IMG/VR virus record: IMGVR_UViG_3300022851_000003
Reading direction: 5' to 3' (one strand)
Origin: a virus
DNA length: 59,477 nt
The notes under the pieces: model-generated
Told to the model about the DNA's origin: nothing
Seen by the model: only the letters and a program-made list of their open reading frames with translations
Database searches by the model: none
Made by a program: the position numbers and the translations under genes
In this document: piece after piece, positions 1 through 59,477 of the stretch
How the letters are laid out: each line of letters starts with the position of its first letter
How positions within the stretch are numbered: the stretch's first letter is position 1

Positions 1-127
1 AGGTTAAATAATGGCAGACTCAGTAAGAATCCAAATCATCCGAGACGACGTCGTCGTAGACGACTCATCGGCGGTCCTCGGATCAATGCAAGACGGGACC
101 AAAGTGCTTGACGCAATGGTCGCCGCG
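1..127. repeat. terminal overlap copy 1
   Basis: Identical to 59351-59477. Confidence 0.95.
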
Positions 128-346
128 TTTGCGGACCAGTACGGTATCCACAAAGTCCCCGGTGAAACGGAGGAAGACGATCCCGTTCCAGTTAGCCTTT
201 ACCGAAACTTTTCGTTTCGCATCCGCGAGTTTGCTACCACGATTGTCAAGGCCTACGTCAGCAAGACCGCAGCAAACCAAGCAAAGGTCGCTGCCGATGC
301 CCAGTTCGACGACGCTCTATCAGCAGTAACAATCATAGAGAACTAA
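11..346 (+). CDS. hypothetical protein
   Basis: 111-aa ORF directly after the fibre-like gene; no recognisable motif. Confidence 0.45.
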   Translation: MADSVRIQIIRDDVVVDDSSAVLGSMQDGTKVLDAMVAAFADQYGIHKVPGETEEDDPVPVSLYRNFSFRIREFATTIVKAYVSKTAANQAKVAADAQFDDALSAVTIIEN

Positions 347-347
347 T

Positions 348-1904
348 ATGGCAACTCAAACGCTCGAATTCGACGCACCATCCGGCCTGACGCTCAGTTG
401 CAAGCTGTTTGCGATTGGCTCGGATACTGTCGTTGCCACAGCATCGGCAACTGAAAAGACCAACGATCTGAATCGGTACAGTGTGGCTTATACCGACTTG
501 GCCGCTGGTGCTTATCGGCTCAATGCGTTTGTTGGTGCGGTCGGTGGGTTTGCGAATGAGTTGTTTGATACCCTGGCCGCGACGGGTACTTATTATCCGC
601 GATCTGAGACTGCACCGCTCGACGCAGCCGGAACACGCACAGCGATCGGTCTGGCGGCAGCAAACCTCGATACGCAATTGGCCGACATACCAACCGTCTC
701 GGAGTTTGATGCAAGGACATTGGCATCGGCTGATTACTTTGTGGTCGGTGACTACACCGCACCCGACAACGCAAGTATTACTGCGATCCTTGCCTCCACT
801 GACGAACTACAAACGAATCAAGGCAACTGGTTGACTGCTACGGGTTTCAGTACGCACTCAGCCGCCGATGTTGTCACCGCACTCGGCACCGGCTCGACGC
901 TGACCGATTGTGCAACTGCTGACGTTTCGGGACTCGCTACCGCCGCATCAATTGCAGGACTCAATGACTTTGACCCCGCAGTCGATATAGTCGCCCGTGT
1001 CACGTTGACCGATACCACGACCGCCAATACGGACATGCGAGGCACAGACAGTGCGTTGCTTGCAGCAAACTACACTGCACCGGACAACGATAGCATCACA
1101 GAAATCCTACTCGACACCGGCACCACGATTCCAGGCACGATCACTACCGCACAGGGCACGCTGACGAAACTCGAAACGGCACTCGAAGCTGACGGATCAA
1201 GTGGCTGGCAGTACACGACGCTGGCTCTGGAAAACGGTCCTGCCGATGGCGGCGGCGGTGGTGATGCGACACTCGCGAAGCAAGAGGAAATCCTAACCGC
1301 AGTAGGCAATGTGGCGAATGTGTCTCTTACCGGACCCAATGTCGTCAACGTCAACGTCACCAACATTGCGGACGATGCGGCTATCGAGAATGCCACGGTT
1401 CGCGTCTTCAAGGCCGGTTCGTCTGAATCGAAAACGACCGACAGCGAAGGAGACATCGAACCATTTGCACTCGCTTCTGCGACTTGGACACTGGCAATCG
1501 ACGCCGAGAACTTCGGGAGCTACGTTGATACCGCGTTCGTGGTGGGCGGTGACATCTCCGAGGAAGTGCAACTCACCGTCAGTTCAATCTCTCCACCGTC
1601 CGCTGCCGATAAGTCCAACGTCGGACTTCGTGTCATCACGCAGTTTGGCGTGCCTGTGAAGTTCCAGAACGTTCGCGTGGAAATCTTCGAGAACGAATTC
1701 GGCGCGTCGAGCTACGTCGTCAATGCGGACGTTCCTTTGGCGACCGATGCAAGCGGGAACGTGCAGTTTGAGGTACTCAAGTCAACCGAGTTCACCGACG
1801 GAGCGGGCGTGTACCAAGTCACCGTCGGCACCGGACGAGACGCCAAGACGTTTAAGTTCGCGGCACCCTCGACGCCAACCTATCAACTCACGCAGAAGAT
1901 CTAG
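348..1904 (+). CDS. putative virion structural protein (Thr/Ala/Asp-rich, fibre-like)
   Basis: 518-aa ORF in structural arc; composition typical of fibre or decoration proteins. Confidence 0.5.
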   Translation: MATQTLEFDAPSGLTLSCKLFAIGSDTVVATASATEKTNDLNRYSVAYTDLAAGAYRLNAFVGAVGGFANELFDTLAATGTYYPRSETAPLDAAGTRTAIGLAAANLDTQLADIPTVSEFDARTLASADYFVVGDYTAPDNASITAILASTDELQTNQGNWLTATGFSTHSAADVVTALGTGSTLTDCATADVSGLATAASIAGLNDFDPAVDIVARVTLTDTTTANTDMRGTDSALLAANYTAPDNDSITEILLDTGTTIPGTITTAQGTLTKLETALEADGSSGWQYTTLALENGPADGGGGGDATLAKQEEILTAVGNVANVSLTGPNVVNVNVTNIADDAAIENATVRVFKAGSSESKTTDSEGDIEPFALASATWTLAIDAENFGSYVDTAFVVGGDISEEVQLTVSSISPPSAADKSNVGLRVITQFGVPVKFQNVRVEIFENEFGASSYVVNADVPLATDASGNVQFEVLKSTEFTDGAGVYQVTVGTGRDAKTFKFAAPSTPTYQLTQKI

Positions 1905-1907
1905 GAT

Positions 1908-3056
1908 ATGAAAACGCTCTACGATCTATTCTCGCACGTCCTTGATACCGAGGACGCTCACGACGACCATGTGAATCGTCGCCGTGCGTTGCGTGCTGCC
2001 GTCTGGGGATCGGAACAGACACAAAGCAGGCACCAGTGGGCGAACTACACCGTGACCACCGTGGCGAGACTCAACGCACCACTTACCGTGTTGGCAACTG
2101 TCTCGGCTACCGGCCTCGTTACACTCGATGCGGCTGAGGACGCACTGCCGGCGTGGGTGCAAGACGCCAGTGTCCAATACAGTGACCACACCTTTGTTAT
2201 CAGTCGACGAGTGTCCGATACGACGCTTCAGCTCGACGGGTGGGGTCTCGGTGCGATCGCCACCAACACCAGCATCCGAATTGTTGACGACCGATACGTT
2301 TTGCCCGATACGGTTCGCGAAATCTTCGAGGTGCGTGACGAAGACTCCGATATTGAACTTTACAGTGTCGGGCCAGAGCGATTTCGGCTGATGCAGCACA
2401 CGCAAAACGGAACACCTAGCGATCCGATCGCGGTCACCGAGGTGCGCACGACGGGACCACTGGGCCAGCAAACCGAACTGCGATTCGTACCCGCGCCGTC
2501 AAGTCAAACGGACATCGCCGTCTCCTATGTGCGTCGACCGCGCATCGCAAGTGCCCTCCACTCCTGCGGGAGCACGGCGATTGCAGGATCCACGGTGACG
2601 GTTTCCAGTTCGCTACCGTACGACCTGCTGTCTCCCGACGGTTTAATGCTTGTCGTCTCGACCACCGCAAGCGAGCCGGAACCGTCCTTTGGCTTTGGTG
2701 TTGATGAGCACGCTTCCCAGATCGGCGTGGTGCATCGTGTCAAGAGTCTCACCAGTCGCACAGAACTGGAACTCTTTGAGAGCGTCACGGCGGTCACCGG
2801 CAAAGCGGCAATCCTGACGCACGAACTCGACTTTCCCGAGGTTGCCTACAACGCGGCACAGCGATACGCCGAGGCCGAGTTTCGACGTGTCGGTCGTGGG
2901 GATGTGGGTGAGTATTGGCAAACGATCCAAATGGCAGATCGAGAATTGCGACTGGCCATGGAACAGGAATCCAAATTCACCCGACAACCGAGCGTCCCTC
3001 ACTCGCGACCGGCGACCTACAATTACCCTGAGAATGTTTCGCCGGGGGTCTCCTGA
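1908..3056 (+). CDS. hypothetical virion protein
   Basis: 382-aa ORF, 4-nt gap to upstream gene. Confidence 0.5.
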   Translation: MKTLYDLFSHVLDTEDAHDDHVNRRRALRAAVWGSEQTQSRHQWANYTVTTVARLNAPLTVLATVSATGLVTLDAAEDALPAWVQDASVQYSDHTFVISRRVSDTTLQLDGWGLGAIATNTSIRIVDDRYVLPDTVREIFEVRDEDSDIELYSVGPERFRLMQHTQNGTPSDPIAVTEVRTTGPLGQQTELRFVPAPSSQTDIAVSYVRRPRIASALHSCGSTAIAGSTVTVSSSLPYDLLSPDGLMLVVSTTASEPEPSFGFGVDEHASQIGVVHRVKSLTSRTELELFESVTAVTGKAAILTHELDFPEVAYNAAQRYAEAEFRRVGRGDVGEYWQTIQMADRELRLAMEQESKFTRQPSVPHSRPATYNYPENVSPGVS

Positions 3057-3520
3057 TGCCGGCCAACACTCTGCCCACGTACGACGACTGGACGATCGCC
3101 AAGAAGCATCGCGAGATCATCCTCGAGTTGCTGCCATCTGGAATGAGGGCGCCGATCCTGCAACGATCGATCCCTGGATTAATCAACGGACGGTTCACCA
3201 AAGACTTCAAGGCGGGCACGTACCTGATGCCACTGAAAAGCCAAATCGAGGATACGTTTTCCGATCGCCACGATGTCGCCCGCAGTACCATGCTCGTCGT
3301 CGCCGAGGGAGAAACCAGCATCCAATCCAACAGAACCCCGAACTCGATGGTCTTCATGGAACGAATCAGGAATCGTTTCGCTAGCCGACGGATCATGAAC
3401 ATCGTCGGTGAACTTTACTCGACGCACACCTCTCCCGAATACGACGTGGACGATACAATGTCGCGTCGACTCGAGATTATCCCCATTGTCCTAACCACAA
3501 CCATCCGCGAGATTCGCTAA
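3056..3520 (+). CDS. hypothetical protein
   Basis: 154-aa ORF, start overlaps upstream stop. Confidence 0.45.
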   Translation: MPANTLPTYDDWTIAKKHREIILELLPSGMRAPILQRSIPGLINGRFTKDFKAGTYLMPLKSQIEDTFSDRHDVARSTMLVVAEGETSIQSNRTPNSMVFMERIRNRFASRRIMNIVGELYSTHTSPEYDVDDTMSRRLEIIPIVLTTTIREIR

Positions 3521-3592
3521 ACAACCGACCACCCCAGGCGACCCTTTGAGATCGCCCAATCACACAATGCTTCATCACGCCCGCAAGGCGTC

Positions 3593-4588
3593 GTGGACAA
3601 CGTACTTACGGGGATGGCAGTCATGGCATGTAATTTTTGCGGCAGTTTTGGGATCAACACGAAGTTCGGTTTCGCTCCCAGCGGCGCTAACGTGGACGCG
3701 ACGCTCGTGGCGGCCACCACTCGTGAAGAAATCCTCGTCGAGAACCTGAACTACAGCGATAGTGTGGTCGGTGGACGCGGCATCACCGGATGGATGGACG
3801 CTTCCTCGCTGAAACTACGCAACGGCCAAAGGCTTGTCTCCGGTGGGTTGATTATGGAAATCGGCCCGAACCAGATCGCACCCTGGCTCAGCGCCCTCGT
3901 TGGCAACAGCGCGGCGGCGGTTGCGAACGTGTCAACGACCAAGGAGAAGTGGGACGCGATTCCGTTCGACCTCTCGGTTGAACGCGACAACGTCGATCAC
4001 GGCTACCGCTACTGCGTTGTCAACCGCGCCGTCATTCGAGGGCGATCAAACCCAAGAGACCAACAAGGCCAAATCGTCCAGATGGCATTGAGTTTCCTGG
4101 GCGTCGAAGAGGAAGACATTACGTTCCCCGGCGCGTTGGCATTGCCGAGCGACGCGCAGTACCCATGGCTCCTCGGTGACGCGAGCCTAGATTACGGTGG
4201 TGAAACCTGCTCGCTGATCTCGTTCGACATCACAATCGAAAACATGCTCAAGCCTCTGTTCCGCAACCGACTGACCCCTGGTTGCTTTCGATCGCTCGGC
4301 CGAAAAATCACGATGGACTTTGCCGTTCCCTACGGGGCCGATTCGTACGCGGGATACATCGACGACAACTCGGCGGACGCGGCAGCCGCACTCACGTTCG
4401 CGTCGACCAACCTGCCCGCTGCCGTCTCGGATTACTCAACGATCTTCACGTTCCCCCAGACGCGTCGGATTGCCCACAACTACACGACCGCGAGCAAGGA
4501 CGAAATTCCGTTGCAAATGAAACTCCAGGCTTACATCAAGGGGTCTTCGCCAGCAATGACGATTGCGAACGTGATCTCGGCCGCGTAA
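3593..4588 (+). CDS. hypothetical virion protein
   Basis: 331-aa ORF in structural arc. Confidence 0.5.
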   Translation: MDNVLTGMAVMACNFCGSFGINTKFGFAPSGANVDATLVAATTREEILVENLNYSDSVVGGRGITGWMDASSLKLRNGQRLVSGGLIMEIGPNQIAPWLSALVGNSAAAVANVSTTKEKWDAIPFDLSVERDNVDHGYRYCVVNRAVIRGRSNPRDQQGQIVQMALSFLGVEEEDITFPGALALPSDAQYPWLLGDASLDYGGETCSLISFDITIENMLKPLFRNRLTPGCFRSLGRKITMDFAVPYGADSYAGYIDDNSADAAAALTFASTNLPAAVSDYSTIFTFPQTRRIAHNYTTASKDEIPLQMKLQAYIKGSSPAMTIANVISAA

Positions 4589-4591
4589 TCC

Positions 4592-6046
4592 ATGGCATTC
4601 CAGCGGCGAAACGATGCCCCCGCCGATCAACGGCGGGAGGACGCAACCAAGTTCATGCAGGAGCTTACGGGCATTCCTGCGCGATCCATCGGTTCGCAGA
4701 TTTCCCCCATGCCTGCGGTTCCGCAGCCATCGAGCCCGCTTGCCTCGGTCGGACAGCCACCTACCGAGAATTCGCTGGAGGCTATCCCCGCAGCCGCAGC
4801 CGTGTCAACGATCGACGTGTTCGCGGGTATGGAAGATCCCGGCGATCCACCGATCACCGCATTCGATGAGTCGCCTCCTGACACAAACGAAACTGCGATA
4901 GAGCAGGTCGAATTGACGCTGGAGGACTCGGTCGCTACGGAAGCGGAGACCGCACCTGAGCCTTTGCCTGACTCTTCGATCGACACAGAGCCAGCGTCCG
5001 AACCCGCGATTGAGCAATTGCCCGAAACTGAGACGGCTCCCGAAGCGGAGATCCCGCCCGTTCCAGTCGCAGAGATGCAGCCGATGGTTGCGCCTGACGT
5101 GTCACATTCCGATAGGTCGCCCGATTTCGTGACGCCGGACCCTGTCGAGCCACAGCAACTTGATTCGCCGGATGAACCGATCGTGTCAGCGGAACCACCG
5201 ACCGCCGACATTCCATCGACGCCACAGTCCAACCAAGGCGACGACCTGCCGTTCTGGGCTCGCTATTCCGCACCCGTTGACGTGGAGGTTATTCAGGCCG
5301 GCGGCAATCCAATGATGGCCCGGCGATCGGACTTGACGCACGAACAGAAGATGGAAATCGCCGAGCGAAATACATCCGAACGGCAACAACTCCGCGAGGA
5401 ACGCCAGGAGCGATACGATCAGCGACAACCCGAACGAGACAGCCCGCCGTCGAACGCAACGAGCGATAGCACCGAAACGATCCAAGCACCCCTGTTGTTC
5501 TCCGATCCGCCTGCGAGTGATTCAGCACCAACGGAACCGACGCAACAGAGCGAGCCTGACAACGATCCGCCTGAGCAGGCACCGCAATCGTCTCAGACCG
5601 ACGAGGTGGCCGCTGATAGTGATACCGCATCGCCACCGAACATTGCTGCCAATGTGCCGCTCACTGCTGAGAATTTTGAACTGATTCGCCAGATGGTGAT
5701 GGAAGCCACAGGGCGACCACAGTCAGGGCAGCGGACGATCCCGGTCTCGCCCCAACCGTCCACGCTCAACCCGCAGGTCGCCAATGCAAGTCCAGTTGCA
5801 TTCGATCCCGAACCCACGTCGCAGATCGACACATCGCAAGACGCTCAGTACACCGAGCCCTTGGCGATGGCAAATGATTTCATCGACCGACACAATGAAG
5901 TCATCCGAATGATTATCGACGCCTTGTCCCGACTGACCGCTGGCTACACAGTCCATCGAGCGCGACTCTCAACGATCCTCGATCGACTTGACTCCGAATC
6001 GCAATCGAACGAATACGGTGAAGGAGACTCGACATGGATGGGGTAA
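4592..6046 (+). CDS. acidic Pro/Glu/Asp-rich low-complexity protein
   Basis: 484-aa ORF; long runs such as PEPLPDSSIDTEPASEPAIEQLPETETAPEAE. Confidence 0.5.
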   Translation: MAFQRRNDAPADQRREDATKFMQELTGIPARSIGSQISPMPAVPQPSSPLASVGQPPTENSLEAIPAAAAVSTIDVFAGMEDPGDPPITAFDESPPDTNETAIEQVELTLEDSVATEAETAPEPLPDSSIDTEPASEPAIEQLPETETAPEAEIPPVPVAEMQPMVAPDVSHSDRSPDFVTPDPVEPQQLDSPDEPIVSAEPPTADIPSTPQSNQGDDLPFWARYSAPVDVEVIQAGGNPMMARRSDLTHEQKMEIAERNTSERQQLREERQERYDQRQPERDSPPSNATSDSTETIQAPLLFSDPPASDSAPTEPTQQSEPDNDPPEQAPQSSQTDEVAADSDTASPPNIAANVPLTAENFELIRQMVMEATGRPQSGQRTIPVSPQPSTLNPQVANASPVAFDPEPTSQIDTSQDAQYTEPLAMANDFIDRHNEVIRMIIDALSRLTAGYTVHRARLSTILDRLDSESQSNEYGEGDSTWMG

Positions 6047-6789
6047 CGTTCTACCACGGCGACTTCACGCATCGACCTTGCGAGGTGTACCCGAAACGGT
6101 TCAGTGTCCAAAACCTTCGTGGTGCCAATGGTATCACCTGGGCCAAGAAGTACACGCTGGAGATTGGTGGTGATCTCGTCGGTGCCGATGGAACCGAACT
6201 CGATGCGAACGAGGTGGTGGCCCGCATCGCCCTCCTCGACGCGGCCTACGCGGACGAGTACCAAAACTGCGGGTTCACCATGCAGGACGGCGCGACTACC
6301 GTTCACACGTTACTGACAAACGACGCCGCGAACCTAACTGGCAACCGCATCGTCTACCGTTCATGGGAGCACCTTCACCCAGGCGAGCTTGCCAACACCC
6401 GGTCTTTTGCTGTTCGCTTTGAAGCCCTGTTTCGACACGACAACGGCCCCGTGTTTCAATACACCGAGCGAACGCGCAAGTTTGGAACCGGCGGGCCAAT
6501 GTGGAAATTGTACGAAGCCGCCAACGGAACAATCCAAAAAGTATTCGTCACCCCCAAAACCAAGGTGGTTCACATCACTGCGGGCGAACTGGTCAGTGGC
6601 GTCCCGTTGCCGCCAACCGACCCGCTCTGGCCCCTGGAAGAACAAGGGTGGCGGCGAGAGATTGAGATCGGAACGCCGGTCGACCATGGTCATCCGACCG
6701 GCAAGTTCACGCACTACCGTACCCGCTGGCAATACCACTTTGAGAGACTGGGTCCAAGCGCTCTGACCTCGACACCGAGGTACGCGTAA
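6034..6789 (+). CDS. hypothetical protein
   Basis: 251-aa ORF, overlaps upstream gene end. Confidence 0.5.
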   Translation: MDGVTFYHGDFTHRPCEVYPKRFSVQNLRGANGITWAKKYTLEIGGDLVGADGTELDANEVVARIALLDAAYADEYQNCGFTMQDGATTVHTLLTNDAANLTGNRIVYRSWEHLHPGELANTRSFAVRFEALFRHDNGPVFQYTERTRKFGTGGPMWKLYEAANGTIQKVFVTPKTKVVHITAGELVSGVPLPPTDPLWPLEEQGWRREIEIGTPVDHGHPTGKFTHYRTRWQYHFERLGPSALTSTPRYA

Positions 6790-8171
6790 TGCTCTCGATC
6801 AATCTCGCTGGGTTCCCTCCGGTTGTTCGCGCCCGCGTACGCGGCAGTTGCAATAGCACTCCCGGGCGTGCGACGGTTGAATGCGTTGTCGGAAACGGCA
6901 CCGCCCCGCCATGGCCTGACATGACGACGCTCACGATGTCTGACGGATCAACGTCGCTCTCCTGGGGTGACATGCGGGTCGTCAAATCGCCTCGCGTTCG
7001 TGGCGGTGTGATGAGGGTTGTGCTCGAAGACAGTCGTTGGAAGCTGCGAGAGACGATCCTTGGCGGCGATTACAATCAACTCGATTCGTCCGGTGTATCG
7101 CTGGTTGCTTCCCAGACGACCATGTCGGCGCTGGCTTCGACCGTCGGGTCTAAATCGTTCCTCGACGTGGTGGCTGGCGGGGTGATTCCCGCATACACAC
7201 CACCGGCTCCGTGGGGCGGATCGCTGGCATCGCAAGCACTCGACGGGTTGTTGCGGGACGCGGTTTGCCGACTTCATTACGATCCGACGACCGGACGGTA
7301 TAGCATTTGGTCGGCCGGAACCGGCAACTACCCCGCCCTCGCCAATCGCTTGTACTCGCCCTCACCCAATCGCGGAATCCGAACACTGTACGTTCGCAGC
7401 GCACCGATCCTCTACGAAGCATCCATGATCGCGGAGGCCGTGGTGGAAGATGGCACCGGGCAAATCGTCAACATCTCCGCACATGACCCCGATGAATACT
7501 TCAGCGGATTCCCCTCAATCGCCGACCCTGTCCTCCAAAGAAAACTCAAGGAGGGTGCCTTTCGATTGTGGCAAGTATCCGCCACCAACAAGCGTCTCAA
7601 GAACCACCGAGCCTTGTCGTTAATCTCCGGCAGTAACGAAGCGAAGTACATGGGAGCCAAGCTGGTTCACGCCGACCTCGCCGGGCAGATGCAAGAACTC
7701 GATGTCACACTCGTGCGATCCATCTCTCACCGCGACGAGACCGGGTACGGCATCTACTACAGTCCCACGCCGTTTCTTGAATCCTCGGGCGCCAGCCTGA
7801 AGACCACAGCGGAAATCATCGCGGCCTACAACACTGACTCAAACGCCGGACTTCAACGTGAGATCGTCACTCGAGCCGTCTCGTCCACCGGGTCTGATCG
7901 CGCAATCAATGTCCACTGGATCCGACCGATTGACTCGTCCCAACCGGACGTGCCTGCGAGCCAATGGACGACGCACCTCAATGCGGTCGCCAATGCCTTG
8001 CAAACCTCCTTCGCGAACAACCCTCACACGGTCACGCTGCCGGGACTCGTCGCATCGCCGCCTAGCGGTCACATCGGAGCCTATGAGTATTACGCACAGA
8101 TCCAACCGACCGCCACGTTGCTCACACGATTCGCTCTCGACTTCGACGCCAGCCCAGGAGACATCACCTAA
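6789..8171 (+). CDS. hypothetical protein
   Basis: 460-aa ORF. Confidence 0.5.
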   Translation: MLSINLAGFPPVVRARVRGSCNSTPGRATVECVVGNGTAPPWPDMTTLTMSDGSTSLSWGDMRVVKSPRVRGGVMRVVLEDSRWKLRETILGGDYNQLDSSGVSLVASQTTMSALASTVGSKSFLDVVAGGVIPAYTPPAPWGGSLASQALDGLLRDAVCRLHYDPTTGRYSIWSAGTGNYPALANRLYSPSPNRGIRTLYVRSAPILYEASMIAEAVVEDGTGQIVNISAHDPDEYFSGFPSIADPVLQRKLKEGAFRLWQVSATNKRLKNHRALSLISGSNEAKYMGAKLVHADLAGQMQELDVTLVRSISHRDETGYGIYYSPTPFLESSGASLKTTAEIIAAYNTDSNAGLQREIVTRAVSSTGSDRAINVHWIRPIDSSQPDVPASQWTTHLNAVANALQTSFANNPHTVTLPGLVASPPSGHIGAYEYYAQIQPTATLLTRFALDFDASPGDIT

Positions 8172-9184
8172 TGACAATGGGCGAGGGAACCGTATGGATG
8201 GTCGAGGCGAAGACGGGAGTCGGAGCAAGGGCCGCGTCGCAGGGCGAAGTCTTCCAGGCACACGCGTTGCTATTGGCCGGCAGTGATCCCGCGAGCGTAT
8301 CCAAGAACTCTAAGTGGTTCGACGTGGTCAATATGTCGATCAAAAGGGTCTGCCCCGGCGATCGAATGCCGGTTGCCAAAACACAACAAGGCCACTACAT
8401 CACCGTCGCCATGCAAGTCGGTCGTGCCATGTTCGCGAAGTTCGCCAAGAACGGCGAGTCGTGGGACGTGGTCGACTACTGGCAAGGCGAAGACCCATCT
8501 ATCTGCGACGAGCCAACGGTGGTGTTCGATTTCGATTCTAGTTGCCTTCAAGATGGTGCTGAAGTCGTGGCAAGCTACGACCCCGAGAACGATCAATACC
8601 GAGCCATCGCAACAGAATCGGCGATGCTTGGCCCGGCTTCGGATGTTACCGTCGTCGATGGTGCCGATCCTGGCATCCACTGGTCGACCGGCAACTGCGG
8701 TCAATTGGATTACGCCGTCCGAACAATCAAAGCATTCCGTTGCGGGGAAGACGAGGAAGCCGATCCTGATCCGAATTTGATCGAGAAAACCGCTCCATGG
8801 AACGGGACCATTGGCACGGTACTCGTCGGCGCTTCGATTACAACCAACGGTGCGGGGAATCCATGTTTGACATACACGACTGCCTACTCAATGATCTGCT
8901 CGGTGTCACAAGGGACACCAGATCCAATCGAGATCTGTGGACATCCTTGCTGCGATAAAGTAGTCTACTACAATCGCTACGCTTCCCCAGGAGCGATCCC
9001 AGCCGAGGCCACTCATGTCGGCCAATACACCGAAGGCTACGTGACTGATGAAGTAGCCGAACAATGCTTCCTGCCTGCCGATGCACCGGCTGGCTGGACT
9101 CAAGGATTCGCTGAGGAACTTGGTGCTGGGTTCACTCGAAACGCACTTCCCCCTGAATGCTGCCCACCCGAAGAAGGAGTTTAG
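8171..9184 (+). CDS. cysteine-rich hypothetical protein
   Basis: 337-aa ORF with clustered Cys (ICGHPCCDKV, PPECCPPEE). Confidence 0.5.
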   Translation: MTMGEGTVWMVEAKTGVGARAASQGEVFQAHALLLAGSDPASVSKNSKWFDVVNMSIKRVCPGDRMPVAKTQQGHYITVAMQVGRAMFAKFAKNGESWDVVDYWQGEDPSICDEPTVVFDFDSSCLQDGAEVVASYDPENDQYRAIATESAMLGPASDVTVVDGADPGIHWSTGNCGQLDYAVRTIKAFRCGEDEEADPDPNLIEKTAPWNGTIGTVLVGASITTNGAGNPCLTYTTAYSMICSVSQGTPDPIEICGHPCCDKVVYYNRYASPGAIPAEATHVGQYTEGYVTDEVAEQCFLPADAPAGWTQGFAEELGAGFTRNALPPECCPPEEGV

Positions 9185-11536
9185 ATGACCAGTCTAGTTC
9201 CCCAGTTCCGTAACGGCATTCCCTTGTTCGTTAAGGGCAAGCTGTCTTTTTGCGAGGAGGATTGTGATTGCCAGCCACCTAATCCGTGCGAGCCATGTTG
9301 TGGATTCATGTTCTGGCAAGACAACAAGCCAGGCGAACCTGAACCGGTAGTATGGGGCGAGTTCAATGCCAACGGCGATCTATTCGAGACATTGACATAC
9401 CCTGGTATATCAGACGCAACCGTCACAGAGACGATTACAATTGTCGTGCCAACTAAATTCAGTCGGTATATTTGCGAGGGGGAGGATATCGAAATTGAAC
9501 TGACCTACTCAACCGACTACATCCTTCCTAACATCGGTGCCGACAAGTATTTTCCTGACGTGGTTCCGGTTATCCAGTGGGATCGTTCGTGGACGGCAAA
9601 TTGCAATGTAATGCCCAACGGAGGTTGCGACCCTGGCGTCTCGATCGATGTAAACAAAAAGGGATTGATGGAGAACTGGGCTAACGATGTTGAGGAGATG
9701 TGGCTTCAGTTGACCTACACTGCTTGCTACCATGAGTACGAAAACGATCCGGCAGAACTGGTAGTAGGAAGCAGAAACTACGGCACCGCTCGGAAGTTGC
9801 GAGTCGTGCCATGCACGCCAGAAGTGACTTGCTGTCCTCATCCTTACGAGTGCGCTGATTGCTGTCTCTATTTGACGAGTTCTAAAATCCTCGCGGGCAT
9901 TCGCGGTTTGTCTGTCAGAGAGGTCATGAGCGATCCGGCCCTTGATATCAAGGAGGGCTTGGACAACATGGTAGATGAAGAGAGTATTATCTACTACAAA
10001 GAGGATCCAACAGGCGCGAGGATGTACGTGATTGCCACACCGGCTGGAGGAACAAAAAGGACAGTATGTCCGCTTGTTTCTGGGTTAGATGATCCAACGA
10101 ATGCGGGCAATTTCATTGAACTGGAAATTATCTACATCCCGTCGAGTCTTAATCCACGGATCGTGTGGAATCAAGAAATGTGCATTAGCTTTCACCCTGA
10201 CGTGTGGGAGTTAGCTGGAAGCTCCGACTCTGGGTGCGATGCGTTTGAAACAGTCTGTGTACCAACTGATCCCGATGATGTCGACGTACCTGGGTATAGC
10301 TGGACAGCCACTCTTTTACTGAAGTGCTATCCGTTCGGCGGTGCGCCACTAGACATAGCCAGAATGGCAGACATTGTCGTACAAATATCCGACCAAGACA
10401 CTAACCCAGACGGTCAGCCGTACACGTTTTTTGAGGGCATGGGAATCACGATTCCATTCGGATACTGCGGCGCAAACGACTACGAATGCTGCCCTGACAT
10501 AATCCCTGAATGCGAAGATTGTTGCATGATATTTGATTCAGCAGCCGGTCATATCTATGATTTGTCCGTTGATGGTGAAATAAATGCCACCATGCCTGTT
10601 TGTGATGATACCGGAGAATTGATTGGCTCACTAGGAATCTCTATTTTCGGGGACAAGCTATGCAAAGGTGCTGGCATGATTGTCAGTGTCGATAATGCCG
10701 GCGGCATGGAAATCGAAGTGTGCATTGAAGTCACTGGAGATTTCGAGGGGTTTGCTGATGAAGCACCGGAAGCTGACTCATTCCCTTCAATCAGCAAATT
10801 CTGCTGGGATCCCGCACCCGCAGTGATGAGTGTTACGAGAGTGGCTAAATGCAAGGATTTTTATGCGGGGGCTACGGTAGTAATTACGGCGGGTAATTCG
10901 CTAGCCACTTTTGAGTGGAAAGGATGCCCCGAGACAAGCTGCTGCTGCGAGGAATACGTTCCCTGCTGCGGCGGAAATTGCTATGTTCCTGATGCAACCA
11001 ACATTACACAACTGGAACTCATTTCTGACCTCGACGATGGCCGTCAAGAAATATACGATCAGAACGGTCCTAGTTTTTGGATCCATCCAGAATCAACGAT
11101 TGACGTGTCTTTGTGGAACTGTCCAGAAAAACTTGTGGATAAGCCGCGATGTGATTGGTATGTGCCGATCGAACAGCGGGCAGGAAGTGATACTGTATTT
11201 TTAACGGGCGTGTGGATTAATGGTATATTGGCGGCAGACTTAATCGTGGGCGCAGGAGCCAGCACAACACCACGGAACCCCCGATGGCAATTGCTAGGTC
11301 ACCTCCTGAACGCACCGCCCGGTGACGAAGATTGCTATGGAGAGATCACTGTGACCTCCCGAACCAATTCGCCTCCGGGAGATAGCGTTGCCACTTTTAC
11401 ATCTCAAGGCCCGTATCCATGGCCTACCGGAATGACGTGCTTTGATGATTGGGTCGTTTGGGAAGATGACCTTTTTGGCCCGCGTGTCTTGTTGTCGGAA
11501 TTCCCTGACGGTTTTTTTGATGGGCTGGCGATATGA
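9185..11536 (+). CDS. large cysteine-rich protein (putative virion or receptor-binding protein)
   Basis: 783-aa ORF with about 50 Cys in CC/CxC/CxxC clusters (CEEDCDCQPPNPCEPCC, ECCPDIIPECEDCC, CPETSCCCEEYVPCCGGNC). Confidence 0.55.
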   Translation: MTSLVPQFRNGIPLFVKGKLSFCEEDCDCQPPNPCEPCCGFMFWQDNKPGEPEPVVWGEFNANGDLFETLTYPGISDATVTETITIVVPTKFSRYICEGEDIEIELTYSTDYILPNIGADKYFPDVVPVIQWDRSWTANCNVMPNGGCDPGVSIDVNKKGLMENWANDVEEMWLQLTYTACYHEYENDPAELVVGSRNYGTARKLRVVPCTPEVTCCPHPYECADCCLYLTSSKILAGIRGLSVREVMSDPALDIKEGLDNMVDEESIIYYKEDPTGARMYVIATPAGGTKRTVCPLVSGLDDPTNAGNFIELEIIYIPSSLNPRIVWNQEMCISFHPDVWELAGSSDSGCDAFETVCVPTDPDDVDVPGYSWTATLLLKCYPFGGAPLDIARMADIVVQISDQDTNPDGQPYTFFEGMGITIPFGYCGANDYECCPDIIPECEDCCMIFDSAAGHIYDLSVDGEINATMPVCDDTGELIGSLGISIFGDKLCKGAGMIVSVDNAGGMEIEVCIEVTGDFEGFADEAPEADSFPSISKFCWDPAPAVMSVTRVAKCKDFYAGATVVITAGNSLATFEWKGCPETSCCCEEYVPCCGGNCYVPDATNITQLELISDLDDGRQEIYDQNGPSFWIHPESTIDVSLWNCPEKLVDKPRCDWYVPIEQRAGSDTVFLTGVWINGILAADLIVGAGASTTPRNPRWQLLGHLLNAPPGDEDCYGEITVTSRTNSPPGDSVATFTSQGPYPWPTGMTCFDDWVVWEDDLFGPRVLLSEFPDGFFDGLAI

Positions 11537-12690
11537 ATCCTTACATCGAAATGCGGCGAGCTGGCTACCTAATCACACGTCATTCCGACGATCAGATCCT
11601 CGTTCGACCAACGCCAGACGCCGAATGGCTTGAGTTTGCTAAAACACATAAACCCGAGATACTTGCATTCCTTCCCGCTAAGAAGGAAGACGAGGAGCGT
11701 GTTGAAGCCCAAGTCGCTAAGGCAATCAGCAAACCACTGGGCGGCGTCGGGACAGAACTGAAAAAGCTAATCCCCGATTGGTTTGAGAAGTCAGGCTGTG
11801 GTTGCAACGACTACGCACGAAAGCTCGATCGCAAGGGAGTTGATTGGTGCGACGAACACAGGGCCGAAATCGTTGAACACTTGGTCAAACAGGCCACCCA
11901 GACATTCCTTAAAGTCCTCGGTAAAGCATTCAACAAACTCGGCGCATCGGCGTTGCTTGCCACAGCGATTAGTCGATCGCGACTGCGGGACATCAAGGCT
12001 AACGGACTGCACCCTGCAAGCGACGCTCTCACGTTGGTCACGTCGCTGTCGACTACCTGCATTCGACGGCAATTGACATGCTTGCGAACGTGGCAATACA
12101 TGGGATTCCCGATCATTGCACAGCAAGTCGATCAAGAAGAAATCGACCAACTCGCTCCCCTGTTCCCCGACGTGACGTTCAAGATCGCGGAGGCAGTCCA
12201 CGAAAACAGGGTCACAATTCAATCACTGGCACAGGAAGCGAAAGAACAGCCCGTGCTAATCCTCAACGCTGACTTGGAAATTTATGCCGAGCAATCAATG
12301 TTCATTGAGCATTGGGCCGGTGGAACGGATTGCCGCATTGGCTTTCGCTGGAACTACGACGACATCCAATCTTGCACCCAAGAGCCCTGGGGTATTGATG
12401 CGGTGAGAATCACTCCGGCTATGGTGCCCCATATCGTCGAACCTACACTGCGACTCGGTTTCCCCGGTTGGGATTGGTGGTTGCCAACTCACTTGGAAAA
12501 AGCGGGGTTCCGTTTGTCCCGAGTGAACACTCCTGAACTCTTTCACCAGAACCATCCGACAACATGGGAGCCTCGCAGGAGCCTAGACGAACAAGCAAGG
12601 ATCGAAGCTGACTATGGGATCACAGTTGACGAGATGAGAGAGATGGCATCAAAGGACCGAAGCGGATGGAAGTGCAGTGTTACTTTTTGA
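11533..12690 (+). CDS. hypothetical protein co-operonic with sulfotransferase
   Basis: 385-aa ORF; overlaps both neighbours by a few nt. Confidence 0.5.
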   Translation: MNPYIEMRRAGYLITRHSDDQILVRPTPDAEWLEFAKTHKPEILAFLPAKKEDEERVEAQVAKAISKPLGGVGTELKKLIPDWFEKSGCGCNDYARKLDRKGVDWCDEHRAEIVEHLVKQATQTFLKVLGKAFNKLGASALLATAISRSRLRDIKANGLHPASDALTLVTSLSTTCIRRQLTCLRTWQYMGFPIIAQQVDQEEIDQLAPLFPDVTFKIAEAVHENRVTIQSLAQEAKEQPVLILNADLEIYAEQSMFIEHWAGGTDCRIGFRWNYDDIQSCTQEPWGIDAVRITPAMVPHIVEPTLRLGFPGWDWWLPTHLEKAGFRLSRVNTPELFHQNHPTTWEPRRSLDEQARIEADYGITVDEMREMASKDRSGWKCSVTF

Positions 12691-13291
12691 CCATTACCCG
12701 AAAGCCGCCGGAACGACGATCCGAACGTGGTTGCTCGAAAACTTCACCGACGCTTCCGTGGTATTCAACATCGACGACCTTGCACCGGGATTCACTAGCG
12801 GTGACTTCCGATCGCTTCCGAGGCACGAACGACACCGATTGAAATTGGTGATGGGACATGATGCCGGTGGACTCAGGAAAGAAATGCAGGAAGGCACCGT
12901 TTGCGTGACAGTCATCCGCGAACCAATCGGCCGACTTCTCAGTTTCTACCACTACGCCAAACAAACGCCGTTGATGGGAAACTTGCACGTTGATGCAAAT
13001 TACATGGACGTGACTTCGTATGCCGTCAAGCATGGCCTGACTCACGCCCTTGGGAAATACTACGGCAGCGTGGATCAAGTGCAGGCCAAATACGAGATAG
13101 TGGGTGACTCGGCAGACTTGCCTGAGTTTTGTAAACGGGTGCAAGATCGTATCTCGCTGCCCGTTGGGTTCACCGGCGAGCGACTGAACACGACACCGCA
13201 CCCGCAAGCAGCATCCTCAGAATTACAGAACCTATGCAAGTCGGATGTCGATTTCTACCAGGAATTGATGGGCCGCGTCGTCAATGCCTGA
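12677..13291 (+). CDS. sulfotransferase-family protein
   Basis: YPKAAGTT resembles the PAPS 5'-phosphosulfate-binding loop (PKxGTT); VIREPIGRLLSFY resembles the 3'-phosphate-binding motif (RxPxxRxxS). Confidence 0.6.
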   Translation: MLLFDHYPKAAGTTIRTWLLENFTDASVVFNIDDLAPGFTSGDFRSLPRHERHRLKLVMGHDAGGLRKEMQEGTVCVTVIREPIGRLLSFYHYAKQTPLMGNLHVDANYMDVTSYAVKHGLTHALGKYYGSVDQVQAKYEIVGDSADLPEFCKRVQDRISLPVGFTGERLNTTPHPQAASSELQNLCKSDVDFYQELMGRVVNA

Positions 13292-13386
13292 CAACGCCAG
13301 GAATTTCACGCTTAGTATTTTGATAGACCATTTGCGTTTGAGTGATACAATCACACCGAACTCCAGCACCTACCCAGAGAAGAACC

Positions 13387-14928
13387 ATGGATCCCAACAC
13401 TCGACAACAGCGTCCCAAGATCAAAAGAAAGATCGAAAACCCTGCTGACGTTGCAGAAGGCAGCAACATTTCGTCGCTCAGTCGGTTGATCGCCGCCAAC
13501 CCGATCACGTCCACGCCCGCTCGTGATGCGTCGGTGGCACGCACCAAGCGAACGATGGACAGTCTTCAAGGCGTGCAAGCCAATCTGGCATCTCCCACCT
13601 TCGGCATGGATACGCTCAACCGTGCTGGCAATTCCGCCAACACGCCGTCGATGATGGCACTCGGAACCGCACCGCTCGCTGTTCCCGGCCAAGCCGCCGG
13701 AGCGATGCAGTATGTCGCCAACCCGCGAAGCGCCGCCGGTGCGTTGGGCAGTACGGATCAATACAACATCACCACGCGGCGAGGTGCTTCAACTCCCGGT
13801 CCCGCAATGGGTAACCAAGGTGCGATCAGTGCCGCCTACGCAGCCCGCAATGCAAACCATGTCATGCCGTCGGTCCCTCAGGGTGACCGGGTTGCCCAGG
13901 GCATGAGCACAGATCGATTGTTCCCGAGCCCCGGCGATGCTGAAAACAAAGCCAAGTTTGAAGGGATCAAACTGGGTCGTGCCGCGCAGAAAGACAAGGC
14001 TCGCGACATGCGGATGCAACGGGCTCAGTGGCGAGGTGCGATCGGATACAACTCGCCCGCGATGGGTGGCGGTTACGCTGGTCGACGCAGCCCGATCTTT
14101 GACTCTGAGGGGAACATCGATCAGATGGCAACGACCGCGGCAAGTCAAATGGCGAGCAACCCGAAGCTCTCGGCACTGGCAACGCAGGCCAACCGCGAAC
14201 TCGGCCAAGGCGATCGGCGATTGAGCCAACTGGCGACACAGGAAGCGAACCGGGACGCATTGGCCCAGCTGCGTTTCGGACTCGACGAGACCCTTGGTAA
14301 CGCGAAGATCACCGACATGACGGAAGGTCGACGGATCGAAGAACTAAACATCGGAAATCAGTTCACGCTCGGGCAAGAACAGAATGCCAATCAGACTCAG
14401 ACGATTGAAAACCAGGGGACGTACCAAGCTGGTCAAATTGCCAACGACCAACGTCGCCTCTCTGACCTCGACGCACGGACTCAGATGGAACGCGATCGCA
14501 TGAAGTACGAAGAGGGAGAAACCGCGTCTGATCGGAAGATGCATATCAACGGAATGGGTGGATACGATGGCGAAAAGGCCGCCCGTGCCGCCATCCAGTT
14601 CGGTCAAATGCCGATCGATCAGCAAGACGCTTACACTTCCACGCTGGTTGGCCGCAGCCCAGAGGAACGTCAGGCAATGGCTTTGCAGATCCAACCGAGC
14701 CCTGAAGCCTACGCTCGCATGTACGAAGCCAATAAAGAAGACAGCACATGGTTTGGTGAGTCTCCCGAAGACAAGGCGATCCGCAAAGCACGTCGCGATG
14801 CCGGGCTCGCTGGCTTACGTGGGTACGGGATCAACCCCGAAGCGACCCCGGCCAACCCAACGCCCAAGCCGTTCCGAAATCCCATAACCTCAATGCCGAT
14901 GGTTATGAATCCGATGCTGAGCCTTTAG
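13387..14928 (+). CDS. Gln/Ala-rich hypothetical protein
   Basis: ORF 13342-14928; ATG at 13387 preceded by GAGAAG chosen over the upstream GTG. Confidence 0.45.
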   Translation: MDPNTRQQRPKIKRKIENPADVAEGSNISSLSRLIAANPITSTPARDASVARTKRTMDSLQGVQANLASPTFGMDTLNRAGNSANTPSMMALGTAPLAVPGQAAGAMQYVANPRSAAGALGSTDQYNITTRRGASTPGPAMGNQGAISAAYAARNANHVMPSVPQGDRVAQGMSTDRLFPSPGDAENKAKFEGIKLGRAAQKDKARDMRMQRAQWRGAIGYNSPAMGGGYAGRRSPIFDSEGNIDQMATTAASQMASNPKLSALATQANRELGQGDRRLSQLATQEANRDALAQLRFGLDETLGNAKITDMTEGRRIEELNIGNQFTLGQEQNANQTQTIENQGTYQAGQIANDQRRLSDLDARTQMERDRMKYEEGETASDRKMHINGMGGYDGEKAARAAIQFGQMPIDQQDAYTSTLVGRSPEERQAMALQIQPSPEAYARMYEANKEDSTWFGESPEDKAIRKARRDAGLAGLRGYGINPEATPANPTPKPFRNPITSMPMVMNPMLSL

Positions 14929-15136
14929 CTGCAAAGGCAATGATCGCCACACCGGTAGCAATAAACACTGCCGGTAGAGTTCGATTATGCAGTTGCACGA
15001 TAGCGAGCGAAGATCGATCCATGTTTGTGACGTACGAAGGACCGCTTAACGTCCTGCCGTCTTGCCGACAAGTGAAAGCGGCATAGAAAAAAACTAAGCC
15101 TGCTACCACCAAGAGAGCCCTCTTTACCATGTCCAT
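14903..15136 (-). CDS. candidate small two-helix membrane protein (antisense, moron-like)
   Basis: 77-aa ORF filling the gap between two plus genes; two hydrophobic helices; GGGAG 7 nt upstream of ATG. Confidence 0.3.
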   Translation of the reverse strand: MDMVKRALLVVAGLVFFYAAFTCRQDGRTLSGPSYVTNMDRSSLAIVQLHNRTLPAVFIATGVAIIAFAAKGSASDS

Positions 15137-18100
15137 CTACGATCTCCCTGTTGCCACTGCAACACGCCCCGGCCGTCTTCGTGGCCGATCGATCTATGAC
15201 AACGCCGGGTACGCTGCGCCGCCGATCGGTTTGGGCAATCTGCCCTCGCTTGCCGCCCCCACCATGCGAGTCGCGGGAGGGGCAGCATCGATTTACGATA
15301 CACCAAACCTGCCACCGATGCAGCCAGTTCCCGGTGCCGACCAGGCTGGACCCGCTGCGATGGGACCGCCAGTGGATCCCGACGATCCGTCTCTGTTCGC
15401 TCAAGCCCGCGACGTGGGACTCGGCGGATTGTCCATGCTTGGCAACTTACTCGACATTCCCGGTTCCATGGTTCGGGACGCTCTGACGTGGATCCCAGGC
15501 GGCATCGCGGCCCGCAATCCGTTAGACCAATTGCTCTCGCCGCTGTCCGACCAGAATCGCACGACGGGCGAGGAACTACTTCGCCTGGATGAGTGGCAAC
15601 CGGATTCGTGGTACGGATCGGTCGGTAAGTTCGGGGCTGGAATGGCTGCGGAAATTGCATTGGACCCCCTCACTTACATAACGCTCGGTGGAACCGCGCT
15701 GACGAAAACGGGTGGTCAACTGGCATCGCGGGCGGGAATGATGGGCGATGCCGCAAACGTCGCTAACCGCAAACTCGCAGCCCAAGCTGCCGAGGCCGGG
15801 ACCGACGCGGTGACCGTCGGCGCGAGAGAAGCACGGCAACTGGTCAATCCCCGCGAACTGGCGGCAAACCTCGATGAAGCCTCGCGTCGCAAGTTCCGTG
15901 ACGGAACGACCGGGGACATCCTCGACGATGCTGTCGAAACCGTTGCGCACACAGACGGCCACCCCATCGGCGTCGAAGAACTCGTGCGGTCCTACAACGG
16001 CATGAACGCTCGCGCCATCAAAGCCGGCGAGATGCCCGCTGCCAGTTTGTCCGACGACATGATCGATGCGTTCCGCACGGGAACCGCGTCGACCGATGAC
16101 CTGCTCGCTCAATCGAACATCCCGGCTGATTACCTCGACGAAGCGATCGGTGGAAACTTCCGGTTCAAGGTTCCGTTTGCGAACAAGCCGATCAACATCC
16201 CGTTCACCGACAGGGCCATCCCCGACGAATTCGTTTTCAACGACCTACGGTTGCCGATCCCTGGAAAAGCCCGCGAACTTGGCGGGTTGGGTGCGAGAGC
16301 AATTGGTGACCTTCCGATCCCGAAAACCGACAAGCGTATCCAAGACCTGATCCCTGATTTTGCGAGAGACCTGCCCGGCATGGCCGCTGACGGGCGCATC
16401 GAAGGGCGAACGATTGCGCGTGCGATGGACAAGACCGCCGATGCGGTGATGAATAACCGTCCAATGCTGACGGTGTCTTCGATGTTTGACCGAGTGGGTC
16501 GCGAAGCCAAGCACAAACTTTCCCGTGCCGCTGCCCGTGAATCGGCTCAACGTGGCGAAGAGATGGCTCGTGTTGTGCGAGAAGAAGCTGCGGGACCAAT
16601 GGCTGATGCTGACAAGAAAATGCAAGCCTACAGCCGAACCGAGGGCGTCACACAACAAGACGTACTGGACACTCAGTTCGATATTTTGGATCGCATGGAG
16701 GGAGCCTTGACCGACGATCAACTTAGTCCCGTTGCTGCTCAGTTCCAGCCTGCGATGGACTTCTTCACCAACGCCTTCCGCACGCAAGCCGATCAAGCAG
16801 AGGCGTTCGGCCAAAACCAACAACGGTTGCGTGAAGGCATCTCGTATGAAGTCCCCAAGGTCAACCCTGACGGAACCGAGGTTTTAGGCAAAGACGGAAA
16901 GCCCGAAATCGAAAAGGTTGTTCTGCAAAGTCCCATCGAGTATGTGCCTCGTAACCGGCAAAACGAATCGGGAGTAATGCGCCGCGTTGGCAATGCCATG
17001 AGCAAATCGGGACGGATGATTCAACCCGACGGATTCACCAAGGGCCGCGACGAGGCGATGCGACACCTTCGGACTTCGCAAATTCAACGCATGTCCCTTG
17101 ACAAAAAGTTCGCCGGTCGCGCTGACCGTGGAGTCCTGGGTGGAAAGCGATCGCGAGAACTCGCGGCAGGAAACACCGGGCAGTTTCCCGACACGGGCGT
17201 CATGGGAAGCTCGCTGCTTGAACGCGATACACCCGAGTGGGAACAAGCGTACTCCGCGTTCAAGAAAGCCTACCCGCCCGCAAAAGACTACATGCGACTG
17301 GCCGAACGTGGAGAACTCAAGGACATCAACGGGAACCTGGTCGAGTGGTCACCTGCGCTTGACGAAGCCCTCGACGACAAGCACCGGCAATTGTTCAGCA
17401 AGATCACACAGCTCGATCGCGCTCAGGTCGAGCGTGGTGTTCCGATGTTCGACACCAACGTCTTCCAGGCTGGATTGAACCGACTCGAGTCTGGCTACCA
17501 ATCCGCTGCCCAGGAACTCGGAACTCGAAAACTGCTATCCACGTCCGCACGATTGGCGAAACCACGTCCAGTTGCCGAACAGTCGGCCGCTCCCACAAGC
17601 AAACTTGCCTCCACCTCCGGTCGCAACATCGATTCAATGAACCTGCTTGGCGAGAACGGTGAGAACCTTGAACGTCTCGGACTCAATCACGATCGCGGAA
17701 AACAGAAACTACTGGGCGAATTGGCCGAACAGGGGCACGACATCGACGGCATGGCTGAATCGATCATGGCACCGAAGCGTGATAAAATTGCAACTGAGTT
17801 GACCGAACTGATCGCCAGGAACTCGGACACGCCCATTGCTGACCTGCAAGGACCGATTCGTGAGGCACTGGACAATGACCCCGATTCACTGCTGGCGGCG
17901 ATCACCACCGACGAAGCGATGCAGGAGCGGATCGGGAAGTTGGTTGACAAGTACACCAACGTCGAGGCCAAACCCGATGACATCTTGAAGAAATTCGAGA
18001 TCGACGCGGACTTAGGCAACGACATGATGGCCGTCAACACTCGGTTTTCCACGCCCGAGGAAATCAAAGCGTTCACCGAAGCGTTAGACGCATTCACCAA

Positions 18101-19625
18101 TATGTTCAAGACCAACGTCACCGCCGCGTTCCCCTCGTTCCATACGCGGAACTTGTTCTCGGCCATGATGCAAAACGCACTCAACGGCGTGACCGACACC
18201 TCCGCTACGCGATTGCGAGATCGATTCTTCAAGCCGTACTCGGATGCTCGAAAGGTAATCAATGGCGAGGTTCTTGCGGACGCGAATCAACTACCAGGAA
18301 TGGAAAAACTCTCACCCGAGGAAGCCACCGAAAAGTTCCGAGATGAAATCTTTGCCCAGAAAATCATTGATGCCACGGGCGACCACAACGACATCCCCGG
18401 CCTACCATCGGGTGGCGCGATCGATGCTCGGCCCGGTCAATCGCGTGGTCGTGCGGCGAACTTGCCTGAAAGCAAAGGGTGGGACTTGGTTGAAAAGATT
18501 CCATTTGCTAGGAACTTTGCCCGCAACGTTCGCGAGGCGTCATTGCCACCCAAAAAAACCCGATGGCGGGACACGTTCAACCCGCTCGAAAGTTCGGCCG
18601 TTCGTGGCACACGCGAAGGCACTGTGAAGTACGGCGGTGAGCGAATCGGTCGCGCCCTCGGTAACGAGATTGAATCCACGGTTCGGATCGCCCCGTACAT
18701 TGCCTTTCGTCGACAAGGTTTCACTGCATCAGAAGCCGCCAAAAAAGTTAAATCACTTCAGGTGGACTACAACGACCTAACCAGAACAGAACGCAAAGTG
18801 ATGCGGCGTGCTGCCCCTTTTTATTCGTTCAATAAAGGAGCCACCAAATACCTCGCGGGTGAATTATCCACTCGCCCCGGCGGCCCTGTGGCGATGACGA
18901 TCAAAGCCGCCGAGAACGCATCGGGCAACGACCCCGGCACGCCCGAGTACATTCGCGACGGACTCAACATTCCGCTTGGTGGTGCGGCAGAGGACGGATC
19001 ACGGAACTACCTGACTGGTGCCGGCCTCATGCACGAGCCTCCTGCTCAACTGCTTGGTAATAACATCCAAGAGACATTCTACAACGCAGCCAGCATGGCG
19101 CATCCGATCCCCAAAGCGTTGATCGAATACATCACCGACGAGTCCCTGTTCCTGCGGGACGGCAAGGGAGGCGGACGCGACCTGGACGACATCGACCCGC
19201 CCGTTGGCGGCACACTCCGTAATATCGGCCAATTCACGGGACTACTGGACAAGGAACGCCGTTCCCCCATTGACCTGCCGATCCCATTCGAGAAAGAGTT
19301 TGAACTGGCTGTCGCGAATTCGCCCGCTGCCCGATACCTGTCTCAGATTCGCAAGGCGACGGACAATCGAAAGAACCCTCTCGAAAAGCTGTTAAACGGC
19401 CTAACTGGATTCAATGTCGCCACGGTCGAACCGAATGACCGCGATGCGGTCCTGCGAGAACAACTGGAGCAACTTCTGCGAGACATGGGCGGTCGAACCT
19501 TCAGCCAAGCGTACATGCCCGATACGACACTCGCTGAAATGGGAATGTCGCAGCAAGACCAAGTCGCGAAGATCAAGGAAGCCCTCCGTCAGATCAACGC
19601 ACGACGACGAAACAGCAGCGATTGA
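15129..19625 (+). CDS. very large virion-associated protein (possibly tape-measure or internal protein)
   Basis: 1498-aa uninterrupted ORF ending the structural arc; no catalytic motif recognised. Confidence 0.6.
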   Translation: MSIYDLPVATATRPGRLRGRSIYDNAGYAAPPIGLGNLPSLAAPTMRVAGGAASIYDTPNLPPMQPVPGADQAGPAAMGPPVDPDDPSLFAQARDVGLGGLSMLGNLLDIPGSMVRDALTWIPGGIAARNPLDQLLSPLSDQNRTTGEELLRLDEWQPDSWYGSVGKFGAGMAAEIALDPLTYITLGGTALTKTGGQLASRAGMMGDAANVANRKLAAQAAEAGTDAVTVGAREARQLVNPRELAANLDEASRRKFRDGTTGDILDDAVETVAHTDGHPIGVEELVRSYNGMNARAIKAGEMPAASLSDDMIDAFRTGTASTDDLLAQSNIPADYLDEAIGGNFRFKVPFANKPINIPFTDRAIPDEFVFNDLRLPIPGKARELGGLGARAIGDLPIPKTDKRIQDLIPDFARDLPGMAADGRIEGRTIARAMDKTADAVMNNRPMLTVSSMFDRVGREAKHKLSRAAARESAQRGEEMARVVREEAAGPMADADKKMQAYSRTEGVTQQDVLDTQFDILDRMEGALTDDQLSPVAAQFQPAMDFFTNAFRTQADQAEAFGQNQQRLREGISYEVPKVNPDGTEVLGKDGKPEIEKVVLQSPIEYVPRNRQNESGVMRRVGNAMSKSGRMIQPDGFTKGRDEAMRHLRTSQIQRMSLDKKFAGRADRGVLGGKRSRELAAGNTGQFPDTGVMGSSLLERDTPEWEQAYSAFKKAYPPAKDYMRLAERGELKDINGNLVEWSPALDEALDDKHRQLFSKITQLDRAQVERGVPMFDTNVFQAGLNRLESGYQSAAQELGTRKLLSTSARLAKPRPVAEQSAAPTSKLASTSGRNIDSMNLLGENGENLERLGLNHDRGKQKLLGELAEQGHDIDGMAESIMAPKRDKIATELTELIARNSDTPIADLQGPIREALDNDPDSLLAAITTDEAMQERIGKLVDKYTNVEAKPDDILKKFEIDADLGNDMMAVNTRFSTPEEIKAFTEALDAFTNMFKTNVTAAFPSFHTRNLFSAMMQNALNGVTDTSATRLRDRFFKPYSDARKVINGEVLADANQLPGMEKLSPEEATEKFRDEIFAQKIIDATGDHNDIPGLPSGGAIDARPGQSRGRAANLPESKGWDLVEKIPFARNFARNVREASLPPKKTRWRDTFNPLESSAVRGTREGTVKYGGERIGRALGNEIESTVRIAPYIAFRRQGFTASEAAKKVKSLQVDYNDLTRTERKVMRRAAPFYSFNKGATKYLAGELSTRPGGPVAMTIKAAENASGNDPGTPEYIRDGLNIPLGGAAEDGSRNYLTGAGLMHEPPAQLLGNNIQETFYNAASMAHPIPKALIEYITDESLFLRDGKGGGRDLDDIDPPVGGTLRNIGQFTGLLDKERRSPIDLPIPFEKEFELAVANSPAARYLSQIRKATDNRKNPLEKLLNGLTGFNVATVEPNDRDAVLREQLEQLLRDMGGRTFSQAYMPDTTLAEMGMSQQDQVAKIKEALRQINARRRNSSD

Positions 19626-19630
19626 TCGAA

Positions 19631-19668
19631 CGTGTTACCCTGCGCCGCGCAGGGTAATTACTTGTTAG
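19631..19668. repeat. GC-rich palindromic element, copy 1
   Basis: cgtg TTACCCTGCGCcGCGCAGGGTAA ttacttgtta between convergent stops at 19625 and 19665; near-identical inverted copy at 43347-43384. Confidence 0.6.
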
Positions 19669-19874
19669 GACGACGACCGCCGACCTAGTTTGTAAATCCA
19701 CACGAATGGCCGCGACAGCAACCAAAACGCAGCATAAATCGGCCATCCGAAAATGACCGCCTCGTCCGCGAGTCCCTCGGCACCATCGCGGATTCCATCG
19801 GTACGACCAGCCGCGAACGCGCATCCAGCGACATAGATCACGAACGCGACAACGCACCACCAAAACGTGTTCAT
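19665..19874 (-). CDS. small membrane protein
   Basis: ORF 19665-19934; internal ATG (MNTFWWCVVAFVIYVAG) gives a two-helix peptide. Confidence 0.4.
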   Translation of the reverse strand: MNTFWWCVVAFVIYVAGCAFAAGRTDGIRDGAEGLADEAVIFGWPIYAAFWLLSRPFVWIYKLGRRSSS

Positions 19875-20089
19875 CGCCCCACACCTGCGTCGGCCTGCTC
19901 TACCGCTTCCATGTATCTCGCTGCTTCGCCGCAAACTATCAACGCTCGATGGAATGCGTGAGCCTGTTCGATTGTCTCAAACTTTGCCACTACCCTCGGT
20001 GAATGATTCGGCGATGACTCGCAAGTAATGAACGACGGTGCTCCGGCCACATCGAGCATCTTGATTGCGTCTACTGCTTCCTGACTCAT
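19871..20089 (-). CDS. hypothetical protein
   Basis: 72-aa ORF overlapping downstream start by 4 nt. Confidence 0.35.
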   Translation of the reverse strand: MSQEAVDAIKMLDVAGAPSFITCESSPNHSPRVVAKFETIEQAHAFHRALIVCGEAARYMEAVEQADAGVGR

Positions 20090-20183
20090 GGTCGCGATCC
20101 TAACAAGCCGTTGAAAAAGACGACGGCTTTAAGTTGGTTGGTTTGGTTTTACGTCTTCTCGCCGTCGCTTTTTAACGGCAGCG

Positions 20184-20519
20184 TTACGACGACTCTCGCC
20201 TTTGATTGCACGCATAACAAACGTCGCCCATGTGCATCGTCTTTCGCCCGCAATGCTTACAGCGTATCTCACGGAACTGCCGCAAGTTTCTGACGTTGTC
20301 GTTCATTGGTGGCTCAGGTGCTTCTAGCATCGCTGCAATCGCCTTGCGAATTGCCGTGGATTGTTTTACGCCGTGCTCATCGCACCACGCCTCAAGCGGC
20401 TGGCGAAGATCGCCGAGCCGCACTGTTGAAAAGACTGTCAACGAGGTTGTCTTTCCGATCGTTGAAAGCGTCAGCAACATTCGCGTACTAACGCTCACGT
20501 TCCTGGGTGTTCGTTTCAC
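20184..20519 (-). CDS. putative DNA-binding regulator with C-terminal zinc ribbon
   Basis: Segment LRQPLEAWCDEHGVKQSTAIRKAIAAMLE followed by CKHCGRK...CYAC. Confidence 0.4.
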   Translation of the reverse strand: MKRTPRNVSVSTRMLLTLSTIGKTTSLTVFSTVRLGDLRQPLEAWCDEHGVKQSTAIRKAIAAMLEAPEPPMNDNVRNLRQFREIRCKHCGRKTMHMGDVCYACNQRRESS

Positions 20520-20997
20520 TGCAATCGTGCCAAATATCTACGGCGGAGGGCCGAGCTACGGGGTAGCTGAACGCAGTATTTTTAACACTCAGACCTGGGA
20601 TTACTATTCGGATTCCGGGGTTGAAATCGACGCTGGCGAATATGCCGGTTTGATCGGGCCGCGAACACAAATAGAGTGGGGCGGCGGGTTTCGCGAATGG
20701 CGATTTCAACCAGTGTTTGAAACAACCACTGTCGATTTAACAACCATTAAAATGAATTTCGAACGCAAATGATTTCTAGGAAGATTGATCGGAGTCATCT
20801 ACGGCGATGTCTGCCAATTTGCCACTTATGCCAGCACTTTGCTGCATACGATTCAGACGGAAATTGTGGGTGTTTGTTACTGCGATCAAATTACAACATT
20901 TGCCCAGGCAAGATCGGCAAGCACTTGCTGCACGGCAAAGGATGCTTGGCCAATCCGCCGTTGTTCTTGTCTGCGAAAACAGAAAATCCCCAACACG

Positions 20998-21022
20998 CCG
21001 CATCACTGCGCGCAGGGGAATA
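20998..21022. repeat. degenerate copy of the palindromic element
   Basis: CTGCGCGCAGGGGAATAACAAG just downstream of the PAPS-reductase-like gene stop. Confidence 0.3.
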
Positions 21023-21042
21023 ACAAGTTCTCTGGATCTTCT

Positions 21043-21909
21043 TTACACGAAACACATGCCGAGCGTGCATTGCTGCACCTTTTCTGCCGATTCGTCGTAG
21101 TCAATATCCGCTTCGGCTAGAGGCACTCGACTGTGATGCAAGAAAACACCGCCTTGCTCGTCCGCTTCGCGAACTTCGCTGTCCGTTTCAATGGCTTTCT
21201 GCCATTGCTCGGGGTAGTTGTCACGGATGTCACGCCATTCGGCGTTGCGCTTGTGCGGGCACATCCAGCAAGACGACTGCTTAGGCAACGGCCAACCAAA
21301 CTCTTTAATGATCGTTAAACATGAGTGAGTGTTTAGCATCAAATCGACCAACGGACAAACCGTTGTCCATCGACCTTCGGTCTTGTGATGCAAGCCCTTC
21401 CATCGCTTCTTTTCTTCGATTCCAAAGCCTAGCCAACGCGTTCCGCCCTTGATTCCTTTGGCCCGCAAGTGTCGATCAACGACACGTTTCTTCCATTCGT
21501 TACTGCAATATGTTTTCAACTTTCCGGTCTGTGTGAACACAGGGAGCAACAGATCACCGTTGCCGGAATACATGTCGACCGTGGCTAGATCGTGGCTTGC
21601 CACTTCGACAGGACATCCGAGTTCGGTCATCATCGGTTGAGTGTACTTTTCGAGGTATTCCCATGTCGTCGGATTTTCTCGGCTGGTGTCTGCCATTACG
21701 ACAACATCAGGCTTCGGCAAAACGCCTTTGGCTATCATGATGCACATCGCAACGGTTTGGCGACCTCCACCGTAGTTGAAGACCAGAGAACAATTTGTTG
21801 CTGCGGATTTGCCGATTAAGTTTATTGGTTTGGTCATAGTTTTTTCTCGCGATGGCGGGACAATTCGAGCGTTACCACGACCTACGTGGCCTTCAAAAAT
21901 ACGATCCAA
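21043..21909 (-). CDS. PAPS-reductase-family protein (ATP pyrophosphatase fold)
   Basis: VVMADTSRENPTTWEYL matches the DTGxxFPET core of the PAPS reductase family; degenerate PP-loop FNYGGGRQT; Cys pair CWMCPHKR. Confidence 0.6.
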   Translation of the reverse strand: MDRIFEGHVGRGNARIVPPSREKTMTKPINLIGKSAATNCSLVFNYGGGRQTVAMCIMIAKGVLPKPDVVVMADTSRENPTTWEYLEKYTQPMMTELGCPVEVASHDLATVDMYSGNGDLLLPVFTQTGKLKTYCSNEWKKRVVDRHLRAKGIKGGTRWLGFGIEEKKRWKGLHHKTEGRWTTVCPLVDLMLNTHSCLTIIKEFGWPLPKQSSCWMCPHKRNAEWRDIRDNYPEQWQKAIETDSEVREADEQGGVFLHHSRVPLAEADIDYDESAEKVQQCTLGMCFV

Positions 21910-22388
21910 TGTGATTTGTAATGCTTCCCGTACTTGCTGCCGAAAAGCGGTTTCTCGGGTGTCAGCTTGAGGATGTCACCCACCGACACCTCGTCTTCGT
22001 TCCACTTAAAAACCAACGTTCCTTCTGGCCGCAACACTCGGAAACATTCGCGGAATCCCGACGTTATTTCCTCCCGCCAATTTTCGCCAAGCGTTCCGTA
22101 CTTTTTCGCTATCCAGCCTTTCGCACCGTTCCGGCCGAAGTGCGGCGGATCGAAAACGACCAACGCGAACGTATCATCCGCAAATGGCATGTCCGTAAAG
22201 TCCGCGATCAAATCAGGATCGACGATCAACTCACGACTGCCGCCCTTGCTGGACTTGTCCGGCAACGTGTGGCGCTCGCTTCGCTTGTCCATGAACGTCG
22301 CTCGTTCGTCGTCACGGTCGAACCAAAACATCTTGCTACCACAACATGCGTCGAGTACAGGCGTGGTAACAATTGATTGATCCGGCAT
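21882..22388 (-). CDS. putative DNA amino-methyltransferase
   Basis: N-terminal TPVLDACCGS and VVFDPPH (DPPY-like catalytic motif); overlaps downstream gene by 28 nt. Confidence 0.5.
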   Translation of the reverse strand: MPDQSIVTTPVLDACCGSKMFWFDRDDERATFMDKRSERHTLPDKSSKGGSRELIVDPDLIADFTDMPFADDTFALVVFDPPHFGRNGAKGWIAKKYGTLGENWREEITSGFRECFRVLRPEGTLVFKWNEDEVSVGDILKLTPEKPLFGSKYGKHYKSHWIVFLKAT

Positions 22389-22413
22389 TGCGGTTACGTC
22401 TTTCGGTTTGGGT

Positions 22414-23091
22414 TTAGTCTTCCGCTCGCGACCACATATCGCAAGCGTTCACAAAATCCGGTATCCACAGGCTAAAGCTACGACCTCGGTTCATTAACGC
22501 AATCGCGCGGGACGCATGGTAGATGTCGGGCCTCAATGTTCTCTCGGCGCCCATCGTAGTCCATGGCACCTCCACTGCGTAAGTCTCGCAATGAGATCGC
22601 TTGATCGCTTTCTCCGACCCAGTCTCGAACATCTTCCAGAATGGATGATTGTCTCGAACCGGGAACGCGTACGTGATCGCTGGAATCACCTTTGTTTTCA
22701 GTTCACGACGGTTCCAGTGAATCAAAAAGAAGCAAGCCGAACCGAACGACGCACGTTCGTACATGAACTTCAGTTGACGTGACCTCGCCTTTCGCATCTC
22801 AATGCGATACTTACTCAAGTCGAAACTGGCTTGGCTACAAACCTTCGCATCGAAGACAACTTCTTGCTGAGGTGTTCCGAACACGCCCTGGTAATCCGGC
22901 AACGATGCGATGAGTCTCGCACGAACTGACCCATCAGGAAACCTCTGCATCGGCACCGCAAACACACCTGGTTTATCGACTGCCATCGCCCGCTCTTGCT
23001 TCAACCATGATAATCGCGGATCGATCAAATCTTGGAAGCCGGTTCCGGTTAGATGATCTTCGCAAGTGACAAGTGGTTCTGTCTCCATCAT
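22414..23091 (-). CDS. hypothetical protein
   Basis: 225-aa ORF in the same operon as the methyltransferase. Confidence 0.5.
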   Translation of the reverse strand: MMETEPLVTCEDHLTGTGFQDLIDPRLSWLKQERAMAVDKPGVFAVPMQRFPDGSVRARLIASLPDYQGVFGTPQQEVVFDAKVCSQASFDLSKYRIEMRKARSRQLKFMYERASFGSACFFLIHWNRRELKTKVIPAITYAFPVRDNHPFWKMFETGSEKAIKRSHCETYAVEVPWTTMGAERTLRPDIYHASRAIALMNRGRSFSLWIPDFVNACDMWSRAED

Positions 23092-23723
23092 GATACCGTC
23101 CTTACTAAACCGTCCATGGAAATCCCAGCGGACTCGATAGCTGGTCGCTGAGAAGGTTTATTTGGAATCCTGGGTAAGTTTGCACGAGAGGGATCGCACG
23201 CAATACGGCGAGGCACAGGCTCTTGCAAAACACCGTCTCGCACCTCTGCTTGACCAAGGCCCGGCAAACAAGCCCCCGCCTCGCCATCGCACCCTTGCCT
23301 CCGAAACGACTGATACGCCTTCAGGAAATTCAATCGGTACCACTTCTCATCTTCGGTCGTGCCGCAACTCTCCAGCGCTGCCGGCCAGCCGCCGAGCACA
23401 CGAATCGTCGCATTGATCGCACGGTCCTCGAAATCGACGCTCTTGTACGAACCCAGCGGCATCGCCTTCAGGACTTCAGACCAAGCCGCGATCGCCAGAT
23501 CCTCCGTCGATCCGCCTTGACACGCTTGCCGAACCTCTGCCGGAACCGGCAACCGAGACGACGTGGCGATCAACGTCGCAACAGCCTGCTGAACCTCCGC
23601 GAGACCCAAGTCCTGAAGCCCGAGCCAGTAACCCAGCAACCGAGCCCGAGTTCCCTCCTGGCCGAACGTCTCGAGCATCGCTGTGATCGTCACCGCGAAA
23701 TCTTTTTTGTCTGCCTCAACCAT
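23088..23723 (-). CDS. hypothetical protein
   Basis: ORF 23088-23909; start moved to ATG at 23723, 2 nt after the upstream stop. Confidence 0.45.
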   Translation of the reverse strand: MVEADKKDFAVTITAMLETFGQEGTRARLLGYWLGLQDLGLAEVQQAVATLIATSSRLPVPAEVRQACQGGSTEDLAIAAWSEVLKAMPLGSYKSVDFEDRAINATIRVLGGWPAALESCGTTEDEKWYRLNFLKAYQSFRRQGCDGEAGACLPGLGQAEVRDGVLQEPVPRRIACDPSRANLPRIPNKPSQRPAIESAGISMDGLVRTVS

Positions 23724-24471
23724 TTGCAAAATCCTTGATCGCTTGGGCACTGTTTTCGACGCGCTGCTTGGCAAAAGTTTTGGGGCCATCGCGACTCTCG
23801 GGACGGCCACCAAAATCCCATCCGGCCCACCCGTTGGACATCGCTCGCTTGACCATGACCCGAAGCGACTCGAGACCATGTTGGTCAGCGAACTCTCGCA
23901 TCGATACACAAACAGCCCTCAGGCCGCGAGGCTTGTACCCCTGACGCCGTTCGATCTTATATCCGACCCAGTTGTCAACTATCTCCGCAAGCTCGTTAGA
24001 CGGGCACTCAGAGGCTATTATCTCGTTTGCCTTCAAATCGTCAATTTTTGGCTTGCTCGTTTTATTATTCTTAGAGTCCTTGTCCTTGTCCTTATCCTTA
24101 GCGCCTTCGGCAGACCCTTCTAAGGCGCTTGTAAGGCCCTTCTTTTCGACACCTAATTTCTCGAGTCGATTCAAGACGCTCTTGTGAACTCGGTTTTCTG
24201 GGTTCAGTTCGCCGTACTGAAAATGGCAGAACGCACGGACCCAAAATTTGCCGTCATCGAGCTTCACAATTCGGTCGCCACAGACCCCCGCAAACTCATC
24301 CCAATCGATCTCGCAACCGATCTGTAAATTGGCAATCGGCTCCACAATTTCGATGACCCCAGCGTGGTCGCATTCGTCGCAAACGAAGCCCCAAGCTAGC
24401 TTATGGCAAGGGGCTAGTGAAACGAACCAACGGTCCTTCCATTTCCCGGTTTCTGTGAATCGTTTTGCCAT
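23716..24471 (-). CDS. hypothetical protein with Lys/Asp-rich linker
   Basis: 251-aa ORF; N-terminal Cys cluster and KDKDKDKDSKNNK linker. Confidence 0.45.
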   Translation of the reverse strand: MAKRFTETGKWKDRWFVSLAPCHKLAWGFVCDECDHAGVIEIVEPIANLQIGCEIDWDEFAGVCGDRIVKLDDGKFWVRAFCHFQYGELNPENRVHKSVLNRLEKLGVEKKGLTSALEGSAEGAKDKDKDKDSKNNKTSKPKIDDLKANEIIASECPSNELAEIVDNWVGYKIERRQGYKPRGLRAVCVSMREFADQHGLESLRVMVKRAMSNGWAGWDFGGRPESRDGPKTFAKQRVENSAQAIKDFANG

Positions 24472-24503
24472 CGTTTTATCTCTCGAGAACCGCTTGAATT
24501 AGA

Positions 24504-24797
24504 TCAGAATGGGATGTCGAAAAGGTTGTCGTCGGACGCGTCGGAGTCGTGCCTCGCCCAGAGCACATTCTGTCGCACGACGGACGCCACTGACTCCATG
24601 ACCGTGAACGTTTGATGGGGATGCAGCTTTGCGAGCCTCTCCGCTTCGATGCACGCTTGGTGCTGCGTGTAGTGCCGGTACGTCGGCGGGCCTTCACCGA
24701 GGACCATCCAGAACTTGCGTTCGCTAATCATGATGGGCTCACCTGTTCTTCCATCGCTTCGCTCCATCGCACCCAGCCCCATCCGTAGACGTAACAC
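24504..24797 (-). CDS. small protein with SSB-like acidic C-terminal tip
   Basis: Ends DASDDNLFDIPF, resembling the bacterial SSB tail DDDIPF; true start may be an internal Met. Confidence 0.4.
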   Translation of the reverse strand: MLRLRMGLGAMERSDGRTGEPIMISERKFWMVLGEGPPTYRHYTQHQACIEAERLAKLHPHQTFTVMESVASVVRQNVLWARHDSDASDDNLFDIPF

Positions 24798-24906
24798 TGA
24801 ATGATCCCGCCGTGTTCTATCTGCAACGACTTGGCCGTTTTGCTATCAACGACGTAGCTCGTGCCTTCGCCGGGACCGTGAACAACGCGGAAGTTAAGTT
24901 TTGCAC

Positions 24907-25122
24907 TCACGGATTCACCTCCGCTGCCGCTTCATCGACCCTGCGTTGGATACGCTTCTGTAGTCCCGCCGCGTCGTACCACGAGAGATTGAGAGCTGGA
25001 TCGGATGCCATGCGACCAATCGAACGACGCACCTCATCAACCTGCTCATCAGTGTAGATAAAGACGTACCGATGTTCGTCTTTGACCAGCGTTAGGATGC
25101 TGAACCCGTTCATGTCGCACAC
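24907..25122 (-). CDS. hypothetical protein
   Basis: 71-aa ORF. Confidence 0.4.
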   Translation of the reverse strand: MCDMNGFSILTLVKDEHRYVFIYTDEQVDEVRRSIGRMASDPALNLSWYDAAGLQKRIQRRVDEAAAEVNP

Positions 25123-25871
25123 CCTTGCTCATCGCTCGGCGGATCGGGGTACTTGGTCACGCGGTAGGGTTCGTCCGCGAACTCATGAACGAAATTTTCA
25201 TTCCCGCCGTTTTTTTGCCAAACCGCATTGGAAGTGGTTTTATTGCGAAGAGCGTCGGCGGTCGATCGCATTTGATGTGCGACCATAGCCACAACCTTCG
25301 CAGTCACGTTGCTTCCCCTGACGTCAATCTCAGTCCCGACCGGCAGTAGGTAATTGTTCCCGCGACCAGGTCCAGCCATCCATTCACCGATCTCCGGTAG
25401 TTCTTCATACCACGGGTAATAATTAGGTGGCCCGTCGACAAACTGGTAGCCGTTTTTGCAGCGAACCCAACGGCCCGCCTTTGGCTCGACGCGACGACGG
25501 TAGTGCGAGTCCTTTAAGTAGTCCGTGTCGCAAGGGTACATTCTCCCGGCCCAATCTTTAGAGATGGGTCGCCAAATCTCATCGCCTTGCTGGGGCGTGT
25601 CGGTTGCTTGGTCGATCAATCGCCAACCTTCACCTGGATCGGGTATCCGACGTTTATCCACCCCTTCCTTTTCATTCACCAAAAACGGTTCAACGCCATT
25701 CACCGGAAAACGAACGCCCTCCGCCATCAGGTCAAGGAACTCGTTGATCCATATACCCGGCACAGTTTTGCCAGCGATCTTATACAGTCGCATGGCCGCT
25801 AACAGTTCTTTCCGTCGGTGCTCGAGCCAAATGTGCCTTGGCATCAGTCCCAGCGGTGCATTGTTACTCAT
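25110..25871 (-). CDS. hypothetical protein
   Basis: 253-aa ORF. Confidence 0.5.
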   Translation of the reverse strand: MSNNAPLGLMPRHIWLEHRRKELLAAMRLYKIAGKTVPGIWINEFLDLMAEGVRFPVNGVEPFLVNEKEGVDKRRIPDPGEGWRLIDQATDTPQQGDEIWRPISKDWAGRMYPCDTDYLKDSHYRRRVEPKAGRWVRCKNGYQFVDGPPNYYPWYEELPEIGEWMAGPGRGNNYLLPVGTEIDVRGSNVTAKVVAMVAHQMRSTADALRNKTTSNAVWQKNGGNENFVHEFADEPYRVTKYPDPPSDEQGCAT

Positions 25872-26107
25872 TTCGCTTTCTTCCTTTTTGAAACACGGAT
25901 ATTCTCACCTTCGACTGGGTACGCCACTCGTGCCCAATACCTCATCTTTTCCATCTTCATACCTGACCCGTTGCTGTAGAGTCGCGGGCCGTTGCGCCGG
26001 ACGACTGTGAAGTAACCGCCGTCGCGAAGGGTGGCGAGAACGTGCTCCTTGTCAGGAGGCAATTCGTCTTCGATTAACACCCACTCGATCGTTGATGACT
26101 TGCTCAT
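25868..26107 (-). CDS. DUF551-like small protein
   Basis: N-terminus EWVLIEDELPPD resembles the DUF551 WISVKDRLPE signature. Confidence 0.45.
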   Translation of the reverse strand: MSKSSTIEWVLIEDELPPDKEHVLATLRDGGYFTVVRRNGPRLYSNGSGMKMEKMRYWARVAYPVEGENIRVSKRKKAK

Positions 26108-26109
26108 GA

Positions 26110-26673
26110 TTAGAATTTCTTCCCGCCATCGGCCAACCGATGCTCTGCCTTGTGGTCGGCACGCTGCGCATTGAACGCCATCTTCTCCCGGTAGGCTCCT
26201 TCCAGATCCAATCCGTGACCGCCGCAGTAATCCAGAATGCGAATCACCGCGTCGGCCATCTCGACCTCTTCCATCTTGCGGTGCGGGAGCTTGTCATCCA
26301 TCAAGTCTTTGCGAGCTCCTTCCATCGCCTCGGCGATCTCGCTGACGATCAACATCATCTGCTCGCCTCTGTTGCGTTCGATCCGCTCCCCGGTCTTGGG
26401 ATCGTGCCACCATTTCAAGTTGGCTTCATGAGCCTCGGCCGCGTAGTCATTGAGAGTCATTCCCAGTTCTTCTTCCGATGCAACGTCTACGACACACTGC
26501 TGGCAAACAAAGTCGTATCCATCCCCGTAATCGTGATAGGGCTTGATCCGCCGCATCTCGTCTTCGTATTGGCACCGACCGCAGTTTCGGCACGTCCTAA
26601 TAGGTACGTCGCCGTCGATGTCGCTCGGCATACGACCGGGGCTTGCCAATCGTTTCTCTGGGATTGAATTCAT
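26110..26673 (-). CDS. MazG-like nucleotide pyrophosphohydrolase with N-terminal zinc ribbon
   Basis: EVEMADAVIRILD...AYREKMAFNAQR helical NTP-PPase motif; CRNCGRC...CQQC at N-terminus. Confidence 0.55.
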   Translation of the reverse strand: MNSIPEKRLASPGRMPSDIDGDVPIRTCRNCGRCQYEDEMRRIKPYHDYGDGYDFVCQQCVVDVASEEELGMTLNDYAAEAHEANLKWWHDPKTGERIERNRGEQMMLIVSEIAEAMEGARKDLMDDKLPHRKMEEVEMADAVIRILDYCGGHGLDLEGAYREKMAFNAQRADHKAEHRLADGGKKF

Positions 26674-26695
26674 CCGTGTGTCCTTTCAATTGGGT

Positions 26696-26947
26696 CTAAA
26701 ACAGGGAGGGTTGTTCCGACGAGCTTTCACCGCGATCGCGCCGGACGATCTGGACTCGCTCACCCGCAGCGATCACGTCGCCTGATTGGATGAGCGCGTC
26801 CAGGCCGTCCTGCCAATCAGACCGCTTGCCCTTGGGAGCATCGGGGCTAACCCGACAGATTCGCACCACTTCATTGAGAAGTGTTTCACGGTGAAGCGGT
26901 GCCGACTCGTGGGTCAGGTAATCAGCGAGGAATTGCTCGATGCTCAT
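26696..26947 (-). CDS. hypothetical protein
   Basis: 83-aa ORF. Confidence 0.4.
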   Translation of the reverse strand: MSIEQFLADYLTHESAPLHRETLLNEVVRICRVSPDAPKGKRSDWQDGLDALIQSGDVIAAGERVQIVRRDRGESSSEQPSLF

Positions 26948-27228
26948 TAGCCGACGATGCTGTGGATGTCTGCCGATCCGAACACGAGCAACGTCCCATC
27001 TGGGAGCTGCGATTGTAGGCGTTCGCCGATCACCGGGATGGTGGCGATTTCCAGGTTGATCTTTCGTGGCCGGTCATCGCCGGGACGATCGTCCATGTCC
27101 TGAGCGATACGCTTGAGGGCTTGCTTCCTCGCCTCCCCAATCCGCCCGCCGTCCATCTCCGCGATAGCCGACAGTGTCAACTCTTCCATTCCGTAAACTT
27201 GTCCCATCACATCAGTCCTCTTTTCCAA
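26947..27228 (-). CDS. hypothetical protein
   Basis: 93-aa ORF. Confidence 0.4.
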   Translation of the reverse strand: MEKRTDVMGQVYGMEELTLSAIAEMDGGRIGEARKQALKRIAQDMDDRPGDDRPRKINLEIATIPVIGERLQSQLPDGTLLVFGSADIHSIVG

Positions 27229-27264
27229 TTGGTTGAAGTAACATCCTCACCGCCACGCCGGCGG

Positions 27265-28233
27265 TTAATCCTTCTTGGCTAGCTCGTTGAGCAACTCGCC
27301 CAACTGCTTGCTTTCCGCCGGGCTCAAATCTTCATCGCCATCGAACTCGCCGCCGATCTCGATCAACGCGTCGTGACTCGATGCGGACAGGAGACGACGT
27401 TCGTACGATGCGAATGCTTCGCTCTTGCCGTCCGCTGATTCGGCGATCAGTGGCGATTCTTCTTGCATCTCTGTCGACAAGTCCAAACCGCTTCCCATGT
27501 CGCCGAGTTTGCGTCGTTGAATCCCGGTCGATCGGACGTGTCCTTCAAACACAACATCCTCGTCGTCCTTCTCAAACGCATCGCGAATCTCTGCCGACAA
27601 TGGCAACCACTTGGACACACGACGGAACACCGTTTTTTTAGCCATTTCGCTCCAATCGGTTTTCCATGGCCCGTTGTTGCCAGACTTGGACCGATTGCGG
27701 ATTGCCTCAACGGCATCCTTGGACATGACCTCGCACTTGGGTTCGCGGTCCTTCATTCGGACTTCGCAATACACCGCGATCACATCACCCTCGCTTTCCG
27801 GCTTGTCCTCGTCCCGTCGCAAATACCACGGGACATGATCGGCCACGATGCCTTTGCTGTACTCAAACAGGTCGCCTTCATGGACAACGTCGGCATGGAT
27901 CGACGACACAACACCGGATCGGTACGCCAGTTCCACCAATCCCTTGTAGTCAATGATGAGCTGGCAAGTGGTTCCATAGGGAATCAAGTGCGCCCTGCGA
28001 CCATCGGGCTCGAGTCCCCATTGGCTCAAGCTCATCATCGCCTCGAAGAACGAAGCCTGAGAACACTGGGCCAGTTTGGGAGTGCGGGTCAGTGCCGTAA
28101 TAGCAACCCGCACCATCCGCTCGGGCGTCATGTGGTCAGGGAGTATCTTGGCGATCTCGTTCTTAAAATGTTCACCCGAAAGATGATCGCGAATCGTTGG
28201 GGCGGACTTCGCAATTTGTTTGTCTTGACTCAT
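27265..28233 (-). CDS. recT: RecT-family single-strand annealing protein
   Basis: FKNEIAKILP...RMVRVAITALTRTPKLAQC...GLEPDGRRAHLIPYG...IIDYKGLVELAYRSG matches the RecT core. Confidence 0.8.
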   Translation of the reverse strand: MSQDKQIAKSAPTIRDHLSGEHFKNEIAKILPDHMTPERMVRVAITALTRTPKLAQCSQASFFEAMMSLSQWGLEPDGRRAHLIPYGTTCQLIIDYKGLVELAYRSGVVSSIHADVVHEGDLFEYSKGIVADHVPWYLRRDEDKPESEGDVIAVYCEVRMKDREPKCEVMSKDAVEAIRNRSKSGNNGPWKTDWSEMAKKTVFRRVSKWLPLSAEIRDAFEKDDEDVVFEGHVRSTGIQRRKLGDMGSGLDLSTEMQEESPLIAESADGKSEAFASYERRLLSASSHDALIEIGGEFDGDEDLSPAESKQLGELLNELAKKD

Positions 28234-28282
28234 ATCAATTTGATTTCTGTGGAAAGGAAGATTAGTTCGTCTTAGGTCGGAT

Positions 28283-29290
28283 TCAGCTTGCCTCCCATTC
28301 TTTCTTGTAGTTCAGGTAATTCGGCATTGGCAGCGACAACACATCTCCGTAATGTTCGTGCTTCCAGATACCGCTCGACTCGCATCGACGCAGACCACGG
28401 AACGCCTTCTCGATCTCTTCGACCGCTTGATCGATCCAAGCCGGTTCCAATTCGTAGACCTCCACGCGATAAGGTTTCTTTTTCTCAACGCAGACGAAGT
28501 GAAACGGAACCTCGCGACCCAGCAACGCGTTGACCATGCTGCCGTACAAGACTCGTTGCCGGGCATACCCGAAGTCGGCGACCGCGTTGGCAAACCCTTT
28601 CGGTGATGCACTCCGCACGGTCTTCAAGTCGGCAACGAAACCGCCCATCGCCGTCTCGCTATATCGATCCAACTTGCATCGCGTCAGAATGCCGGTGCCC
28701 GCGTGCTCGCCGATCAACGGAACCTCGCTTTCACCTTCACCGAACAGCAGACGATTGGCCGAGTCGTGAGCACGCAAGGCGTCCTCCATGTCACGAAGCT
28801 GATCGTACGTCTCGTTCGACGTGACAACCTGGCCCTCGGGAACAACGACCGACGATCGAACCTTTTGCTCGAGCTGATCGAACTCCTCGCTTTTCATCAA
28901 CACGCTGCCCTTATGCAACTTGGCCCAATCCGTGTAAGGCTTGCCACGGCAATAACCTTGCTCGTTCAACACATGATCGGGAATCCGAGTCGCGATCCGA
29001 AACTTCGAGGCGATCTTCAAATACTCATTACGCGAAACCCCGGTCACTTCGGGATCCAGCACGGTCGACGTTTGCAGCCCACCCTCGAGCGTCATCTCAT
29101 GAAGGGCGGTGCCGAGCAATCTATCCGGCGTATCGCCACTGGGTTCGATCAGACCCGTGTTGTAAAGACCGTCGTACAGAGCCGGGTCATCGAGGAACCT
29201 GCTCATCTTCGAGTTACTGACGCCTGGCCCAGCGTGATACTCTTCGTTGGTGCCAGCATCAAAACGTTCAATAGCGGTGAACTGAATCAC
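28283..29290 (-). CDS. RecE/YqaJ-like PD-(D/E)xK exonuclease
   Basis: N-terminal EEYHAGPGVSNSKMSRFLDDPALY typical of exonuclease VIII-like proteins; directly upstream of recT; GTG start overlaps csrA stop. Confidence 0.6.
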   Translation of the reverse strand: MIQFTAIERFDAGTNEEYHAGPGVSNSKMSRFLDDPALYDGLYNTGLIEPSGDTPDRLLGTALHEMTLEGGLQTSTVLDPEVTGVSRNEYLKIASKFRIATRIPDHVLNEQGYCRGKPYTDWAKLHKGSVLMKSEEFDQLEQKVRSSVVVPEGQVVTSNETYDQLRDMEDALRAHDSANRLLFGEGESEVPLIGEHAGTGILTRCKLDRYSETAMGGFVADLKTVRSASPKGFANAVADFGYARQRVLYGSMVNALLGREVPFHFVCVEKKKPYRVEVYELEPAWIDQAVEEIEKAFRGLRRCESSGIWKHEHYGDVLSLPMPNYLNYKKEWEAS

Positions 29291-29466
29291 TTATCATTAC
29301 TTTCATTCTTGGGTTGGGTTTGAATAATGTCATCCCGATGGATGTCGATGGTCCGATCCGCGTCGATACCGATACGAACCTTGTCGCCACGAATGTCAAC
29401 GACAACGACCTTGATGTCCTTGCCAATCATGATGGCTTCACCAATGCGTCTACTAAGAACCAACAC
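29287..29466 (-). CDS. csrA: CsrA/RsmA-family RNA-binding regulator
   Basis: VLVLSRRIGEAIMIGKDIKVVVVDIRGDKVRIGIDADRTIDIHRDDI aligns with CsrA ([46 protein letters not shown]); GTG start 6 nt after GGGAG. Confidence 0.7.
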   Translation of the reverse strand: MLVLSRRIGEAIMIGKDIKVVVVDIRGDKVRIGIDADRTIDIHRDDIIQTQPKNESNDK

Positions 29467-29509
29467 GCCACACTCCCTTTGGTGTTGAAGAACAGGACTT
29501 TCAAAACAT

Positions 29510-29594
29510 TCGAGGCGATCGGAATCGAACCGACGCACGCCACCTTTCCGCAAACGCTTCTTAAATGGCCGCTCTACCAGTGAGCTACGCCTCG
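29510..29594 (-). tRNA. tRNA-like element with non-canonical anticodon region
   Basis: Acceptor CGAGGCG/CGCCTCG, D-arm GCTC-ACTGGTA-GAGC, T-arm GTCGG-TTCGATT-CCGAT; a 4-bp stem with a 23-nt loop replaces the anticodon arm. Confidence 0.4.
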
Positions 29595-29703
29595 ATGGGT
29601 CACAATGGGGTGGCAAATCCCCGGTTCCTACCTTTCGGTAACGTCGCTTGCTTCACCACGACGCGCCGCCATGCCTATCTACAAATCCTTGATTGGTTCG
29701 ACC

Positions 29704-29976
29704 TCAGCTAGACAGTGGGATCAGGACTTCAAAGGTGGGGACGCATTCGACCTTGCTGACCTTCAGACCGTAGAGACTGTCGAGTTCCATCACCAAGTTG
29801 CCGGTGCGAATCTTGTCTCCGTGCTTAAAAGCGACGTTATGTCCCTTGAGCGTTTCCTTGATGGCGTCGCAAACAATCTTGCGTCGCTTCATCGCATCGT
29901 CCTGGGTCTTGTCGATCGAGGCGATCTCGTTGAGGGCTTCATCCAACATCAACGATTCATTATCACGAACATTCAT
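29704..29976 (-). CDS. hypothetical protein (first gene of early operon)
   Basis: ORF 29704-29994; ATG at 29976 preceded by AAAGGA. Confidence 0.4.
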   Translation of the reverse strand: MNVRDNESLMLDEALNEIASIDKTQDDAMKRRKIVCDAIKETLKGHNVAFKHGDKIRTGNLVMELDSLYGLKVSKVECVPTFEVLIPLSS

Positions 29977-29994
29977 CTCATTCCTTTCGAGCAC

Positions 29995-30043
29995 AAAAAA
30001 ACCCCGGTTCGTTCTGGAGTGTGCGGCCGAAACGAAACGGGGT
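29995..30043 (-). terminator. intrinsic terminator-like hairpin plus T6
   Basis: Minus-strand stem ACCCCGTTTCGTT/AACGAACCGGGGT with 17-nt loop followed by TTTTTT, 16 nt upstream of the next RBS. Confidence 0.45.
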
Positions 30044-30266
30044 AGGCCGAAGCCTTCAAAAGTTGAGTTGTCGACCGCACGAGTGGAAGATTAAGCGAGC
30101 GGCTGCGTGATTCCAGATCGGTGACCACGGACAATCACCGGCACCCGGCTAGCCAAGGATGGCGACGGCGCACCGAGGCTGACCGCAGGTAAAAGTTTCG
30201 GATTTCTTTGCAAACCGACAAATATCCATTTCCCCCGACTCAGGTGTCTCGATCCCCATCCATGTC

Positions 30267-30290
30267 GTGGTCACCAAATTGGTCACCAAA
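30267..30290 (+). repeat. candidate integrase arm-type site (GGTCACCAAA x2)
   Basis: GTGGTCACCAAATTGGTCACCAAA; second copy at 30516-30539. Confidence 0.45.
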
Positions 30291-30419
30291 CGGCGTGCGA
30301 ACCAACGCTCACGCCACGAAACGCAGGAATCCCCTTGCCTCCTATACGCAAAACAGCCCACGCGAATCAGGTTCACGAAGGCTGAGAGACGGCTAGCGTA
30401 AGACAAAGGGATTTAGGAT

Positions 30420-30463
30420 CCAGTTCCTTTACTGGAGTGCAGGTTCGATTCCTGTCAGCCCTA
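30420..30463 (+). other. tRNA 3' fragment (candidate attP core)
   Basis: T-arm GCAGG-TTCGATT-CCTGT plus acceptor 3' strand CAGCCCT-A; no complementary 5' acceptor strand upstream. Confidence 0.45.
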
Positions 30464-30515
30464 CTTATAAGAAATGTTTCACTTTTCAAAACCAATCAAA
30501 GTCAGGAAGACTCCC

Positions 30516-30539
30516 GTGGTCACCAAACTGGTCACCAAA
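30516..30539 (+). repeat. candidate integrase arm-type site, copy 2
   Basis: GTGGTCACCAAACTGGTCACCAAA overlapping the integrase 3' end. Confidence 0.45.
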
Positions 30540-31706
30540 TCACGATTGTTTGTACGGCGATTCATCGAAGTCGATCTTCCCTTGCAGATCACCGACGTAG
30601 AATTTCCGCGTCGTTGTCTCGCTCGAATGCCGCAGGATCTCCTGGCACAGTTGGATAGGCATCCCACGCAGGCTCCATCGCGTGACCATGCTCGACCGGA
30701 AGTGTTTGGCCGTGGCCGTCTTCGGTGGCGACCCGGGTTCGGCGATCACCTCGGCCTTGGCTCCGATCGCGGAGATCAGCTTGGACAGAGCGGTTCGGTC
30801 TTTCACTTCGCCGGTCTCGCAACGCGGCTGGTAAATCGCTTCCGTCCGATCCGCCCGCTCCCGCAGGTGCGATGCGAAGTCGTTGGTAATCCTGGCGACC
30901 TGCGCACGCCGGTTCTTCTGGGCGGAAGTCCACGACATCATCGGTGTCGGCGTGTCGAGTCCGATCGGGTAATGCCAGTCACGGCGGGTTGCGTGCATCC
31001 CCAACGGCTCTCGCATCCGACAACCACTGAGCCAAAGAGCTTCCAGGTATTCCTGAACACTCGCCGCCGACCGGGATCCAACCAGGCCCGGGCAAACGTC
31101 CTGCATCTTCCGCAGCGATTCCTCACTGATCGGGATCAACCGCATCGCAGGAAGGTTCTGCTCTTGTCGGCCACGTCTTCGATTCGGCGGCATGTATCGC
31201 ATCAACTCCAGGGAAGCCGCCCACGAAAGACCGCTTCGGAGCGTTGCCATGTAACTCGGGATCGATCCGACCGCGATCGGCTTAAAGCCATCAATCCCCC
31301 GTCGAAGCGCAGTTTCCACCGAGGCGAGGAACAGAGGGGACACGTCCGAAAGAACGAACTCCCCTTGAATGTCCCGGCCCGCAACGGCATCGACGCGTTT
31401 ACAGACGGCAGACCACTTGTATCGGTTGTCGCTCGATGTGTCACTGAGATGGTCAGTCAGGTAGCGATCGCAGAAACGATCCCACGTCCATCCCTCGTTC
31501 CCCGAATTCAGCTTGGAATTCAGTTTGCTCTGAAGCTCGTCGGCCAGTTTATCGGCCGCTCGCTTCGATCTCTTGGAACGGGTGATGATTTCGGTCTTCT
31601 GGGTCTTAACAGACCGCGAGCCGAAGGGCCGCCACTTCAAGTAGTAGCAGCCCTTCGACGATTTCCAAAACGCGCTCACCCGCACAGTGGGCGCACAATG
31701 ATTCAT
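30540..31706 (-). CDS. int: tyrosine integrase
   Basis: C-terminal catalytic region KHFRSSMVTRW ... LRHSSETTTRKFYV (HxxR, H, Y); next to tRNA-derived att core. Confidence 0.8.
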   Translation of the reverse strand: MNHCAPTVRVSAFWKSSKGCYYLKWRPFGSRSVKTQKTEIITRSKRSKRAADKLADELQSKLNSKLNSGNEGWTWDRFCDRYLTDHLSDTSSDNRYKWSAVCKRVDAVAGRDIQGEFVLSDVSPLFLASVETALRRGIDGFKPIAVGSIPSYMATLRSGLSWAASLELMRYMPPNRRRGRQEQNLPAMRLIPISEESLRKMQDVCPGLVGSRSAASVQEYLEALWLSGCRMREPLGMHATRRDWHYPIGLDTPTPMMSWTSAQKNRRAQVARITNDFASHLRERADRTEAIYQPRCETGEVKDRTALSKLISAIGAKAEVIAEPGSPPKTATAKHFRSSMVTRWSLRGMPIQLCQEILRHSSETTTRKFYVGDLQGKIDFDESPYKQS

Positions 31707-31981
31707 GGGGTTTTCGACGATTCCTTTGTCCGAGATGCCGCGCCCGACTTCCGCCGACGCTCGGCCTTAGCTTCCACTGTATCCACTTTGGTCGCGCCGA
31801 TGACCGCATTCTTGAAGTCCAGACCCAGAACCATTAGGCATCCTTCCCAGGGTTCGGAGTGGACACATTGCTCGCGAACGAATCGCTTCACCTCGGCCAT
31901 CGACTTCCCGAGGATCTCCCGTAGTTCATCGCAGGTGTATAGAACGTCGTCTTCAATTGCTCTAAATCGGGCTTTTGCCAT
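31703..31981 (-). CDS. excisionase-like DNA-binding protein
   Basis: ORF 31703-32026; ATG at 31981 gives MAKARFRAIEDDVLYTCDELREILGKSMAEVKRFV; stop overlaps int start. Confidence 0.4.
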   Translation of the reverse strand: MAKARFRAIEDDVLYTCDELREILGKSMAEVKRFVREQCVHSEPWEGCLMVLGLDFKNAVIGATKVDTVEAKAERRRKSGAASRTKESSKTP

Positions 31982-32129
31982 TTCAAATAATCCTTGACTT
32001 AGCCGCTGGCAGGCACTATCGTGCATCCATACCGGTAACGGCCACCCTCACTGGGTTGGTTTGTAATCTGGAAATAGCTGATTGGGAACTTTCTTAGGGT
32101 ATAACAATCAGCGACGAAAACTTGGAACA

Positions 32130-32155
32130 AGCACGCCTGCCAGCGTGCTTTTTTT
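32130..32155 (+). terminator. intrinsic terminator
   Basis: AGCACGC-ctgcca-GCGTGCT followed by TTTTTT. Confidence 0.5.
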
Positions 32156-32577
32156 TATGCGCGGTCAGTTCATCGACTCGCCTCCTTTCTGCGTGAGCGC
32201 GTGAATACACTTGTATTTCTGAACTTTGTTCTCCGCGCAGCTTCCCAGATGACTAATATCTGAGTGCGGAGGAAGCGCCATTGAAGTGAATCCATTCTGA
32301 GGGATTGGCTTAGATGGTCCGGCATCTGTGTCGTTAGCACATTCGCCGGCCTTCGTTTTTGTTCGGGGATCATAGCGGCAATTGGTCGACGATCAAGGGA
32401 GTTGGTGGAAAACATCCACTAAGCAGCGAGTGCGGGTGCCCAAAATACACCGCCTGGTGACACGTTTGGTCCCAGATCGCCCAGCAAGAAAAGAGAAAAC
32501 CCAGAGCCTCGGGACTCAAACCCGCTTGGTTGAAAGGATGTGTCTCACCCTGGGTTCTCTCTTGGGGAATCGCAGGA

Positions 32578-32931
32578 CTATCCCTGATCCTGCTTCTCCC
32601 GAAGGCGTTTGGCCGCCCACCCACGGCGCTGAGCTGTTGCTCGTTTATCCCGAACCTCCCTTTCCTCTTGCGTCCATTCCGCCAAGCGGATCGTGACAGC
32701 TCCGTTCTTGCCGACGTTCCTGAGAACCTTGTAGTCGTGCCCTTGATTGCGAAGCCATCCTTTGAGGCGATCGATCAAAGACCTGGGGGTTGCCCCCTTC
32801 GCAAAATCAACGCCGGGCTCAAATGTCCAGTCAGTGCCGATATCCATGAGACAGTCCCACATCGACTTCTTGCTCTGCTGTTGGCTCTTGTAAAAAGCCT
32901 CTGGCGTCTCAACCCGTACTTGCTTTGGCAT
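32578..32931 (-). CDS. hypothetical protein
   Basis: 117-aa basic ORF in a low-coding region. Confidence 0.4.
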   Translation of the reverse strand: MPKQVRVETPEAFYKSQQQSKKSMWDCLMDIGTDWTFEPGVDFAKGATPRSLIDRLKGWLRNQGHDYKVLRNVGKNGAVTIRLAEWTQEEREVRDKRATAQRRGWAAKRLREKQDQG

Positions 32932-33043
32932 GTTCCATCACTCCCATTGACCTGTGACTAACTCGAAATCGGTAAACATCGTCTCATTTTGAGACACAAT
33001 CTCATTCTGAGACAGCCAGAGTACAGGAAACGCGAACCAAAGT

Positions 33044-33060
33044 GAACGAAGTTGCGACAC
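33044..33060 (+). promoter_or_regulatory. TTGCGACAC motif, copy 1
   Basis: GAACGAAGTTGCGACAC; related copies at 44797-44817 and 54991-55021, all intergenic. Confidence 0.3.
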
Positions 33061-33632
33061 TTTTGATTTTTTTCCTTCCAATTGGTTGACGTTTACTGAA
33101 GAATCCGTAGGTCGGGTGTCGAGAACCGATGAAAGTTTTGAAACATCTCGACCAGGGGAACAGACGAAGCGGTCCCCGCGCCACCATGAGCTAGCACCTC
33201 AGCACCAACCGCTTCACCAAAGTCTGAAAGCTCAGGCCGGGTGAGAAACCCATAAGTCAGCCCTGAGCCAGCAAACCCCTTGCAAATGACTGACGGCGTG
33301 GACTGACAGGTAACCCCTGAACAGCGAGTGTGAGCCGGTGATTAACCTTAATCACAAATCTGGATCACTGGAAACCGTTCTGTAAACGCAGAAGCAAAGC
33401 GATAATCCCCCCTTATAAGTCACAGTCTACCCAGCTTCCCCAGTTCAACGACCGTTGGCCCTGTGGGGGACTAAATAGTTTGGGTGGGATATATAGTATA
33501 CAGCGGGGCCGGTCGGGGTCGGGCCACCCCCATCGACGTAACTCCTTGCTGCTGCTTGACTTACGCACGGCGAACGCGAACGAAAAGGATCAGGCATCTC
33601 GTTTCCACCATAAAACCGAATGCATGTCCCTG

Positions 33633-34060
33633 TTACGAGTTCTTGGCGAGTGCCTCGTCGGTAGTGGATTTGCCAGCGTTCACTGCTTGCTTGGCCTTCT
33701 CCACGCGATAGCTCGGCACGTTCAATTCGATGCTCACGCTGTGATGCACCAACAAGCTGCATGTCGTGAAGAGAACACTGCGTCCCGATAACACCAACTG
33801 CTCCGCCAACGCACATAAGGCATGGCTCTTCCCCGAGCCCGGTTTGCCGAACAGCAGAAGATTCTCTCGGCGATCCAAGAACGATCCCAGGAGATTCCCA
33901 GGAATACTTATCCACAATTGCTGCAGCGGTTTGAGTAGGCGAATCGTTGGATCTGAGCGTCGGTAGCGTGTTCGGAATTGCGCTTGTGGAAAATATTCTT
34001 GCGAGAATCGGAATTGACTTGCTGCAACGAGCTCGCGTAACGTCTCGCCAGACGTTTGAC
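33633..34060 (-). pseudogene. DnaC/IstB-like AAA+ ATPase fragment
   Basis: LLLFGKPGSGKSHALCALAEQLVLSGRSVLFTT (Walker A) but only about 55 aa follow and no Walker B; N-terminal region also short. Confidence 0.4.
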
Positions 34061-34107
34061 ACTTTGTCAGACGCAAACGCAATCCCGATAACCTAAAGGA
34101 TCGGATT

Positions 34108-35061
34108 ATGAAAGTTGCTGAATTAGACCTGTGTGGTGGCGTACGCGCTGCTTTTCCGTTTGCCTGCCCTTGGCGAACTGACCGGGAGTTACCTGAGACA
34201 ATGCCGCAGGGCTCGGTGGTGCGGCGATTGGAACCGTTTGACGATGGCGATGATGCCATCGTTGGCGATGATACCAACGATGGCATCATAACCGCGGGGC
34301 GCAAGCACGATAGGACGGGGCGTGATGATGCGCGGGGCGTCGGTGATGATTCGGAGCGATACGCAGCTCTGGCGGACGTGCTGGGTGATGATGACGCGAC
34401 GATGGATGAGCTGTGCGCCGCATTCCTCAGCGCATCGCGGGACGCTGTGCGTGGTGCCCTGGACGATGCGGAATCGGCCCTGCTTGCGGAGTCGTTCCAA
34501 GAGACCCTGCCCGCGCTCGAGAAGGCGTTGAAGCGATACTATCATAACAGAACCGGTAATGTCGACGATGCGGTGTCTTGGTGCGTGTCCGAGCTGTATA
34601 CGAGCGTGGTCGATGCGGTGTTGCGGGGTCGTCTTGCAGTCCCGGCCAATGCTAGCCAATGGATCGGCAGCGCTCGCAAAATTCGAGGTGGCTATTGGAG
34701 CTCCAACCAGATCGTGATAGATGGAATGCCCGTAGCGCTGTTCGGGTGTGATGACACGGCTAACGATCACTACGAAAGTAGCCACCTCGATAGCGATGAC
34801 ACAATCCGCGTCTCTCGCCTGCGTCTGGATAACGAGCAGTTTGCTAAACATCTCGTTTCGTTGTACGAACTCGGTGCGCAGTGTGACGACGCACCGGGCT
34901 GGGTAGTCGAATCCCTTTGCCTGCTAGTGGAGCATCCTACCGCTACGCAGTCAGAATACGCCGCACAACGTGGAGTCACGGTGGCATGGTGGAAGCGGTC
35001 GCTAGTCGACATCCGCAAAGCAATCCGGTTCGGCGCGTTGCTAGGCGTATTGGATTGCTAA
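34108..35061 (+). CDS. hypothetical acidic protein
   Basis: 317-aa ORF with AAAGGA RBS; followed by a strong terminator. Confidence 0.5.
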   Translation: MKVAELDLCGGVRAAFPFACPWRTDRELPETMPQGSVVRRLEPFDDGDDAIVGDDTNDGIITAGRKHDRTGRDDARGVGDDSERYAALADVLGDDDATMDELCAAFLSASRDAVRGALDDAESALLAESFQETLPALEKALKRYYHNRTGNVDDAVSWCVSELYTSVVDAVLRGRLAVPANASQWIGSARKIRGGYWSSNQIVIDGMPVALFGCDDTANDHYESSHLDSDDTIRVSRLRLDNEQFAKHLVSLYELGAQCDDAPGWVVESLCLLVEHPTATQSEYAAQRGVTVAWWKRSLVDIRKAIRFGALLGVLDC

Positions 35062-35073
35062 GAAACGAGAAAA

Positions 35074-35105
35074 CCCCGCGTGACACACAATCACGCGGGG
35101 TTTTT
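35074..35105. terminator. intrinsic terminator (bidirectional)
   Basis: CCCCGCGTGA-cacacaa-TCACGCGGGG followed by TTTTT; A-run upstream. Confidence 0.6.
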
Positions 35106-35134
35106 ATTTGCCTTGACCTGATCGGATCGGCGCA

Positions 35135-35181
35135 CGAAAAAACCGCTCGCCCCAATTGTTGAGGCGAGCGGTTGTGTTTTT
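35135..35181. terminator. intrinsic terminator (bidirectional)
   Basis: AAAAAA-ACCGCTCGCC-loop-GGCGAGCGGT-TGTGTTTTT, just downstream of minus gene 35193-35666. Confidence 0.5.
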
Positions 35182-35192
35182 CCTTGTGGAAC

Positions 35193-35666
35193 TCAACGGT
35201 TCAGTTGAGCCTTGACTCGATCGCCCATCGTTGATGCCGATTTAGCGGGCGTCTTGGCCTGCTTCGCGGGTTGAGCGGCCGCCGACGCCTCGTTTGACGG
35301 CGCCCCCCCCTGCGATGATATGAACTGGGCGAACATTGCGAGCATCTCGGCCGGCATGGCCGGCATGGCCGGCATGGCAACTGTCGGCGCTTCCACTGTC
35401 GGCGCTTCCACTTTCGGCGCTTCCACTTTCGGCGCGGCCTGCTGTGCCGTGGCTGCGTCCATCGCGTCGAGCATCTTTTGGAACGTCTTAGCGTCGCCAA
35501 GAATCGCGTGCAATTCGTCGCGATAGATGGAGCGGAAGCGCCCCCGGGCACCAGCCTGCAATTGCAGAACTGGTGTAGCATCGGATCGTCCACCGAACGT
35601 GGTGAGCTGTGCTGTAAAAGTCGTTTTGCCATGGACGACTTCCGAAATGATCTGATTCGTGGTCAT
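35193..35666 (-). CDS. hypothetical protein with internal tandem repeats
   Basis: 157-aa ORF containing APKVEAPKVEAPTVEAPTVAMPAMPAMPA. Confidence 0.5.
   Translation of the reverse strand: MTTNQIISEVVHGKTTFTAQLTTFGGRSDATPVLQLQAGARGRFRSIYRDELHAILGDAKTFQKMLDAMDAATAQQAAPKVEAPKVEAPTVEAPTVAMPAMPAMPAEMLAMFAQFISSQGGAPSNEASAAAQPAKQAKTPAKSASTMGDRVKAQLNR
35351..35440. repeat. in-frame tandem repeats (9-bp x3 and 15-bp x4)
   Basis: CGGCATGGC x3 then GTCGGCGCTTCCACT x4 inside the CDS. Confidence 0.6.
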
Positions 35667-35793
35667 TGTGATTCTCCAGTTTGTGAATCAAGTGAACGTC
35701 TTGCCCCGGTCTGTCGCCGGGTTCGTTTCAAGGTGCCGAGGGGGGTGGTTGGTCATGGATGCGTTGCGATGCGAACGCGATACGTCTATCGAA

Positions 35794-35833
35794 ATCCGCC
35801 AGTCGCGTTAAATCGCAATCCGTCAGTCGCGTT
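35794..35833 (+). promoter_or_regulatory. operator-like direct repeats in divergent intergenic region
   Basis: ATCCGCCAGTCGCGTT and ATCCGTCAGTCGCGTT spaced 24 bp apart between divergent operons. Confidence 0.35.
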
Positions 35834-35872
35834 TCCATTGCATCGATTGACTTGAATTGAATTCCGCCAGCC

Positions 35873-35894
35873 ACCACCCCCCTGCCCACCTTGG
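35873..35894 (+). promoter_or_regulatory. 22-bp ACCACCCC...CCACCTTG motif, copy A
   Basis: ACCACCCCCCTGCCCACCTTGG, 59 nt upstream of the ATG at 35953. Confidence 0.4.
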
Positions 35895-35952
35895 ACCGAC
35901 AGCACCGGGCACTTGGCTCGGTAGCACCTGGTTCATTCTGGAGATTGATACA

Positions 35953-36939
35953 ATGCCCGCTTACTTCGATAAGGGACTCATGGTCGGACAGTCCGCATGG
36001 CACAAAGAGGGAACGGTGATTCCCGAAGACGATGATCGACGATTCGACATTGCCGCCTGCATCGGACTCGCCGACATGGACGATACGATCATCAAAGGCC
36101 GCTGCTTCTACGTTCTCGATGAAGAGGACGGACAACCGTGTGACGAAGTTGAAGGGTCTTACGTCACTGTGCGTAGGTATGCCGATGGGTCTTACAAGGC
36201 CCTTGGGACCGTCGGCAGCAAGTACCAGCCATTGCAACCTCGGGAGGCGTTCGATTGGTTCCAACCGTGGCTCGAAACTCGGGAAGTGTCGATCGAGACC
36301 GCCGGGACTCTGCAAGGGGGCCGCGTTGATTGGGTGATGGCTCGCATCCTTCGGGACAACGTGGATGTCGGTGGGGGCGACGAGATCGCCAAGTATCTCA
36401 TGCTCTCGACCGCTCACGATGGGTCACAAGCGACGTATTTGGGGTTCACGCCTCAACGGGTCGTTTGCAGCAACACGTTGGCGATGGCCACGAGCAACAA
36501 CGCATCGAAGTTACTTCGTGTCCGTCACACCAAAGGGCAAGAGCAAGCGTTGTCGACGATTCGAGAGACCATCGACCTGATCGACCGCGAATTCAATGCG
36601 ACTGGCGAGCAGTATCGCACGATGATGGAATGCAAAGTCAATCTGTCGGACATTCGAGCGTATGTCAAAATGGTCAACTCGGTCGATCCTGACATTGACG
36701 ACGATGCGATCGGCAAGAAGATCGGCAAACGCATCAACGACATGGTGGGGATGGCCGTTGACGGTTTGGGGCAATCGCCAAACGATCTAACGGCATGGTC
36801 AGCGTACAACGGGGTCACTCAGTATTTGAGCCACAAGTACGGATCGGATAACGAGAAACGTGTCGTTTCGATGATGCGAGGGACCGCTGCCGATATGGGT
36901 CGTCGTGCTTACGATCTTGCGTTGCAATTGGCCAGCTAA
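35953..36939 (+). CDS. DUF932-family protein
   Basis: ORF 35857-36939; ATG at 35953 after GGAG; STAHDGSQATYLGFTPQRVVCSNTLAMA resembles the DUF932 core. Confidence 0.55.
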   Translation: MPAYFDKGLMVGQSAWHKEGTVIPEDDDRRFDIAACIGLADMDDTIIKGRCFYVLDEEDGQPCDEVEGSYVTVRRYADGSYKALGTVGSKYQPLQPREAFDWFQPWLETREVSIETAGTLQGGRVDWVMARILRDNVDVGGGDEIAKYLMLSTAHDGSQATYLGFTPQRVVCSNTLAMATSNNASKLLRVRHTKGQEQALSTIRETIDLIDREFNATGEQYRTMMECKVNLSDIRAYVKMVNSVDPDIDDDAIGKKIGKRINDMVGMAVDGLGQSPNDLTAWSAYNGVTQYLSHKYGSDNEKRVVSMMRGTAADMGRRAYDLALQLAS

Positions 36940-36960
36940 CCACCCCGGTCACCACCTTGC
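36939..36960 (+). promoter_or_regulatory. 22-bp motif, copy B
   Basis: ACCACCCCGGTCACCACCTTGC at the upstream gene stop. Confidence 0.4.
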
Positions 36961-36964
36961 TACA

Positions 36965-36997
36965 AGCCCTCAGTCTTCGGACTGGGGGCTTTTTTTG
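36965..36997 (+). terminator. intrinsic terminator
   Basis: AGCCCTCAGTC-ttcg-GACTGGGGGCT followed by TTTTTT. Confidence 0.5.
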
Positions 36998-37031
36998 TAG
37001 ACAGACCGTTCACTCACTTTGGAGATTCAAG

Positions 37032-37202
37032 ATGCTTGAGGAACTACATCCACTGATCGCAGCAAGAGTGCTGCAAATGATGGGAGAGCCCATTGAAGAC
37101 CTGGCCCCTTTCAATGATGAACATCGTGAGATTGTTATCAAGTCTTTGCGAGTTGCATCTGACAAACGTCGGCCACTCACCACCCCCCTCACCACCTTGT
37201 AG
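37032..37202 (+). CDS. small hypothetical protein
   Basis: ATG at 37032 preceded by GGAG. Confidence 0.35.
   Translation: MLEELHPLIAARVLQMMGEPIEDLAPFNDEHREIVIKSLRVASDKRRPLTTPLTTL
37179..37200 (+). promoter_or_regulatory. 22-bp motif, copy C
   Basis: ACCACCCCCCTCACCACCTTGT overlapping the last codons of the upstream gene. Confidence 0.4.
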
Positions 37203-37236
37203 CGGACAAACCGCCACACAAACCTGGAGAACAATC

Positions 37237-37485
37237 ATGGACCCCAACGCATGTCTTGCTCGCATCTTTGAAGCACTGGAAGATGGCGGTCACGAAGAGG
37301 CATTTTACGCTTGCCTTGATATGAAGGGCTGGCTCAACAAAGGCGGCTTCACGCCGACGCCCTACATGACACTCAAGAACGCTGACGGCGAAACGGCTTA
37401 CAACATCGACGATCTCAAGGGCTTCTTGAAGATCACGATGGACAACTGCAAGCGTCGTTCGTCTCTCAACCCAGCCAACGGATAG
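37237..37485 (+). CDS. hypothetical protein
   Basis: ATG at 37237 preceded by CTGGAGA. Confidence 0.4.
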   Translation: MDPNACLARIFEALEDGGHEEAFYACLDMKGWLNKGGFTPTPYMTLKNADGETAYNIDDLKGFLKITMDNCKRRSSLNPANG

Positions 37486-37498
37486 GAATCAAACGATC

Positions 37499-37879
37499 AT
37501 GACCACCGCAACACTCAAAGCCAAGCACGGCGACGACCCGACGTACCTGAAGTTCCGACGCGATCTTGCCCAACGCAAATGGGCCAAGCGGAAACGAGCA
37601 CGCAATGCGTTGTTCATCACCGCTGGGGCCAAGGCCGTTCGCCTAGTCAACGAATCTGGGGGCCAGTTGTTAATCCACCGGGCCACCCGAACCGACCGGA
37701 CGAGCGATTGGCAACTCACAACGGTCAGCGCTCACGATGGACGACCGTTCGGCCACAATAACCCGCCGACGTTCCAAGAGGCCGTCCTGCGAGCTGTGGG
37801 GGCCTCGGAGGATTGTTACTGGAACGAACACGGATACGAAATCGTCGAAGTCATCTCAAGCGAGGTGGTCGATGCTTGA
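37499..37879 (+). CDS. hypothetical protein
   Basis: 126-aa ORF with AGGAA RBS. Confidence 0.45.
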   Translation: MTTATLKAKHGDDPTYLKFRRDLAQRKWAKRKRARNALFITAGAKAVRLVNESGGQLLIHRATRTDRTSDWQLTTVSAHDGRPFGHNNPPTFQEAVLRAVGASEDCYWNEHGYEIVEVISSEVVDA

Positions 37880-38000
37880 TCTGTTCAACACAGCCTGCGA
37901 TTGGATCGGCCCCGAGTGGGTCGGTTCGATCATCGGGATCGTTATCGTCGTGCCGTATGCGGCATGGCTGTTTTCACCAACTACAAAGCAACGAGGATAG
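37872..38000 (+). CDS. small membrane peptide
   Basis: 42-aa ORF with GAGGTGG RBS; hydrophobic core SIIGIVIVVPYAAWLF. Confidence 0.3.
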   Translation: MLDLFNTACDWIGPEWVGSIIGIVIVVPYAAWLFSPTTKQRG

Positions 38001-38020
38001 CCCAGCTATCAAGTGGGCTG

Positions 38021-38042
38021 ACCACCCTGCGGTCCACCTTGC
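38021..38042 (+). promoter_or_regulatory. 22-bp motif, copy
   Basis: ACCACCCTGCGGTCCACCTTGC. Confidence 0.4.
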
Positions 38043-38188
38043 TTCGGCCCATCAGGCTGCTTACACTCCACTACAGAGGCGTAACCGCCGTGAACACGAG
38101 AGTCCCTGTAAGGGGCTCGACTGCCCGCGACGCTTGCGGTACCGACGCAACACGGTTTTCATGTTGCAACACATCTACAGGTTTCACG

Positions 38189-38599
38189 ATGTCAAACACA
38201 AGAACAATCACGCTCACCGGCCGTCCACCCGTGACGATCAATGAGGAAAACTGGCCGATGTTTGCCTCGGCCAGCGACAAGTCCCATGATGGACAGATCG
38301 AGTGTCAAGCTAACCGAATGACCAGATGGTTTATCGGTGTTCGCAAACACAAAGACGGCCGAGCGATCGTCAACGCAACTTACAGTTACACGTCCAACTG
38401 GCAGGGGGCGCGGGACTATTCCGCCAAGCGAGGCGTCTTGCTCGATGGATCGCCGGATGTATCACAGATCATCGACGCGATCCACGAAGTCGCCAACGAG
38501 ATTGCGGAAGCAGAGCACAACAGCGAGGAGCACATCGCAAGATGGCCGACACTCGTTGCCGAGGTGATCGCTGACATGCCAGCCGAAAATTTGGAATAA
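38189..38599 (+). CDS. hypothetical protein
   Basis: ORF 37901-38599; ATG at 38189 (MSNTRTITL) chosen because the upstream part overlaps the motif and intergenic sequence. Confidence 0.45.
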   Translation: MSNTRTITLTGRPPVTINEENWPMFASASDKSHDGQIECQANRMTRWFIGVRKHKDGRAIVNATYSYTSNWQGARDYSAKRGVLLDGSPDVSQIIDAIHEVANEIAEAEHNSEEHIARWPTLVAEVIADMPAENLE

Positions 38600-38612
38600 C
38601 CACCGTCTCTCC

Positions 38613-38658
38613 AGAGCCCCCTTTCCCGTCACTTCGGTGGCGGGTCTGGGGGTTTTTT
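38613..38658 (+). terminator. intrinsic terminator
   Basis: CCCGTCAC-ttcg-GTGGCGGG then GGGGGTTTTTT. Confidence 0.4.
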
Positions 38659-38673
38659 CGTTTCTGGACTCGA

Positions 38674-39309
38674 TCAACCGCGAGTATCGCACAGAAGCGA
38701 GACCGAGTAGATCACCGGTGTGACCGCCGTCCCCGTGGCCGCGTCGTTACAAGCGACCGCGATCCGCACGTCCAAGAGATCGCCAGGGTCAACGCCACTG
38801 GCATCAATGGTGAAGTCGACATCGGCCGGCGTCAGGCTGTTCATCGTCGCCGCTGCGGTCGTTACCAACTCCGCGCTGACACTGCCCGCCCCATCGCTCT
38901 TACGCGCCTCACAGTCCACCGTGCAGGTCGTGTCGGCAACGGTGGTTTCCATCGCACATCGCAGCCGCAACTGGATCGTCTCGCCGTCCTGATAGTGATC
39001 CGGCACCGGGATCTGGAACCTTGCGTACCGGGTGGTCGCCCCGGCTGCCTTGAGGTCTCCCGCTAGGAGTTCTGGGCAGTTAGTGCCAAACGATCCCGCG
39101 TCGATTCCCAGGTCATCGGATGCCGCTGAAGCTGGCAAGAGAGAGGTGATCGCATCGTGAACGCGACCATTGGTCAGTGCAACAGGGATCTCCTGCAACA
39201 CCCTTTGCGCTAGCTTCTCGACGCCGATCGCAGCCTGGGAACTGATACATCGATCAGTGACAAAGCTGTCAGGAAGGATAATTGTGGTTGACTCGACAAT
39301 GGTGGTCAT
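38674..39309 (-). CDS. hypothetical protein
   Basis: ORF 38674-39342 on opposite strand, fitting the gap between plus genes; ATG at 39309. Confidence 0.4.
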   Translation of the reverse strand: MTTIVESTTIILPDSFVTDRCISSQAAIGVEKLAQRVLQEIPVALTNGRVHDAITSLLPASAASDDLGIDAGSFGTNCPELLAGDLKAAGATTRYARFQIPVPDHYQDGETIQLRLRCAMETTVADTTCTVDCEARKSDGAGSVSAELVTTAAATMNSLTPADVDFTIDASGVDPGDLLDVRIAVACNDAATGTAVTPVIYSVSLLCDTRG

Positions 39310-39408
39310 TGAACTGATCTCAAATACGGGTAACTGATCCACTTAGAGGGTAAAGCGATGCCATATCGTATCGCCTCGAATCGAAAAACCAAGTCTATTT
39401 ATCGGCAG

Positions 39409-39430
39409 ACCACCCCGCTAACCACCTTGG
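39409..39430 (+). promoter_or_regulatory. 22-bp motif, copy D
   Basis: ACCACCCCGCTAACCACCTTGG, 59 nt upstream of the dnaN-like ATG. Confidence 0.4.
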
Positions 39431-39488
39431 TTCGACCGAGCAGCACACCGCTGCCAACCATGTTCCTTTCACTTCACTGGAGAATCTT

Positions 39489-40559
39489 ATGTCCGCTGCA
39501 ACATCGAGCGTCGTCTCACAAAAACGACTCGCCACCTTCCTGCGTTTGTTCAAGCCAAAGACGTGCCGTATCTCGTCCGACGGCGGATTGATCTGGGCCT
39601 TCCATCCCATCGAAGGCAGCCCGTGTCTCGTCGCACCCGCCATCTGCATCGGCGAAGGTGACGCCAAGGGGGCCATCGAGATCGACGTGAAAAAGTACGG
39701 CAAGTTCATCCGCTCATCGGGAACCAATGCCGACATCGCCGCGACCTACGATGGCAAGTCCCTGTCACTGGAGTCCGACAAGCTCGGCAGCATGGAGTTC
39801 GAGAAAGACGCCAAGCACGTCAGTGAGTACGCACCACTGGATGAACGGGGCGAATACCTCGTCACCATCCCGGCCGACGTGGTGAAGCAGATGGCGGGCT
39901 ACGCTGACCGAACTGATTCCGAGTCCAGACGCTACGCATTGAGCGGGTTCCTCGTCGAGCAAGAACACTTCATCGCCACCGATGGTCGTCGGTTACTGGT
40001 AGGCAAGATCGACCACCTCGGGGCTCAGGAGTTTGCCATCGGCGCCAAGGAAAACAAACCGGGAGACGAACTGGTTCCGTTTTCGGTCAATGTCCCCGCC
40101 GATCTGGTCCGCTACGCTGCCATGCTGGGCGAGTCGATCGACGTGTTCCAACAACGGCTGATCGCCGGCGACGTGGTGGCGGCTCCGGTCGATGGGCGCT
40201 TCCCAACCTGGCGGCAAGTGCTCGTGGAAACCGACACCGAAACGCCAGTCGACATTGACGATATGATCCAACGATGCGATAAGCAACTCGCCATTTCCAA
40301 GATCAACAATGGGGAGGAGATGGGGCTGGAACTGGTAATGAGCCACGACGATGAGGAATTCAAGGCCACGTTTGACTGCCGTTACCTGGCCGCCGCAATC
40401 AAGGGGCGATCCGCTGCGACGATCAACTACGCCAGCGACGGGGTTCAGTCGAAATACAACGAACGGTGCTTTGAATCGCCCATTGTGGTGACCAACGCCG
40501 ACGAGCCGAACGTCCAAGAGGTTATCATGGCAATGTCCCGCAATCCGAAGCGGGAATAA
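39489..40559 (+). CDS. dnaN: DNA polymerase III beta sliding-clamp homologue
   Basis: RRYALSGFLVEQEHFIATDGRRLLV aligns with E. coli beta RYYLNGMLFE...ATDGHRLAV; GRFPTWRQVL aligns with FPDYRRVLP; length 356 aa. Confidence 0.7.
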   Translation: MSAATSSVVSQKRLATFLRLFKPKTCRISSDGGLIWAFHPIEGSPCLVAPAICIGEGDAKGAIEIDVKKYGKFIRSSGTNADIAATYDGKSLSLESDKLGSMEFEKDAKHVSEYAPLDERGEYLVTIPADVVKQMAGYADRTDSESRRYALSGFLVEQEHFIATDGRRLLVGKIDHLGAQEFAIGAKENKPGDELVPFSVNVPADLVRYAAMLGESIDVFQQRLIAGDVVAAPVDGRFPTWRQVLVETDTETPVDIDDMIQRCDKQLAISKINNGEEMGLELVMSHDDEEFKATFDCRYLAAAIKGRSAATINYASDGVQSKYNERCFESPIVVTNADEPNVQEVIMAMSRNPKRE

Positions 40560-40565
40560 TCCTCA

Positions 40566-40587
40566 ACCACCCCCCTCCCCATCTTGT
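40566..40587 (+). promoter_or_regulatory. 22-bp motif, copy E
   Basis: ACCACCCCCCTCCCCATCTTGT just after the dnaN-like stop. Confidence 0.4.
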
Positions 40588-40710
40588 ACCGGGCGGCATC
40601 CGTGTCGCCCACCCTCGGCCCTCTATCTCGCTCGCCTGCTCGTTGGCGGGGGCTGCACAATCCAAGCGGTTTGGGTTGACTAGGAAGCGATACCATTCTG
40701 GAGAATTAAG

Positions 40711-41034
40711 ATGACCAAACTAATTGAATCCGTATCCGTCGAACGAGACTACGGAAGGACCGGAACCGATGCCATTGTCGAAGCGAACGACGGGGAGCGA
40801 TACCTGATTCGAGACGGGTTCGGCGGCGTCGATTCGCTCGAAGGCGGGGCGGTGCGTTGGAGCAATGGCGCGATGTACCATCTGCAACCAGAGGACACGA
40901 TCGCGTCACTCCAGTCGGAAGCGTGGAACGAGACCACTAGCGTTTGGGACGCAGTGGTCGCCGGATTCGACGGATCGCGACCAGTTGTTTTGATCGACCC
41001 AACAAACATGGCGAAGGCAGTCGGCCTCACCTGA
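40711..41034 (+). CDS. hypothetical protein
   Basis: 107-aa ORF. Confidence 0.45.
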   Translation: MTKLIESVSVERDYGRTGTDAIVEANDGERYLIRDGFGGVDSLEGGAVRWSNGAMYHLQPEDTIASLQSEAWNETTSVWDAVVAGFDGSRPVVLIDPTNMAKAVGLT

Positions 41035-41062
41035 AAACCACAACCACCCACCAAGGAACATC

Positions 41063-41593
41063 ATGGACATTCCCAATCTAATCAATCGGATGCGTAGCGG
41101 TGACACACTCGCTGCCCGTGGATTGATCGAGGCACAACGACACGGACGGGCGCTGCGATTGTATCCCGACGGACGCAACGGACCCAACGACGAAGGCGTC
41201 GCACCAATCCTGCTGGAACAAACCGAAAACCTGCTCGTCCATCTGCGACTAGGGCGACCCTGCATTGTCGTTCTCCGACGCGACCAACTCGGCCCGGTCT
41301 TGATGTTCCTGTTCCGCTGCTCTGCCCGTATGATGGCGAACCTAGATCGGTACGATGAATCATCGATCACGCCAGGCATCGGATACCAGACCGGATGCAC
41401 CAACGATCCATGGAAAATCGTGATTTCCTTTTCACCACACGGGCGAATCGATTACGATCTCGGCATCGAGGACTGCATCAGTATCATTACTTCATGGCTT
41501 ACGTTCATCGACCAGCACGAGTGGGAAATCGACGACTGCTCGCTGACCGACGAAGAATACATGGCCCTTTCCCATATCGCCAATCATGTGTGA
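41063..41593 (+). CDS. hypothetical protein
   Basis: 176-aa ORF. Confidence 0.45.
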   Translation: MDIPNLINRMRSGDTLAARGLIEAQRHGRALRLYPDGRNGPNDEGVAPILLEQTENLLVHLRLGRPCIVVLRRDQLGPVLMFLFRCSARMMANLDRYDESSITPGIGYQTGCTNDPWKIVISFSPHGRIDYDLGIEDCISIITSWLTFIDQHEWEIDDCSLTDEEYMALSHIANHV

Positions 41594-41717
41594 ACGCTTG
41601 CGATAACCGGTCGGCTTCGTGGCACTCATTGATCCTCAAAAGACAAAACCAAAAACCAATTTTACAACCCTCCCCAGATGATCGCCGATCCGCGTTCATC
41701 GCATTGTTACTCGTCTC

Positions 41718-42047
41718 ATGCACAAAATCACAGCAACGTCATTCAGTGAAATAGCTGAACTGTCAGCATCATCAGAGTGCGAGTCGTACTCACAAGCATC
41801 GTACAATGTCTTTTGTGCGTTAAATCAGCGGGCGAATACGCTCATGTTTGTGGGCGAACACGCCATCGTAGGAATTGAGCAAATCGTTTGTCACGACACC
41901 GATGGTTGCGACGAATACGAATTGAGAGAGGCTTGTGAGAATCTCCGAGCGATCGTCATATTTCTCAAAAGTACGAAACTTGAAACCGCTGTCAAATATG
42001 CCAGAGCAGTAGCGAAGGCCGAGAAGTTCCTGAAAGAGTACGAGTAA
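41718..42047 (+). CDS. hypothetical protein
   Basis: 109-aa ORF. Confidence 0.4.
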   Translation: MHKITATSFSEIAELSASSECESYSQASYNVFCALNQRANTLMFVGEHAIVGIEQIVCHDTDGCDEYELREACENLRAIVIFLKSTKLETAVKYARAVAKAEKFLKEYE

Positions 42048-42142
42048 CGCTTTGATTATCCCGTTTTGCGGCGGGAAAACTAAACCTAACCGATTGATCT
42101 TGACCGCAAACGGGATCAATCAATTGTTCGTGCGGTGCGATT

Positions 42143-42361
42143 ATGTGGGATGACATTGACGACGAGGGAATCGTTGCGGGCCGAGAAATCGAAACGCACT
42201 GGAAGTCATGCGGCGGGTTCGGGATCGACTGGGATCGAAACGTGTTTATCGTCGAAGGCGACGGCGGGCATGTGAATCTTGAAATTCGGATACCGCTATC
42301 GGATCTTGTAGACGCTGGATTTACCCTGCCAGACAAAGGCAGCAGCAAGAGCAATGGGTAA
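42143..42361 (+). CDS. hypothetical protein
   Basis: 72-aa ORF. Confidence 0.35.
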   Translation: MWDDIDDEGIVAGREIETHWKSCGGFGIDWDRNVFIVEGDGGHVNLEIRIPLSDLVDAGFTLPDKGSSKSNG

Positions 42362-42575
42362 AATTAAGGGCCGACCACGAAAGTCAAACGAGCCTGTTTA
42401 TGTCGTCAAAGGTTGCCCAGCAGACGAACGCCGCAGTGTCATTCGGACACTCGGCAAGTTTGCGAAACGCCAGCAAGCAAGGCAGTGGTGCCGCAACCAA
42501 GGCAGTTGGGAATATGCAGAATTGATAATCATCCACCCTGATGGAACGAGAGAGGAACACCAATGGCAGAGTTAA
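42354..42575 (+). CDS. hypothetical basic protein
   Basis: 73-aa ORF. Confidence 0.35.
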   Translation: MGKIKGRPRKSNEPVYVVKGCPADERRSVIRTLGKFAKRQQARQWCRNQGSWEYAELIIIHPDGTREEHQWQS

Positions 42576-42901
42576 AAGTTGGCGACCAAGTGGAAGTGAT
42601 AGACGAAGGGCTGGCGATGCTTCGCCGATTGTGTCCGGGGATGCCCCCGAACCATCGCGGAAGGATCGAGGAAATCGACGGCGAAGATGGCAAAGCACAA
42701 CGGACGGCGATACATCGGGATCGAAGTGAACCCGGAGTATTGCGAGATTGCAGAGAAACGCTTAGCGCAACAAGTGCTGTTCTAGGTCAGGGGAACGCTG
42801 CCGATAAAAAGCGACGGCGAGAAAACGTAACCATCACCAACCAACCCAAAGCCGTCGTCTTTTTCAACGGCTTGTTACGATCGCGACCAGTAAAACCATG
42901 A
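42563..42901 (+). CDS. hypothetical protein (reading frame uncertain)
   Basis: 112-aa ORF; a methyltransferase-like remnant is encoded in another frame inside it. Confidence 0.3.
   Translation: MAELKVGDQVEVIDEGLAMLRRLCPGMPPNHRGRIEEIDGEDGKAQRTAIHRDRSEPGVLRDCRETLSATSAVLGQGNAADKKRRRENVTITNQPKAVVFFNGLLRSRPVKP
42603..42785 (+). pseudogene. C-terminal remnant of an N6/N4 DNA methyltransferase
   Basis: 60-codon open frame ending GSRKSTAKMAKHNGRRYIGIEVNPEYCEIAEKRLAQQVLF, resembling the FxGSGTT...GRxFIGIE C-terminus of amino-methyltransferases; no N-terminal half. Confidence 0.4.
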
Positions 42902-43203
42902 TTACGAAAACCCGGAAAGAAGTGACGGAAGCGGTGTTGTCAGCATTGCACCAAGAGATCGGCGGTGACGTTTTGTTCCGCGAAGTTTACTACGGGCTGT
43001 TTTGGAACGGTCCGGAGAAAGAGCGATCGCCGGAGCAGTGGTTTGACGACTTTCAGTGGTTCACGAAAAAGTTCATTCACATCGCGGCAGCGAAAGACTT
43101 GCTGTTCGCGTGGCATACGTGCAATCCCGATAGCGACATCACGCCGACAGGATTCAGTGATGATCAGATGACGATGCACTTCAAGCGGAAGTCGTCGTCG
43201 TAA
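42898..43203 (+). CDS. hypothetical protein
   Basis: 101-aa ORF. Confidence 0.4.
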   Translation: MITKTRKEVTEAVLSALHQEIGGDVLFREVYYGLFWNGPEKERSPEQWFDDFQWFTKKFIHIAAAKDLLFAWHTCNPDSDITPTGFSDDQMTMHFKRKSSS

Positions 43204-43346
43204 CGCTTCCAATCAACCGGTTGCGGCCAGTTGATTTCCCACTTCAAAAACCTTTACCCGCAACTCGGTTGCATTGGATTGTTACGTTCGGGCACAAGTC
43301 CGGCAAGGCAGCAACAACGCACTGGGTGACGTTCATCAAGTGCGGA

Positions 43347-43384
43347 TAACAAGTAATTACCCTGCGCCGCGCAGGATAACACAC
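43347..43384. repeat. GC-rich palindromic element, copy 2 (inverted relative to copy 1)
   Basis: taacaagtaa TTACCCTGCGCcGCGCAGGATAA cacac; about 230 bp upstream of the serine recombinase operon. Confidence 0.6.
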
Positions 43385-43407
43385 CAGACTGTCATCAAAA
43401 GAATACC

Positions 43408-43617
43408 ATGCCTCTTCCCGATCTGACGACTCGCCAGCAATCCACTCTCATCAACAAGGTGGATCACAACTGCCGTCGAAATGGCAAGAGATTCCTGCGT
43501 GATCTCGGCGGAACTGGGCACGCCGCTGAACTCGACGCGCAATTACAAATCGCCCGTAACAATCCCGATGCGGTGAAAGCCGCCGAACTCTTTACGAAGG
43601 AGAAAGATCGGAAATGA
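43408..43617 (+). CDS. small protein co-transcribed with serine recombinase
   Basis: 69-aa ORF; stop overlaps recombinase start. Confidence 0.4.
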   Translation: MPLPDLTTRQQSTLINKVDHNCRRNGKRFLRDLGGTGHAAELDAQLQIARNNPDAVKAAELFTKEKDRK

Positions 43618-44438
43618 AAGTCATAGGATATGGTCGTGAATCGACCGCCGACCAATCGATTTCTGCCGAAGTGCAGCAGCGACAATGCCGCGAGTGGTTT
43701 GACCGAACATTCAAGGACAATCCTGACGCGAAGTTTGTGCGAATGCTCAACGACGAGTCCGTCTCAGGCAAGACACGCCTGTTCCAACGTCCGCAGGGGA
43801 GTCTCCTGTTGACCATGCTCGAACGAGGCGACACCGTCGTCGCGTCCAAAATGTCACGGATGTTTCGATCCATGCCCGACACGGTCAACACGCTCGACGT
43901 GTTCAATGAAGCCGGCATCAAGGTCGTGCTGCTCGACATCGGCATGGACTTCGACACGCCAGTGGGCAAACTAATCTTCCACATCCTCGGGGCAGTCAAT
44001 CAGTTTGAACGCGAACTAATCTCCGAGCGGACCAAGGAAGCTCTCGCCCAGCTCCGTGAACGTGGCCAATACCTCGGCTCACCACCGCCGGGGTGGAAGT
44101 TCGACAGCAAGCGGACCAACGGGATTCGGGAACTGATCCCTGACATGGACCGCCGCACCTTCGGGGAATACTCCCTCGATCAACTGGTCGAAGGCCGATC
44201 CGCCAAGTCGATTGCCTGCGAGATCGAAGCACTATTGCGGCGCGAGCACATCCAACGACACGGCACCAACCTGAAGGAAAAACGAGAGAAGATCGCGTTC
44301 TCCGACACCGATGTCGTTCGACTCGCCGCCTTTGCAGTGGCCGGGTTCCCGCCGATCAATAGCACGGCGCTGAAAAAAGTCCTCGGTGTCAATCCATTCC
44401 GAGTTGAAACCCTGCGGCAACTGGCAGCGTCCGCCTAA
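43614..44438 (+). CDS. serine recombinase (resolvase/invertase family)
   Basis: N-terminal VIGYGRESTADQS with catalytic Ser context; resolvase-like core through QFERELISERTKEAL; C-terminal extension. Confidence 0.75.
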   Translation: MKVIGYGRESTADQSISAEVQQRQCREWFDRTFKDNPDAKFVRMLNDESVSGKTRLFQRPQGSLLLTMLERGDTVVASKMSRMFRSMPDTVNTLDVFNEAGIKVVLLDIGMDFDTPVGKLIFHILGAVNQFERELISERTKEALAQLRERGQYLGSPPPGWKFDSKRTNGIRELIPDMDRRTFGEYSLDQLVEGRSAKSIACEIEALLRREHIQRHGTNLKEKREKIAFSDTDVVRLAAFAVAGFPPINSTALKKVLGVNPFRVETLRQLAASA

Positions 44439-44725
44439 CCGGACTTCGAGCCGATGAATTCTTTCGCCCAGCGGATCGTGCTGTAGCGGACGTTGCCGAT
44501 CCACTGGATCTTCAGTGTCTTGGAATGCTTCTTCTTCTTCCGTGAGAGCCCGCCGGTTGCCCATCGCTGATACGTGCGATACGTGCAATTGATGACACCC
44601 GCCTTCTCCATCGCTTTCGCAAGCTGCGGTAGCGTCATCAGGGTTGTCTCCTCAGCGACATCCTGATCGCCCCAAATCTCTTGCGCCTCGTGGCTTGTAG
44701 CCACCGTCTTCTTCGTCGCAGTCAT
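44435..44725 (-). CDS. HTH DNA-binding protein (excisionase/MerR-like)
   Basis: ORF 44435-44776 begins with TTG; ATG at 44725; segment MTLPQLAKAMEKAGVINCTYRTYQRWATGG. Confidence 0.45.
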   Translation of the reverse strand: MTATKKTVATSHEAQEIWGDQDVAEETTLMTLPQLAKAMEKAGVINCTYRTYQRWATGGLSRKKKKHSKTLKIQWIGNVRYSTIRWAKEFIGSKSG

Positions 44726-44796
44726 GCGATCATTCCCACCATGGTGTGCTGAAACTGCCCTTCCGTGAGCAAACAAAACTGTACAAATCTTAACGA

Positions 44797-44817
44797 CTTT
44801 ATACGAAGTTGCGACAC
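44797..44817 (+). promoter_or_regulatory. TTGCGACAC motif, copy 2
   Basis: CTTTATACGAAGTTGCGACAC in the divergent region before the structural arc. Confidence 0.35.
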
Positions 44818-44916
44818 AAACACCGAAAAACTATTGCTGCTTTACCACTCGTCGGTTTCATTGCAAAAGCTGAACTGCCTTTACAGACGCAATGAATTCT
44901 TGGGAAAGCCGACGCA

Positions 44917-46068
44917 ATGCCTGTCGAAGACACCACCAACGACGACGCGATTGACAACGAAACCGATGTCGTAGTCGACGATGCGATCGATCAAACCGAC
45001 GTGGCCTCGGTCGATGACCAAGCGGTCGATGCGGTCGACGACAACGCGATCGATGAAGTGGGTGTTGGCGCAAACGCTACCGATGATTCCGCCGCCGATG
45101 ATTGGCAAGCGCCCTATCGCGAACTCGGTTTTGAAAACCTGGAGTCGCCCGAGCAGGCCCAGCAACGCGTCATGGAATCGCTGCGTCAAGAGCGGATGCG
45201 TGCCCAGGAAGCCGTTCAACAGGCGCGTTACTTCCAAACCGCCTACACCAATCACGTCGGGCAAGCCTCTCCTGCGCAGCCCGATACGCCGACCGCTCCC
45301 GAGCAACCCTCTTCGTTGTTCGCCCAGATGGCATCCGATTGGCCCGAGATTGCCCAAGACGAGATCGATCCGTTCATCGAAAAGGATGACAACGGACGGG
45401 CGACCGGATGGAAGAACGGCACGCCCCCGAGTCTGATCGAGAAATCGAACGCTTACATTCGCGCCCGTGCCAAGTGGGACGAAGTTGTCAGCGATCCACG
45501 ACGCCTCTCCGAAGCGATCGAGCAACAGTTCCAAACGATGCTCGACTCACACCTCGATGGTCGACTGGAACAACGCGAGCAGGTCACCACCGAACAGCGC
45601 GCCGAACAGGAATTCCTCACCAGCAACTCGGATTGGCTGTACGAAAAAGACCCGTACTCCGGCCAGCCATCGAACCAACCGACCGCCGCCGGCCGCCAGT
45701 TCCATTCGATCTTCGAGTCCACGAAGGAGCAGTACGGCGTGACCAACATGGCCAAACGGATTCAACTCGCCACGCAGTTATTCCAAGCACAACAAGCCGC
45801 CGCCGGAATCACACCCAACCAACCTGCCGCTGCGCCAGTTCCCGCTCGCCCCGCTACGGTGCCTGCCGGTCAACAACAACCCGCTGCGACTCAAACCACC
45901 GCCGCCGATGTCCGCCGTCAAATGCTCGGTCAACGCAACGGCGCTCCCGCTCGACCAACTTCCGCCGCCGGTGTGAACGATGGACCGGGCGGTTCACCCG
46001 CTGGCGCATCACGCATGTCCTATGGGCAATTGGTCGCAAGCGGAATGAAACAAGAGGGCACGTTATAG
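44917..46068 (+). CDS. hypothetical acidic protein (possible scaffolding protein)
   Basis: 383-aa ORF, very acidic N-terminus, Gln/Ala-rich helical middle; first gene of late arc. Confidence 0.45.
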   Translation: MPVEDTTNDDAIDNETDVVVDDAIDQTDVASVDDQAVDAVDDNAIDEVGVGANATDDSAADDWQAPYRELGFENLESPEQAQQRVMESLRQERMRAQEAVQQARYFQTAYTNHVGQASPAQPDTPTAPEQPSSLFAQMASDWPEIAQDEIDPFIEKDDNGRATGWKNGTPPSLIEKSNAYIRARAKWDEVVSDPRRLSEAIEQQFQTMLDSHLDGRLEQREQVTTEQRAEQEFLTSNSDWLYEKDPYSGQPSNQPTAAGRQFHSIFESTKEQYGVTNMAKRIQLATQLFQAQQAAAGITPNQPAAAPVPARPATVPAGQQQPAATQTTAADVRRQMLGQRNGAPARPTSAAGVNDGPGGSPAGASRMSYGQLVASGMKQEGTL

Positions 46069-46139
46069 CGAGACGCCACGGCGGACTTTGAAGCCGTCGC
46101 CTCCACATCTCCGATTACGAATCACAGAGGAACGTTACG

Positions 46140-47303
46140 ATGCCCGAACAGGTACTCGGACTTTTTGACGGGCGGCTAACCGAACGCCAACTCCAGTCAA
46201 ACCGCACCAACATTCTCGAGGGCATCACCGATGCCTGTACCCGCAACCTGCAAATGATGGCCCTGCTTCAGCAATCGGGCAACATTTTGTACGGACAAGG
46301 TGGGTTCGGAATGTTCTGGAAGATCAAGCACAAGTTGCACCGACTGATTGGCAGCAACGGCGAACGTGCGCGTAACTACAACCAGGTCAACCAGTACAAG
46401 ACCGCTCGGTTGGACTATCGCGGTTACGAAGTCAACGACACGATCAGCCGCAAGGAACTCAAGCAGAACCGTGGCGACTCGGCGGTCATTAAGATCTTCG
46501 ACGACTTCGAGCAAAACCTCATCACGTCCATGGAACAGGGGCTCGGCCCGCAGTTCTACGGCGATGGTGACAACGTCGCCAATCCCGATAGCTGGCACGG
46601 TCTGTTGTCGATGGTTCGCCAGAACGGGGAAACCATCAACGCCGCGACCAATACCGCACGGGCTCGCAACGGTGCCGACAAGGTCGTCTCGCCGACGGGA
46701 ACCTACGCCGGATTGGAATGCGGTCTTGGTGAATACGGGGGCGCTCAAAACGAGACCAACGTGACCTGGCCGGAAGGAACCGCTGGCACCGAGTACGACT
46801 TCTGGTCGCCGCTCATGCTGCAATGGGACGGAACCGGATTCGGCACGTCCGCCTCGCCGACCGATGGGGAGAAACTTGTTGACGCGCTGCAGTATGGATT
46901 GATCCATGCCCAACGCAACACCAACAAGAACGGTGCGATCTCCAACTTCTGGACCGATCGCACAAGTTTCTTCTCGCTCAAACGCCACGCCACTTCGTTG
47001 CAAACGATCGAAGTCACCACCGGCGGCGACCTCTACAAACTCGGCTTCAAAAACACGATTGAAGTCGACGGCGTGACCTGCTCATTCGAGAACGCGATCC
47101 CCGTTGGATACGGTTTCGGAATGAACATGGCCGACATGGAACTGCGATGCCTCGATGACCAGATGTTCGAGATCGACGGGCCGGAATGGGACATGGATCT
47201 GCAACTCTGGAAGACCGCCGTTCAAACGAACAGCAACCTCGTCTTCCGCAGCCCTCGCAACTGCCTGTTCCTGTTGCCGGCGTCGGCCATCGTCGCTGCC
47301 TAA
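46140..47303 (+). CDS. hypothetical protein (possible major capsid protein)
   Basis: 387-aa ORF; assignment by size and position only. Confidence 0.4.
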   Translation: MPEQVLGLFDGRLTERQLQSNRTNILEGITDACTRNLQMMALLQQSGNILYGQGGFGMFWKIKHKLHRLIGSNGERARNYNQVNQYKTARLDYRGYEVNDTISRKELKQNRGDSAVIKIFDDFEQNLITSMEQGLGPQFYGDGDNVANPDSWHGLLSMVRQNGETINAATNTARARNGADKVVSPTGTYAGLECGLGEYGGAQNETNVTWPEGTAGTEYDFWSPLMLQWDGTGFGTSASPTDGEKLVDALQYGLIHAQRNTNKNGAISNFWTDRTSFFSLKRHATSLQTIEVTTGGDLYKLGFKNTIEVDGVTCSFENAIPVGYGFGMNMADMELRCLDDQMFEIDGPEWDMDLQLWKTAVQTNSNLVFRSPRNCLFLLPASAIVAA

Positions 47304-47395
47304 GCCTCGCTGTTGATTGTCGCCACGCCCGCACACCGGGCGTGGTTGTTTGCCCTCCATCCTGAACCAATCCAAAACCTTCCGCGAGGAATCCT

Positions 47396-47986
47396 ATGTC
47401 AGTTATCAAAGACGGTGTCACCGTCATCCGCCCAGGCGAAGCGCTCATGGGCACCCATGAAACACGCTTGGTCAACTCCGATCTGGAAGGCCGCGAAGTC
47501 GTTATCTCTCACGAGAACGTCATCGACGCCTCCGATCCCAAGCTGGTTGCCACCGCGATCGGTCGACGGACCCACGCTCGCATCATGCGAAACACCACCG
47601 GCTCCAAGCTCAACCCCGGTGAGATCGTCACGATCGACCTCAGTGCGGGGCTTGCTGGAACCGGCAAGGCATCGTCGCTCGGTGGTGCAGAAGACCGCTT
47701 CTGTTATGTGGTCGACCCGTTGTTGCCTACTGCGACGGGCTGTCCCGACGACGACCTGTTCCTGGCTTACTACCGAGGCCCGGCCAAGGTGTTGATGAAC
47801 GGCACCGGGATTGACCTCAGCGCCGGCGAGGGGATTCAGTTCACGTCCGGCGCCAGCGGTCACCCGGCCATCGTTGACGGATCGCCAGTCGATGGGACTC
47901 TCATGGGCACCTTCCTGGTGGACTCGCTTGCGGCGGCCAACCTCGACCAACTCGTTGAAGTGATCTTGCATCCCGAGTGGGAATAG
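47396..47986 (+). CDS. hypothetical protein
   Basis: 196-aa ORF. Confidence 0.45.
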   Translation: MSVIKDGVTVIRPGEALMGTHETRLVNSDLEGREVVISHENVIDASDPKLVATAIGRRTHARIMRNTTGSKLNPGEIVTIDLSAGLAGTGKASSLGGAEDRFCYVVDPLLPTATGCPDDDLFLAYYRGPAKVLMNGTGIDLSAGEGIQFTSGASGHPAIVDGSPVDGTLMGTFLVDSLAAANLDQLVEVILHPEWE

Positions 47987-47995
47987 GAAGCCGCC

Positions 47996-48586
47996 GTGCC
48001 CCGCCCTGCTGACGAACCTGCTTTCACGCCCGAGCATCCGCCGGGCGACGAAAAGTTCTGCACGCTATGCGGGGAAGAAAAACCCATCGACGAATTCCAC
48101 GTCGATGAGTCGGCTCATGACGGACGCAAGTCCAATTGCAAGGCGTGCCGATCACTTCAGCACGCCGAAGATGTGGAGTCTAAGGTCGACCCCCGCCTCG
48201 CCAAGATTGAAGAGGCAGGACTCGAAGCGCTCGACGCCTTCGCGGGTGGCGGATCATTCAACCCGCACACCCAAGAGCTGATCGACGGGTTTATGAGATT
48301 CCTGGGCGGTCACTACGGCCTGGTGAAACTGACGATGGCCCACTACCACGCGGCCAAACCAGGCAGTGCCGAGCGAGGGAAGACACTCGATAAAATCTAC
48401 CGGCTGATCGCCGCTGAGGACAAGCAGGATGGCTCGCTCGACAAACTTGACCGACGCCAACTCGAAGCCCTCGTCGTCAGCATCGGCACCAAAGCCGGGA
48501 TGCTGCCCAAGCCGAACGACACGCTGTCTCTCGATCACCCCGAAACCGTCAACGCGATCGCCCGTTCCAAAGGCGACGCACTATGA
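47996..48586 (+). CDS. zinc-ribbon protein (possible terminase small subunit)
   Basis: CTLCGEEK...CKAC; directly upstream of and overlapping the large terminase start. Confidence 0.35.
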   Translation: MPRPADEPAFTPEHPPGDEKFCTLCGEEKPIDEFHVDESAHDGRKSNCKACRSLQHAEDVESKVDPRLAKIEEAGLEALDAFAGGGSFNPHTQELIDGFMRFLGGHYGLVKLTMAHYHAAKPGSAERGKTLDKIYRLIAAEDKQDGSLDKLDRRQLEALVVSIGTKAGMLPKPNDTLSLDHPETVNAIARSKGDAL

Positions 48587-51441
48587 TTGACGACATCGAA
48601 TTCAGTGACATCGATCTTTCGACACACCTCGACACCGCCAACGAGATGCAGTCGGGCAGCGAAGCCAACGACTACGTGATCGACGAGTATCACCTGCACA
48701 AGATGCACTCCGCAGCGTCGGAGATCCAGCGCCGGGACATGGAGGCGATGCGGATCTATCGCCCCTCCAAAATCCAAGAGCAGTACCACGCATCCACTGC
48801 CAAGGAGACCGTGTTCGTTGCCGGGAACCAAATCGGCAAATCCATTGCCGGATACTCGGAAGACGGACGAGCTGCCGGTGGATGCGACCCGTACGGCAAG
48901 TACCCCGAGAAAGATGGCATCCTGGCCATCGTGGTCTACAAGGAATCGCAGATCAGGCTGAACACCTATCGGTATCTCCTCAAGCCCGGTGCGTTCGACA
49001 TCATCCAAGACGAAGAGACCGGCATCTGGAAACCCTATTATCCCTGGGTTCCCTCCGATGTTGCTCGCGCCGATCAACGGCGGCCCGCCCCACCGATCCT
49101 TCCACCGCGAATGATTAAGAGAATCCACTGGAAGTCCAAGATGGGCAACGTCCTGTCTCGGATCGACATGGAGAACGGTTGGGAGATTCACGTCTTCTCG
49201 TCGACCGCGAAACCAGATGCCGGGTTCCAAGCCGACCTCGTTCATATCGATGAAGACATCGCCAACGAAGAATGGTACGTCGAGATGATCGCCCGTCTCT
49301 CGATCCGCAAGGGACTCCTGCGATGGACCGCCCTACCGCTGTTCGATAACGACGCGCTGCCTCGTATCGTCGAACGGGCCGACGACGAAGCGGAGAAGCA
49401 CGCACGCGGCGGACCTGTGCCTACCACGACGGTCGTTCGCGGAACCATTTTCGATAACCCGTACCTGACCGACGATACCCGCGAAGAAAACATCAAGCGA
49501 TGGAAGGACGCGGGCGACGATGTCTACCGGCAACGTGCCCTCGGAGAACTCATCACCGACACGGTTCGGATGTACCCGACGTTCACGCCGGAAATCCATG
49601 CCGTCCAACGTTACGGCGAATCGCATCCTGAGTTGTTCGGCGAGTACCTTCGCACCCGTCGAATCCCCGACGATTGGTGTCTGAGATTGTTTGTTGACCC
49701 TGGGTTCTCCACCTGTGCCGCGTTGCTGTTCGCGACCCTGCGACCCGAGGGCGGCGACGACTCCGAACCAATGATTCACGTTGCTGTGCGTGAAATCTAT
49801 CGCCAGCAATGTGACGCCTCGATCTTTGCCCAACTCGCCTCGCAAACCGTTGGCGATCGATGGTTGCAAGCGATGGTCATCGACGCCCACGGTGGTCGAC
49901 TCACCGGCATCGGCGATGGTCGGCGTCCACAAGAGATCTACGAAAGCGAACTGGCCGAACGAAACGTCGTGTGCGTGGAGACCGGCTCTCGCTTCCGTGC
50001 TGGCTGCGACGACATCGTCTACCGGGAAACCGCACTGCGACAACGGTTGATCGTCTCGCCAGTCACCGGGCTACCGGAGTTTATGTACGACGAGGAGATG
50101 TGCCCGAACCTTGAAAAAGAAATGGTGCGGTTCCGAAAGCTGAGAACCCGTGGCGTCATCACCGATAAAGGCAACCGCAAAGCATTTACGCACGCTGTCG
50201 AGTGTTTCTGTGACCAAACCGAAGTCCTTACTGAAAGTGGCTGGAAGCGTTTTGCAGACGCCAGTATCAGCGACCGTTTAGCGACCGTGAACTTGGATAC
50301 CGATACGCTTGAGTTTCAGCATCCATCTCGAATTGTTGAAAGACCTCACAACGGACCGATGGTTCATGTTCACGCACAGAAGCTCAATGCGATGGTCACT
50401 CCTAATCATCGGATGGTTTACTACTCCGACACCGCAAGGCGAAAAAAGACAGGTCCATCTATCTGTTTCGCGGGCGACCTGTCTCCAAGCTATGCGTTAA
50501 AGCTGGCGGCAAAAAACTGGAACGCAGTTTCACCAAAGACATTCGTGCTGCCTGCGGTAGAACTGGATTCGCGACCAGGTAAGCCTGCCGAATTAAACAG
50601 ACTCGACTTCGCCCGGTTCATGGGATGGTACATCGCCGAAGGCTCTGCGGACAAAACAGTGCGTTGCCCTGGAAAGGGCTATCGCGTGTGCATTGCACAG
50701 AGAAAAGAACACGGCATCAACGCGATTCGCGAAATGCTTTCAAAGCTACCGTTTCATTTCGTTGTATCGGGCGACTGCTTCGTGATCTCCAACAAGCAAC
50801 TGTGGTCGTACCTTCGCCAGTTCGGAGACTGCTACACCAAGTTCGTTCCAGACTGGGTGCGACACGGAAGCAGAGAAGTCATCGAGTCGTTTATGGAAGG
50901 CGCTATGGCTGGCGATGGGTGGGTACAAAAGAACGCTCGACGATACGGAACCTCCAGCCCCCGCCTCGCCGACGACATCCAAGAACTATTCCTCAAACTC
51001 GGTTGTTCTGCATCTGTCACTGTTCGGTCGGCAGAGACGGCCGTGTCAAGGATGGTGAGAGGAAAGCCCTGCAAATCTACCTGTGATTTCTTCACGGTAA
51101 TCGAGAGGCTTGTTCCGAGCGTCCGCCTTAGTGACGCACACGACAAGCCGAATTTCAGCACAACGAACTACACCGGAAAGGTGTTCTGCGCAACCGTCCC
51201 CAATGGGACTCTTGTTGTAAGACGCAACGGCCAACCGCTCGTCGCTGGCAATTGCTATGAGTACGCAGCCGCCGACGAACTCAAGTACCACGCACCTCCC
51301 GCCCGTCGAACCCGCGAAACCCCCGGCGAACGTCGTGTTCGGATGTGGCGGGAACGCCAAGCGAAGCGACGAAAACAAATGGGTGGCGCTCTCGGCGTCA
51401 TCCATGGCGGCATCGACCTGTCTGCTCCCATGCCCACTTAA
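48583..51441 (+). CDS. terL: terminase large subunit interrupted by an intein
   Basis: P-loop-like VFVAGNQIGKS, Walker B-like ADLVHIDE, nuclease-like RLFVDPGFS and AMVIDAHGG; 350-aa intein in the C-terminal region. Confidence 0.65.
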   Translation: MIDDIEFSDIDLSTHLDTANEMQSGSEANDYVIDEYHLHKMHSAASEIQRRDMEAMRIYRPSKIQEQYHASTAKETVFVAGNQIGKSIAGYSEDGRAAGGCDPYGKYPEKDGILAIVVYKESQIRLNTYRYLLKPGAFDIIQDEETGIWKPYYPWVPSDVARADQRRPAPPILPPRMIKRIHWKSKMGNVLSRIDMENGWEIHVFSSTAKPDAGFQADLVHIDEDIANEEWYVEMIARLSIRKGLLRWTALPLFDNDALPRIVERADDEAEKHARGGPVPTTTVVRGTIFDNPYLTDDTREENIKRWKDAGDDVYRQRALGELITDTVRMYPTFTPEIHAVQRYGESHPELFGEYLRTRRIPDDWCLRLFVDPGFSTCAALLFATLRPEGGDDSEPMIHVAVREIYRQQCDASIFAQLASQTVGDRWLQAMVIDAHGGRLTGIGDGRRPQEIYESELAERNVVCVETGSRFRAGCDDIVYRETALRQRLIVSPVTGLPEFMYDEEMCPNLEKEMVRFRKLRTRGVITDKGNRKAFTHAVECFCDQTEVLTESGWKRFADASISDRLATVNLDTDTLEFQHPSRIVERPHNGPMVHVHAQKLNAMVTPNHRMVYYSDTARRKKTGPSICFAGDLSPSYALKLAAKNWNAVSPKTFVLPAVELDSRPGKPAELNRLDFARFMGWYIAEGSADKTVRCPGKGYRVCIAQRKEHGINAIREMLSKLPFHFVVSGDCFVISNKQLWSYLRQFGDCYTKFVPDWVRHGSREVIESFMEGAMAGDGWVQKNARRYGTSSPRLADDIQELFLKLGCSASVTVRSAETAVSRMVRGKPCKSTCDFFTVIERLVPSVRLSDAHDKPNFSTTNYTGKVFCATVPNGTLVVRRNGQPLVAGNCYEYAAADELKYHAPPARRTRETPGERRVRMWRERQAKRRKQMGGALGVIHGGIDLSAPMPT
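50203..51252 (+). mobile_element. intein with LAGLIDADG homing endonuclease
   Basis: Block A CFCDQTEVLTESG, block B TPNH, LAGLIDADG motifs FMGWYIAEGS and FMEGAMAGDG, C-terminal VAGN followed by Cys +1. Confidence 0.7.
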
Positions 51442-51464
51442 CCCTCTTCCTCGATTGGAAAACC

Positions 51465-51803
51465 ATGCCAAAGCCCGCGATCAACCCAACCGCCACCGAC
51501 ACCACCGATACGCCGTGGAAAATGCCACAGCCCCACCGTGGGCAAACGGTCATCTTCCATCGCCTCGGACTCAAGAACGAAGTCACTGACGTGCTCGCCA
51601 TCGTGCTCGCCGTCAGCCCGGTCAACGTCGAAATGTCGATCAACGGAATCGTTTACGAATCCATTCGGCACTGCGACGACCCTCGCGCAAAGGGACGGCC
51701 GGAACTGCGAGACCCTGGAACCTGGGACTTCAGTGACCACGAGAAGGAACTCTGGGATCGCATCGCCAAGCTGGAAGAACAGATGGCGGAACTCCTGAAG
51801 TAG
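51465..51803 (+). CDS. hypothetical protein
   Basis: ORF 51345-51803 overlaps the terminase end; ATG at 51465 chosen. Confidence 0.4.
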   Translation: MPKPAINPTATDTTDTPWKMPQPHRGQTVIFHRLGLKNEVTDVLAIVLAVSPVNVEMSINGIVYESIRHCDDPRAKGRPELRDPGTWDFSDHEKELWDRIAKLEEQMAELLK

Positions 51804-51837
51804 ACACCACCACCCCCTACGCCTGTACCACGCAACC

Positions 51838-53994
51838 ATGACCGACTTCGATCCCATCACCGCCGACGGCAATAACTCGAAACGACGATTCGCCCCATTG
51901 GTGGAGCGTTGGAAGGGGGCCATCAAGGCTGCCACAGAGCACCGTAAAAAGGAATTCGATTGCGTGGCCGATGAGGCACGTCGGTTCTTCGACGGCAAAG
52001 CGTCGGACTTTTGGGAGGGCATGGCCAAGCAGGCGTCCGAATCCACGGACCAAGGATTCCTGGCGGGATCGTCGCTCGTTCCTCAGTTCAAGATCTCACT
52101 CAACCGGATGTTCGATGCGGTCGCCATGTTCGGCCCCGCACTGTACCACCAAAACCCAACGATCGCGGTCACGTCGCGGCCGTCCACTGGCGTCTCGATC
52201 GACACGTTCTACGCGGGCAACCCGCAAGCGACTCAGATCCTCGATCTTATCCCGGCATTGCAGTCGGGACAGATCCAAGACCCTAACGTCGGATTCATGG
52301 TCACGCAGCTCCAGCAGCAGTACGACAATGCCATTCGAGCGAACCAACGACGCATCGACATCAACAACGATCACGCGATCTTGATGCAGTCGCTCTCCAA
52401 TTACTACCAAAACGAAGGGCACAAGCAGGATGAAGCACGCCTCGCGATCACCGAGGCCATCGTCACCGGGCTCGGACTGCTCGAACCCATCCTTGAGTCT
52501 TCACCCGCTGGCGGACCACGTATCCCCGCTTGTCGCTTCATCTCCAACAAAGACTTCATCATCGATCCCGATGCGTGCTACTGGCGTGACGTGACCTGGA
52601 TCGCTGTCCGTCGCGCCAGCCCGCGAAACGTCGTCGAACAGAAATTCAATTTGCCACCGGGTTCACTCAAGGGAAAGCACGCCTCCAACACGGCACTGAC
52701 CGGCGAAAACCCACGGCAAAAGAAACGCCACGGCAACGGCAAGGTCGTCAACCGATCGCACGAAATCGTGGAATACTACGATCTCTTTTCCAAGAACGGC
52801 GCAGGCCAGAACCTCCAAATCCTCGAAAACCAAAAGGGACTCTCGCCAGAACTGGAACTGCTCGGTGACTTCGTCTACTTGGCGATCTGCCCGGGCTGCC
52901 ATTACCCGCTGAATTTGCCTGACGAACTGCCACTCGTCGCACCTCCCGAGATGGTGATCGGGGAAGACGGTCTTCCAATGATGCCGGAGATGTCGGCGCC
53001 TCCCGAACCCAACCCGGCGGCACTCGAAGCGACCGCTTGGCCCGCTCCGTTCTGGGATGACGTTCACACCGATGGCGGTTGGCCTATCTGTCGACTGACG
53101 TTCTACGAGAACCCGGGCAAGACCTGGCCCCTGTCCATGGCCGCGCCGTGCATCGGCGAAATGAAGTTCATCAACTGGTGCATGTCGTTCCTCGCCGATG
53201 GGGTCGCTGCCGGATCCAAGATCTACGTCGCCTGCCAGAAGTCCGCTGCGGAGAACCTCAAGTCCCAATTGGTCGGTGGCGGCGGACCCTTCACGACGAT
53301 CGAACTGGAAGCAATCACCGGCAAGAACATCAACGAGATCATCTCGTTCTTGACCGCTCCCACGTTCAACGTCGACATCTGGAACATGATCGCCCAAGTC
53401 AACGACCAGATCGACAAGCGACTCGGACTCAACGAGCTGATGTACGGGTCGTCGTCACGACAAATGCGATCGGCCGCCGAGGCCCAGTACCGTCAATCCA
53501 ATATCAACATCCGTCCCGACGACATGGCGTCCCGCGTGGAGGATTGGTTGTCCATCACTGCGGTTCGTGAGATTCAACTACTGCGATGGGACGGAACGTA
53601 CGAAGATGTCCAACCGATCATCGGGGACATCGGAGCCCGCGTCTTCGCCGAACAGATTCAAACCCGCAGCGTCTCCGATGTGACACGAGAGTTTCACTTC
53701 CGAGTCGAAGCCGGCACGGCACGCAAGCCGAACAAAGACACCCGAATCGCACAACTCAACGAACTCTCGCAATACCTCCTGCCGACCGCCCAACAAGCGA
53801 TGTCCATGGGACTGCCGGGGCCGTTCAATGCGTTCATGGAAGACCTCGGTCGTGCGATGGACATTGATCCAACACGCTACATGATCGACGCGGAAGACCA
53901 AGCCATGATGCAAGCCCAGGCGATGCAGCAGGCCACCATGAACCAGCAAGCGATGCAAGCCAACGAGGCAAACGCTCCAGCGGAGGCGGCATGA
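51838..53994 (+). CDS. putative portal protein
   Basis: 718-aa ORF just downstream of the terminase; assignment by size and position. Confidence 0.45.
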   Translation: MTDFDPITADGNNSKRRFAPLVERWKGAIKAATEHRKKEFDCVADEARRFFDGKASDFWEGMAKQASESTDQGFLAGSSLVPQFKISLNRMFDAVAMFGPALYHQNPTIAVTSRPSTGVSIDTFYAGNPQATQILDLIPALQSGQIQDPNVGFMVTQLQQQYDNAIRANQRRIDINNDHAILMQSLSNYYQNEGHKQDEARLAITEAIVTGLGLLEPILESSPAGGPRIPACRFISNKDFIIDPDACYWRDVTWIAVRRASPRNVVEQKFNLPPGSLKGKHASNTALTGENPRQKKRHGNGKVVNRSHEIVEYYDLFSKNGAGQNLQILENQKGLSPELELLGDFVYLAICPGCHYPLNLPDELPLVAPPEMVIGEDGLPMMPEMSAPPEPNPAALEATAWPAPFWDDVHTDGGWPICRLTFYENPGKTWPLSMAAPCIGEMKFINWCMSFLADGVAAGSKIYVACQKSAAENLKSQLVGGGGPFTTIELEAITGKNINEIISFLTAPTFNVDIWNMIAQVNDQIDKRLGLNELMYGSSSRQMRSAAEAQYRQSNINIRPDDMASRVEDWLSITAVREIQLLRWDGTYEDVQPIIGDIGARVFAEQIQTRSVSDVTREFHFRVEAGTARKPNKDTRIAQLNELSQYLLPTAQQAMSMGLPGPFNAFMEDLGRAMDIDPTRYMIDAEDQAMMQAQAMQQATMNQQAMQANEANAPAEAA

Positions 53995-54356
53995 GAAAGC
54001 GGACGCAACGAATTCACGATGGTCGTGTCGAGCTAACAATCAGCCGACATGCCATCGATCGGTTCCGCTTTCGGGTTGCCAAGATTCGGCCAGATCTCAT
54101 TCCCGCCGAAGTCGCCAGGATGATGCGGGACGTGACGCCCATCCACCGAAACAGCCACGACGACAACAAAATCTACCTGTCTCACAAAGAATGTGTCTTC
54201 GTCATTGCCCGTCGATCCGGTGTGCTCGTCACCGTTCTCCCGCCCGATGGTGAAAGCACCTCGCGATTCTCCAAGTCCTACAAGGACCAACGTTCTGAAC
54301 GACGCACTCGAAAGCTGCGTTCATTCGCTCCCCATCAACGCCCCCGACAGGAATGA
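53991..54356 (+). CDS. hypothetical protein
   Basis: 121-aa ORF. Confidence 0.45.
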   Translation: MRKRTQRIHDGRVELTISRHAIDRFRFRVAKIRPDLIPAEVARMMRDVTPIHRNSHDDNKIYLSHKECVFVIARRSGVLVTVLPPDGESTSRFSKSYKDQRSERRTRKLRSFAPHQRPRQE

Positions 54357-54362
54357 TCCACC

Positions 54363-54980
54363 TTGACTATCAAGCAGACCATCGACGCCTTCGACGCCGC
54401 ATGTGACAAGCACGGCATCTCGCTGACGCAACGTGAATCCATGCTGCAAGAATCACTCGACAAGAATGTGACCGGTCGGATGCTCGACATGGTTCTCAAT
54501 GGCGAGTCGCCGCGAATGGCACTAATGCTCGCGATGCAGCAACCACCCGGCACCAAGGGAACCGATTCCGTGTTCAATGCTGCCGAAAATCGACGCGTCG
54601 GCCAACAGTACAGTGACGAATACATGAGCAAGATCACCGCGATCGCCAAGCGGGCAGGCGTCGACACCACCGGCAAAACCTACAACGGGCAACTCGGAAA
54701 GTATCACGACCCGCACGCCTGGGTATCAGGACTCGGCGACGTTCGCGCCGCAGCCAAGGCCAAGGGCTACCGAATCGAGGGCGCGGTCAACGTCGATCAC
54801 CTCGATGAGAACGCACCGCCCAAGCCTGCCCCGAAATTGTCCGAGAGATTGATTCGCGAGCAAACCGAAAACGTGGTGGCTCAGAACCCAGGGATCGCCG
54901 CTAAGGTTGCACAGTCACCCAGGGCGGCGAAGACCCTGCGAGAGCAGATCATCGACCGGCACGGCTCCAAGCGAACCTGA
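54363..54980 (+). CDS. hypothetical protein
   Basis: 205-aa ORF. Confidence 0.45.
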   Translation: MTIKQTIDAFDAACDKHGISLTQRESMLQESLDKNVTGRMLDMVLNGESPRMALMLAMQQPPGTKGTDSVFNAAENRRVGQQYSDEYMSKITAIAKRAGVDTTGKTYNGQLGKYHDPHAWVSGLGDVRAAAKAKGYRIEGAVNVDHLDENAPPKPAPKLSERLIREQTENVVAQNPGIAAKVAQSPRAAKTLREQIIDRHGSKRT

Positions 54981-54990
54981 TCGCTTACCA

Positions 54991-55021
54991 AACTGAACGA
55001 ATTTATACGAACTTGCGACAC
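54991..55021 (+). promoter_or_regulatory. TTGCGACAC motif, copy 3
   Basis: AACTGAACGAATTTATACGAACTTGCGACAC. Confidence 0.35.
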
Positions 55022-55112
55022 TTCGGAGTTCTTGTTCTTCCCAGAGCCAGATGGGTTCTTATCTTCGAGTGGTCTGACTCACGGTGCCTATTCCTGTTTT
55101 CACGGCGACCCC

Positions 55113-55469
55113 ATGCCCCACCCACCACTCGGCCTGACTGCTCGCGCAACGATCGACCGTGTAATCGACGGCGATACGGTAGTCTTATCGCATCCGTGGC
55201 CGATGACGCTCCGGCTGAAGGATTGCTGGGCACCCGAGCTGCGTGGCGAGCAATCGGAAGCTGGGGTTGAATCCCGCGATGCTTTGGTTGACATGCTCGA
55301 CCCGCCTTGTGAAGTCGTGGTGCATATCCCGACTGGCGAGGCTCGCTCATTGTCGGATGTGATTTCTTTCGGTCGGCCCGTGGCAAATATCTGGCGGCTG
55401 GGAATCGATGCGACTTTGAGCGACGAGTTGATCAACCTCGGATTTGCGACAGCGGAGAAGGAATCTTGA
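55113..55469 (+). CDS. staphylococcal-nuclease-like (SNase/thermonuclease-fold) protein
   Basis: ORF 55032-55469; ATG at 55113; TIDRVIDGDTVVL matches the SNase signature. Confidence 0.5.
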   Translation: MPHPPLGLTARATIDRVIDGDTVVLSHPWPMTLRLKDCWAPELRGEQSEAGVESRDALVDMLDPPCEVVVHIPTGEARSLSDVISFGRPVANIWRLGIDATLSDELINLGFATAEKES

Positions 55470-55690
55470 TCCAACTCCCTTGGCAAATCATTGCCGCGTC
55501 CATTGCGTTGTTCGGCCTGCATTTAATCATCGGCTACCTCCGCCGGACCAACTGCGACGAGCGGATCGAAGTTGCCAAGCGGCAACAGCACCGCGATTCG
55601 ATAAGCATCTATCGCGAAGCCTATCTGGCGGGATGGGTCCACGGGGACCAGGACTCAACCAAACTCACAGAGGAGATCGACCGTGCGTGA
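55466..55690 (+). CDS. small membrane protein (holin- or spanin-like candidate)
   Basis: 74 aa with N-terminal helix WQIIAASIALFGLHLIIGYL and charged C-terminus. Confidence 0.45.
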   Translation: MIQLPWQIIAASIALFGLHLIIGYLRRTNCDERIEVAKRQQHRDSISIYREAYLAGWVHGDQDSTKLTEEIDRA

Positions 55691-56927
55691 TTTTATCCTG
55701 ATTGTCTTGCTTTTTTTGCCGGTGCCTGTATTTGCGCAACCGCAGACGTCATTGGGTCGCATCTCGCAATCCAACATTGGCCGGCAGACCGACGCATCAA
55801 TCGGGCTAGTCCGGCTGAAGTCGGACCAACCGATCCCGGCGGCAGTGAGAGAGGCGGCGAAGTCAGTCTGCCGCGTGAATATCCGTGGCCGTGACGGCGG
55901 CGGTTACGCAGGATCGGGAACGTACATTGGCGAACGAACGATCGTCACAGCTCGGCATGTTGTCGCCGAAGGCGTTTTGACCACGACCACTGTTGACTTC
56001 GCAGGTCAGGTTTTCTCCGGTCGCGGATTCCTGGCGAACAAGACGGCCGATCAGTATTTGATTCAGATTGCCGAGACGCCCAACGTTCGGCCGATCCCGC
56101 TTGCCAGCCGACAGCCCGAACCGGGTGAAGTCGTCTTCGTCATGGGATTCGGCCACAACAAGTTTGACATTTGGTCGGCTCGTCTCACGTCCTACGGCTC
56201 AGCGGTTAGCCAACAAGACTCAGGGTTTTACACAGGCCGACGAAGCCGATCGGGCGACAGTGGCGGGGCGGTACTCAACGCGGCTGGCGAATACGTAGGC
56301 ACGATTTGGGGCGGAGGCAAGAACGACGCTGTTGCGGTCACGTACACACAGACTCGATCGTTTTTTCAGCGGTCAGGATTGCTCGGTCGATTGTTCGGCA
56401 GACGTGGCACGCCGGTGACCGAGGAGCAAACGATCACCGCAGGATGTTTCGGTGGCCAATGCACGCCACGCCCAAGACAACCATCACCGCAGCCATCGCC
56501 GCAGCCATCAACGAACGATCAAGGCTACGTGCCTGGGCCTGACTACTTTGGACAGCCGCCATCTAATCCGCCGGTGGACGCGCCGGCACCTTCTCTTGAT
56601 GTCGACGGACTGGTCGACGCGATCGCGGATCGAATCGGCACTCCGAAGTGTGAGTGTGATTGTGAATCAAAGCCGGGGGCACCTGGGCCGGTTGGCCCCA
56701 AGGGCGATGCCGGGCCACGCGGGCCGCCCGGTGATTCGGCAAGCATCACGCAAGAGCAACTCGAACAAGTTGCGGTCATGGTTCTTAGGCAGATGCCGAA
56801 GCCATCTCCGCAACGAGTCATGCTCGTCAATGGTGCAACCGGCAAAGTACTCGACGACGAAACATACCAAGATGGCGAACCGATCGTGATCGATTTCCAA
56901 AGGGTCATCAATGCCGCAACCAAATGA
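55683..56927 (+). CDS. secreted trypsin-like serine protease with collagen-like repeat
   Basis: Signal-peptide-like ILIVLLFLPVPVFAQP; His motif TARHV; Ser motif GDSGGAV; GAPGPVGPKGDAGPRGPPGD and QPSPQPSPQPS repeats. Confidence 0.65.
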   Translation: MRDFILIVLLFLPVPVFAQPQTSLGRISQSNIGRQTDASIGLVRLKSDQPIPAAVREAAKSVCRVNIRGRDGGGYAGSGTYIGERTIVTARHVVAEGVLTTTTVDFAGQVFSGRGFLANKTADQYLIQIAETPNVRPIPLASRQPEPGEVVFVMGFGHNKFDIWSARLTSYGSAVSQQDSGFYTGRRSRSGDSGGAVLNAAGEYVGTIWGGGKNDAVAVTYTQTRSFFQRSGLLGRLFGRRGTPVTEEQTITAGCFGGQCTPRPRQPSPQPSPQPSTNDQGYVPGPDYFGQPPSNPPVDAPAPSLDVDGLVDAIADRIGTPKCECDCESKPGAPGPVGPKGDAGPRGPPGDSASITQEQLEQVAVMVLRQMPKPSPQRVMLVNGATGKVLDDETYQDGEPIVIDFQRVINAATK

Positions 56928-56988
56928 AGAAGCGTGCAAAACCCCCGAACAATTATTGCACTTAGTCACCGCGCTGAAAGGTGAATAA

Positions 56989-57294
56989 GTGCCAGCCGAG
57001 CAATTGCCAGAAAGCCCCGTCATTGGCGATGGGGTTGTAACGTTACCTCCAATCGAAAGAGAAATTGCAATGGACATTTCCCCAGGCTTCGGAACCTTGC
57101 TGATGAATGAATCGGCGGGCAACGTGCAAAACACCAACCTCAGCGGCCGAAACATCGCGAACATCGCAATGGGTTCGCTTCAAGCCGGTGTGGCCCGGAC
57201 TCATAACGAAATGGGCACGGAAGAAAGTCGTGCGATCAGTGGTGTGATGGCCACGCCGATTGCCCCGCCTTCGATGCAACCCGCTGGCGCTTAA
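56989..57294 (+). CDS. hypothetical protein
   Basis: 101-aa ORF. Confidence 0.4.
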   Translation: MPAEQLPESPVIGDGVVTLPPIEREIAMDISPGFGTLLMNESAGNVQNTNLSGRNIANIAMGSLQAGVARTHNEMGTEESRAISGVMATPIAPPSMQPAGA

Positions 57295-57564
57295 GTGAGT
57301 GAGTTTGACGACGCCGCACAGGCGATCATCAAAGCAAACCAACAAGCTCGTGAGGGTTTCCATGCGAAATCCTTGCAGCTTGTTTCTTCCATTCTTGCAG
57401 ACACGGAGAAAGAACTTGACGACTTCAACGCCGGACTGGAAGAAGAGATTCGAGACATTTTTGCACGGTCGGGGGAAGATCCAACAGCTAGCGGAACTGA
57501 CGGCAGTGGAGTCGATGCAAGCGACAGCGGAGGAGCAACGCAAGAATCAGGAAGCGGAATCTAG
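57295..57564 (+). CDS. hypothetical helical protein
   Basis: 89-aa ORF. Confidence 0.4.
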   Translation: MSEFDDAAQAIIKANQQAREGFHAKSLQLVSSILADTEKELDDFNAGLEEEIRDIFARSGEDPTASGTDGSGVDASDSGGATQESGSGI

Positions 57565-57883
57565 CAAAGTAAGAAAACAGCTTTGGGATTGGGATGAGTC
57601 CGTGAAAGACGATGACGAAATGAGGCAAACAATCTTGGGCGATACCAACACGACATACCCCGCGCCGATCATCATGCAATCGCCGCCTCAGCAGGAAAAG
57701 CAATCACTGTTGCCCGCCGTAGCGATGGCCGCAGTCGCCGGTCTCGGCGGATACCTACTCGCGAATCACGATGACTCGCCGACACCAACGCCGCCCCCAG
57801 TGGCCCCGGTCAACTACACGGACGAAACAATCTCAGTCGGCCTTGGTCGCATTGAGGACTACCTCAAGAGCGATCCCAGATGA
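57515..57883 (+). CDS. membrane protein (start uncertain)
   Basis: Frame of ORF 57299-57883; internal ATG at 57515; helix LLPAVAMAAVAGLGGYLLA. Confidence 0.35.
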   Translation: MQATAEEQRKNQEAESSKVRKQLWDWDESVKDDDEMRQTILGDTNTTYPAPIIMQSPPQQEKQSLLPAVAMAAVAGLGGYLLANHDDSPTPTPPPVAPVNYTDETISVGLGRIEDYLKSDPR

Positions 57884-58278
57884 CAGTTTCAGAAGTAATC
57901 GAAAAGGCTTTCAATTACGGACTACCGACAGTTTTGTTAATCGGACTTGTATTCGGGATCGTGAAAGCAGTCGCATGGCTGGGGCCGAATTTCCTGACGC
58001 CGATCAAAGATCAGATCGTTATCCACCTTTCTAAGTTGGACTCGGCGATTGACTCAATGATGTTACTGATTCGTGGCCAAACGGACGCACTCGAGAAACA
58101 AAACCACGTTCTGCACCGGGTCGAAACGAGCATCGAGGAAGCAGGCAACGACGCTCACAGCAACACCGAAGTGCTCAACAGGATCGATCGCAACGTGCAA
58201 GACATCAAGCGAAACGCGACACGATTTTTTGAAGAATCACATACTGACTTTGAGCGGCATCACGACGACGAAGATTGA
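57880..58278 (+). CDS. membrane protein with N-terminal TM helix
   Basis: GLPTVLLIGLVFGIVKAVAWLG then coiled-coil-like region. Confidence 0.45.
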   Translation: MTVSEVIEKAFNYGLPTVLLIGLVFGIVKAVAWLGPNFLTPIKDQIVIHLSKLDSAIDSMMLLIRGQTDALEKQNHVLHRVETSIEEAGNDAHSNTEVLNRIDRNVQDIKRNATRFFEESHTDFERHHDDED

Positions 58279-58337
58279 ACCCGCACCAGCCTCCTTAGCC
58301 CACTACGCATCCAAAACCGCCTACTCCGACTTTTCTA

Positions 58338-59357
58338 ATGTCTGGCACATCCCTCGATCTATCGCAAATTCGCACCGACGCTCTCACGAGCGCCGCGACG
58401 TTTCGGACGTTGATCGGTGTGTACTCGACTGCGGACGTCGATGGGCTGATCGCTGCGATTACAGCGTTGACAAGCGAGGACATTGACACCCTTGCTGAAA
58501 TCAACGCGATCATTGGAGATGCCGATGTTGCGTCAGTGTCTTATGTCGATGGACTGGCAGCGAACTACGCCACAGCGGCACAGGGGGCACTTGCTGACAC
58601 CGCGTTGCAATCCGCCGACATCACAAGCGGTGCGATCACGGCGGGGACGGGAGACATTGATTTTGACGCTCTAGGTGGTGCAGGGTCGCCTCTTGTTTTG
58701 ACTGCTTCACTAGCGACTGAAGTCCCTCTAACAGTCAAAGCCGCAGCAAGTCAAACGGCCAACTTGACTGAGTGGCAGGATAATGCTGGGACTAATCTGA
58801 CTTGGGTCGACAAACTCGGTAATATCTATCTACAAGGTGCAGCCAGTAGATTATTTCGAATTTATATGGAAGGTTCTAACCCGGTACTAGATGCCACTGT
58901 CGGAGCTGCGTCTGCGAGGATAAGCCTAAAAGGCGCGCCTGTTAGACTGATGGGAAACGTGGAGTTTAGCAACGTAACAAACCAGATAATGGCTCAAATA
59001 ATCACGAGTAGTTTTGACGTCCAACTGATCGGTAATACCGCTGGTAGTTTCTCTATATCTATTCCACAATCGAGCAACGGAAACCAAGGCAATGAAACTC
59101 TCTCGATCACTGGACAAACAGCCGAGGAACTTTCTACCAATGTAATTGTTGGCGGCGATGTCGTGATAACGGCTGGTGACGGAGCATCAGCTAGTGCCGG
59201 TGCTGCTGACGGAGGTGATTTAATTCTCCAAGGTGGTACAGGATACGGGACCGGGAGACAAGGGCTTATACTGGCTAGCAATTTACCTACGTCTGATCCC
59301 ACCGTTGCCGGAGCACTTTGGAACGACAGCGGCACTCTTAAAATATCAGTAGGTTAA
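58338..59357 (+). CDS. tail-fibre-like protein
   Basis: Ala/Thr/Gly/Ser-rich 339-aa ORF ending AGALWNDSGTLKISVG; stop lies in the terminal overlap. Confidence 0.5.
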   Translation: MSGTSLDLSQIRTDALTSAATFRTLIGVYSTADVDGLIAAITALTSEDIDTLAEINAIIGDADVASVSYVDGLAANYATAAQGALADTALQSADITSGAITAGTGDIDFDALGGAGSPLVLTASLATEVPLTVKAAASQTANLTEWQDNAGTNLTWVDKLGNIYLQGAASRLFRIYMEGSNPVLDATVGAASARISLKGAPVRLMGNVEFSNVTNQIMAQIITSSFDVQLIGNTAGSFSISIPQSSNGNQGNETLSITGQTAEELSTNVIVGGDVVITAGDGASASAGAADGGDLILQGGTGYGTGRQGLILASNLPTSDPTVAGALWNDSGTLKISVG

Positions 59358-59477
59358 ATAATGGCAGACTCAGTAAGAATCCAAATCATCCGAGACGACG
59401 TCGTCGTAGACGACTCATCGGCGGTCCTCGGATCAATGCAAGACGGGACCAAAGTGCTTGACGCAATGGTCGCCGCG
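59351..59477. repeat. terminal overlap copy 2
   Basis: Identical to 1-127. Confidence 0.95.

Follow-up and report, generated by a model that had tools for sequence, protein, structure and literature searches.

An RNA element in the genome of a bacteriophage has an intact tRNA body, has no readable anticodon, and lies directly before a gene for the regulator CsrA. The question that this locus raises is whether the element is a working tRNA, a broken one, or an RNA with some other role in the transcript to which it would belong. The phage is tailed and temperate, and among its proteins Pfam recognized a P22-like portal, a tail tube protein, RecU, a serine recombinase and, with a weak match, a tyrosine integrase. 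We analyzed it as a single stretch of 59,477 nt—i.e., the whole of IMG/VR record IMGVR_UViG_3300022851_000003, referred to below as the window—and near-identical sequences are present in IMG/VR. Since the closest named homologues of its CsrA are those of Planctomycetes, the host probably belongs to the Planctomycetota. The answer that we favor, with moderate confidence, is that the element is a phage tRNA gene, once tRNA-Phe(GAA) by a tentative assignment, which was disabled by an insertion of ~14 nt into the anticodon loop and persists as a leader and probable processing site. Taken alone, it would be one more non-decoding phage tRNA-like gene; its linkage to csrA is the more interesting part.

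A complete tRNA body with an oversized anticodon loop

The original prediction, made by reading the sequence alone, had placed a tRNA-like element of 85 nt at 29510–29594 on the minus strand, and a match of Rfam family RF00005 (tRNA) to exactly these coordinates and this strand, over the full length, was obtained with 48.2 bits (gathering score 29, E = 3e-7). This was the sole gathering-level RNA match within the 59.5-kb window, and a scan of the window at a permissive E-value returned nothing credible beyond it. A general tRNA covariance model (R2), which we made from 50 canonical tRNAs collected for this work, scored the element at 48.8 bits. Default ARAGORN called no tRNA and no tmRNA anywhere in the window. 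An identity as tmRNA was considered and rejected, there being no tmRNA call by ARAGORN, no tmRNA match in Rfam, and a full cloverleaf in the element.

From 5' to 3', the element reads CGAGGCG-UA-GCUC-ACUGGUA-GAGC-G-GCCAU-UUAAGAAGCGUUUGCGGAAAG-GUGGC-GUGC-GUCGG-UUCGAUU-CCGAU-CGCCUCG-A. The acceptor, D and T arms, which had been described as perfect, proved to be so in both sequence and fold. The 5' strand of the acceptor stem (CGAGGCG, 29588–29594) pairs with CGCCUCG at 29511–29517 through seven of seven Watson–Crick pairs, followed by a discriminator A at 29510; no CCA is encoded. The D arm (GCUC-ACUGGUA-GAGC, 29571–29585) carries A14, G18, G19, and A21, as seen in the sequence, the Rfam alignment, and an alignment to canonical tRNAs, and the T arm (GUCGG-UUCGAUU-CCGAU, 29518–29534) carries G53, U54, U55, C56, A58, and C61; the variable region, GUGC, has 4 nt. 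All 21 stem pairs are standard pairs, and each of the 11 invariant or near-invariant positions outside the anticodon, as judged against the 50 canonical tRNAs, is kept (U8, G10, A14, G18, A21, G53, U54, U55, C56, A58, and C61). Position 15, a C, is unusual. The cloverleaf is the minimum free energy (MFE) fold of the element; its folding energy was unremarkable relative to shuffled sequences (z = −1.2), and the case that the element is real is therefore made by the covariance-model scores and not by thermodynamics. With its elbow nucleotides and arms intact, the RNA should fold into an L shape.

The anticodon region is different. The interval between the D and T arms is exactly 36 nt, and a brute-force scan of it, with G-U pairs allowed, agreed with the earlier reading that no 5-bp stem closing a 7-nt loop can be formed at any offset. 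The best fold proposed at that time, a 4-bp stem (GCCA/UGGC) closing a 23-nt loop, was correct as far as it went but conservative. With a U-G pair added, the arm at 29539–29569 becomes GCCAU/GUGGC closing a 21-nt loop, UUAAGAAGCGUUUGCGGAAAG, as found by stem search, by folding, and in the Rfam alignment, and it can be extended to a 7-bp stem (GCCAUUU/AGGUGGC) with a 17-nt loop, which is the MFE structure. In the Rfam alignment, 18 nt occupy the loop where 4 are expected. The covariance models assigned no canonical anticodon arm and put the ~14 extra nt in the loop. The tools thus bear out the first interpretation: the element falls outside the standard type I and type II tRNAs and fits the identities then put forward, whether a degenerate phage tRNA, a tRNA carrying a small insertion, or a mimic.

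When introns were allowed, and only then, ARAGORN called the element, as tRNA-Phe(gaa) i(33,14), with 14 extra nt (AAGAAGCGUUUGCG, 29549–29562) between U33 and G34. Removal of this putative "intron" leaves a canonical UU-GAA-AG loop, and the resulting 71-nt sequence was accepted by default ARAGORN as tRNA-Phe. In a scan of the eight possible 14-nt deletions, five products read Phe (GAA or AAA) and three read Leu(AAG), and the canonical UU-GAA-AG loop was restored only by the U33|G34 cut; the type I body is unsuited to a bacterial tRNA-Leu. Isotype profiles of the body alone did not discriminate (Gly, 22.6 bits; Asn, 20.8 bits; Thr, 19.9 bits; Phe and Ala, 19.6 bits each), and BLAST of the body against phages and Escherichia coli was uninformative as to isotype; the ranking of nearest tRNAs was mixed. 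The Phe label is weak, since the isotype profiles rank Phe no higher than Gly, Asn, or Thr and three of the eight deletions read Leu(AAG); we therefore propose a Phe(GAA) ancestry only tentatively. As for the loop itself, no antisense or seed target of its 21 nt was found in the window at up to three mismatches, except for the loop, and shorter matches were at chance level. The element contains a single GGA, which lies in single-stranded loop context within GCGGAAAGG.

Copies of the locus recovered from IMG/VR, ENA, and JGI were ~99–100% identical over kilobases, and in all of them the lone polymorphism in the 254-nt csrA leader was a change of UU to CC at tRNA positions 32–33 (29563–29564), the first two nucleotides of the loop, which defines a second haplotype. 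In the CC form, a U-G pair of the extended stem becomes C-G, and the fold is slightly more stable (−32.5 versus −31.6 kcal/mol). The CC form also lacks the nearly universal U33, which argues against a decoding role. The 2 differences in the 254-nt leader, set against ~0.7% overall, mean that the leader diverges at the rate of its flanks; the variation is therefore silent on selection and gives no sign of purifying selection. A search for relatives through the exonuclease gene, in viral and metagenome collections, returned only ~99–100% identical copies, and the leader was identical in all contigs of the CsrA designated P0001. The near-identical copies show no covariation, and in several samples (among them ERZ27315623 and its siblings, and Ga0136600) the element is fixed as one or the other of two haplotypes. 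For annotation, the locus is a trap: ARAGORN misses the element, Rfam says "tRNA", intron-tolerant callers would say tRNA-Phe, and all of these would mislead.

Genes around the element

Read along the minus strand, the locus runs from the integrase gene through a noncoding gap, a 96-aa ORF, the element, a 43-nt spacer, and csrA to an exonuclease gene and recT. The integrase gene (30540–31706, weak Pfam match) lies ~950 nt to ~1 kb from the element, with the 96-aa ORF (29704–29994, no assigned function) between them, upstream of the element and on the same strand. The spacer (29467–29509) holds a ribosome-binding site, AAAGGGAG, which includes one GGA. It is followed by csrA (29287–29466), which encodes 59 aa from a GTG start (Pfam CsrA, PF02599, 74.8 bits), by the gene for a PD-(D/E)XK exonuclease (DUF3799, 28283–29290), the first 4 nt of which overlap the end of csrA, and by that for a RecT single-strand annealing protein (27265–28233; Pfam RecT, 172.8 bits); these three genes overlap or lie close together. 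Consensus scans revealed nothing convincing as a promoter-like site between the 96-aa ORF and the element, and neither a terminator scan nor folding revealed a terminator-like hairpin after it, in the 43-nt spacer. Without a promoter just upstream or a terminator behind it, the element is probably internal to an early transcript that continues into csrA. The structural features of a punctuation signal are present: the acceptor–T minihelix and the D/T elbow are intact, and no promoter or terminator sites flank them.

These observations can be joined in a simple mechanism. Some 14 nt would have been inserted into the anticodon loop of a former tRNA-Phe(GAA), formally between U33 and G34, and the element would be transcribed within the early leftward transcript, between the 96-aa ORF and the csrA–exonuclease–recT operon. 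RNase P and RNase Z recognize the acceptor, T arm, and elbow of tRNA, and because these parts are intact, excision is to be expected; host RNase P would cut the 5' end, and RNase Z, or RNase E together with exonucleases, would cut the 3' end. Excision would make the element a processing or punctuation site that sets the 5' end of the csrA–exonuclease–recT mRNA, whether or not it was selected to do so. The excised RNA would presumably not be aminoacylated, and decoding by it is unlikely, given that there is no archaeal splicing motif, that the insert is too short for a group I intron, that no RNA-splicing genes were found among the 40 window proteins scanned against Pfam, and that the C32–C33 variant exists.

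The phage has a separate attachment site. At ~30420–30465, on the plus strand and beside the integrase gene, there is the 3' portion of a tRNA, namely its long variable arm, the T arm, and the 3' strand of the acceptor stem, and a copy of GTGGTCACCAAAYTGGTCACCAAA lies on either side of this fragment (30266–30290 and 30515–30539). This is the anatomy expected of an attP, and the locus is a good candidate for one that targets a type II tRNA gene, apart from the element. The gap beside the integrase had come to light through an 11-mer T-loop match. Repeats of any part of the element elsewhere in the window did not exceed chance 10–11-mers.

tRNA-type elements upstream of csrA in other phages and genomes

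Phage-borne csrA is common, being present in at least 528 viral stretches. In a set of 78 viral csrA loci picked regardless of tRNAs, one contig of an unrelated phage (listed twice, as L137 and L242) has a canonical tRNA-Phe(GAA) that ends 44 nt before csrA, compared with 43 nt here; it is the sole such case in the 78 loci. At several more of these loci, a tRNA-type element lies no more than 300 nt from csrA, and by our own tally of this tRNA-blind set, 6 of 10 tRNA-type elements lay within that distance, all on the same strand. Two loci (L126 and L131) have 46–63 nt in place of the anticodon region, and their elements were missed by ARAGORN.

We also scanned directly for a T-loop followed 40–70 nt later by M-L-[VI]-L-[ST]-R, the N terminus of CsrA, a pattern that demands an intact T-loop and so biases which elements can be detected. 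Among viruses, the scan returned 54 stretches, 21 of them with a true CsrA ORF, this phage included; in a collection with one genome per species, there were at least 8 true CsrA cases among at least 120 stretches, and all six title-bearing genome cases among the matches listed were Planctomycetota metagenome-assembled genomes. Besides the present phage, 17 viral loci and at least 8 genome contigs have a tRNA or tRNA-like element 30–60 nt upstream of csrA. Over half of the csrA-linked elements are noncanonical, and these loci have nothing in common with this phage except csrA.

As controls, we used the non-CsrA matches of the same scans, and elements were classified by ARAGORN on longer regions and by R2. 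Among the matches listed, ARAGORN found a canonical tRNA in 12/27 csrA-linked cases as against 94/139 controls (one-sided Fisher p = 0.02). Of the viral elements detected by R2, 4 of 13 csrA-linked ones were noncanonical (this phage, L215/L219, L209, and L235), compared to none of 15 controls (p ~0.035 by hand calculation). The canonical csrA-linked tRNAs included tRNA-Met(CAU) in 7 of 12 cases, versus 6 of 94 controls, among the matches listed. Those csrA-linked upstream elements without a tRNA score matched no described family in Rfam, and no report of a tRNA–csrA linkage was found in the literature. Together, these results indicate a real, lineage-restricted tendency of csrA to follow a tRNA or tRNA-derived element; aberrant forms are in modest excess near csrA, at a modest level of significance.

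The most telling comparator is the element of another phage locus, L235, which lies 33 nt before csrA in a replication and recombination module, beside an AAA_24 ATPase gene. It is 86 nt long, and its unconstrained fold is a cloverleaf (z = −3.35), with a score of 34.6 bits when model filters were off. Its "anticodon" stem (GUGGACU/AGUCCAC) has 7 bp and closes an 18-nt loop, and its variable region has 4 nt. The architecture is therefore equal to that of the present element, and every stem differs in sequence.

The linkage has clear limits, and the csrA-linked elements are sporadic and heterogeneous. The closest CsrA homologues of this phage (P0002, P0020, and P0011) have no upstream tRNA-like element even with model filters off, and the element is therefore not obligatory for csrA expression; the CsrA relatives of L235 are likewise mostly without such an element, and the closest ones have none upstream. 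Three apparent connections were rejected. "Long" CsrA proteins, which might have been products of read-through of a tRNA-like element, instead have C-terminal extensions. A loop motif, GAAGCGUUU, shared by the element and L134 was put down to chance, as a viral scan for it returned 15 stretches, mostly D arms or the bodies of type II tRNAs. A 10-mer, GUUUGCGGAA, in common with L199 was likewise treated as chance; it is base-paired in a stem of L199, and the rest is unrelated.

Competing explanations and known systems

The alternative that survives best holds that the element is an adaptive, tRNA-shaped csrA leader or regulatory RNA, in which the body would serve as scaffold and processing handle and the remodeled arm would be functional, either through a CsrA-binding GGA (autoregulation) or as a CsrA sponge. 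We regard this as unlikely but as deserving serious consideration. It would account for the elements, more than half of them noncanonical, that recur 30–60 nt ahead of csrA in contigs of Planctomycetota and of unrelated phages, and for the same-strand elements of the tRNA-blind tally; it would also fit the extended stem and large loop that L235 has independently, and a single compensatory change between L234 and L237 in an acceptor-like stem. In the element itself, the loop exposes the GGA of GCGGAAAGG, and the ribosome-binding site lies in a predicted hairpin loop. However, one GGA is all that the element has, and the 4–5 GGA in the ~250-nt region are what base composition would lead one to expect, by our estimate. 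Nor are the aberrant arms enriched in GGA: the L235 loop and the arms of L215, L221, L228, and L252 have none, and no motif common to the aberrant arms was found. The absence of the element from the closest CsrA relatives also speaks against this explanation. Dual-site binding by CsrA has a reported spacing range, and the ~70 nt between the loop GGA and that of the ribosome-binding site fall at its edge. The sponge RNAs CsrB, RsmY, and RsmZ are similar in that a small structured RNA with GGA in an exposed loop is found by csrA here; they carry many GGA hairpins, in contrast to the single GGA of the element, which has no Csr/Rsm match in Rfam.

Slightly more doubtful is the proposal that, in Planctomycetota and their phages, csrA has repeatedly been coupled to tRNA-derived leaders whose body is kept and whose anticodon arm is remodeled. 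Such leaders would form an undescribed class of natural "tRNA-scaffold" RNAs, in cis or as small RNAs, that govern how csrA transcripts are processed, how stable they are, or their CsrA-dependent feedback, and would not be decaying tRNA genes. Examples under this proposal would be the element and L235, each with a 7-bp stem and a loop of 17–18 nt, as well as L215, L252, and L290/L327.

It is improbable, in our view, that the element acts as a decoy or mimic. In that role it would engage proteins that recognize the tRNA body (e.g., tRNA-targeting nucleases or toxins of host defense, modification enzymes, the CCA-adding enzyme, or EF-Tu) and evade those that read the anticodon loop. In favor of this, the acceptor, T, and D architecture is fully kept and the anticodon loop destroyed, and the element lies in an early phage region, where counterdefense genes are often found. 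But Pfam recognized no defense or counterdefense gene beside it, and the sporadic and heterogeneous nature of the comparable elements argues against a single conserved target.

A functional tRNA-Phe(GAA) with a 14-nt mini-intron, spliced by an unspecified host or phage activity, is very improbable; in its favor are the intron-mode call of ARAGORN, the acceptance of the 71-nt product by default ARAGORN, the flawless remainder of the molecule, and the canonical tRNA-Phe at the same position in L242. The intron mode is permissive, however, and gave "introns" in five other, heterogeneous aberrant elements. Intron-containing tRNA genes, whether archaeal and eukaryal ones with a bulge-helix-bulge or bacterial ones with a group I intron, are similar in having extra anticodon-loop nucleotides that ARAGORN accepts as an intron. 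At the putative splice sites of the element, by contrast, no bulge-helix-bulge could be drawn, the sole inner helix being one of 2 bp (GC/GC), and the insert is at 33/34, not at the canonical 37/38. The host is a bacterium, and to our knowledge group I is the only intron type in bacterial tRNAs. Group I introns self-splice around a conserved P1–P9 core and are about 200 nt or longer; an insert of 14 nt is an order of magnitude below that size, and Rfam matched no intron in the window. No RNA ligase or splicing endonuclease was matched by Pfam in any of the 40 window proteins scanned, many ORFs being without any Pfam match. Removal of the insert from the second haplotype would, moreover, give a C32–C33 loop without U33, and the literature searches turned up no short tRNA introns for Planctomycetes or phages.

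Least probable of all is an attachment site, or a recombination remnant or scar in a tRNA anticodon loop, with no role at the RNA level: the anticodon loop of a tRNA gene is where many integrases cross over, an integrase gene is ~1 kb away, and the defect is confined to that loop, but the better attP candidate, with its GTGGTCACCAAAYTGGTCACCAAA repeats, is the one beside the integrase, on the strand opposite to the element. The element, moreover, comprises the whole tRNA body and not just its 3' portion, and no part of the element is repeated in the window beyond chance. As an attP or att remnant the element was accordingly rejected; a scar can explain the origin of the insertion and not the present identity of the element.

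We thus return to a disabled tRNA gene that persists as a leader, for which the nearest relatives in kind are the tRNA pseudogenes and "undetermined" tRNAs of phages (e.g., the tRNA-OTHER entries of mycobacteriophages). These too are recognized by covariance models and have no usable anticodon loop, and the nearest BLAST match of the insert-deleted sequence in annotated phages was a "tRNA-OTHER" of Mycobacterium phage Myrna. The element differs from them in having a single clean 14-nt lesion in a flawless body, and in its recurrent position directly before csrA. The element is also comparable to tRNA punctuation, as known from the E. coli thrU–tyrU–glyT–thrT–tufB operon, from mitochondria, and from the tRNA-like processing signal of MALAT1 that yields mascRNA. 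As in those systems, a tRNA fold would lie within a longer transcript by a protein gene and would be excised by RNase P and RNase Z; mascRNA is, in addition, non-decoding. In the phage, by comparison, processing is predicted, and the arrangement is sporadic and not a fixed feature of the gene; mascRNA, for its part, does not come from a bacteriophage.

What the linkage means depends on its cause. If accessory genes simply gather beside tRNA genes, the finding is an ordinary one. If the linkage reflects cotranscription and tRNA-type processing, the dosage of csrA, which encodes a global posttranscriptional regulator, would be tied to the tRNA-processing machinery, and there would be a natural precedent for tRNA-scaffolded RNAs. 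In the engineered "tRNA scaffold" RNAs, a functional insert replaces the anticodon arm. These are a laboratory design, whereas the inserts found here are natural and without a common motif; the likeness is in the build, since both the element and L235 combine an intact acceptor, T, and D body with a foreign hairpin, in each case a 7-bp stem with a loop of 17–18 nt.

Canonical tRNA genes upstream of csrA

Among the matches listed from the T-loop/CsrA scans, tRNA-Met(CAU) accounted for 7 of the 12 canonical csrA-linked tRNAs, compared to 6 of the 94 controls, i.e., the non-CsrA matches of the same scans. Genes for tRNA-Met(CAU) were located 39-59 nt upstream of csrA in the viral loci L214, L230, L236, L247, and L249, as well as in the genomes L275 and L343. 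The CsrA proteins encoded behind these tRNA genes were rather divergent. A conserved 39-nt spacer containing two GGA motifs was common to L275, a Planctomycetaceae genome, and L343, and a TTGCAC-N18-TGTRRC motif upstream of the tRNA was also conserved between the two.

Structured and partial tRNA-type elements before csrA

In two further Planctomycetaceae contigs (L290, 1199-1488; L327, 672-940), a structured element of 111 nt lay between a canonical tRNA and the downstream csrA. The 3' end of this element consisted of a T arm and an acceptor-like stem, and a few positions differed between the L290 and L327 copies. The canonical tRNA scored about 76 bits with R2, our general tRNA covariance model built from 50 canonical tRNAs; the L290 copy carried a CAU anticodon and reached 65.4 bits with Rfam.

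A shorter element of 60-62 nt, in which a T arm and an acceptor-like stem were combined with the single-stranded GCAGGAUUGC, was found upstream of csrA in the viral loci L234 and L237, where it was matched neither by R2 nor by Rfam. Comparison of this pair revealed one compensatory change in the acceptor-like stem (GCGCGGU/GCCGCGC to GCACGGU/GCCGUGC). The same GCAGGAUUGC 10-mer was found again about 100 nt upstream of the tRNA-like element of L235, a viral comparator. In L376, which represents the L235 region, a hairpin that resembles a terminator and includes a U-tract (CCCAGGACC...GGUCCUGGGUUUCUU; about 455-481) ended directly before the first base of that tRNA-like element, thus leaving no space for a promoter between the two. 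Two tandem tRNA-type elements were present upstream of the phage csrA in L209 (3730-3865), the second of which (3804-3865; 32.1 bits) was only 62 nt long, apparently with no anticodon arm.

Probable attachment site, recombinase genes, and other open reading frames of the phage

On the plus strand of the window, a tRNA 3' portion was found between two copies of GTGGTCACCAAAYTGGTCACCAAA (30266-30290 and 30515-30539), adjoining the integrase gene. Its core (about 30420-30465) comprised a long variable arm (CCAGUUCCUUUACUGG), a T arm (GCAGG-UUCGAUU-CCUGU), and the acceptor 3' strand UCAGCC, and the tRNA portion scored just 19.7 bits with the Rfam tRNA-Sec model. The locus at 30266-30539 is a probable attP, and its make-up points to a type II (Ser/Leu-type) tRNA gene as the integration target. 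The integrase gene itself (30540-31706, minus strand) gave a weak tyrosine-integrase match of 19.2 bits, under the Pfam cut-off. This phage also encodes a serine recombinase (43614-44438, plus strand; Resolvase N-terminal domain, 116 bits).

Just upstream of the portal gene, a 952-aa open reading frame (ORF; 48583-51441, plus strand) contained a LAGLIDADG_3 domain at residues 766-815, which may represent an intein or homing endonuclease within a large phage protein. A 109-aa ORF with a TTG start (29287-29616, minus strand) ran in frame across the tRNA-like element into csrA. This is most likely an open-frame artefact, because the CsrA family begins with MLVLSR, and because in other copies the protein predicted by gene callers is the one of 59 aa.

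Viral tRNA genes with inserts in the anticodon region

Three viral tRNA-like genes (L126, 1859-1983; L189, 8872-8983; L131, 1849-1949) retained intact acceptor, D, and T arms, with 40-63 nt in place of the anticodon loop. None was called by ARAGORN in its default, intron-free mode, while Rfam scores were 44.9 bits for L126 and 35.2 bits for L131. A group I intron was ruled out as the insert by length, 40-63 nt being too short.

Type I tRNAs with a GUA (Tyr) anticodon and, immediately 3' of position 37, a short insert were found in six IMG/VR viral contigs (L002, L067, L075, L076, L086, and L094). An origin of these contigs from eukaryotic or archaeal viruses is possible, given the layout of their tRNAs, which is that of the eukaryotic/archaeal tRNA-Tyr gene, unlike the bacterial type II form.

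Follow-up and report, generated by a model that had tools for sequence, protein, structure and literature searches.

The region at nt 30113–30539 of the window (the whole 59,477-nt stretch of viral DNA that was analysed) is very probably the attP of a temperate Pirellulaceae phage of ~59 kb, with a core copied from the 3′ part of a tRNA-Leu(UAG) gene, an adjacent integrase gene that serves it, and putative arm sites. An attP had been suggested at this position from the letters of the DNA alone (the sequence-only reading), and the suggestion is borne out by a 57-bp identity to a host tRNA gene, by a layout that is kept in seven relatives, and by three relatives that are integrated at tRNA-Leu.

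Genome and gene neighbourhood

The terminal 127 bases of the window are duplicated (nt 1–127 are the same as nt 59351–59477), so the genome assembled as a circle of about 59.35 kb. It is that of a phage in the free circular form, and at the DNA level it shows no resemblance to the phages in GenBank. Leading up to the attP, the minus strand carries genes for RecT (nt 27265–28233), a DUF3799 PD-(D/E)XK exonuclease (nt 28283–29290) and a CsrA homologue (nt 29287–29470; Pfam CsrA, E 1e-18), followed by a tRNA-like gene (nt 29510–29594; Rfam tRNA, 48.2 bits, gathering threshold 29). The order then continues on the same strand with a small ORF, a 545-bp non-coding stretch, the integrase gene (int) and an ORF of 92 aa. 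Beyond the whole attP, and on the int strand (minus), lies an intrinsic-terminator-like hairpin with a U7 run (nt 29994–30043; stem 30043–30001, U run 30000–29994), which was missed by a simple terminator scan because its loop exceeds the limit of the scanner.

Several other features of this neighbourhood were observed. A CsrA homologue is found close to the attP again in two distant relatives, L033 (nt 6773–6961) and L036 (nt 5395–5586), the gene content of which is otherwise unrelated to that of the window. The tRNA-like gene at nt 29510–29594 has perfect acceptor, D and T arms and an expanded anticodon arm, the stem of which measures 7 bp and the loop 17 nt, with an insertion of 18 nt compared with the Rfam model; it is not long enough to be a group I intron. 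ARAGORN overlooks this gene in the window. Two nucleotides of the extended stem are changed in the strain variants L006 and L029 (UU to CC), and ARAGORN calls this version as a 96-nt tRNA with a 4-base anticodon. On the far side of int, a 44-bp sequence (nt 32506–32549) shares 95.5% identity with a stretch of Xanthomonas phage Kintu that has no annotation (PP313117.1, nt 42203–42246); its reverse complement holds the T-arm-like sequence GCGGGTTTGAGTCCCG, and a search of Rfam gave no family match. A strong hairpin of the terminator type, GCACGCCTGCCAGCGTGC with T8 behind it, is present at nt 32131–32157 (plus strand), where it surfaced as a sub-threshold Trp_leader match.

A tRNA-Leu(UAG) fragment as the probable core of the attP

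The proposed core (nt 30409–30465, plus strand) is, judging from the alignment and from an exact 45-mer match, a genuine 57-bp 3′ fragment of tRNA-Leu(UAG). The sequence-only reading had placed a T arm and a 3′ acceptor strand at nt 30439–30463 (GCAGGTTCGATTCCTGTCAGCCCTA), and these coordinates are correct, but the fragment is not 25 bp long, as was then thought: it extends left through the variable arm and the anticodon loop to nt 30409. From its left end, the core takes in the final 3 bp of the 5′ strand of the anticodon stem (nt 30409–30411), the anticodon loop TTTAGGA (nt 30412–30418), the 3′ anticodon-stem strand (nt 30419–30423), the variable arm (nt 30424–30438), the T arm (nt 30439–30455), the 3′ strand of the acceptor (nt 30456–30462) and the discriminator A (nt 30463), and it ends 2 nt further on. 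Between these boundaries the window is identical to the host genes at 57/57 positions, and in the alignment the flanks on both sides are unrelated. The fragment thereby agrees base for base with the 3′ portion of a tRNA gene of the host, as is expected of a tDNA attP, and both in the window and in its relatives it starts at the anticodon stem-loop, as is expected of an anticodon-centred site.

A check against host tRNAs had been recommended with the sequence-only reading. When run with the 45-mer at nt 30416–30460, it identified tRNA-Leu(UAG) in ten Pirellulaceae genomes (Rhodopirellula, Novipirellula, Allorhodopirellula, Neorhodopirellula, Aporhodopirellula and Pirellulaceae MAGs), where the exact match always falls within a full tRNA-Leu(UAG) gene (10/10). 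A 24-mer of the window is also carried by four unrelated viral contigs, and when these are aligned the conservation runs left through a class II variable arm as far as the anticodon stem-loop TTTAGGA of tRNA-Leu(UAG).

The 5′ half of the tRNA is absent from the attP of the window. ARAGORN found no tRNA in the window, and Rfam gives a sub-threshold score of 19.7 bits here. The earlier statement that no 5′ acceptor strand is present also stands, as the apparent complement GGCTGA (nt 30380–30385) occurs at chance level. A resemblance of nt 30378–30408 to the 5′ half of the tRNA in a MAFFT alignment was likewise dismissed as chance: local alignment of the left flank against the 5′ half scores 7, a value equalled by ~25–30% of shuffled sequences or random genome windows. 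The interval nt 30419–30436, considered as a possible anticodon stem-loop, is made up of the 3′ strand of the anticodon stem and the class II variable arm, and the true loop is at nt 30412–30418.

Putative arm-type repeats

Two flanking repeats had been noted from the sequence, and their presence is upheld: nt 30266–30290 and 30515–30539 are 25-nt copies with 96% identity. Each includes a doublet of 11-bp units with a 12-bp period. The P′ arm doublet (nt 30516–30539, plus strand) consists of TGGTCACCAAA units at nt 30517–30527 and 30529–30539 and directly abuts the stop codon of int at nt 30540, and the P arm doublet (nt 30267–30290, plus strand) has units at nt 30268–30278 and 30280–30290 in the same orientation. 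These four exact matches (starting at nt 30268, 30280, 30517 and 30529) all lie within 273 bp, and elsewhere in the 59 kb there is a single match with one mismatch, against about one expected. A fifth, inverted copy, additional to those of the sequence-only reading, is found as a distal single site at nt 30113–30130 (minus strand, CCGTGGTCACCGATCTGG); it matches the repeat at nt 30514–31 in 16 of 18 bases. The repeat unit is near-palindromic (TTGGT-G-ACCAA, 11 bp). As in a complex attP, the repeated motif is unlike the core and is found on both arms with a fixed spacing. Strain variants of the phage differ by four SNPs in a region of 611 bp, all of them outside the proposed sites, each of the five being intact and without variation.

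Short repeats of a second class were also looked for in the P arm. Those of the window (AGGCTGA, CGGCTAGC) were rejected, as they agree with the chance expectation for 7–8-mers in 600 bp; they form the pairs nt 30147–30154/30391–30398 (CGGCTAGC) and nt 30171–30182/30374–30385 (CAC-N2-AGGCTGA), with one copy beside the core and the other just inside the distal inverted site. In two relatives such repeats are longer, with an exact 17-mer present twice in L036 (160–176 and 393–409, region coordinates) and an 11-mer present twice in L032 (177–187 and 405–415, region coordinates). The longer repeats of the relatives may be real, for example the 17-mer of L036, and second-class repeats may represent sites for an accessory protein.

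Integrase and the adjacent 92-aa ORF

The gene next to the P′ doublet (nt 30540–31706, minus strand) encodes a protein of 388 aa that, on the strength of profile and fold comparisons, is a member of the tyrosine recombinase/phage integrase superfamily (PHROG_1 integrase, E 3.4e-10). Its match to Pfam PF00589 scores 19.2 bits, below the gathering threshold of 27.1, and most of its homologues carry this domain. R230, R337, H360 and Y370 do not vary across 31 homologues, of which at least 90% conserve H335 and K264. The AF2 model (pLDDT 88) predicts an N-terminal three-stranded sheet with a long helix (residues 10–68), a helical domain for core binding and a catalytic domain. The best Foldseek match of this model is full-length lambda Int (1z1b_A, 399 alignment columns), and a probability of 1.00 was obtained for lambda Int, Tn1549 Int, XerA/H and Cre. 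The predicted N-terminal domain superposes with 1.8 Å rmsd on the arm-binding domain of the integrase of the Yersinia HPI (PDB 3jtz), a fold match that is not discriminating. All 39 homologues of the integrase come from Planctomycetota or metagenomes, and a tblastn search of 50,697 GenBank phage records gave no relative.

The stop codon of a small ORF (92 aa; nt 31703–31981, minus strand) overlaps the start of int. This ORF accompanies int in every relative that was examined, the remaining flanks being unrelated. It gave no significant match in Pfam, NCBIfam, PHROG or the PDB, and matched no DNA-binding family, so a classification as an excisionase was not adopted; its position makes it a candidate excision or directionality factor.

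Relatives in the attP state

Seven relatives in the attP state (L030/31, L032, L033, L035, L036 and L037), with integrases 44–57% identical to that of the window, were obtained from the protein database and contig look-ups. An integrase-based search of IMG/VR and JGI metagenomes gave only the window phage and one 44% relative. The seven share one layout: the int stop, a doublet with a 12-bp period, a tRNA 3′ fragment, a second doublet in the same orientation, and an inverted copy. After the inverted copy there is a hairpin, usually with a T run (L030, L033, L035, L036 and L037; the hairpin of L032 has no T run), and then the next gene. ARAGORN found no full tRNA in the attP-state loci L030–L036. 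For the window and five of the relatives, the distance between the motif centre and the centre of the anticodon loop is 80–118 bp for the P′ doublet, on the int side, and on the far side 99–144 bp for the P doublet and 242–308 bp for the inverted single site; L037 is comparably arranged. A doublet is also present at the int stop in L019, L020, L021, L030, L032, L033, L035, L036 and L037. In several relatives (L019, nt 7124–7152; L033; L035; L036) the P′ doublet is inside the last codons of int, which means that the presumed binding sites of the integrase also code for its C-terminal tail.

The tRNA-derived block of the relatives begins at, or not more than 2 nt from, the 5′ end of the anticodon stem. 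Its sources are tRNA-Cys(GCA), tRNA-Leu(CAA), tRNA-His(GUG) and tRNA-Leu(UAG), and the anticodon stem (C/A)TGGA...TCCA(G/T) is common to all four target tRNAs. The sharing of TGGA/TCCA may mean that the stem, and not the anticodon, is the element recognized in the core.

The consensus of 26 doublet units is aaTTTGGTGACCAa, with G as the central base in 25 of the 26 and with both flanks conserved in a roughly symmetrical manner. Although the unit is nearly palindromic, this central G, and the inverted orientation of the distal site in every attP examined, indicate that the site is read directionally. Two relatives have a different motif, TTGGTACCCA in L033 and TACTGACCA in L037, in each case at all five sites. 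By comparison of the aligned sites, these are two independent concerted switches, and the change of all five sites together suggests that one protein probably reads all of them. The description of the repeats as plausible arm sites is strengthened by the conserved layout and by the motif change in two relatives, and they are here regarded as putative arm-type sites.

Occupied and empty target sites

Three chromosomal relatives of the integrase were found: L020 (69% identical), L021 (54%) and L019 (53%, Planctomycetes bacterium TBK1r). Contigs of integrated relatives are ENA ERZ25074695 ctg339298_6x_l, GenBank CP036432.1 (near 5.45 Mb) and Logan SRR15216799_42192. In each of them int is followed, on the opposite strand, by a repeat doublet and a complete tRNA-Leu, with the anticodon UAG in L020 and L021 and CAA in L019. 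The tRNA beside int thus has a regenerated appearance in all three integrated relatives, an observation that covers the int-side end of the elements. In L020 and L021 the host genes rplI-ssb-rpsF-pth lie beyond the tRNA-Leu, and in nine of the ten Pirellulaceae genomes tRNA-Leu(UAG) adjoins rplI-ssb-rpsF and has no integrase nearby. From this gene context, the integrase-free tRNA-Leu(UAG) loci are recognizable as empty sites, and L020 and L021 as occupied ones. The element at tRNA-Leu(UAG) in L021 (also L022, nt 1–3789) bears genes for a Cap4 nuclease, an AAA_15 ATPase and Mrr_cat. It resembles a defence island rather than a prophage, which indicates that the int-attP module serves more than phages.

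An identical integrase is encoded by 11 contigs, all of them free, genome-length (51–60 kb) and in the attP state; metagenomes in which the phage occurs include IMG 3300028222, 3300019828 and 3300022848 and SRR7528870. Neither the exact attL pattern nor the exact attR pattern is present in IMG/VR, the attL pattern is likewise absent from the JGI metagenomes, and no GTDB representative genome has the 45-mer twice. A lysogen of exactly this phage was consequently not found in IMG/VR, the JGI metagenomes or the GTDB representatives.

The IMG/VR contigs L001 (nt 5519–5542), L002 (nt 6560–6583), L003 (nt 8104–8127) and L005 (nt 7692–7715) each contain a 3′ piece of another tRNA-Leu(UAG) variant, in which the T arm and acceptor are the same as in the window. 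These contigs have an unrelated tyrosine integrase on the 5′ side of the fragment. With an unrelated integrase, on the opposite side, and a different tRNA variant, they were rejected as relatives of the window system; a second integrase lineage appears to use the same tRNA independently.

Proposed mechanism and alternative explanations

In the mechanism proposed, the catalytic and core-binding domains of the integrase would bind the two strands of the anticodon stem, which make up an imperfect inverted repeat (AGGGA/TCCAG in attP and CTGGA/TCCAG in attB), and strands would be exchanged over the 7-bp anticodon loop. In the window this would make AGGGA (nt 30407–30411) and TCCAG (nt 30419–30423) the core-type Int sites and the loop at nt 30412–30418 the strand-exchange (overlap) region. 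A crossover in the T arm seems less likely than one in the anticodon loop, because the tRNA-derived blocks of the relatives begin at or near the 5′ end of the anticodon stem, matching Islander class A; both the crossover position and integration by this particular phage are inferred. The N-terminal β-sheet/helix domains of Int would hold both doublets and the distal inverted site (five copies of aaTTTGGTGACCAa), bridging the arms to the core and folding the 427-bp attP into an intasome, as in lambda-type systems. Integration would rebuild an unchanged tRNA-Leu(UAG) beside int from host 5′ sequence and phage 3′ sequence, the displaced 3′ tRNA fragment would remain at the far end of the prophage, and int would be parted from the hairpin and U7 terminator at nt 29994–30043.

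The most likely reading of the five repeats, and a probable one, is that the N-terminal domain of Int binds them. The TTGGTGACCA unit is, however, a near-perfect 11-bp palindrome with roughly symmetrical flanks, which is typical of dimeric HTH proteins and unlike the arm sites of lambda, and since the 92-aa ORF has been inherited with int in every relative, its specificity could equally track the motif switches; the fold of the N-terminal domain does not discriminate in favour of Int as the repeat binder. The core could then function as proposed, with the five sites bound by the 92-aa protein, as a directionality factor or regulator and the chief rival of Int, or by a host factor, an arrangement that we consider unlikely though worth keeping in view. 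Sites for directionality factors are normally found on one arm only, whereas the repeats occur on both, with conserved spacing to the core and with the P′ doublet at the int stop, as fits arm-type sites. Their strict orientation (the near-invariant central G of the doublet units and the distal site always inverted) argues for an asymmetric reading. Int is also predicted to have the extra N-terminal domain expected of arm-binding integrases, and the 92-aa ORF is without a match to any DNA-binding family.

Another interpretation is that the tRNA piece is a decayed phage tRNA gene or an evolutionary relic, and that the phage has given up integration for a purely lytic or episomal life. In its favour, every contig of the phage that was found is free and genome-length, the attL and attR patterns were not found, and another tRNA-like gene is located nearby (nt 29510–29594). 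A pseudogene would decay evenly, and this is difficult to reconcile with the 57/57 identity to the host tRNA-Leu(UAG) and the abrupt edge at the anticodon stem; in addition, the int ORF is intact with its catalytic residues conserved, the five arm sites are unchanged among strain variants, with the SNPs falling between them, and close as well as distant relatives are integrated at tRNA-Leu. We therefore regard a relic as quite improbable. Still less can be said for a coincidence of a T-arm-like sequence and repeats that arose by chance and have no function, which we would put at close to zero. While neither Rfam nor ARAGORN calls a tRNA here, a chance origin of the tRNA match and the repeats is refuted by the 45-mer, found exactly in ten genomes and solely in tRNA-Leu(UAG), and by the layout conserved in seven divergent relatives, and four exact 11-mers inside 273 bp also speak against it.

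Comparison with known systems

Tyrosine-integrase islands and prophages have been catalogued in Islander (Williams 2002; Hudson et al. 2015, PMC4383910), where 3′ fragments are listed for 3760 islands and anticodon-centred sites for 2083; the commonest class combines an anticodon-centred subsite with a 3′ fragment. The window resembles this class (class A) in having an attP with a 3′ tDNA fragment that starts from the anticodon stem-loop and an adjacent int, and in the regeneration of the tRNA beside int that would accompany integration. It differs in the host phylum, here Planctomycetota, and in an integrase lineage without a relative in the 50,697 GenBank phage records.

The likeness to phage lambda extends to a heterobivalent integrase of the tyrosine type with an additional N-terminal domain (both predicted in the window), repeated arm-type sites (putative in the window) that are on both arms and differ from the core sequence, a long P arm and a short P′ arm, and a small gene overlapping the start of int, like lambda xis. 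A terminator beyond attP on the int transcript has a position comparable to tI/sib, and by this positional analogy int might be subject to retroregulation like that by lambda sib/tI. In contrast to the window, the lambda core is not a tRNA gene, and the lambda arm sites are non-palindromic and arranged 2+3, as against 2+2+1 here; the two integrases are only ~12% identical. Mycobacteriophage L5 integrates into tRNA-Gly, and Haemophilus phage HP1 into the anticodon stem-loop region of a tRNA-Leu, and both use arm-type sites, which in L5 include adjacent pairs. These pairs resemble the doublets of the window, although L5 and HP1 differ from it in sequence family, site motifs and site number, and tblastn against GenBank phages detected no homology.

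Significance

The attP described here is a well-formed, ordinary example of a classic design, and it brings nothing conceptually new to site-specific recombination. What is new is the identity of the host tRNA, the fifth site, and the comparative support across a Planctomycetota-specific integrase lineage. The integration module of an uncultured 59-kb phage, repeatedly assembled from metagenomes and assigned to Pirellulaceae hosts, has been delimited at base-pair resolution. Planctomycetes are genetically hard to handle, and both their phages and the tools for their genetics are scarce; the ~1.9-kb int-attP cassette could act as an integrating vector, its target in tRNA-Leu being 100% conserved across several genera.

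A wider proposal, for and against which we see the scales as level, is that the Planctomycetota-restricted integrase lineage constitutes a natural series of orthogonal Int/attP pairs, in which the arm specificity has been switched at least twice (TTGGTGACCA to TTGGTACCCA and to TACTGACCA) and the target has moved among Leu-UAG, Leu-CAA, His-GUG and Cys-GCA. The covariation of arm sites across the lineage represents a clean natural experiment on the co-evolution of a site and its binding protein and, if the proposal is true, the orthogonal Int/attP set could seed tools for site-specific integration in Planctomycetes.

Follow-up and report, generated by a model that had tools for sequence, protein, structure and literature searches.

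A repeated two-block element at three syntenic positions in an uncultured phage group: candidate late promoters and a candidate phage sigma factor

Ogr of phage P2 and C of phage Mu are activators of late operons, and the sites of both proteins are dyad-symmetric. The staphylococcal activator RinA acts upstream of terS (PMC3152322). Among the phiEco32-like phages, promoters of the phage sigma factors of phiEco32 and phage 7-11 are found at matching genome positions but have wholly different sequences, the phi32_gp36 promoter being tAATGTAtA and the phage 7-11 gp47 promoter the two-block GTAAtg-N16-aCTA (PMC8948821). Promoters of ECF sigma factors carry AAC in the −35 region and CGT in the −10 region, separated by a spacer of 14 to 17 nt; the autoregulatory sigX promoter has CGAC at −10, CGTC is common to several ECF sigmas, and the majority of ECF sigmas control the genes that encode them (PMC5758882). 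Both phage-specific late promoters and phage sigma factors are familiar, and the element described below would leave this general principle unchanged: in our preferred reading, it is an ordinary element of this kind carried by a new phage group.

The window analyzed here is a stretch of 59,477 nt from an uncultured phage. Its bases 1 to 127 are identical to bases 59351 to 59477, and we therefore regard it as a complete circular assembly (Table 1). The GenBank phage collection yielded no relative by DNA, nor by portal or capsid protein. Homologues of the capsid protein number in the hundreds in metagenomes, and those of this group are abundant in marine and saline samples. Bins name Gemmatimonadetes, Gammaproteobacteria, and Peribacteria, and host assignment failed; weak hints of Planctomycetes come from a DUF932 homologue in a Pirellulales MAG and from a DUF1580 match (E = 0.08). 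Long inverted repeats, separate from the element studied here, lie near the serine recombinase gene.

Table 1. Positions of the three element copies and of neighboring features in the window
Feature	Coordinates	Strand	Remarks
Tail module	0.3-19.6 kb	+	
Hairpin with T-rich tail	19632-19667	+	Directly after last tail-module gene
Recombination and early genes (RecT, PD-(D/E)XK nuclease, RecU, CsrA)	20-33 kb	−	
Site 1, AGGAAACGCGAACCAAAGTGAACGAAGTTGCGACAC	33025-33060	+	−35-like AAC 33035-33037; −10-like CGACAC 33055-33060
317-aa protein, candidate phage sigma factor	34108-35061	+	First plus-strand gene downstream of site 1
Strong bidirectional terminator-like hairpin	35069-35105	+	Closes the putative site 1/sigma-like transcription unit
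DUF932, clamp-like protein, small genes	35.9-43.6 kb	+	
Small serine recombinase (resolvase/invertase type)	43614-44438	+	Adjoins site 2; conserved there in subclade
96-aa protein	44435-44725	−	Divergent from site 2; position conserved in relatives
Site 2, TACAAATCTTAACGACTTTATACGAAGTTGCGACAC	44782-44817	+	−35-like AAC 44792-44794; −10-like CGACAC 44812-44817
Operon downstream of site 2	44917-54980	+	Capsid/terminase/portal genes
Scaffold-like protein	44917-46068	+	
Major capsid protein	46140-47303	+	Followed by two 196-aa proteins
Large terminase with LAGLIDADG insert	48583-51441	+	
Portal	51838-53994	+	Followed by 121-aa and 205-aa proteins
Site 3, TACCAAACTGAACGAATTTATACGAACTTGCGACAC	54986-55021	+	−35-like AAC 54996-54998; −10-like CGACAC 55016-55021
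Start of operon downstream of site 3	55113-59350	+	Crosses circular junction into tail genes 348-19625

A genome-wide pattern search of the window returned three exact matches to the 13-mer GAASTTGCGACAC (33048 to 33060, 44805 to 44817, and 55009 to 55021), all on the plus strand and all intergenic, which bears out the report of the first-pass annotation that three copies of a motif occupy intergenic positions in the same orientation. One hundred dinucleotide-preserving shuffles contained no match, so that none is expected by chance and a chance origin of the three copies is ruled out. The 17- and 19-mers originally quoted were found where they had been placed; the 19-mer of site 2 has one mismatch at site 3, three mismatches at site 1, and no further place in the window. 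The 9-mer core TTGCGACAC was found four times against about one expected. Its fourth copy, on the minus strand at 25525, lies within a coding region and is compatible with chance. With up to three mismatches allowed, the 13-mer matched 25 times against 22.4 expected, and the window therefore appears to hold no hidden weaker copies. An exact-pattern scan of IMG/VR returned near-identical strains and chance matches only.

Similarity among the copies extends beyond the 13-mer. The repeat finder delimited runs of 36 nt, over which identity to site 2 amounts to 86% for site 3 and 64% for site 1, and Smith-Waterman alignment of sites 2 and 3 gave a z of 13.4 against shuffles. In ungapped register (site 1, GCGAACCAAAGTGAACGAAGTTGCGACAC; site 2, CTTAACGACTTTATACGAAGTTGCGACAC; site 3, CTGAACGAATTTATACGAACTTGCGACAC), 19 of 29 columns are invariant across the three window copies. 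The motif first described as a box of 13 to 19 nt is thus real, but its true extent is 29 to 36 nt and it consists of two blocks, AAC-N17-CGACAC; both blocks, beginning with the invariant AAC, and the 17-nt spacing are present in all three copies. Site 1 is the most divergent copy: its 5′ half is unlike those of sites 2 and 3, yet its AAC stands exactly 17 nt before CGAC. In an alternative alignment to site 3, it is a variant with a deletion of 10 nt. In sites 2 and 3, a short run of T comes after the −35-like block (AACGACTTTAT and AACGAATTTAT, respectively), and the half of the spacer proximal to the −10-like block is additionally conserved among the window copies.

Only sites 2 and 3 stand ahead of structural or late operons. 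Site 2 lies 99 nt upstream of the start of the scaffold-like gene, at the head of the scaffold/capsid genes, and the divergent 96-aa gene starts 57 nt away from it. Site 3 begins 6 nt past the stop of gene 54363 to 54980 and ends 91 nt before an in-frame ATG at 55113; the gene that starts there is endonuclease-like and heads the protease/tail block, with a trypsin-like protease at 55683 to 56927 and others following. No terminator-like site stands out inside the operon downstream of site 2. The late transcripts probably end at the hairpin behind the tail module, which also forms the left arm of a long inverted repeat. Between site 1 and the sigma-like gene downstream of it there are 1,048 nt, and the leftward gene 32578 to 32931 starts about 94 nt from the site. 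It is followed by about 1 kb of noncoding DNA and then by the gene for the 317-aa protein; this stretch has no credible open reading frame, since its coding scores are poor and the JGI annotation of the identical contig L158 places no gene in it.

To determine whether related phages carry repeats at the same places, repeat pairs were sought by synteny-anchored comparison in relatives defined by capsid identity (L062-65, 83%; L150, 78%; L149, 57%; L156, 55%; L066 and L067, 54%), with 80 IMG/VR loci of 38 to 45% capsid identity as an additional comparison set. Elements syntenic with both site 2 and site 3 were detected in L062, L150, L067, L149, and L156, those at the site 3 position directly past the stop of the homologous gene. 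Third copies syntenic with site 1 were detected in L157 (2132 to 2161), which is the upstream part of the L149 phage, and in L169 (approximately 9120 to 9170), which is the upstream part of the L062 phage (99.98% identity across a 4.9-kb overlap). The positions kept are therefore to the left of the gene for the 317-aa protein, ahead of the scaffold/capsid operon, and immediately past the stop of the gene downstream of the portal. Because the elements sit at syntenic places in relatives, we consider the three-site layout to be ancestral to the subclade. Among relatives with 45% capsid identity or less, the synteny-anchored comparison detected no such repeat.

The sequence of the element differs from phage to phage, and the copies are alike within each genome. 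In L062, the 47-mer CAGCACTCTCGCTTCAATCTAATRCAATKTCGCGGGATATGCCACTC occurs ahead of the scaffold gene and past the stop of the homologue of the 205-aa gene (45 of 47 positions identical, z = 34.8). Both ends of the L150 contig fall within that phage's version of the element, CAGCACGCTACGAGCAATCTAACACAAT..., and pairs of a 25-mer (AGYGATTCTRCGCTAGTCTCGTKGG, z = 8.3) and of a 23-mer (TTWCGCCATTCYTGGGAGGTTTG) are present in L067 and L156, respectively; the pair in L149 is weaker. In the phage represented by L149 and L157, the pattern TTCCYGT-N17-CGTCAG has just three matches, one at each of the syntenic positions, against fewer than 0.1 expected. By hand count, 12 of 13 positions in the blocks are invariant, but only 5 of 17 in the 17-nt spacer. 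A clean two-block fit with N17 is clear only in the window and in L149/L157 and was not obtained for L062, L150, L156, or L067. AAC is absent from the elements of the relatives, with TTCCYGT in its place in L149/L157. Between L062 and L150, the two blocks have changed and the spacer CAATCTAAYACAAT has been kept, and L150 carries GCTACGAG twice. The site 1 copy in L169 is about 10 nt shorter than sites 2 and 3 of L062. The start codons follow the element at 99 and 91 nt in the window; the distances for L062 are 91 and 83 nt, and those for L149 and L156 range from 96 to 113 nt. Judging from these comparisons, the element sequence is homogenized within a genome and replaced between genomes.

We next consider the 317-aa protein encoded downstream of site 1. 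Its C terminus, with the translation read by eye, resembles sigma region 4.2, and the likeness is clearer in the L157 homologue (...AAELGISVAAYKKRLQRVRSALR). An exhaustive homologue search recovered 18 relatives only, several of them 200 to 230 aa long, and an alignment of 15 members was built. Among the PDB profile matches of this alignment, 9 of 15 were sigma factors, all at C-terminal region 4 and with marginal E values (0.03 to 0.9). Matches to Pfam Sigma70_r4 (3 of 15 members; best E = 0.0013) and Sigma70_r4_2 (3 of 15) were subthreshold, as were those to NCBIfam, where 10 of the 17 families matched were sigma factor models, mostly of ECF type (best matches, TIGR02937 with E = 0.0013 and SigE with E = 0.0019). 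When the alignment was compared by hhalign with the RpoE sequence, residues 260 to 309 aligned with RpoE residues 136 to 184 (P = 1.4e-4); the corresponding values were 0.002 for SigW and 0.068 for GerE, a LuxR-type control. Sigma region 2 was not detected in the family, and the window protein searched alone gave no match. An IMG/VR search with the protein recovered the same species only, and a scan of metagenomes brought up the upstream region of the L062-type phage. AlphaFold, run on the single sequence, placed helices throughout and where they would be expected, but the mean pLDDT of 42 is too low for the model to be used. The N terminus is an acidic extension of about 100 aa with a conserved FPFxCPW motif. 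Because the region 4 matches are weak but consistent and region 2 is undetected, we refer to the protein as a candidate divergent ECF-like sigma factor; it could also be another helix-turn-helix regulator. We entertain, tentatively and with some doubt, the further possibility that it founds an unrecognized phage sigma family, with an ECF-like region 4, an unrecognizable region 2, and an N-terminal FPFxCPW domain, in which both promoter blocks have been rewritten between close relatives such as L062 and L150. Such a family would offer a series of naturally occurring sigma/promoter pairs that are orthogonal to one another, with three fixed genome points under the control of each pair.

On balance, and with modest confidence, we interpret the three copies as late promoters read by host RNA polymerase carrying the 317-aa sigma-like protein, their late timing being suggested by gene content. 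Conserved blocks, a freer spacer of fixed length, co-orientation with operons, and sequence turnover between relatives together point to the promoter of a coevolving phage specificity factor. The small number of copies, their intergenic position and co-orientation with the downstream operons, the steady 85 to 100 nt to the start codons, and the positions kept in relatives likewise speak for the proposal of the first-pass annotation that these are promoter or activator sites; the proposal needs amending at site 1, which heads the sigma-like gene and not structural genes. The promoters would take the form of a −35-like (Y)(K)AAC, 17 nt, and a −10-like CGACAC on the plus strand, and host core RNA polymerase with a very divergent ECF-like 317-aa sigma would read all three. 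Transcription from site 2 would yield the scaffold/capsid/terminase/portal operon transcript, and site 3 would restart or boost transcription into the protease and tail genes up to the hairpin at about 19.65 kb. Site 1 would give a rightward transcript comprising a leader of about 1 kb and the gene for the 317-aa protein and ending at the terminator at 35.07 kb, thereby placing that gene under positive feedback, as is usual for ECF sigmas. The protein is linked to these sites, as its presumed targets, because site 1 lies upstream of its gene and co-oriented with it in three phages and because the blocks are ECF-like. Against the promoter reading, the roughly 1 kb between site 1 and the sigma-like gene is far for an autoregulatory promoter.

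How closely does the locus resemble the described systems? Measured against the ECF promoters, the window element has AAC in the −35-like block and a CGAC-type −10-like block at a 17-nt spacer. It thus resembles the promoters of Bacillus subtilis sigX, sigW, and sigM (ECF, group 4) in AAC, in CGAC (CGTC in L149/L157), and in the fixed 17 nt; the window copies are near consensus, the T run behind the −35-like block at sites 2 and 3 is a further likeness, and one copy lies upstream of the candidate sigma gene, as in ECF autoregulation. Unlike ECF sigmas, the 317-aa protein shows only weak similarity to region 4, lacks a detectable region 2, and bears the acidic FPFxCPW extension, and no anti-sigma gene was seen. 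Also unlike ECF promoters, the site 1 copy is remote from the gene that it would control, the −10-proximal half of the spacer is conserved, and the elements of several relatives misfit the AAC/CG pattern. With the phiEco32 group, the window shares a divergent sigma of its own (here a candidate), a handful of promoters heading late operons, and positions that are kept between related phages although the sequences differ completely; the portal of the relatives gives faint Pfam matches of SU10/phiEco32 type. It differs in that the sigma candidates have no detectable sequence relationship, in that three copies stand against six to eight, and in that no gp79-like factor was identified. Promoters of T7-type polymerases are similar in being contiguous, highly conserved over 19 to 23 nt, phage specific, and co-oriented, with specificity that shifts between relatives, and TTATACGA resembles the T7 sequence TAATACGA. 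Unlike a T7-type system, however, the window has three copies only, and no single-subunit RNA polymerase family match was found in the large ORFs scanned (Pfam and PHROGs), among which tail-module ORFs of 783 and 1498 aa have no assignment. The RinA, Ogr, and C systems are comparable in having one to four sites directly upstream of packaging or morphogenesis operons and a small phage-encoded factor; unlike the Ogr and C sites, the window element is asymmetric and two-block, and no RinA/ArpU-type protein was identified. Host sigma-70 and sigma-54 promoters were rejected: their hexamers misfit by eye, and consensus scans gave no match at the sites.

In the main alternative, which we judge rather unlikely, a phage DNA-binding regulator would use the element as an upstream operator or activator site, and the true core promoter would lie in the 85 to 100 nt before the gene. 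The distance from element to start codon is both long and constant, and because a leader of this length is long, a core promoter could lie within it, with the element as an upstream activator site. A TTTGGCATTACTTG-like block conserved 25 to 35 nt downstream of site 2 in several relatives could be this core promoter, but no common sigma-70-type −35/−10 pair was found downstream of the three window sites. The internal structure of the elements also speaks for this reading. Short CG-containing units recur about every helical turn (TCGTCA at 10-nt intervals in L149, and the pairs TCTACGC/TCTCGTG in L067 and ACGAC/ACGAA in the window, each with a 10-nt offset), site 1 copies appear one unit (about 10 nt) shorter in two phages, and one unit is flipped in L157, giving CTGACGAAACTCGTCAG, which suits an array of binding sites; the block-N17-block arrangement with variable spacer in L149/L157 is nevertheless a better fit to a promoter than to an array of repeats. 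Candidates for the regulator are the divergent 96-aa protein and the 317-aa protein acting as a classical activator; the bound regulator would switch on the late operons that run rightward and might in addition repress the leftward genes beside sites 1 and 2. The 96-aa gene is conserved exactly beside site 2, and its product shows a helix-turn-helix-like pattern by eye, but it has no recognizable DNA-binding family match and its structure model is of too low confidence to be usable; a homologue search recovered only the protein itself.

The other readings, namely, recombination site, RNA element, and neutral repeat, are improbable even when taken together, with roughly a small fraction of our overall credence between them. 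That the element acts in RNA, as a put- or nut-like antitermination signal, a processing site, or a leader structure of long operons, is very unlikely: the copies do stand at the start of long terminator-free operons and are co-oriented with them, but the sequences have no Rfam match and form no stable hairpin, and no plus-strand gene precedes sites 1 and 2 whose transcript could carry them. Nor do the changes between L062 and L150 include compensatory pairs, since the variable blocks became direct repeats (GCTACGAG twice in L150) rather than complementary ones. Still less probable is that the copies are recombination sites of the serine recombinase or of a weak tyrosine recombinase-like ORF at 30540 to 31706. 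The resolvase gene adjoins site 2 throughout the repeat-bearing subclade, the distant relatives L104 and L153 have a resolvase at the site 3 position, and TATACGAAGTT, present at sites 2 and 3, is identical to 11 nt of a loxP arm. All copies are direct repeats, however, so that a crossover between two of them would remove essential genes, either those for capsid, terminase, and portal (10.2 kb) or the replication block (11.8 kb), and contigs from many samples are collinear with the window. There is no dyad symmetry of the res, hix, gix, or lox kind and no inverted partner arm beside any copy. Sites of serine recombinases (res/hix/gix) need an imperfect dyad around a 2-bp crossover, and inverted pairs in the case of invertases, and were rejected for the asymmetric, directly repeated elements; a lox-type site, which needs two 13-bp inverted arms and an 8-bp spacer, was rejected with only the one arm-like 11-mer at sites 2 and 3. 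The separate long inverted repeats near the recombinase gene are better site candidates. Least probable of all is a reading with no regulatory role, in which the copies either remain neutrally from a duplication or serve at module boundaries to promote exchange. They do lie at module boundaries, but exchange linkers should be common to phages, and because these sequences differ between phages and are alike within a genome, we reject the linker version; a phage with genes for RecT and an exonuclease should, moreover, lose direct repeats of 36 to 47 nt that are not under selection.

If the three copies are indeed late promoters of the sigma-like protein, three short sequences and one protein would define the late transcription program of a widespread uncultured phage group, which would thereby receive a gene expression map without culturing. 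A divergent sigma-like family now annotated as hypothetical would be flagged for study, and the relatives would represent sets of naturally diverged promoter/factor pairs, possibly usable as orthogonal expression parts.

A second motif class in the window, ACCACCCC-N5/6-CCACCTTG, could equally be the target of the sigma-like protein. Six plus-strand copies lie between 35.8 and 40.6 kb, and one inverted copy (35721 to 35749) lies ahead of the minus-strand gene 35193 to 35666. As the first-pass annotation held, the three-copy element is distinct from this 22-bp class, which sits 40 to 60 nt upstream of the start codons of genes in the 35.7- to 40.6-kb block.

The early/replication segment of the phage genome (20.2 to 42.8 kb) is flanked in its entirety by the arms of long inverted repeats, with complementarity of 94% (36 nt), 94% (54 nt), and 95% (37 nt). 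The repeats consist of two conserved blocks approximately 450 nt apart, hairpins with T-rich tails are present in each block, and the serine recombinase gene lies 230 to 800 nt downstream of the right arm. These repeats could represent either terminators that were duplicated or sites of inversion by the serine recombinase. In the distant relatives L104 and L153, the serine recombinase gene directly follows the homologue of the 205-amino-acid gene, a position equivalent to that of site 3, whereas in the subclade of the window it adjoins site 2 (sites 1 to 3 being the copies of the proposed promoter element).

Coordinates of features within and around the early/replication segment and of their counterparts in related contigs
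Feature	Contig	Position	Strand	Remarks
Inverted-repeat arms	Window	19632-20185; 42794-43382
Serine recombinase	L104	19621-20112	-
Serine recombinase	L153	19472-20194	-
CsrA-family RNA-binding regulator	Window	29287-29616	-	Pfam E = 1e-18; early leftward block
tRNA	Window	29510-29594	-	Rfam, full length; 48 bits, 85 nt
Overlapping ORF	Window	30474-31997	+
Overlapping ORF	Window	30540-31706	-	Weak Phage_integrase match, E = 0.0011
Conserved noncoding block	Window	33450-33545
Counterpart of block	L157	about 2780-2870
Counterpart of block	L169	9615-9690
Counterpart of block	L168	1-50
IstB/DnaC-type ATPase-like fragment	Window	33445-34304	-	P-loop, E = 2.8e-8; spread across two reading frames
Large terminase	Window	48583-51441		LAGLIDADG-type insert

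Sites 2 and 3 also contain a stretch resembling one arm of loxP, TATACGAAGTTAT. The stretch in site 2, TATACGAAGTT (44800-44810), matches 11 nt of this arm exactly, and that in site 3 (55004-55012) carries one mismatch. Because no inverted partner arm was found at site 2 or site 3, we regard this likeness as coincidental. When the element was compared between the related phages L062 (8649-8695) and L150 (1-48), differences fell in two discrete blocks (positions 7 to 14 and 29 to 41). The sequence of the spacer, CAATCTAAYACAAT, is retained, as is that of the 3′ end, GSCACTCCCAGCG. The change looks like a specificity switch and not drift.

The interval separating site 1 from the sigma-like gene contains a noncoding block (...GGGATATATAGTATACAGCGGGGCCGGTCGGGGTCGGGCCACCCCCATCGACG) conserved far above its flanks, in which a TATAAT-like box is followed by a GC-rich hairpin. 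Neither an Rfam match nor a folding signal was detected for this block, which may serve as an early promoter, as an origin, or as attP. The same region holds the IstB/DnaC-type ATPase-like fragment, which would run antisense to transcripts originating at site 1. This fragment is absent from L157 (the upstream part of the L149 phage), and strains L050 and L167 have a 14-bp junction in its place; in contig L168, a different plus-strand ORF, helix-turn-helix-like by eye, occupies its position, which looks like an insertion hot spot.

In the leftward early block, the Rfam tRNA match falls within the long ORF assigned to CsrA, just upstream of the CsrA domain, and the true start of the CsrA gene is therefore probably later than that of the ORF; ARAGORN predicted no tRNA at this location. 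Two long ORFs overlap on opposite strands nearby, the minus-strand ORF having the better codon usage score. Because this ORF weakly matches tyrosine recombinases, the phage may carry an integrase in addition to the serine recombinase. The insert in the large terminase, probably an intein or a homing endonuclease, is also present in the L149 terminase and is absent from the terminases of L062 (600 amino acids) and L156 (582 amino acids).

The other motif class reported in the first-pass annotation, ACCACCCC-N5/6-CCACCTTG, lies between positions 35721 and 40591, with six copies on the plus strand and one in reverse complement (35721-35749). Because the reverse copy faces a minus-strand gene (35193-35666), motif orientation tracks the gene, as in promoter-like behavior. 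The copy at 36935 is directly followed by a terminator hairpin, and at the corresponding places the L062 phage carries different repeated motifs (TGAACCYSCCTGGTGYTTCA and CACCCGCCTCGGCACTCGCCGGG). The minus-strand gene itself contains approximately four tandem copies of a 15-nt unit, ACTGTCGGCGCTTCC, at 35380-35435.

Follow-up and report, generated by a model that had tools for sequence, protein, structure and literature searches.

The divergent spacer and its genomic context

The sites that form the subject of this study are located in a non-coding spacer between two divergently oriented genes of the window, a term used here for the whole 59,477-nucleotide stretch of viral DNA that was analysed (IMG/VR record IMGVR_UViG_3300022851_000003). 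The spacer is bordered on the left by a leftward gene for a 157-aa protein, with which the gene for a 317-aa protein is convergent, and on the right by a gene of the DUF932/TIGR03299 family, the first gene of a rightward early cluster (Table 1). An earlier reading of the same DNA, made from the sequence alone and referred to below as the first-pass annotation, had described the two flanking genes as they are found here, with a distance of 287 bp between them. The homology-supported start of the DUF932 protein (MPAYFDKG) lies at position 35953, however, and the spacer therefore has a length of 286 nt. The same reading had placed the spacer between early and middle operons, which was not borne out: each flanking gene ends in its own intrinsic terminator, and the spacer thus controls two single-gene units and not two operons.

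In the 157-aa protein, an N-terminal domain predicted to comprise four strands and two helices is followed by an Ala/Pro-rich repeat linker and a basic tail. The protein has no match in Pfam, PHROG or NCBIfam, a structure search returned no significant match, and the relatives recovered by metagenome, viral and genome scans and by a profile search of 1.8 billion proteins are restricted to near-identical loci and five proteins. The linker is encoded by in-frame tandem repeats at 35349-35435 (9 nt x 3.3 and 15 nt x 3.7), and its length varies between otherwise near-identical relatives. For the DUF932 protein, no relative was found in the PDB, and the literature on DUF932 held nothing functional.

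The window looks like a complete tailed-phage genome, for which no DNA match was found in the phage reference collection. It encodes structural and packaging functions, namely a probable large terminase carrying a LAGLIDADG insert, a P22-like portal, a major-head-like protein and a minor tail protein, and functions of DNA metabolism, including RecT, a DUF3799 nuclease, RecU, a small serine recombinase and a protein with a weak tyrosine-recombinase match. Because the top cellular matches of the DUF932 protein come from MAGs of Pirellulaceae and Gemmataceae (39-45% identity), a planctomycete host is plausible.

Several features elsewhere in the genome were recorded alongside. The 952-aa protein encoded at 48583-51441 is the probable large terminase (a sub-threshold Terminase_6N match with E = 0.0031 and 17.6 bits, the cut-off being 22), and its residues 766-815 constitute a LAGLIDADG homing-endonuclease domain, suggesting an intein. 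A 98-bp inverted repeat with 91% identity between its copies (20089-20185 and 42794-42889) looks like the paralogous leaders of two oppositely oriented genes, one copy ending at an ATG and the other a few bases short of one; given the small serine recombinase close by (43614-44438), the 22.7-kb segment between the copies is possibly invertible. Directly downstream of the weak tyrosine-recombinase gene (30540-31706, minus strand) lie two tandem pairs of TGGTCACCAAAY (30268-30290 and 30517-30539, 250 nt apart), which are candidate attP arm-type sites. The stretch 32000-34300 is gene-poor and holds only a decayed IstB/DnaC-like fragment (33633-34304, minus strand); two independent assemblies have contig ends inside it, at about 33.3 and 33.8 kb.

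Table 1. Coordinates of the features in and around the divergent spacer, as positions in the window.
Feature	Coordinates	Strand	Details
317-aa gene	34108..35061	+	convergent with the 157-aa gene
Intrinsic terminator of the 157-aa unit	35173-35141	-	directly after the gene
157-aa gene	35193..35666	-	single-gene unit
Leftward second-motif copy	35729..35751	-	CAACCACCCCCCTCGGCACCTTG; left inverted-repeat arm; distance to the ATG of the 157-aa gene 63 nt
Site 1	35787..35804	+	TATCGAAATCCGCCAGTC; core CCGCCAG 35796-35802; weight matrix 24.7 bits
Site 2	35811..35828	+	AATCGCAATCCGTCAGTC; core CCGTCAG 35820-35826; weight matrix 25.9 bits
A+T-rich stretch between sites 2 and 3	35834..35862		29 nt; 34% G+C vs 55% for the whole spacer
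Site 3	35855..35872	+	AATTGAATTCCGCCAGCC (third copy ATTGAATTCCGCCAG); core 35864-35870; weight matrix 28.3 bits, top in the window
Rightward second-motif copy	35871..35893	+	CCACCACCCCCCTGCCCACCTTG; right arm of the large inverted repeat; distance to the DUF932 ATG 60 nt
DUF932/TIGR03299 gene	35953..36939	+	328 aa; family matches 5e-41, 1.3e-54
Intrinsic terminator after DUF932	36964..36991	+	C-rich motif copy 36940-36959 directly before
CCACCC-N7-CAYCTTG, all copies	35729-35748(-), 35874-35893, 36940-36959, 37180-37199, 38022-38041, 39410-39429, 40567-40586

Three direct copies of an 18-nt motif

Attention had been drawn to the spacer by two 16-bp direct repeats, ATCCGCCAGTCGCGTT at 35794-35809 and ATCCGTCAGTCGCGTT at 35818-35833, and both are real: they differ at one base, and their starts are 24 nt apart. 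The pair can be extended to a 22-nt repeat (35788-35809 and 35812-35833) in which 20/22 positions are identical at a period of 24, and for which Tandem Repeats Finder reports 1.9 copies of period 24 with a score of 78. When the 286-nt spacer was shuffled 1000 times with its dinucleotides preserved, the top direct 22-mer match (offsets 16-59) was 17/22, and since the shuffles never reached the observed value, the repeat is real and not due to chance. No further match to the 16-mer with 0 or 1 mismatch exists in the whole window, and at two mismatches a single one is found (56277-56292), which falls in a long ORF and is no more than expected by chance.

The set is nevertheless larger than the pair first noticed. 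The repeat unit is an asymmetric motif of about 18 nt with the consensus AATYGRATTCCGCCAGTS, present in three direct (head-to-tail) copies, here called sites 1 to 3. Sites 1 and 2 hold most of the two 16-bp repeats, the last 5 nt of which (35805-35809 and 35829-35833, respectively) fall outside the 18-mers. In the repeat-finder list, the third copy appears at 35856-35877 with just 68%, yet it is the closest of the three to the cross-genome consensus described below. Three exact matches to the degenerate pattern ATYGNAWTCCGYCAG exist in 59 kb, all of them inside 83 nt, and the genome holds no extra match even if two mismatches are allowed. With a weight matrix, the sites score 24.7-28.3 bits versus 13.5 bits for the runner-up position in the window, a comparison in which the gap to the next position counts more than the absolute bits, since the matrix was derived from the sites themselves. 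The consensus lacks an internal dyad, and copies 1 and 2 both end in the non-consensus tail TCGCGTT.

The array is located inside the 121 bp that separate two divergent leader- or promoter-like motifs, and the midpoint of sites 1 and 2 (35810.5) coincides closely with that of the divergent motif pair (35811). The A+T-rich stretch between sites 2 and 3 carries a TCCATTGCA box, which is duplicated in the relatives L005 and L298 and occurs about three times in L006. No sigma-70-type promoter was found in the spacer by a promoter scan, and a manual search for -10/-35 or ECF-like boxes at a fixed distance from either motif gave nothing consistent. Likewise, the spacer (35667-35952) has no Rfam match; the weak Rfam matches (E about 0.01-0.3) are all located in the terminators at 35009-35180.

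Conservation of the sites in related phages

Relatives of the locus were found via the 157-aa protein, the DUF932 protein and the 317-aa protein. Eight other distinct relatives carry the 18-nt motif where their early gene cluster begins; their DUF932 proteins are 53-69% identical to that of the window (99.7% in L005/L298). In all nine distinct genomes, every copy lies on the strand of the downstream early genes, i.e., the DUF932 strand. Two or three direct copies occur in L005/L298, L006, L011, L012, L013, L014 and L296, and one in L295; in a group of near-identical viruses (L002-L004, L007 and L008), the spacer is identical or almost so. In L006, whose 157-aa protein is 51% identical, the motif takes the form GTTCGTCAG and is found in two copies, ATCGAAGTTCGTCAGTCA and ATCGCAGTTCGTCAGTCA, 23 nt apart. 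The form (G/A)ATTCCGCCAGTG is located upstream of DUF932 in two copies in L011, three in L012 and two in L013, with DUF932 identities to the window of 69%, 61% and 58%, respectively, whereas in L014 and L296 two copies of ACATCGAATGCCGCCAGA head the same gene cluster before a different first gene. The sequence flanking the sites is not conserved among the relatives.

The arrangement of the copies is less constant than their sequence and orientation. The first-pass annotation had taken the repeats to be about two helical turns apart, a view that had to be given up, as 24 bp corresponds to 2.3 turns and the distance between neighbours varies across genomes (20, 23, 24, 37, 40, 41, 44, 47 and 55 nt); the helical phase is therefore not conserved. 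The core is 133-137 nt from the DUF932 ATG in the case of the proximal core in L011 and L013 and of the site-2 core in the window, and the proximal copy in L014 ends about 50 nt ahead of the start codon of the first gene.

Some local rearrangements around the sites may be mentioned here. Both L005 and L298 have an 11-nt duplication of TTTCCATTGCA between sites 2 and 3 (L005 2725-3015, L298 4546-4836; window 35834-35844), which increases the spacing of these sites from 44 to 55 nt, a shift of about one helical turn, and L006 holds approximately three copies of the YCATTGCA box. Directly upstream of the 18-nt sites, L013 (1955-2350) and L014 (456-820) contain long non-coding arrays of short repeats (TGCCCCGGTGATCTC x4; AGCCCGC x about 9).

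Comparison with L006 also shows how the copies have evolved. ATCGAA in copy 1 and ATCGCA in copy 2 are common to the window and L006, and the duplication is therefore older than the split between them; at the same time, both copies read AATCCG in the window and AGTTCG in L006, bases that are specific to each lineage. Such a concerted change of the copies fits one protein reading both of them, or gene conversion. The identity to L006 amounts to 14/18 in site 1 and 16/18 in site 2 (with an alignment gap set aside), to 63% over the whole spacer and to 65-66% in the flanking coding DNA. The sites are hence conserved better than their surroundings, which, like the concerted change, speaks for a function.

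In 1.12 Mb of DUF932-containing loci, motif clusters are restricted to this clade, with two isolated matches elsewhere versus 3.6 expected. Direct repeats upstream of DUF932 reach p <= 0.01 in 3/126 distant loci and are therefore not a general trait of DUF932 genes. A scan of viral contigs for TTCCGCCAGT-N9-39-TTCCGCCAGT yielded at least 120 matches, none of which lies beside a DUF932 gene; in many cases there are several matches whose spacings are divisible by nine, a hint at coding repeats.

A second motif and the symmetry of the spacer

Site 3 abuts a second, C-rich motif of the form CCACCC-N7-CAYCTTG. The window holds seven exact copies of this motif versus 0.18 expected, all between 35.7 and 40.6 kb. 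All seven point in the direction of the downstream gene and are located at the 5' edge of intergenic spacers, and each is followed by a small hairpin within about 10 nt (CCCGG-CGACAGA-CCGGG in the case of the leftward copy) and, at a distance of 38-220 nt, by a ribosome-binding site of the CTGGAGA type with its start codon. Lineage-specific versions occur in L011/L012 and in L013. The motif could be a promoter for an unknown sigma factor, a stoperator-like roadblock or a nut-like signal; a phage RNA polymerase that might read it was not found among the large ORFs.

Over its entire length, the spacer folds into one hairpin through nested inverted repeats (z = -5.6 on the plus strand and -3.6 on the minus strand). 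The arms of this hairpin are two divergent copies of the second motif, the five other copies of which occur singly, and the spacer owes its dyad symmetry to the paralogy of the two leaders. The long fold is found only with a divergent gene pair, as in the window, L006 and L011 (z = -5.5, -5.8 and -4.6), and is missing from L013, L014 and L295 (z = -0.7, -1.5 and -0.8), where the upstream gene has the same direction and the 18-nt sites are kept. As the sites persist where the fold is absent, the hairpin is a by-product of which the repeats are independent. A long hairpin, or a structured RNA or DNA, was thus rejected as the cause of the repeats.

A probable control element upstream of DUF932 and its candidate binders

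The repeats are very probably functional, and the view of the first-pass annotation that they are regulatory is supported in part: they are non-random, they lie in a divergent control region, and they are conserved in relatives in the way that protein-binding sites are. On balance, the array probably represents the sites for one sequence-specific DNA-binding protein which sets the transcription of DUF932 and, where it is present, of the divergent gene for a protein of about 150 aa. In this mechanism, each asymmetric copy of about 18 bp would be occupied by one protomer or a small oligomer, with no strict demand for one face of the helix. The bound protein would set the transcription of DUF932 as the first gene of the rightward early cluster and, where the ~150-aa gene is inverted, that of the divergent gene as well, presumably by acting on transcription initiation through either repression or activation. 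Since sites 1 and 2 lie at the centre of the region, their occupancy would occlude or recruit RNA polymerase, and a protein on site 3 would be in contact with the rightward C-rich motif. The array is an ordinary kind of control element of which a new instance has been found.

By analogy with known systems, the array appears most like a phage operator or a cluster of upstream sites. Tandem sites of the same orientation upstream of a promoter are likewise found in araI1-I2, the target of AraC, and in the boxes of OmpR/PhoB, and the P1 C1 operators are asymmetric 17-mers. These sites have a defined spacing (21 or 10-11 bp) or occur in many dispersed copies, unlike the array, and no protein families of the AraC, OmpR/PhoB or P1 C1 type were detected near the site by family searches. 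A closer parallel in some respects is provided by the operators and stoperators of the cluster A mycobacteriophages, where the sites of L5 gp71 are asymmetric and their orientation correlates with the direction of transcription (PMC9283540). The sites of the array share this asymmetry and have a single orientation that follows transcription, and binding of one monomer per site, as in L5, would explain their free spacing. In contrast to the L5-type sites, however, which are dispersed in more than 20 copies over short intergenic spaces, the 18-nt motif is found at one locus; the stoperator-like distribution in this genome belongs to CCACCC-N7-CAYCTTG, with its seven oriented copies at intergenic edges. 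A repressor like gp71, which would be a monomeric protein of two domains, was not found by family searches.

Candidates for the protein that would read the sites are the syntenic 317-aa protein, the ~150-aa protein and a host factor. The module consisting of the 317-aa family, the ~150-aa protein, the sites and DUF932 is syntenic in five lineages (the window, L006, L011, L013 and L295). The C-terminal segment of the 317-aa family can be aligned in register with RpoE region 4.2 from E. coli (hhalign E = 0.011), and one member of the family matches Pfam Sigma70_r4_2 weakly (E = 0.016); a PDB profile search with the 317-aa protein was empty, and its structure model is poor (pLDDT 42). From these matches, we infer that the 317-aa protein, with its weak sigma-70 region-4-like helix-turn-helix, is a candidate binder. 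In L014, the sites are present and a different gene takes the place of a 317-like gene directly upstream, so that no candidate co-occurs perfectly with the sites. It is furthermore unusual for the motif of a phage-specific repressor to be kept across phages this divergent; a host factor, or a role outside transcription such as that of a replication origin, may be indicated instead.

DUF932 itself was considered as an autoregulator and rejected, given that it lacks a PDB relative and that upstream repeats accompany so few of the 126 distant DUF932 loci. The first-pass annotation had proposed the RHH protein (20184-20519) and the HTH protein (44435-44725) as regulators; neither has a demonstrable link to the sites, from which they are 15 and 9 kb away, respectively. 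Pfam searches assigned no significant family to either protein, and an NCBIfam search with the RHH protein gave a sub-threshold aCcr1 match only. Separately, a 126-aa protein (37499-37879) without a family match has an Arg/Lys-rich N-terminus, KFRRDLAQRKWAKRKRAR, and is 83% identical in L011 versus 69% for DUF932; it is possibly a nucleic-acid-binding regulator.

Alternative explanations

The main rival, which we regard as unlikely, is that the sites are the iterons of a phage replication origin, where an initiator would bind the direct repeats and melt the adjacent A+T-rich stretch. Like the iterons of the lambda origin and of theta plasmids, which are direct repeats of 17-22 bp beside an A+T-rich stretch and unique in the replicon, the array comprises two to three copies of an asymmetric direct repeat of 18-22 bp which occurs nowhere else in the genome, is interrupted between sites 2 and 3 by a stretch of low G+C content and lies between divergent transcription units. 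The adjoining arrays of other short repeats in L013 and L014 would agree with an origin, as would the persistence of the motif in divergent relatives, which is expected of an essential cis site. However, iterons usually number four or more, are phased regularly at about 22 bp and lie in or beside the gene of their initiator. The array, with its few copies and irregular spacings between 20 and 55 nt, departs from this pattern and is associated with no recognisable initiator: there is no adjacent gene for an initiator (Rep, O), a helicase or a primase, and the sole DnaC/IstB-like signal is the decayed fragment 1.4 kb away. Moreover, the site has a single DnaA-box-like sequence, with two mismatches, and no G+C-skew turning point that is specific to the repeat locus, and DUF932 genes of other clades are rarely preceded by repeats.

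Less probable than an origin is that the motif is itself a promoter element, with the copies acting as two or three promoters in tandem that an alternative sigma factor would read, for example the 317-aa protein or a host ECF sigma. This proposal would account for the lack of a sigma-70-type promoter in the spacer, for the constant orientation of the motif in the direction of the downstream genes, for the position of the proximal copy in L014 shortly ahead of the first gene, and for the synteny of a sigma-r4-like protein with the sites in five lineages. It is difficult to reconcile with the lack of a conserved -10 candidate at a fixed distance downstream of the copies and with distances of 20-24 nt between copies, at which the promoters would occlude each other. 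Furthermore, the motif is missing from all other intergenic regions of the genome, and such a sigma factor would therefore serve a single locus.

The first-pass annotation had expected the operator of a lysis-lysogeny switch at this position, and CI/Cro-type bistable switch operators are now a very unlikely explanation. The geometry is indeed similar to that of the lambdoid OR/OL operators, which are closely spaced sites of about 17 bp in three copies between divergent early genes, as are the three copies in 35787-35872, and the phage could be temperate by virtue of its serine and putative tyrosine recombinases. Lambda operators, however, are dyad-symmetric and dimer-bound, overlap mapped -35/-10 boxes and have the repressor and cro as their neighbouring genes. 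The sites of the array, in contrast, are asymmetric direct repeats and not palindromes, and the flanking genes, both single-gene units, encode an orphan protein and DUF932, neither of which is an HTH repressor or otherwise resembles the CI/Cro regulators. In addition, lambda operators diverge fast between heteroimmune relatives, whereas the motif is kept where DUF932 is 53-69% identical, and also where the upstream gene has the same direction.

An element that functions at the RNA level is less likely again. According to this explanation, the copies would be part of a long 5' leader of the DUF932 mRNA and would be bound by an RNA-binding regulator, for which the strictly conserved orientation relative to DUF932, the pairing of two copies in L012 with a downstream complement into hairpins, and the presence of CsrA among the genes that relatives encode in the leftward block, a few kb away, could be taken as indications. 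Yet secondary structure around the copies is not conserved in the other genomes, nor does the motif look like the GGA site of CsrA; Rfam recognises nothing in the spacer, and the promoter would need to sit within or beyond the leftward leader.

Least probable of all are recombination or packaging sites (attP arm-type, resolvase or pac/cos) and a neutral tandem duplication: arm-type and terminase-binding sites are often direct repeats, and the tail shared by copies 1 and 2 is what a 24-nt tandem duplication would leave, but the integrase-like gene lies at a distance of 4 kb, with candidate repeats of its own (at 30268 and 30517), the terminase is 12 kb from the array, and neutrality is contradicted by the persistence of the motif in the eight other distinct relatives, where the flanks diverge completely.

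Possible implications for gene regulation in phages of Planctomycetota

By preferring a set of sites for one DNA-binding protein, two tempting readings of the spacer are corrected, i.e., that of a 286-nt hairpin and that of a lambda-like switch. What takes their place is a testable cis element, defined by three 18-bp sites with the conserved core CCGYCAG, together with a small set of candidate binders, in an uncultured group of phages that probably infect Planctomycetota, whose phage gene regulation is essentially uncharted. The array marks the head of an early gene cluster that starts with DUF932/TIGR03299, a family which is very widespread in mobile elements and has no known function.

A bolder proposal can be built on these observations, which we regard as unlikely. 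The sites might be recognised by an orphan protein of the module itself (the sigma-region-4-like 317-aa protein, the ~150-aa protein or DUF932/TIGR03299) and might form, together with the seven copies of CCACCC-N7-CAYCTTG, a two-tier control circuit for early genes in phages of Planctomycetota, in which the 18-bp sites would act as a local switch and the copies of the second motif as stoperator- or nut-like signals. If true, such a circuit would for the first time give access to the function of these orphan families and to the gene regulation of Planctomycetota phages.

Follow-up and report, generated by a model that had tools for sequence, protein, structure and literature searches.

A 22-bp motif recurs seven times within approximately 5 kb of the genome of an uncultivated phage, and these copies are probably phage-specific promoters that are recognized by the host RNA polymerase only when it acts with a diverged ECF-like sigma factor encoded by the phage itself (gene 34108-35061). 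A phage sigma factor working with its own promoters is a known kind of system, of which the present set would be a variant. The repeated 22-base motif is real, is oriented with the genes, and is restricted to its stretch of about 5 kb in the window, a term that refers here to the whole of the DNA analyzed (59,477 nucleotides; IMG/VR virus record IMGVR_UViG_3300022851_000003). The first-pass annotation had suggested a phage-specific promoter class, either T7-like or sigma-dependent. The sigma-dependent version is the best supported, because, in the stretches that separate strong terminators from the following gene, the motif is the sole shared element, because two copies face outward from a control region, and because the motif changes from lineage to lineage; the T7-like version gains no support, since no such enzyme was found.

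When the 59.5-kb window is searched with the pattern ACCACCCCNNNNNCCACCTTG, allowing up to three mismatches, nine matches are found against 0.48 expected, and none of 100 shuffles reaches nine. The whole-window scan yields seven genuine copies, each of 22 bp, with six on the plus strand and one on the minus strand. A position weight matrix (PWM) derived from the seven sites scores them at 27-35 bits, or at 18-33 bits when each site is excluded from its own matrix. The runner-up site in the window reaches 13.4 bits, and the top score in random sequences (n=200) has a mean of 11.3 bits and a maximum of 22.1. All seven sites lie between 35.7 and 40.6 kb, and nothing above 13.4 bits is found anywhere else in the 59.5 kb. 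A three-mismatch match at 3528 scores 9.0 bits in the PWM scan of the window, which is within chance, and the weaker variants that had been reported near 41037 and 51805 prove to be at chance level (0.7 bits at 41043 and 3.6 bits at 51806). The six plus-strand 22-mers, in contrast, are exactly where the first-pass annotation had placed them (35873, 36939, 37179, 38021, 39409, and 40566); its count of at least six was sound but incomplete, as it overlooked the copy on the minus strand (35749-35728). Its proposed genome-wide scan of both strands bears out the set, with the seven copies far above the rest and each oriented with the gene that follows. Exact-pattern scans of other viral contigs gave single matches only, in 79 contigs, besides one near-identical copy of the phage, and those of bacterial and archaeal genomes also gave single matches only, about as many as 16 fixed bases would yield by chance in 596 Gb.

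The rightward genes served by the motif extend over 35953..41034 on the plus strand. Copy 1 (35873..35894, ACCACCCCCCTGCCCACCTTGG, 32.6 bits) lies 58 nt before the start at 35953 of the DUF932 gene (35953-36939), and copy 2 (36939..36960) overlaps the TAA stop of that same gene, 71 nt before the gene 37032-37202. Copy 3 (37179..37200), which is nearest to the consensus with 34.6 bits, is found in the final codons of this last, 56-aa ORF and 36 nt from the ATG at 37237 (gene 37237-37485); it is the exception, as each of the other six copies either lies between genes or overlaps a stop codon. After the gene 37499-37879 comes copy 4 (38021..38042, ACCACCCTGCGGTCCACCTTGC), the weakest, with 27.0 bits (18.4 when left out), 146 nt from the ATG at 38189 (gene 38189-38599). 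The block is interrupted by an interposed minus-strand gene (38674-39309). Copy 5 (39409..39430) then lies 58 nt before the gene for a clamp-like protein (39489-40559), and copy 6 (40566..40587) 123 nt from the ATG at 40711 (gene 40711-41034); in the related phage L084 the former is kept in the same place and the latter is kept as ACCACCCCCCTCCGCATCTTGT. Copy 7 (35728..35749, minus strand, ACCACCCCCCTCGGCACCTTGA, 29.8 bits) precedes the leftward gene 35666-35193 by 61 nt. The plus-strand distances of 36-146 nt agree with the 37-147 nt claimed earlier. The phage itself looks temperate, as an integrase-like gene is present, and it also encodes a CsrA homologue.

Copies 7 and 1 (35749 on the minus strand and 35873 on the plus strand) face outward from one divergent control region, with 123 bp between them. 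Within this interval, and reaching copy 1, are three plus-strand repeats (35792..35875, AAT(Y)CCG(Y)CAG(TCGCG)), which are kept in lineages with different two-box motifs. These repeats (AATTCCGCCAG) look like operators, and a divergent motif pair bracketing operator-like repeats is the classic divergent-promoter layout. No separate promoters were detected within the 123 bp. Sigma-70-type promoters are not enriched at 29-48 kb of the window (9 vs 9.0 expected), nor in the relatives L090 (6 vs 6.1 expected) and L100 (1 vs 4.7 expected).

An order of terminator, motif, leader, and gene is kept in related metagenomic phages. In L090, five motif copies begin 12-19 nt past strong intrinsic terminators (13-15-bp stems), and nothing is conserved before the next gene except the motif. 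In L084, the copy ahead of the clamp-like gene likewise sits directly after a terminator, and the counterpart of copy 6 is followed by a terminator-like hairpin. The sequence of the motif changes in step with the divergence of the sigma-like protein. In L103 and L105, with a sigma copy of 84-89% identity, the same seven sites are found, and the spacer bases alone differ in their minus-strand copy 7 (TCGG to TGCC). Each lineage with a diverged sigma copy (26-42% identity) has a different two-box motif: TGAACCCTGCC-N3-GTGMTTC in L107 (42% identical), CTGTCCCC..CGTGTT..TTGTG in L087 and CACCCYG-N6-YGACAGTTC in L100 (both 29-31% identical), with further variants in L089 and L090. Comparison of identity in the two sigma domains separately gave no assignment of domain to box.

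The protein that appears to co-vary with the motif is the 317-aa product of gene 34108-35061 (plus strand), in which an N-terminal extension of about 100 aa is followed by predicted sigma-2-like and sigma-4-like domains. It has no Pfam or PHROG match; the Pfam sigma-2 model fails to detect it, region 4 is marginal, and the sequence-level sigma matches are weak, with E values of 1e-3 to 1e-1 confined to region 4. Its predicted structure contains both domains of an ECF-type sigma factor and no region 3, as would be expected of an encoded cognate sigma, and the GAP52 ECF sigma is among its structural matches; the prediction behind the sigma-2 assignment used 16 sequences. Invariant S-E and W residues of the family align with ECF regions 2.2 and 2.3, an indication that the protein keeps the residues that core binding and DNA melting would call for. 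The statement in the first-pass annotation that no sigma factor was evident thus appears to be wrong, as this gene, which precedes the first motif by some 800 bp, is predicted to be a cryptic ECF-like sigma factor. From its adjacency to the motif and the co-variation across about eight lineages, we infer that the product binds the host core polymerase and reads the motif. The gene has no motif of its own: it is preceded by a non-coding stretch of about 1.1 kb with a conserved AT-rich box and followed by its own terminator. This bidirectional terminator (35069..35105), placed between the sigma-like gene and a convergent leftward gene, is a putative insulator that would make the sigma-like gene a separate transcription unit.

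In its predicted sigma-2/sigma-4 architecture without region 3, the protein is similar to bacterial ECF (group 4) sigma factors. It departs from them in being missed by the Pfam sigma-2 model, in the extra N-terminal region of about 100 aa found in some members of the family, and in having no evident anti-sigma partner. It also recalls phiEco32 gp36 and phage 7-11 gp47 as a phage-encoded, highly diverged ECF-like sigma that is here predicted to redirect the host RNA polymerase. The phiEco32-like phages offer a direct precedent for the co-variation, with divergent sigma factors (15% identity) and a different promoter consensus at equivalent genome positions (PMC8948821). Their promoters, however, serve middle or late genes and consist of a single element (tAATGTAtA) or a bipartite GTAAtg-N16-aCTA, whereas the present sites, in a temperate phage, stand before the genes that come first next to the control region, and their strong boxes are 5-7 bp apart.

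The arrangement of these boxes is unusual. The offset from one box to the other is fixed at 13-14 nt in all of the lineages. Sigma-70-family holoenzymes require the -35 and -10 elements to be separated by around 16-18 bp, and boxes only 5-7 bp apart do not fit this usual spacing, nor the 16-17 bp of bacterial ECF promoters. Box 1 presumably resembles the -35 elements of ECF and sigma-I promoters (CACCCC; TGAACC in L107), and box 2 is similar to what we take to be ECF -10 elements (CGTC in L090, CGTGTT in L087). Normal spacing would be restored by a third element, which is weak: a CG at positions 25-26 of the motif yields CACCCC-N16-CGR in the window; its equivalent is a conserved C in L089, and nothing clear is seen in L100 or L107. 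Box 1 (CACCCC) may therefore act as the -35 element and the weak CGR, 16 nt downstream, as the -10, with box 2 (CCACCTTG) as an extra conserved element in the spacer. Alternatively, box 2 may be the -10 element, with box 1 unusually close to it. The terminators place limits on where transcription could begin. In two or three cases (36939 in the window and 4003 in L089, for example), a complete terminator hairpin is found just downstream of the motif, so that a transcript starting about 7 nt past box 2 would terminate itself, which suggests that transcription starts 13 nt or more beyond box 2. At copy 2, the intrinsic terminator (36964..36991, plus strand, 12-bp stem, run of seven T) begins 4 nt after the motif and restricts where its transcript can start. 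A tentative idea, which we regard as rather improbable, is that the two strong boxes, despite the gap of 5-7 bp, are themselves the promoter elements, with the sigma-4-like domain reading a -35-like box and the sigma-2-like domain a -10-like one. If true, it would represent promoter recognition by a sigma-family protein in a new mode or, alternatively, a sigma-fold protein acting away from the usual flap and clamp-helix positions. The clade would then hold naturally diversified, orthogonal sigma/promoter pairs, some of which have merged with terminators to form compact terminator-promoter modules, L100 being an example.

The same narrow gap would be easier to reconcile with a single protein bound to one face of the DNA than with a -35/-10 pair, and it is unlikely, though worth weighing, that the motif is bound by a regulator outside RNA polymerase, either a roadblock repressor or an activator; the sigma-like protein itself could bind in this way as a monomer. 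The sites are asymmetric, multi-copy, intergenic, oriented with transcription, variable between lineages, and co-evolving with a phage protein, much as are the stoperators of Cluster A mycobacteriophages with their L5 gp71-type repressors. Recognition of an asymmetric site by a two-domain repressor acting as a monomer is documented (PMC9283540, PMC6550527), and the present phage looks temperate. Stoperators are, however, 13-14 bp long, occur genome-wide across early and late genes, and act as roadblocks inside operons, whereas the present sites are 22 bp, are limited to around 5 kb of early genes, and are absent from late operons. Those of the relatives come directly after strong terminators, positions that call for re-initiation and not for a roadblock, and the short spacers hold no other promoter candidate. 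The position of an operator is already taken by the separate conserved repeats, and the adjoining protein is predicted to be sigma-like in both domains, with the invariant residues expected of a core-binding, DNA-melting factor. A reader supplied by the host, such as an alternative sigma or a transcription factor adopted by the phage, seems extremely improbable. The regulons of the host might include the reader, and the presumed likeness between box 1 and the ECF and sigma-I elements would be in keeping with this. Yet close relatives with mosaic, near-identical neighboring genes carry quite different motifs, as in L087, whose DUF932 protein is 69% identical, which fits a phage-borne specificity factor better than a host one, and clustered copies were found in no bacterial genome of the representative set.

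Immediately upstream of the transcription units there is indeed an uninterrupted conserved sequence of about 20 bp, and a compact, lineage-specific sequence of this type before each gene, often with a terminator and with a specificity that shifts between related phages, is typical of the promoters of single-subunit polymerases such as those of T7, T3, and SP6. An unrecognized phage-encoded or virion-carried RNA polymerase (T7-, N4-, crAss-, or YonO-like), for instance the 1498-aa product of 15129-19625, could thus be the reader, and a virion-carried enzyme would account for the motif on the very first genes; most proteins of the structural region are also without detectable homologues. This seems very unlikely, as no large ORF matched any polymerase in Pfam, PHROGs, or PDB sequences, in line with the first-pass annotation, to which none was evident, although one might still be hidden among the orphan proteins, and a catalytic DxDGD-type motif was not seen in the 1498-aa sequence when read by eye. 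A second enzyme is also unnecessary given the adjoining, co-varying sigma-like protein. A role in RNA, in a 5' leader or at a 3' end, as a processing, antitermination, or protein-binding site (for the phage CsrA homologue, for example), is similarly hard to credit. The motif is C-rich, G-poor, and predicted to be single-stranded, and each copy is followed by some hairpin, terminator-like at 36939 and at L084 1218, so that there is a likeness to lambda nut and HK022 put, where a short conserved sequence and a hairpin lie near the start of early operons. Those sites, however, occur once per operon and require a conserved RNA hairpin, whereas there are seven copies here, with downstream hairpins that are variable and not conserved, and no secondary structure is shared among the motif copies. 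The site at 36939 alone folds better than shuffled sequence (z = -3.97), owing to its terminator. Promoters would still be required in the 123 bp between the outward-facing copies, the motif follows terminators in L090 and L089 and so would not be transcribed from upstream, and CsrA binds GGA motifs, of which the motif contains none. The antitermination or processing site offered in the first-pass annotation consequently finds no support.

Under the preferred sigma-dependent reading, the host holoenzyme would begin by transcribing the sigma gene, whose product would then bring the polymerase to the seven promoters. Two of these would fire outward from the control region at 35.7-35.9 kb and five more before successive rightward genes, switching on delayed-early genes that include those for DUF932, the clamp-like protein, and small ORFs. 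Reliance on a sigma made by the phage is unusual, though possible, for genes that come first beside a control region. The earlier label of "middle" promoters is doubtful, as the sites front the first genes on either side of the control region, and delayed-early is more apt.

If this reading is correct, it would define the early transcription program of a clade of uncultivated temperate phages in which hardly any genes are annotated, and it would mean that promoters can serve as the starting point for finding a sigma factor that Pfam and PHROGs miss. Eight or more natural versions of a single promoter architecture occur in the clade, each apparently paired with a diverged sigma, and these are useful raw material for studying the evolution of sigma specificity and for the design of orthogonal expression parts. 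Both the spacing of the boxes, which is unusually tight and rigid, and the overlaps of terminator and promoter could extend what is known of promoter recognition by minimal sigma factors.

The 22-bp motif is real, and it has a seventh, divergent copy. All six plus-strand 22-mers reported in the first-pass annotation are present (at 35873, 36939, 37179, 38021, 39409 and 40566). A search with the pattern ACCACCCCNNNNNCCACCTTG, allowing up to three mismatches, gave 9 matches against 0.48 expected, a number that no shuffle reached, and the same search found the additional copy on the minus strand (35749-35728), 61 nt before a leftward gene (35666-35193). Copies 7 and 1 point outward from a 286-bp divergent region in which three AATYCCGYCAG repeats lie between them. 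The orientation and spacing first described extend to the whole set, since all seven copies are co-oriented with the next gene and lie 36-146 nt ahead of its start codon. By PWM the seven copies score 27-35 bits, or 18-33 when a copy is scored with a matrix built from the others; the best non-member site in the window scores 13.4 bits, and the top score in random sequences has a mean of 11.3 and a maximum of 22.1. The weaker variants proposed near 41037 and 51805 were not borne out, scoring at chance level (0.7 and 3.6 bits), as did a 3-mismatch candidate at 3528 (9.0 bits). Exact-pattern scans returned single chance-level matches only, both among viral contigs, apart from this phage's own, and among 185,579 representative genomes, with no clustered copies in the latter, and the motif cluster is thus specific to this phage.

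Ten informative metagenomic contigs were reached via homologues of three proteins: the DUF932 protein (35953-36939), a sliding-clamp-like protein (39489-40559) and the 317-aa product of an orphan gene at 34108-35061 (+). The close relatives L103 and L105 carry the same seven sites and differ only within the minus-strand copy, in its spacer, which is not conserved. In L084, whose clamp-like protein has 51% identity, the motif is retained at the two equivalent positions; a terminator immediately precedes one copy, and a terminator-like hairpin follows the other. The window motif is absent from the more distant relatives, each of which has its own repeated two-box motif, co-oriented with genes and in equivalent kinds of place. 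These are TGAACCCTGCC-N3-GTGMTTC in L107 (3 copies) and CTGTCCCC..CGTGTT..TTGTG in L087 (4 copies), both with a divergent pair among them; CCCC..GCTGTTT..TTGTG in L088 (3 by eye, 1 recovered by pattern scan); GTGAGCCA-N5-6-YCCGATC in L089 (6 copies); TGAGCCG-N7-CGTCYAGT in L090 (8 copies); and CACCCYG-N6-YGACAGTTC in L100 (6 copies).

The position of these copies relative to terminators is informative. In L090, five copies start 12-19 nt downstream of strong intrinsic terminators. Three of the six copies in L100 are built into intrinsic terminator hairpins (4066-4097, 5943-5975 and 6551-6582), box 1, the counterpart of the CACCCC part of the window motif, forming the 5' arm and box 2, the second strong part, lying at the loop before a T-run, which makes compact terminator-promoter modules. 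The short terminator-to-gene spaces in the relatives hold no other conserved element, and the window region and the relatives' sequences examined show no enrichment of sigma-70-type promoters. With terminators upstream, nothing else conserved and no such enrichment, the motif sits where a promoter must be. CACCCC strings resembling box 1 also serve as terminator 5' arms in several lineages, and in the window a bidirectional terminator (38600-38660) between the convergent genes 38189-38599 and 38674-39309 opens with a partial box 1 (TAACCACCG) that has no box 2.

The first-pass annotation saw no sigma factor in the window, which proved incorrect. The orphan gene at 34108-35061, found by comparing the relatives' ORFs, is conserved beside the control region in the window, L087, L100, L102 and L107, and a fragment of a homologue lies at the edge of L090. 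In its product, the C-terminus resembles sigma region 4.2 and the middle ECF region 2. Several family members gave weak matches to Pfam Sigma70_r4 or r4_2 (best E 0.0013), 9 of 14 weak matches in a PDB profile search were to sigma region 4, and a profile comparison with E. coli RpoE aligned region 4 (E 1.6e-4). An exhaustive search extended the family to 16 members, whose common core, at about 200 aa, is as large as an ECF sigma. A first structure model from 4 sequences was unusable (mean pLDDT 42.5); the model used instead, from the 16-member alignment, has a mean pLDDT of 78.7 and shows two well-predicted helical domains joined by a disordered linker. The first 23 Foldseek matches in the PDB are all sigma factors, with the alignment spanning both domains, and the best viral fold matches are annotated phage sigma factors, ECF types among them. 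We conclude that the product is a predicted cryptic ECF-like sigma factor.

Upstream of this gene lies about 1.1 kb without a credible gene (32962-34107). It contains a conserved element (33465-33535, +), composed of an AT-rich box (GGGATATATAGTATACA), a GC hairpin GGGGTCGGGCCACCCC and about 25 further conserved bases, which also precedes the orthologues of the sigma-like gene in L087, L102 and, probably, L100. The sigma gene may have its host-type promoter and leader here; other possible roles for the element are as a non-coding RNA or a replication origin.

From the comparison of lineages and the setting of the sigma-like gene, we infer that the predicted sigma factor and the motif are linked. 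Where the protein is 84-89% identical the sites are identical, and where it is 26-42% identical they are different; in L087 the motif differs despite a DUF932 protein at 69% identity, a neighbour much more similar than the sigma-like protein. The sigma-like gene itself lacks a motif copy; it ends about 800 bp ahead of the first motif, and a dedicated terminator (35069-35105) insulates it. Identity compared per sigma domain gave no indication of which domain tracks which box. A direct precedent is found in phiEco32 and phage 7-11, representatives of a group in which diverged phage sigma factors have different consensus promoters at equivalent positions (PMC8948821). The best explanation, somewhat more probable than not, is that the motif copies form a class of delayed-early promoters recognised by a highly diverged ECF-like sigma factor of the phage's own. 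Of the phage-specific promoter class originally suggested, the sigma-dependent form is supported by the terminator context and the adjacent sigma-fold protein, and the T7-like polymerase form found no support.

Holoenzyme architecture normally requires 16-18 bp between promoter elements; the gap between the two information-rich boxes is 5-7 bp, and in every lineage the boxes keep a rigid offset of 13-14 nt. In window-type sites a CG at motif positions 25-26 is also conserved, though less strongly, giving CACCCC-N16-CGR; the corresponding position in L089 has a conserved C. The motif is overlapped or closely followed by a terminator hairpin in four cases (window 36939, L084 1218, L089 4003 and the L100 copies), and we infer that self-termination would be avoided only if the transcript starts at least ~13 nt after box 2. 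The CGR at N16 and this late start together favour a reading in which box 1 would be the -35 element and box 2 an extra element within the spacer. In L087 and L090, however, box 2 bears a closer likeness to known ECF -10 elements. Other readings of the boxes were rejected. A sigma-54 pattern, GG-N10-GC, fits one site only (36939) as judged by eye. If the TTG of box 2 is taken as a -35, no TAnnnT follows at a fixed distance, and site 37179 has merely 23 nt ahead of the ribosome-binding site. A direct-repeat response-regulator site, ACCACC-N6-ACCACC, is confined to the window lineage, the others having two unlike boxes.

The most serious rival to a sigma-dependent promoter is a site bound by a regulator or resembling a stoperator, given the asymmetry, orientation, lineage specificity and compactness of the copies. 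Such a site does not account, however, for renewed transcription beyond the terminators, for the restriction of the copies to 5 kb or for the sigma fold of the adjacent protein. A host-factor site fits poorly with a motif that turns over between phage lineages and is clustered in none of the representative genomes. A role at the RNA level is unlikely, as the motif is unpaired, the downstream hairpins lack conservation and the fold is better than that of shuffled sequence at the terminator site only. Nothing supports a hidden phage RNA polymerase, for which many large proteins, still orphans, might leave room; the 1498-aa orphan (15129-19625, +) has no PDB or Pfam match and no catalytic motif was seen in it by eye, and 44917-46068 with 46140-47303 was rejected as a split polymerase, the latter product weakly matching a major head protein.

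The control region also holds the repeats AAT(Y)CCG(Y)CAG(TCGCG) at 35792-35807, 35816-35831 and 35860-35875 (+), a degenerate pattern that alone is not significant within the window. Similar repeats (gaattccgccag / gaatgccgccaga) precede either the DUF932 gene or the first early gene of L087, L088, L089, L090, L100, L102 and L107. Their retention across phages with different two-box motifs suggests a putative operator or iteron for a conserved protein. A second motif, ACGAA[GC]TTGCGACAC, has three exact plus-strand copies (33046-33060, 44803-44817 and 55007-55021), a number reached in just 2 of 100 shuffles, and two of the three share a longer likeness (TTTATACGAA.TTGCGACAC). One copy lies ahead of gene 44917, where the rightward late block begins, and another ahead of gene 55032; this motif may be a second (late) promoter class.

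The window, at 59.5 kb and 56% GC, is the near-complete genome of an uncultivated tailed phage. It encodes a 952-aa large terminase (48583-51441, +), in which a LAGLIDADG homing-endonuclease domain at residues 766-815 suggests an intein or inserted endonuclease, a P22-like portal (51838-53994), a serine recombinase (43614-44438) and, on the minus strand, a RecT/exonuclease/RecU-like recombination block (22-29 kb), a weakly matching tyrosine-integrase-like gene (30540-31706) and a CsrA homologue (29287-29466; Pfam E 5e-21). Most of the remaining proteins have no match in Pfam or PHROG. The 1498-aa orphan, likewise without sequence matches in Pfam, PHROG or the PDB, ends the structural block, has a low-complexity N-terminus with repeated SIYD and is probably an internal or ejection protein. 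Among 50,697 cultured-phage records, searches at nucleotide and protein level found no close relatives, only distant DUF932 homologues, and alignment scans of bacterial genomes gave no matches. Several metagenomes hold contigs near-identical to the window, one of which (IMGVR_UViG_3300022848_000082) was the sole return when viral contigs were searched with single proteins. Adjoining the CsrA gene and close to the integrase-like gene, Rfam reports a tRNA (29510-29594, -; 48 bits) in which an 18-nt insertion replaces 4 anticodon-loop positions; ARAGORN reports no tRNA. The locus may encode a tRNA that carries an intron or is unusual in some other way, or it may be a tRNA-like attachment site. 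The ribosome-binding context of the early genes is very uniform, and its sequence, CTGGAGAA, contains the GGA core recognised by CsrA proteins; control of translation by the phage through its CsrA homologue is possible. In L103, an AcrIF11-like ADP-ribosyltransferase gene (17477-18130; PF26151, an anti-CRISPR family) directly follows a 176-aa gene; the window has other small genes there, so that the position looks like a mosaic anti-defence slot.

The principle of phage sigma factors with promoters of their own is established for SPO1, T4 and the phiEco32-like phages. What would be new here is a cryptic sigma family with a tight two-box architecture, terminator-promoter overlaps and lineage-by-lineage diversification, and the compact spacing, if it is a genuine new recognition mode, would add to the interest of the finding.
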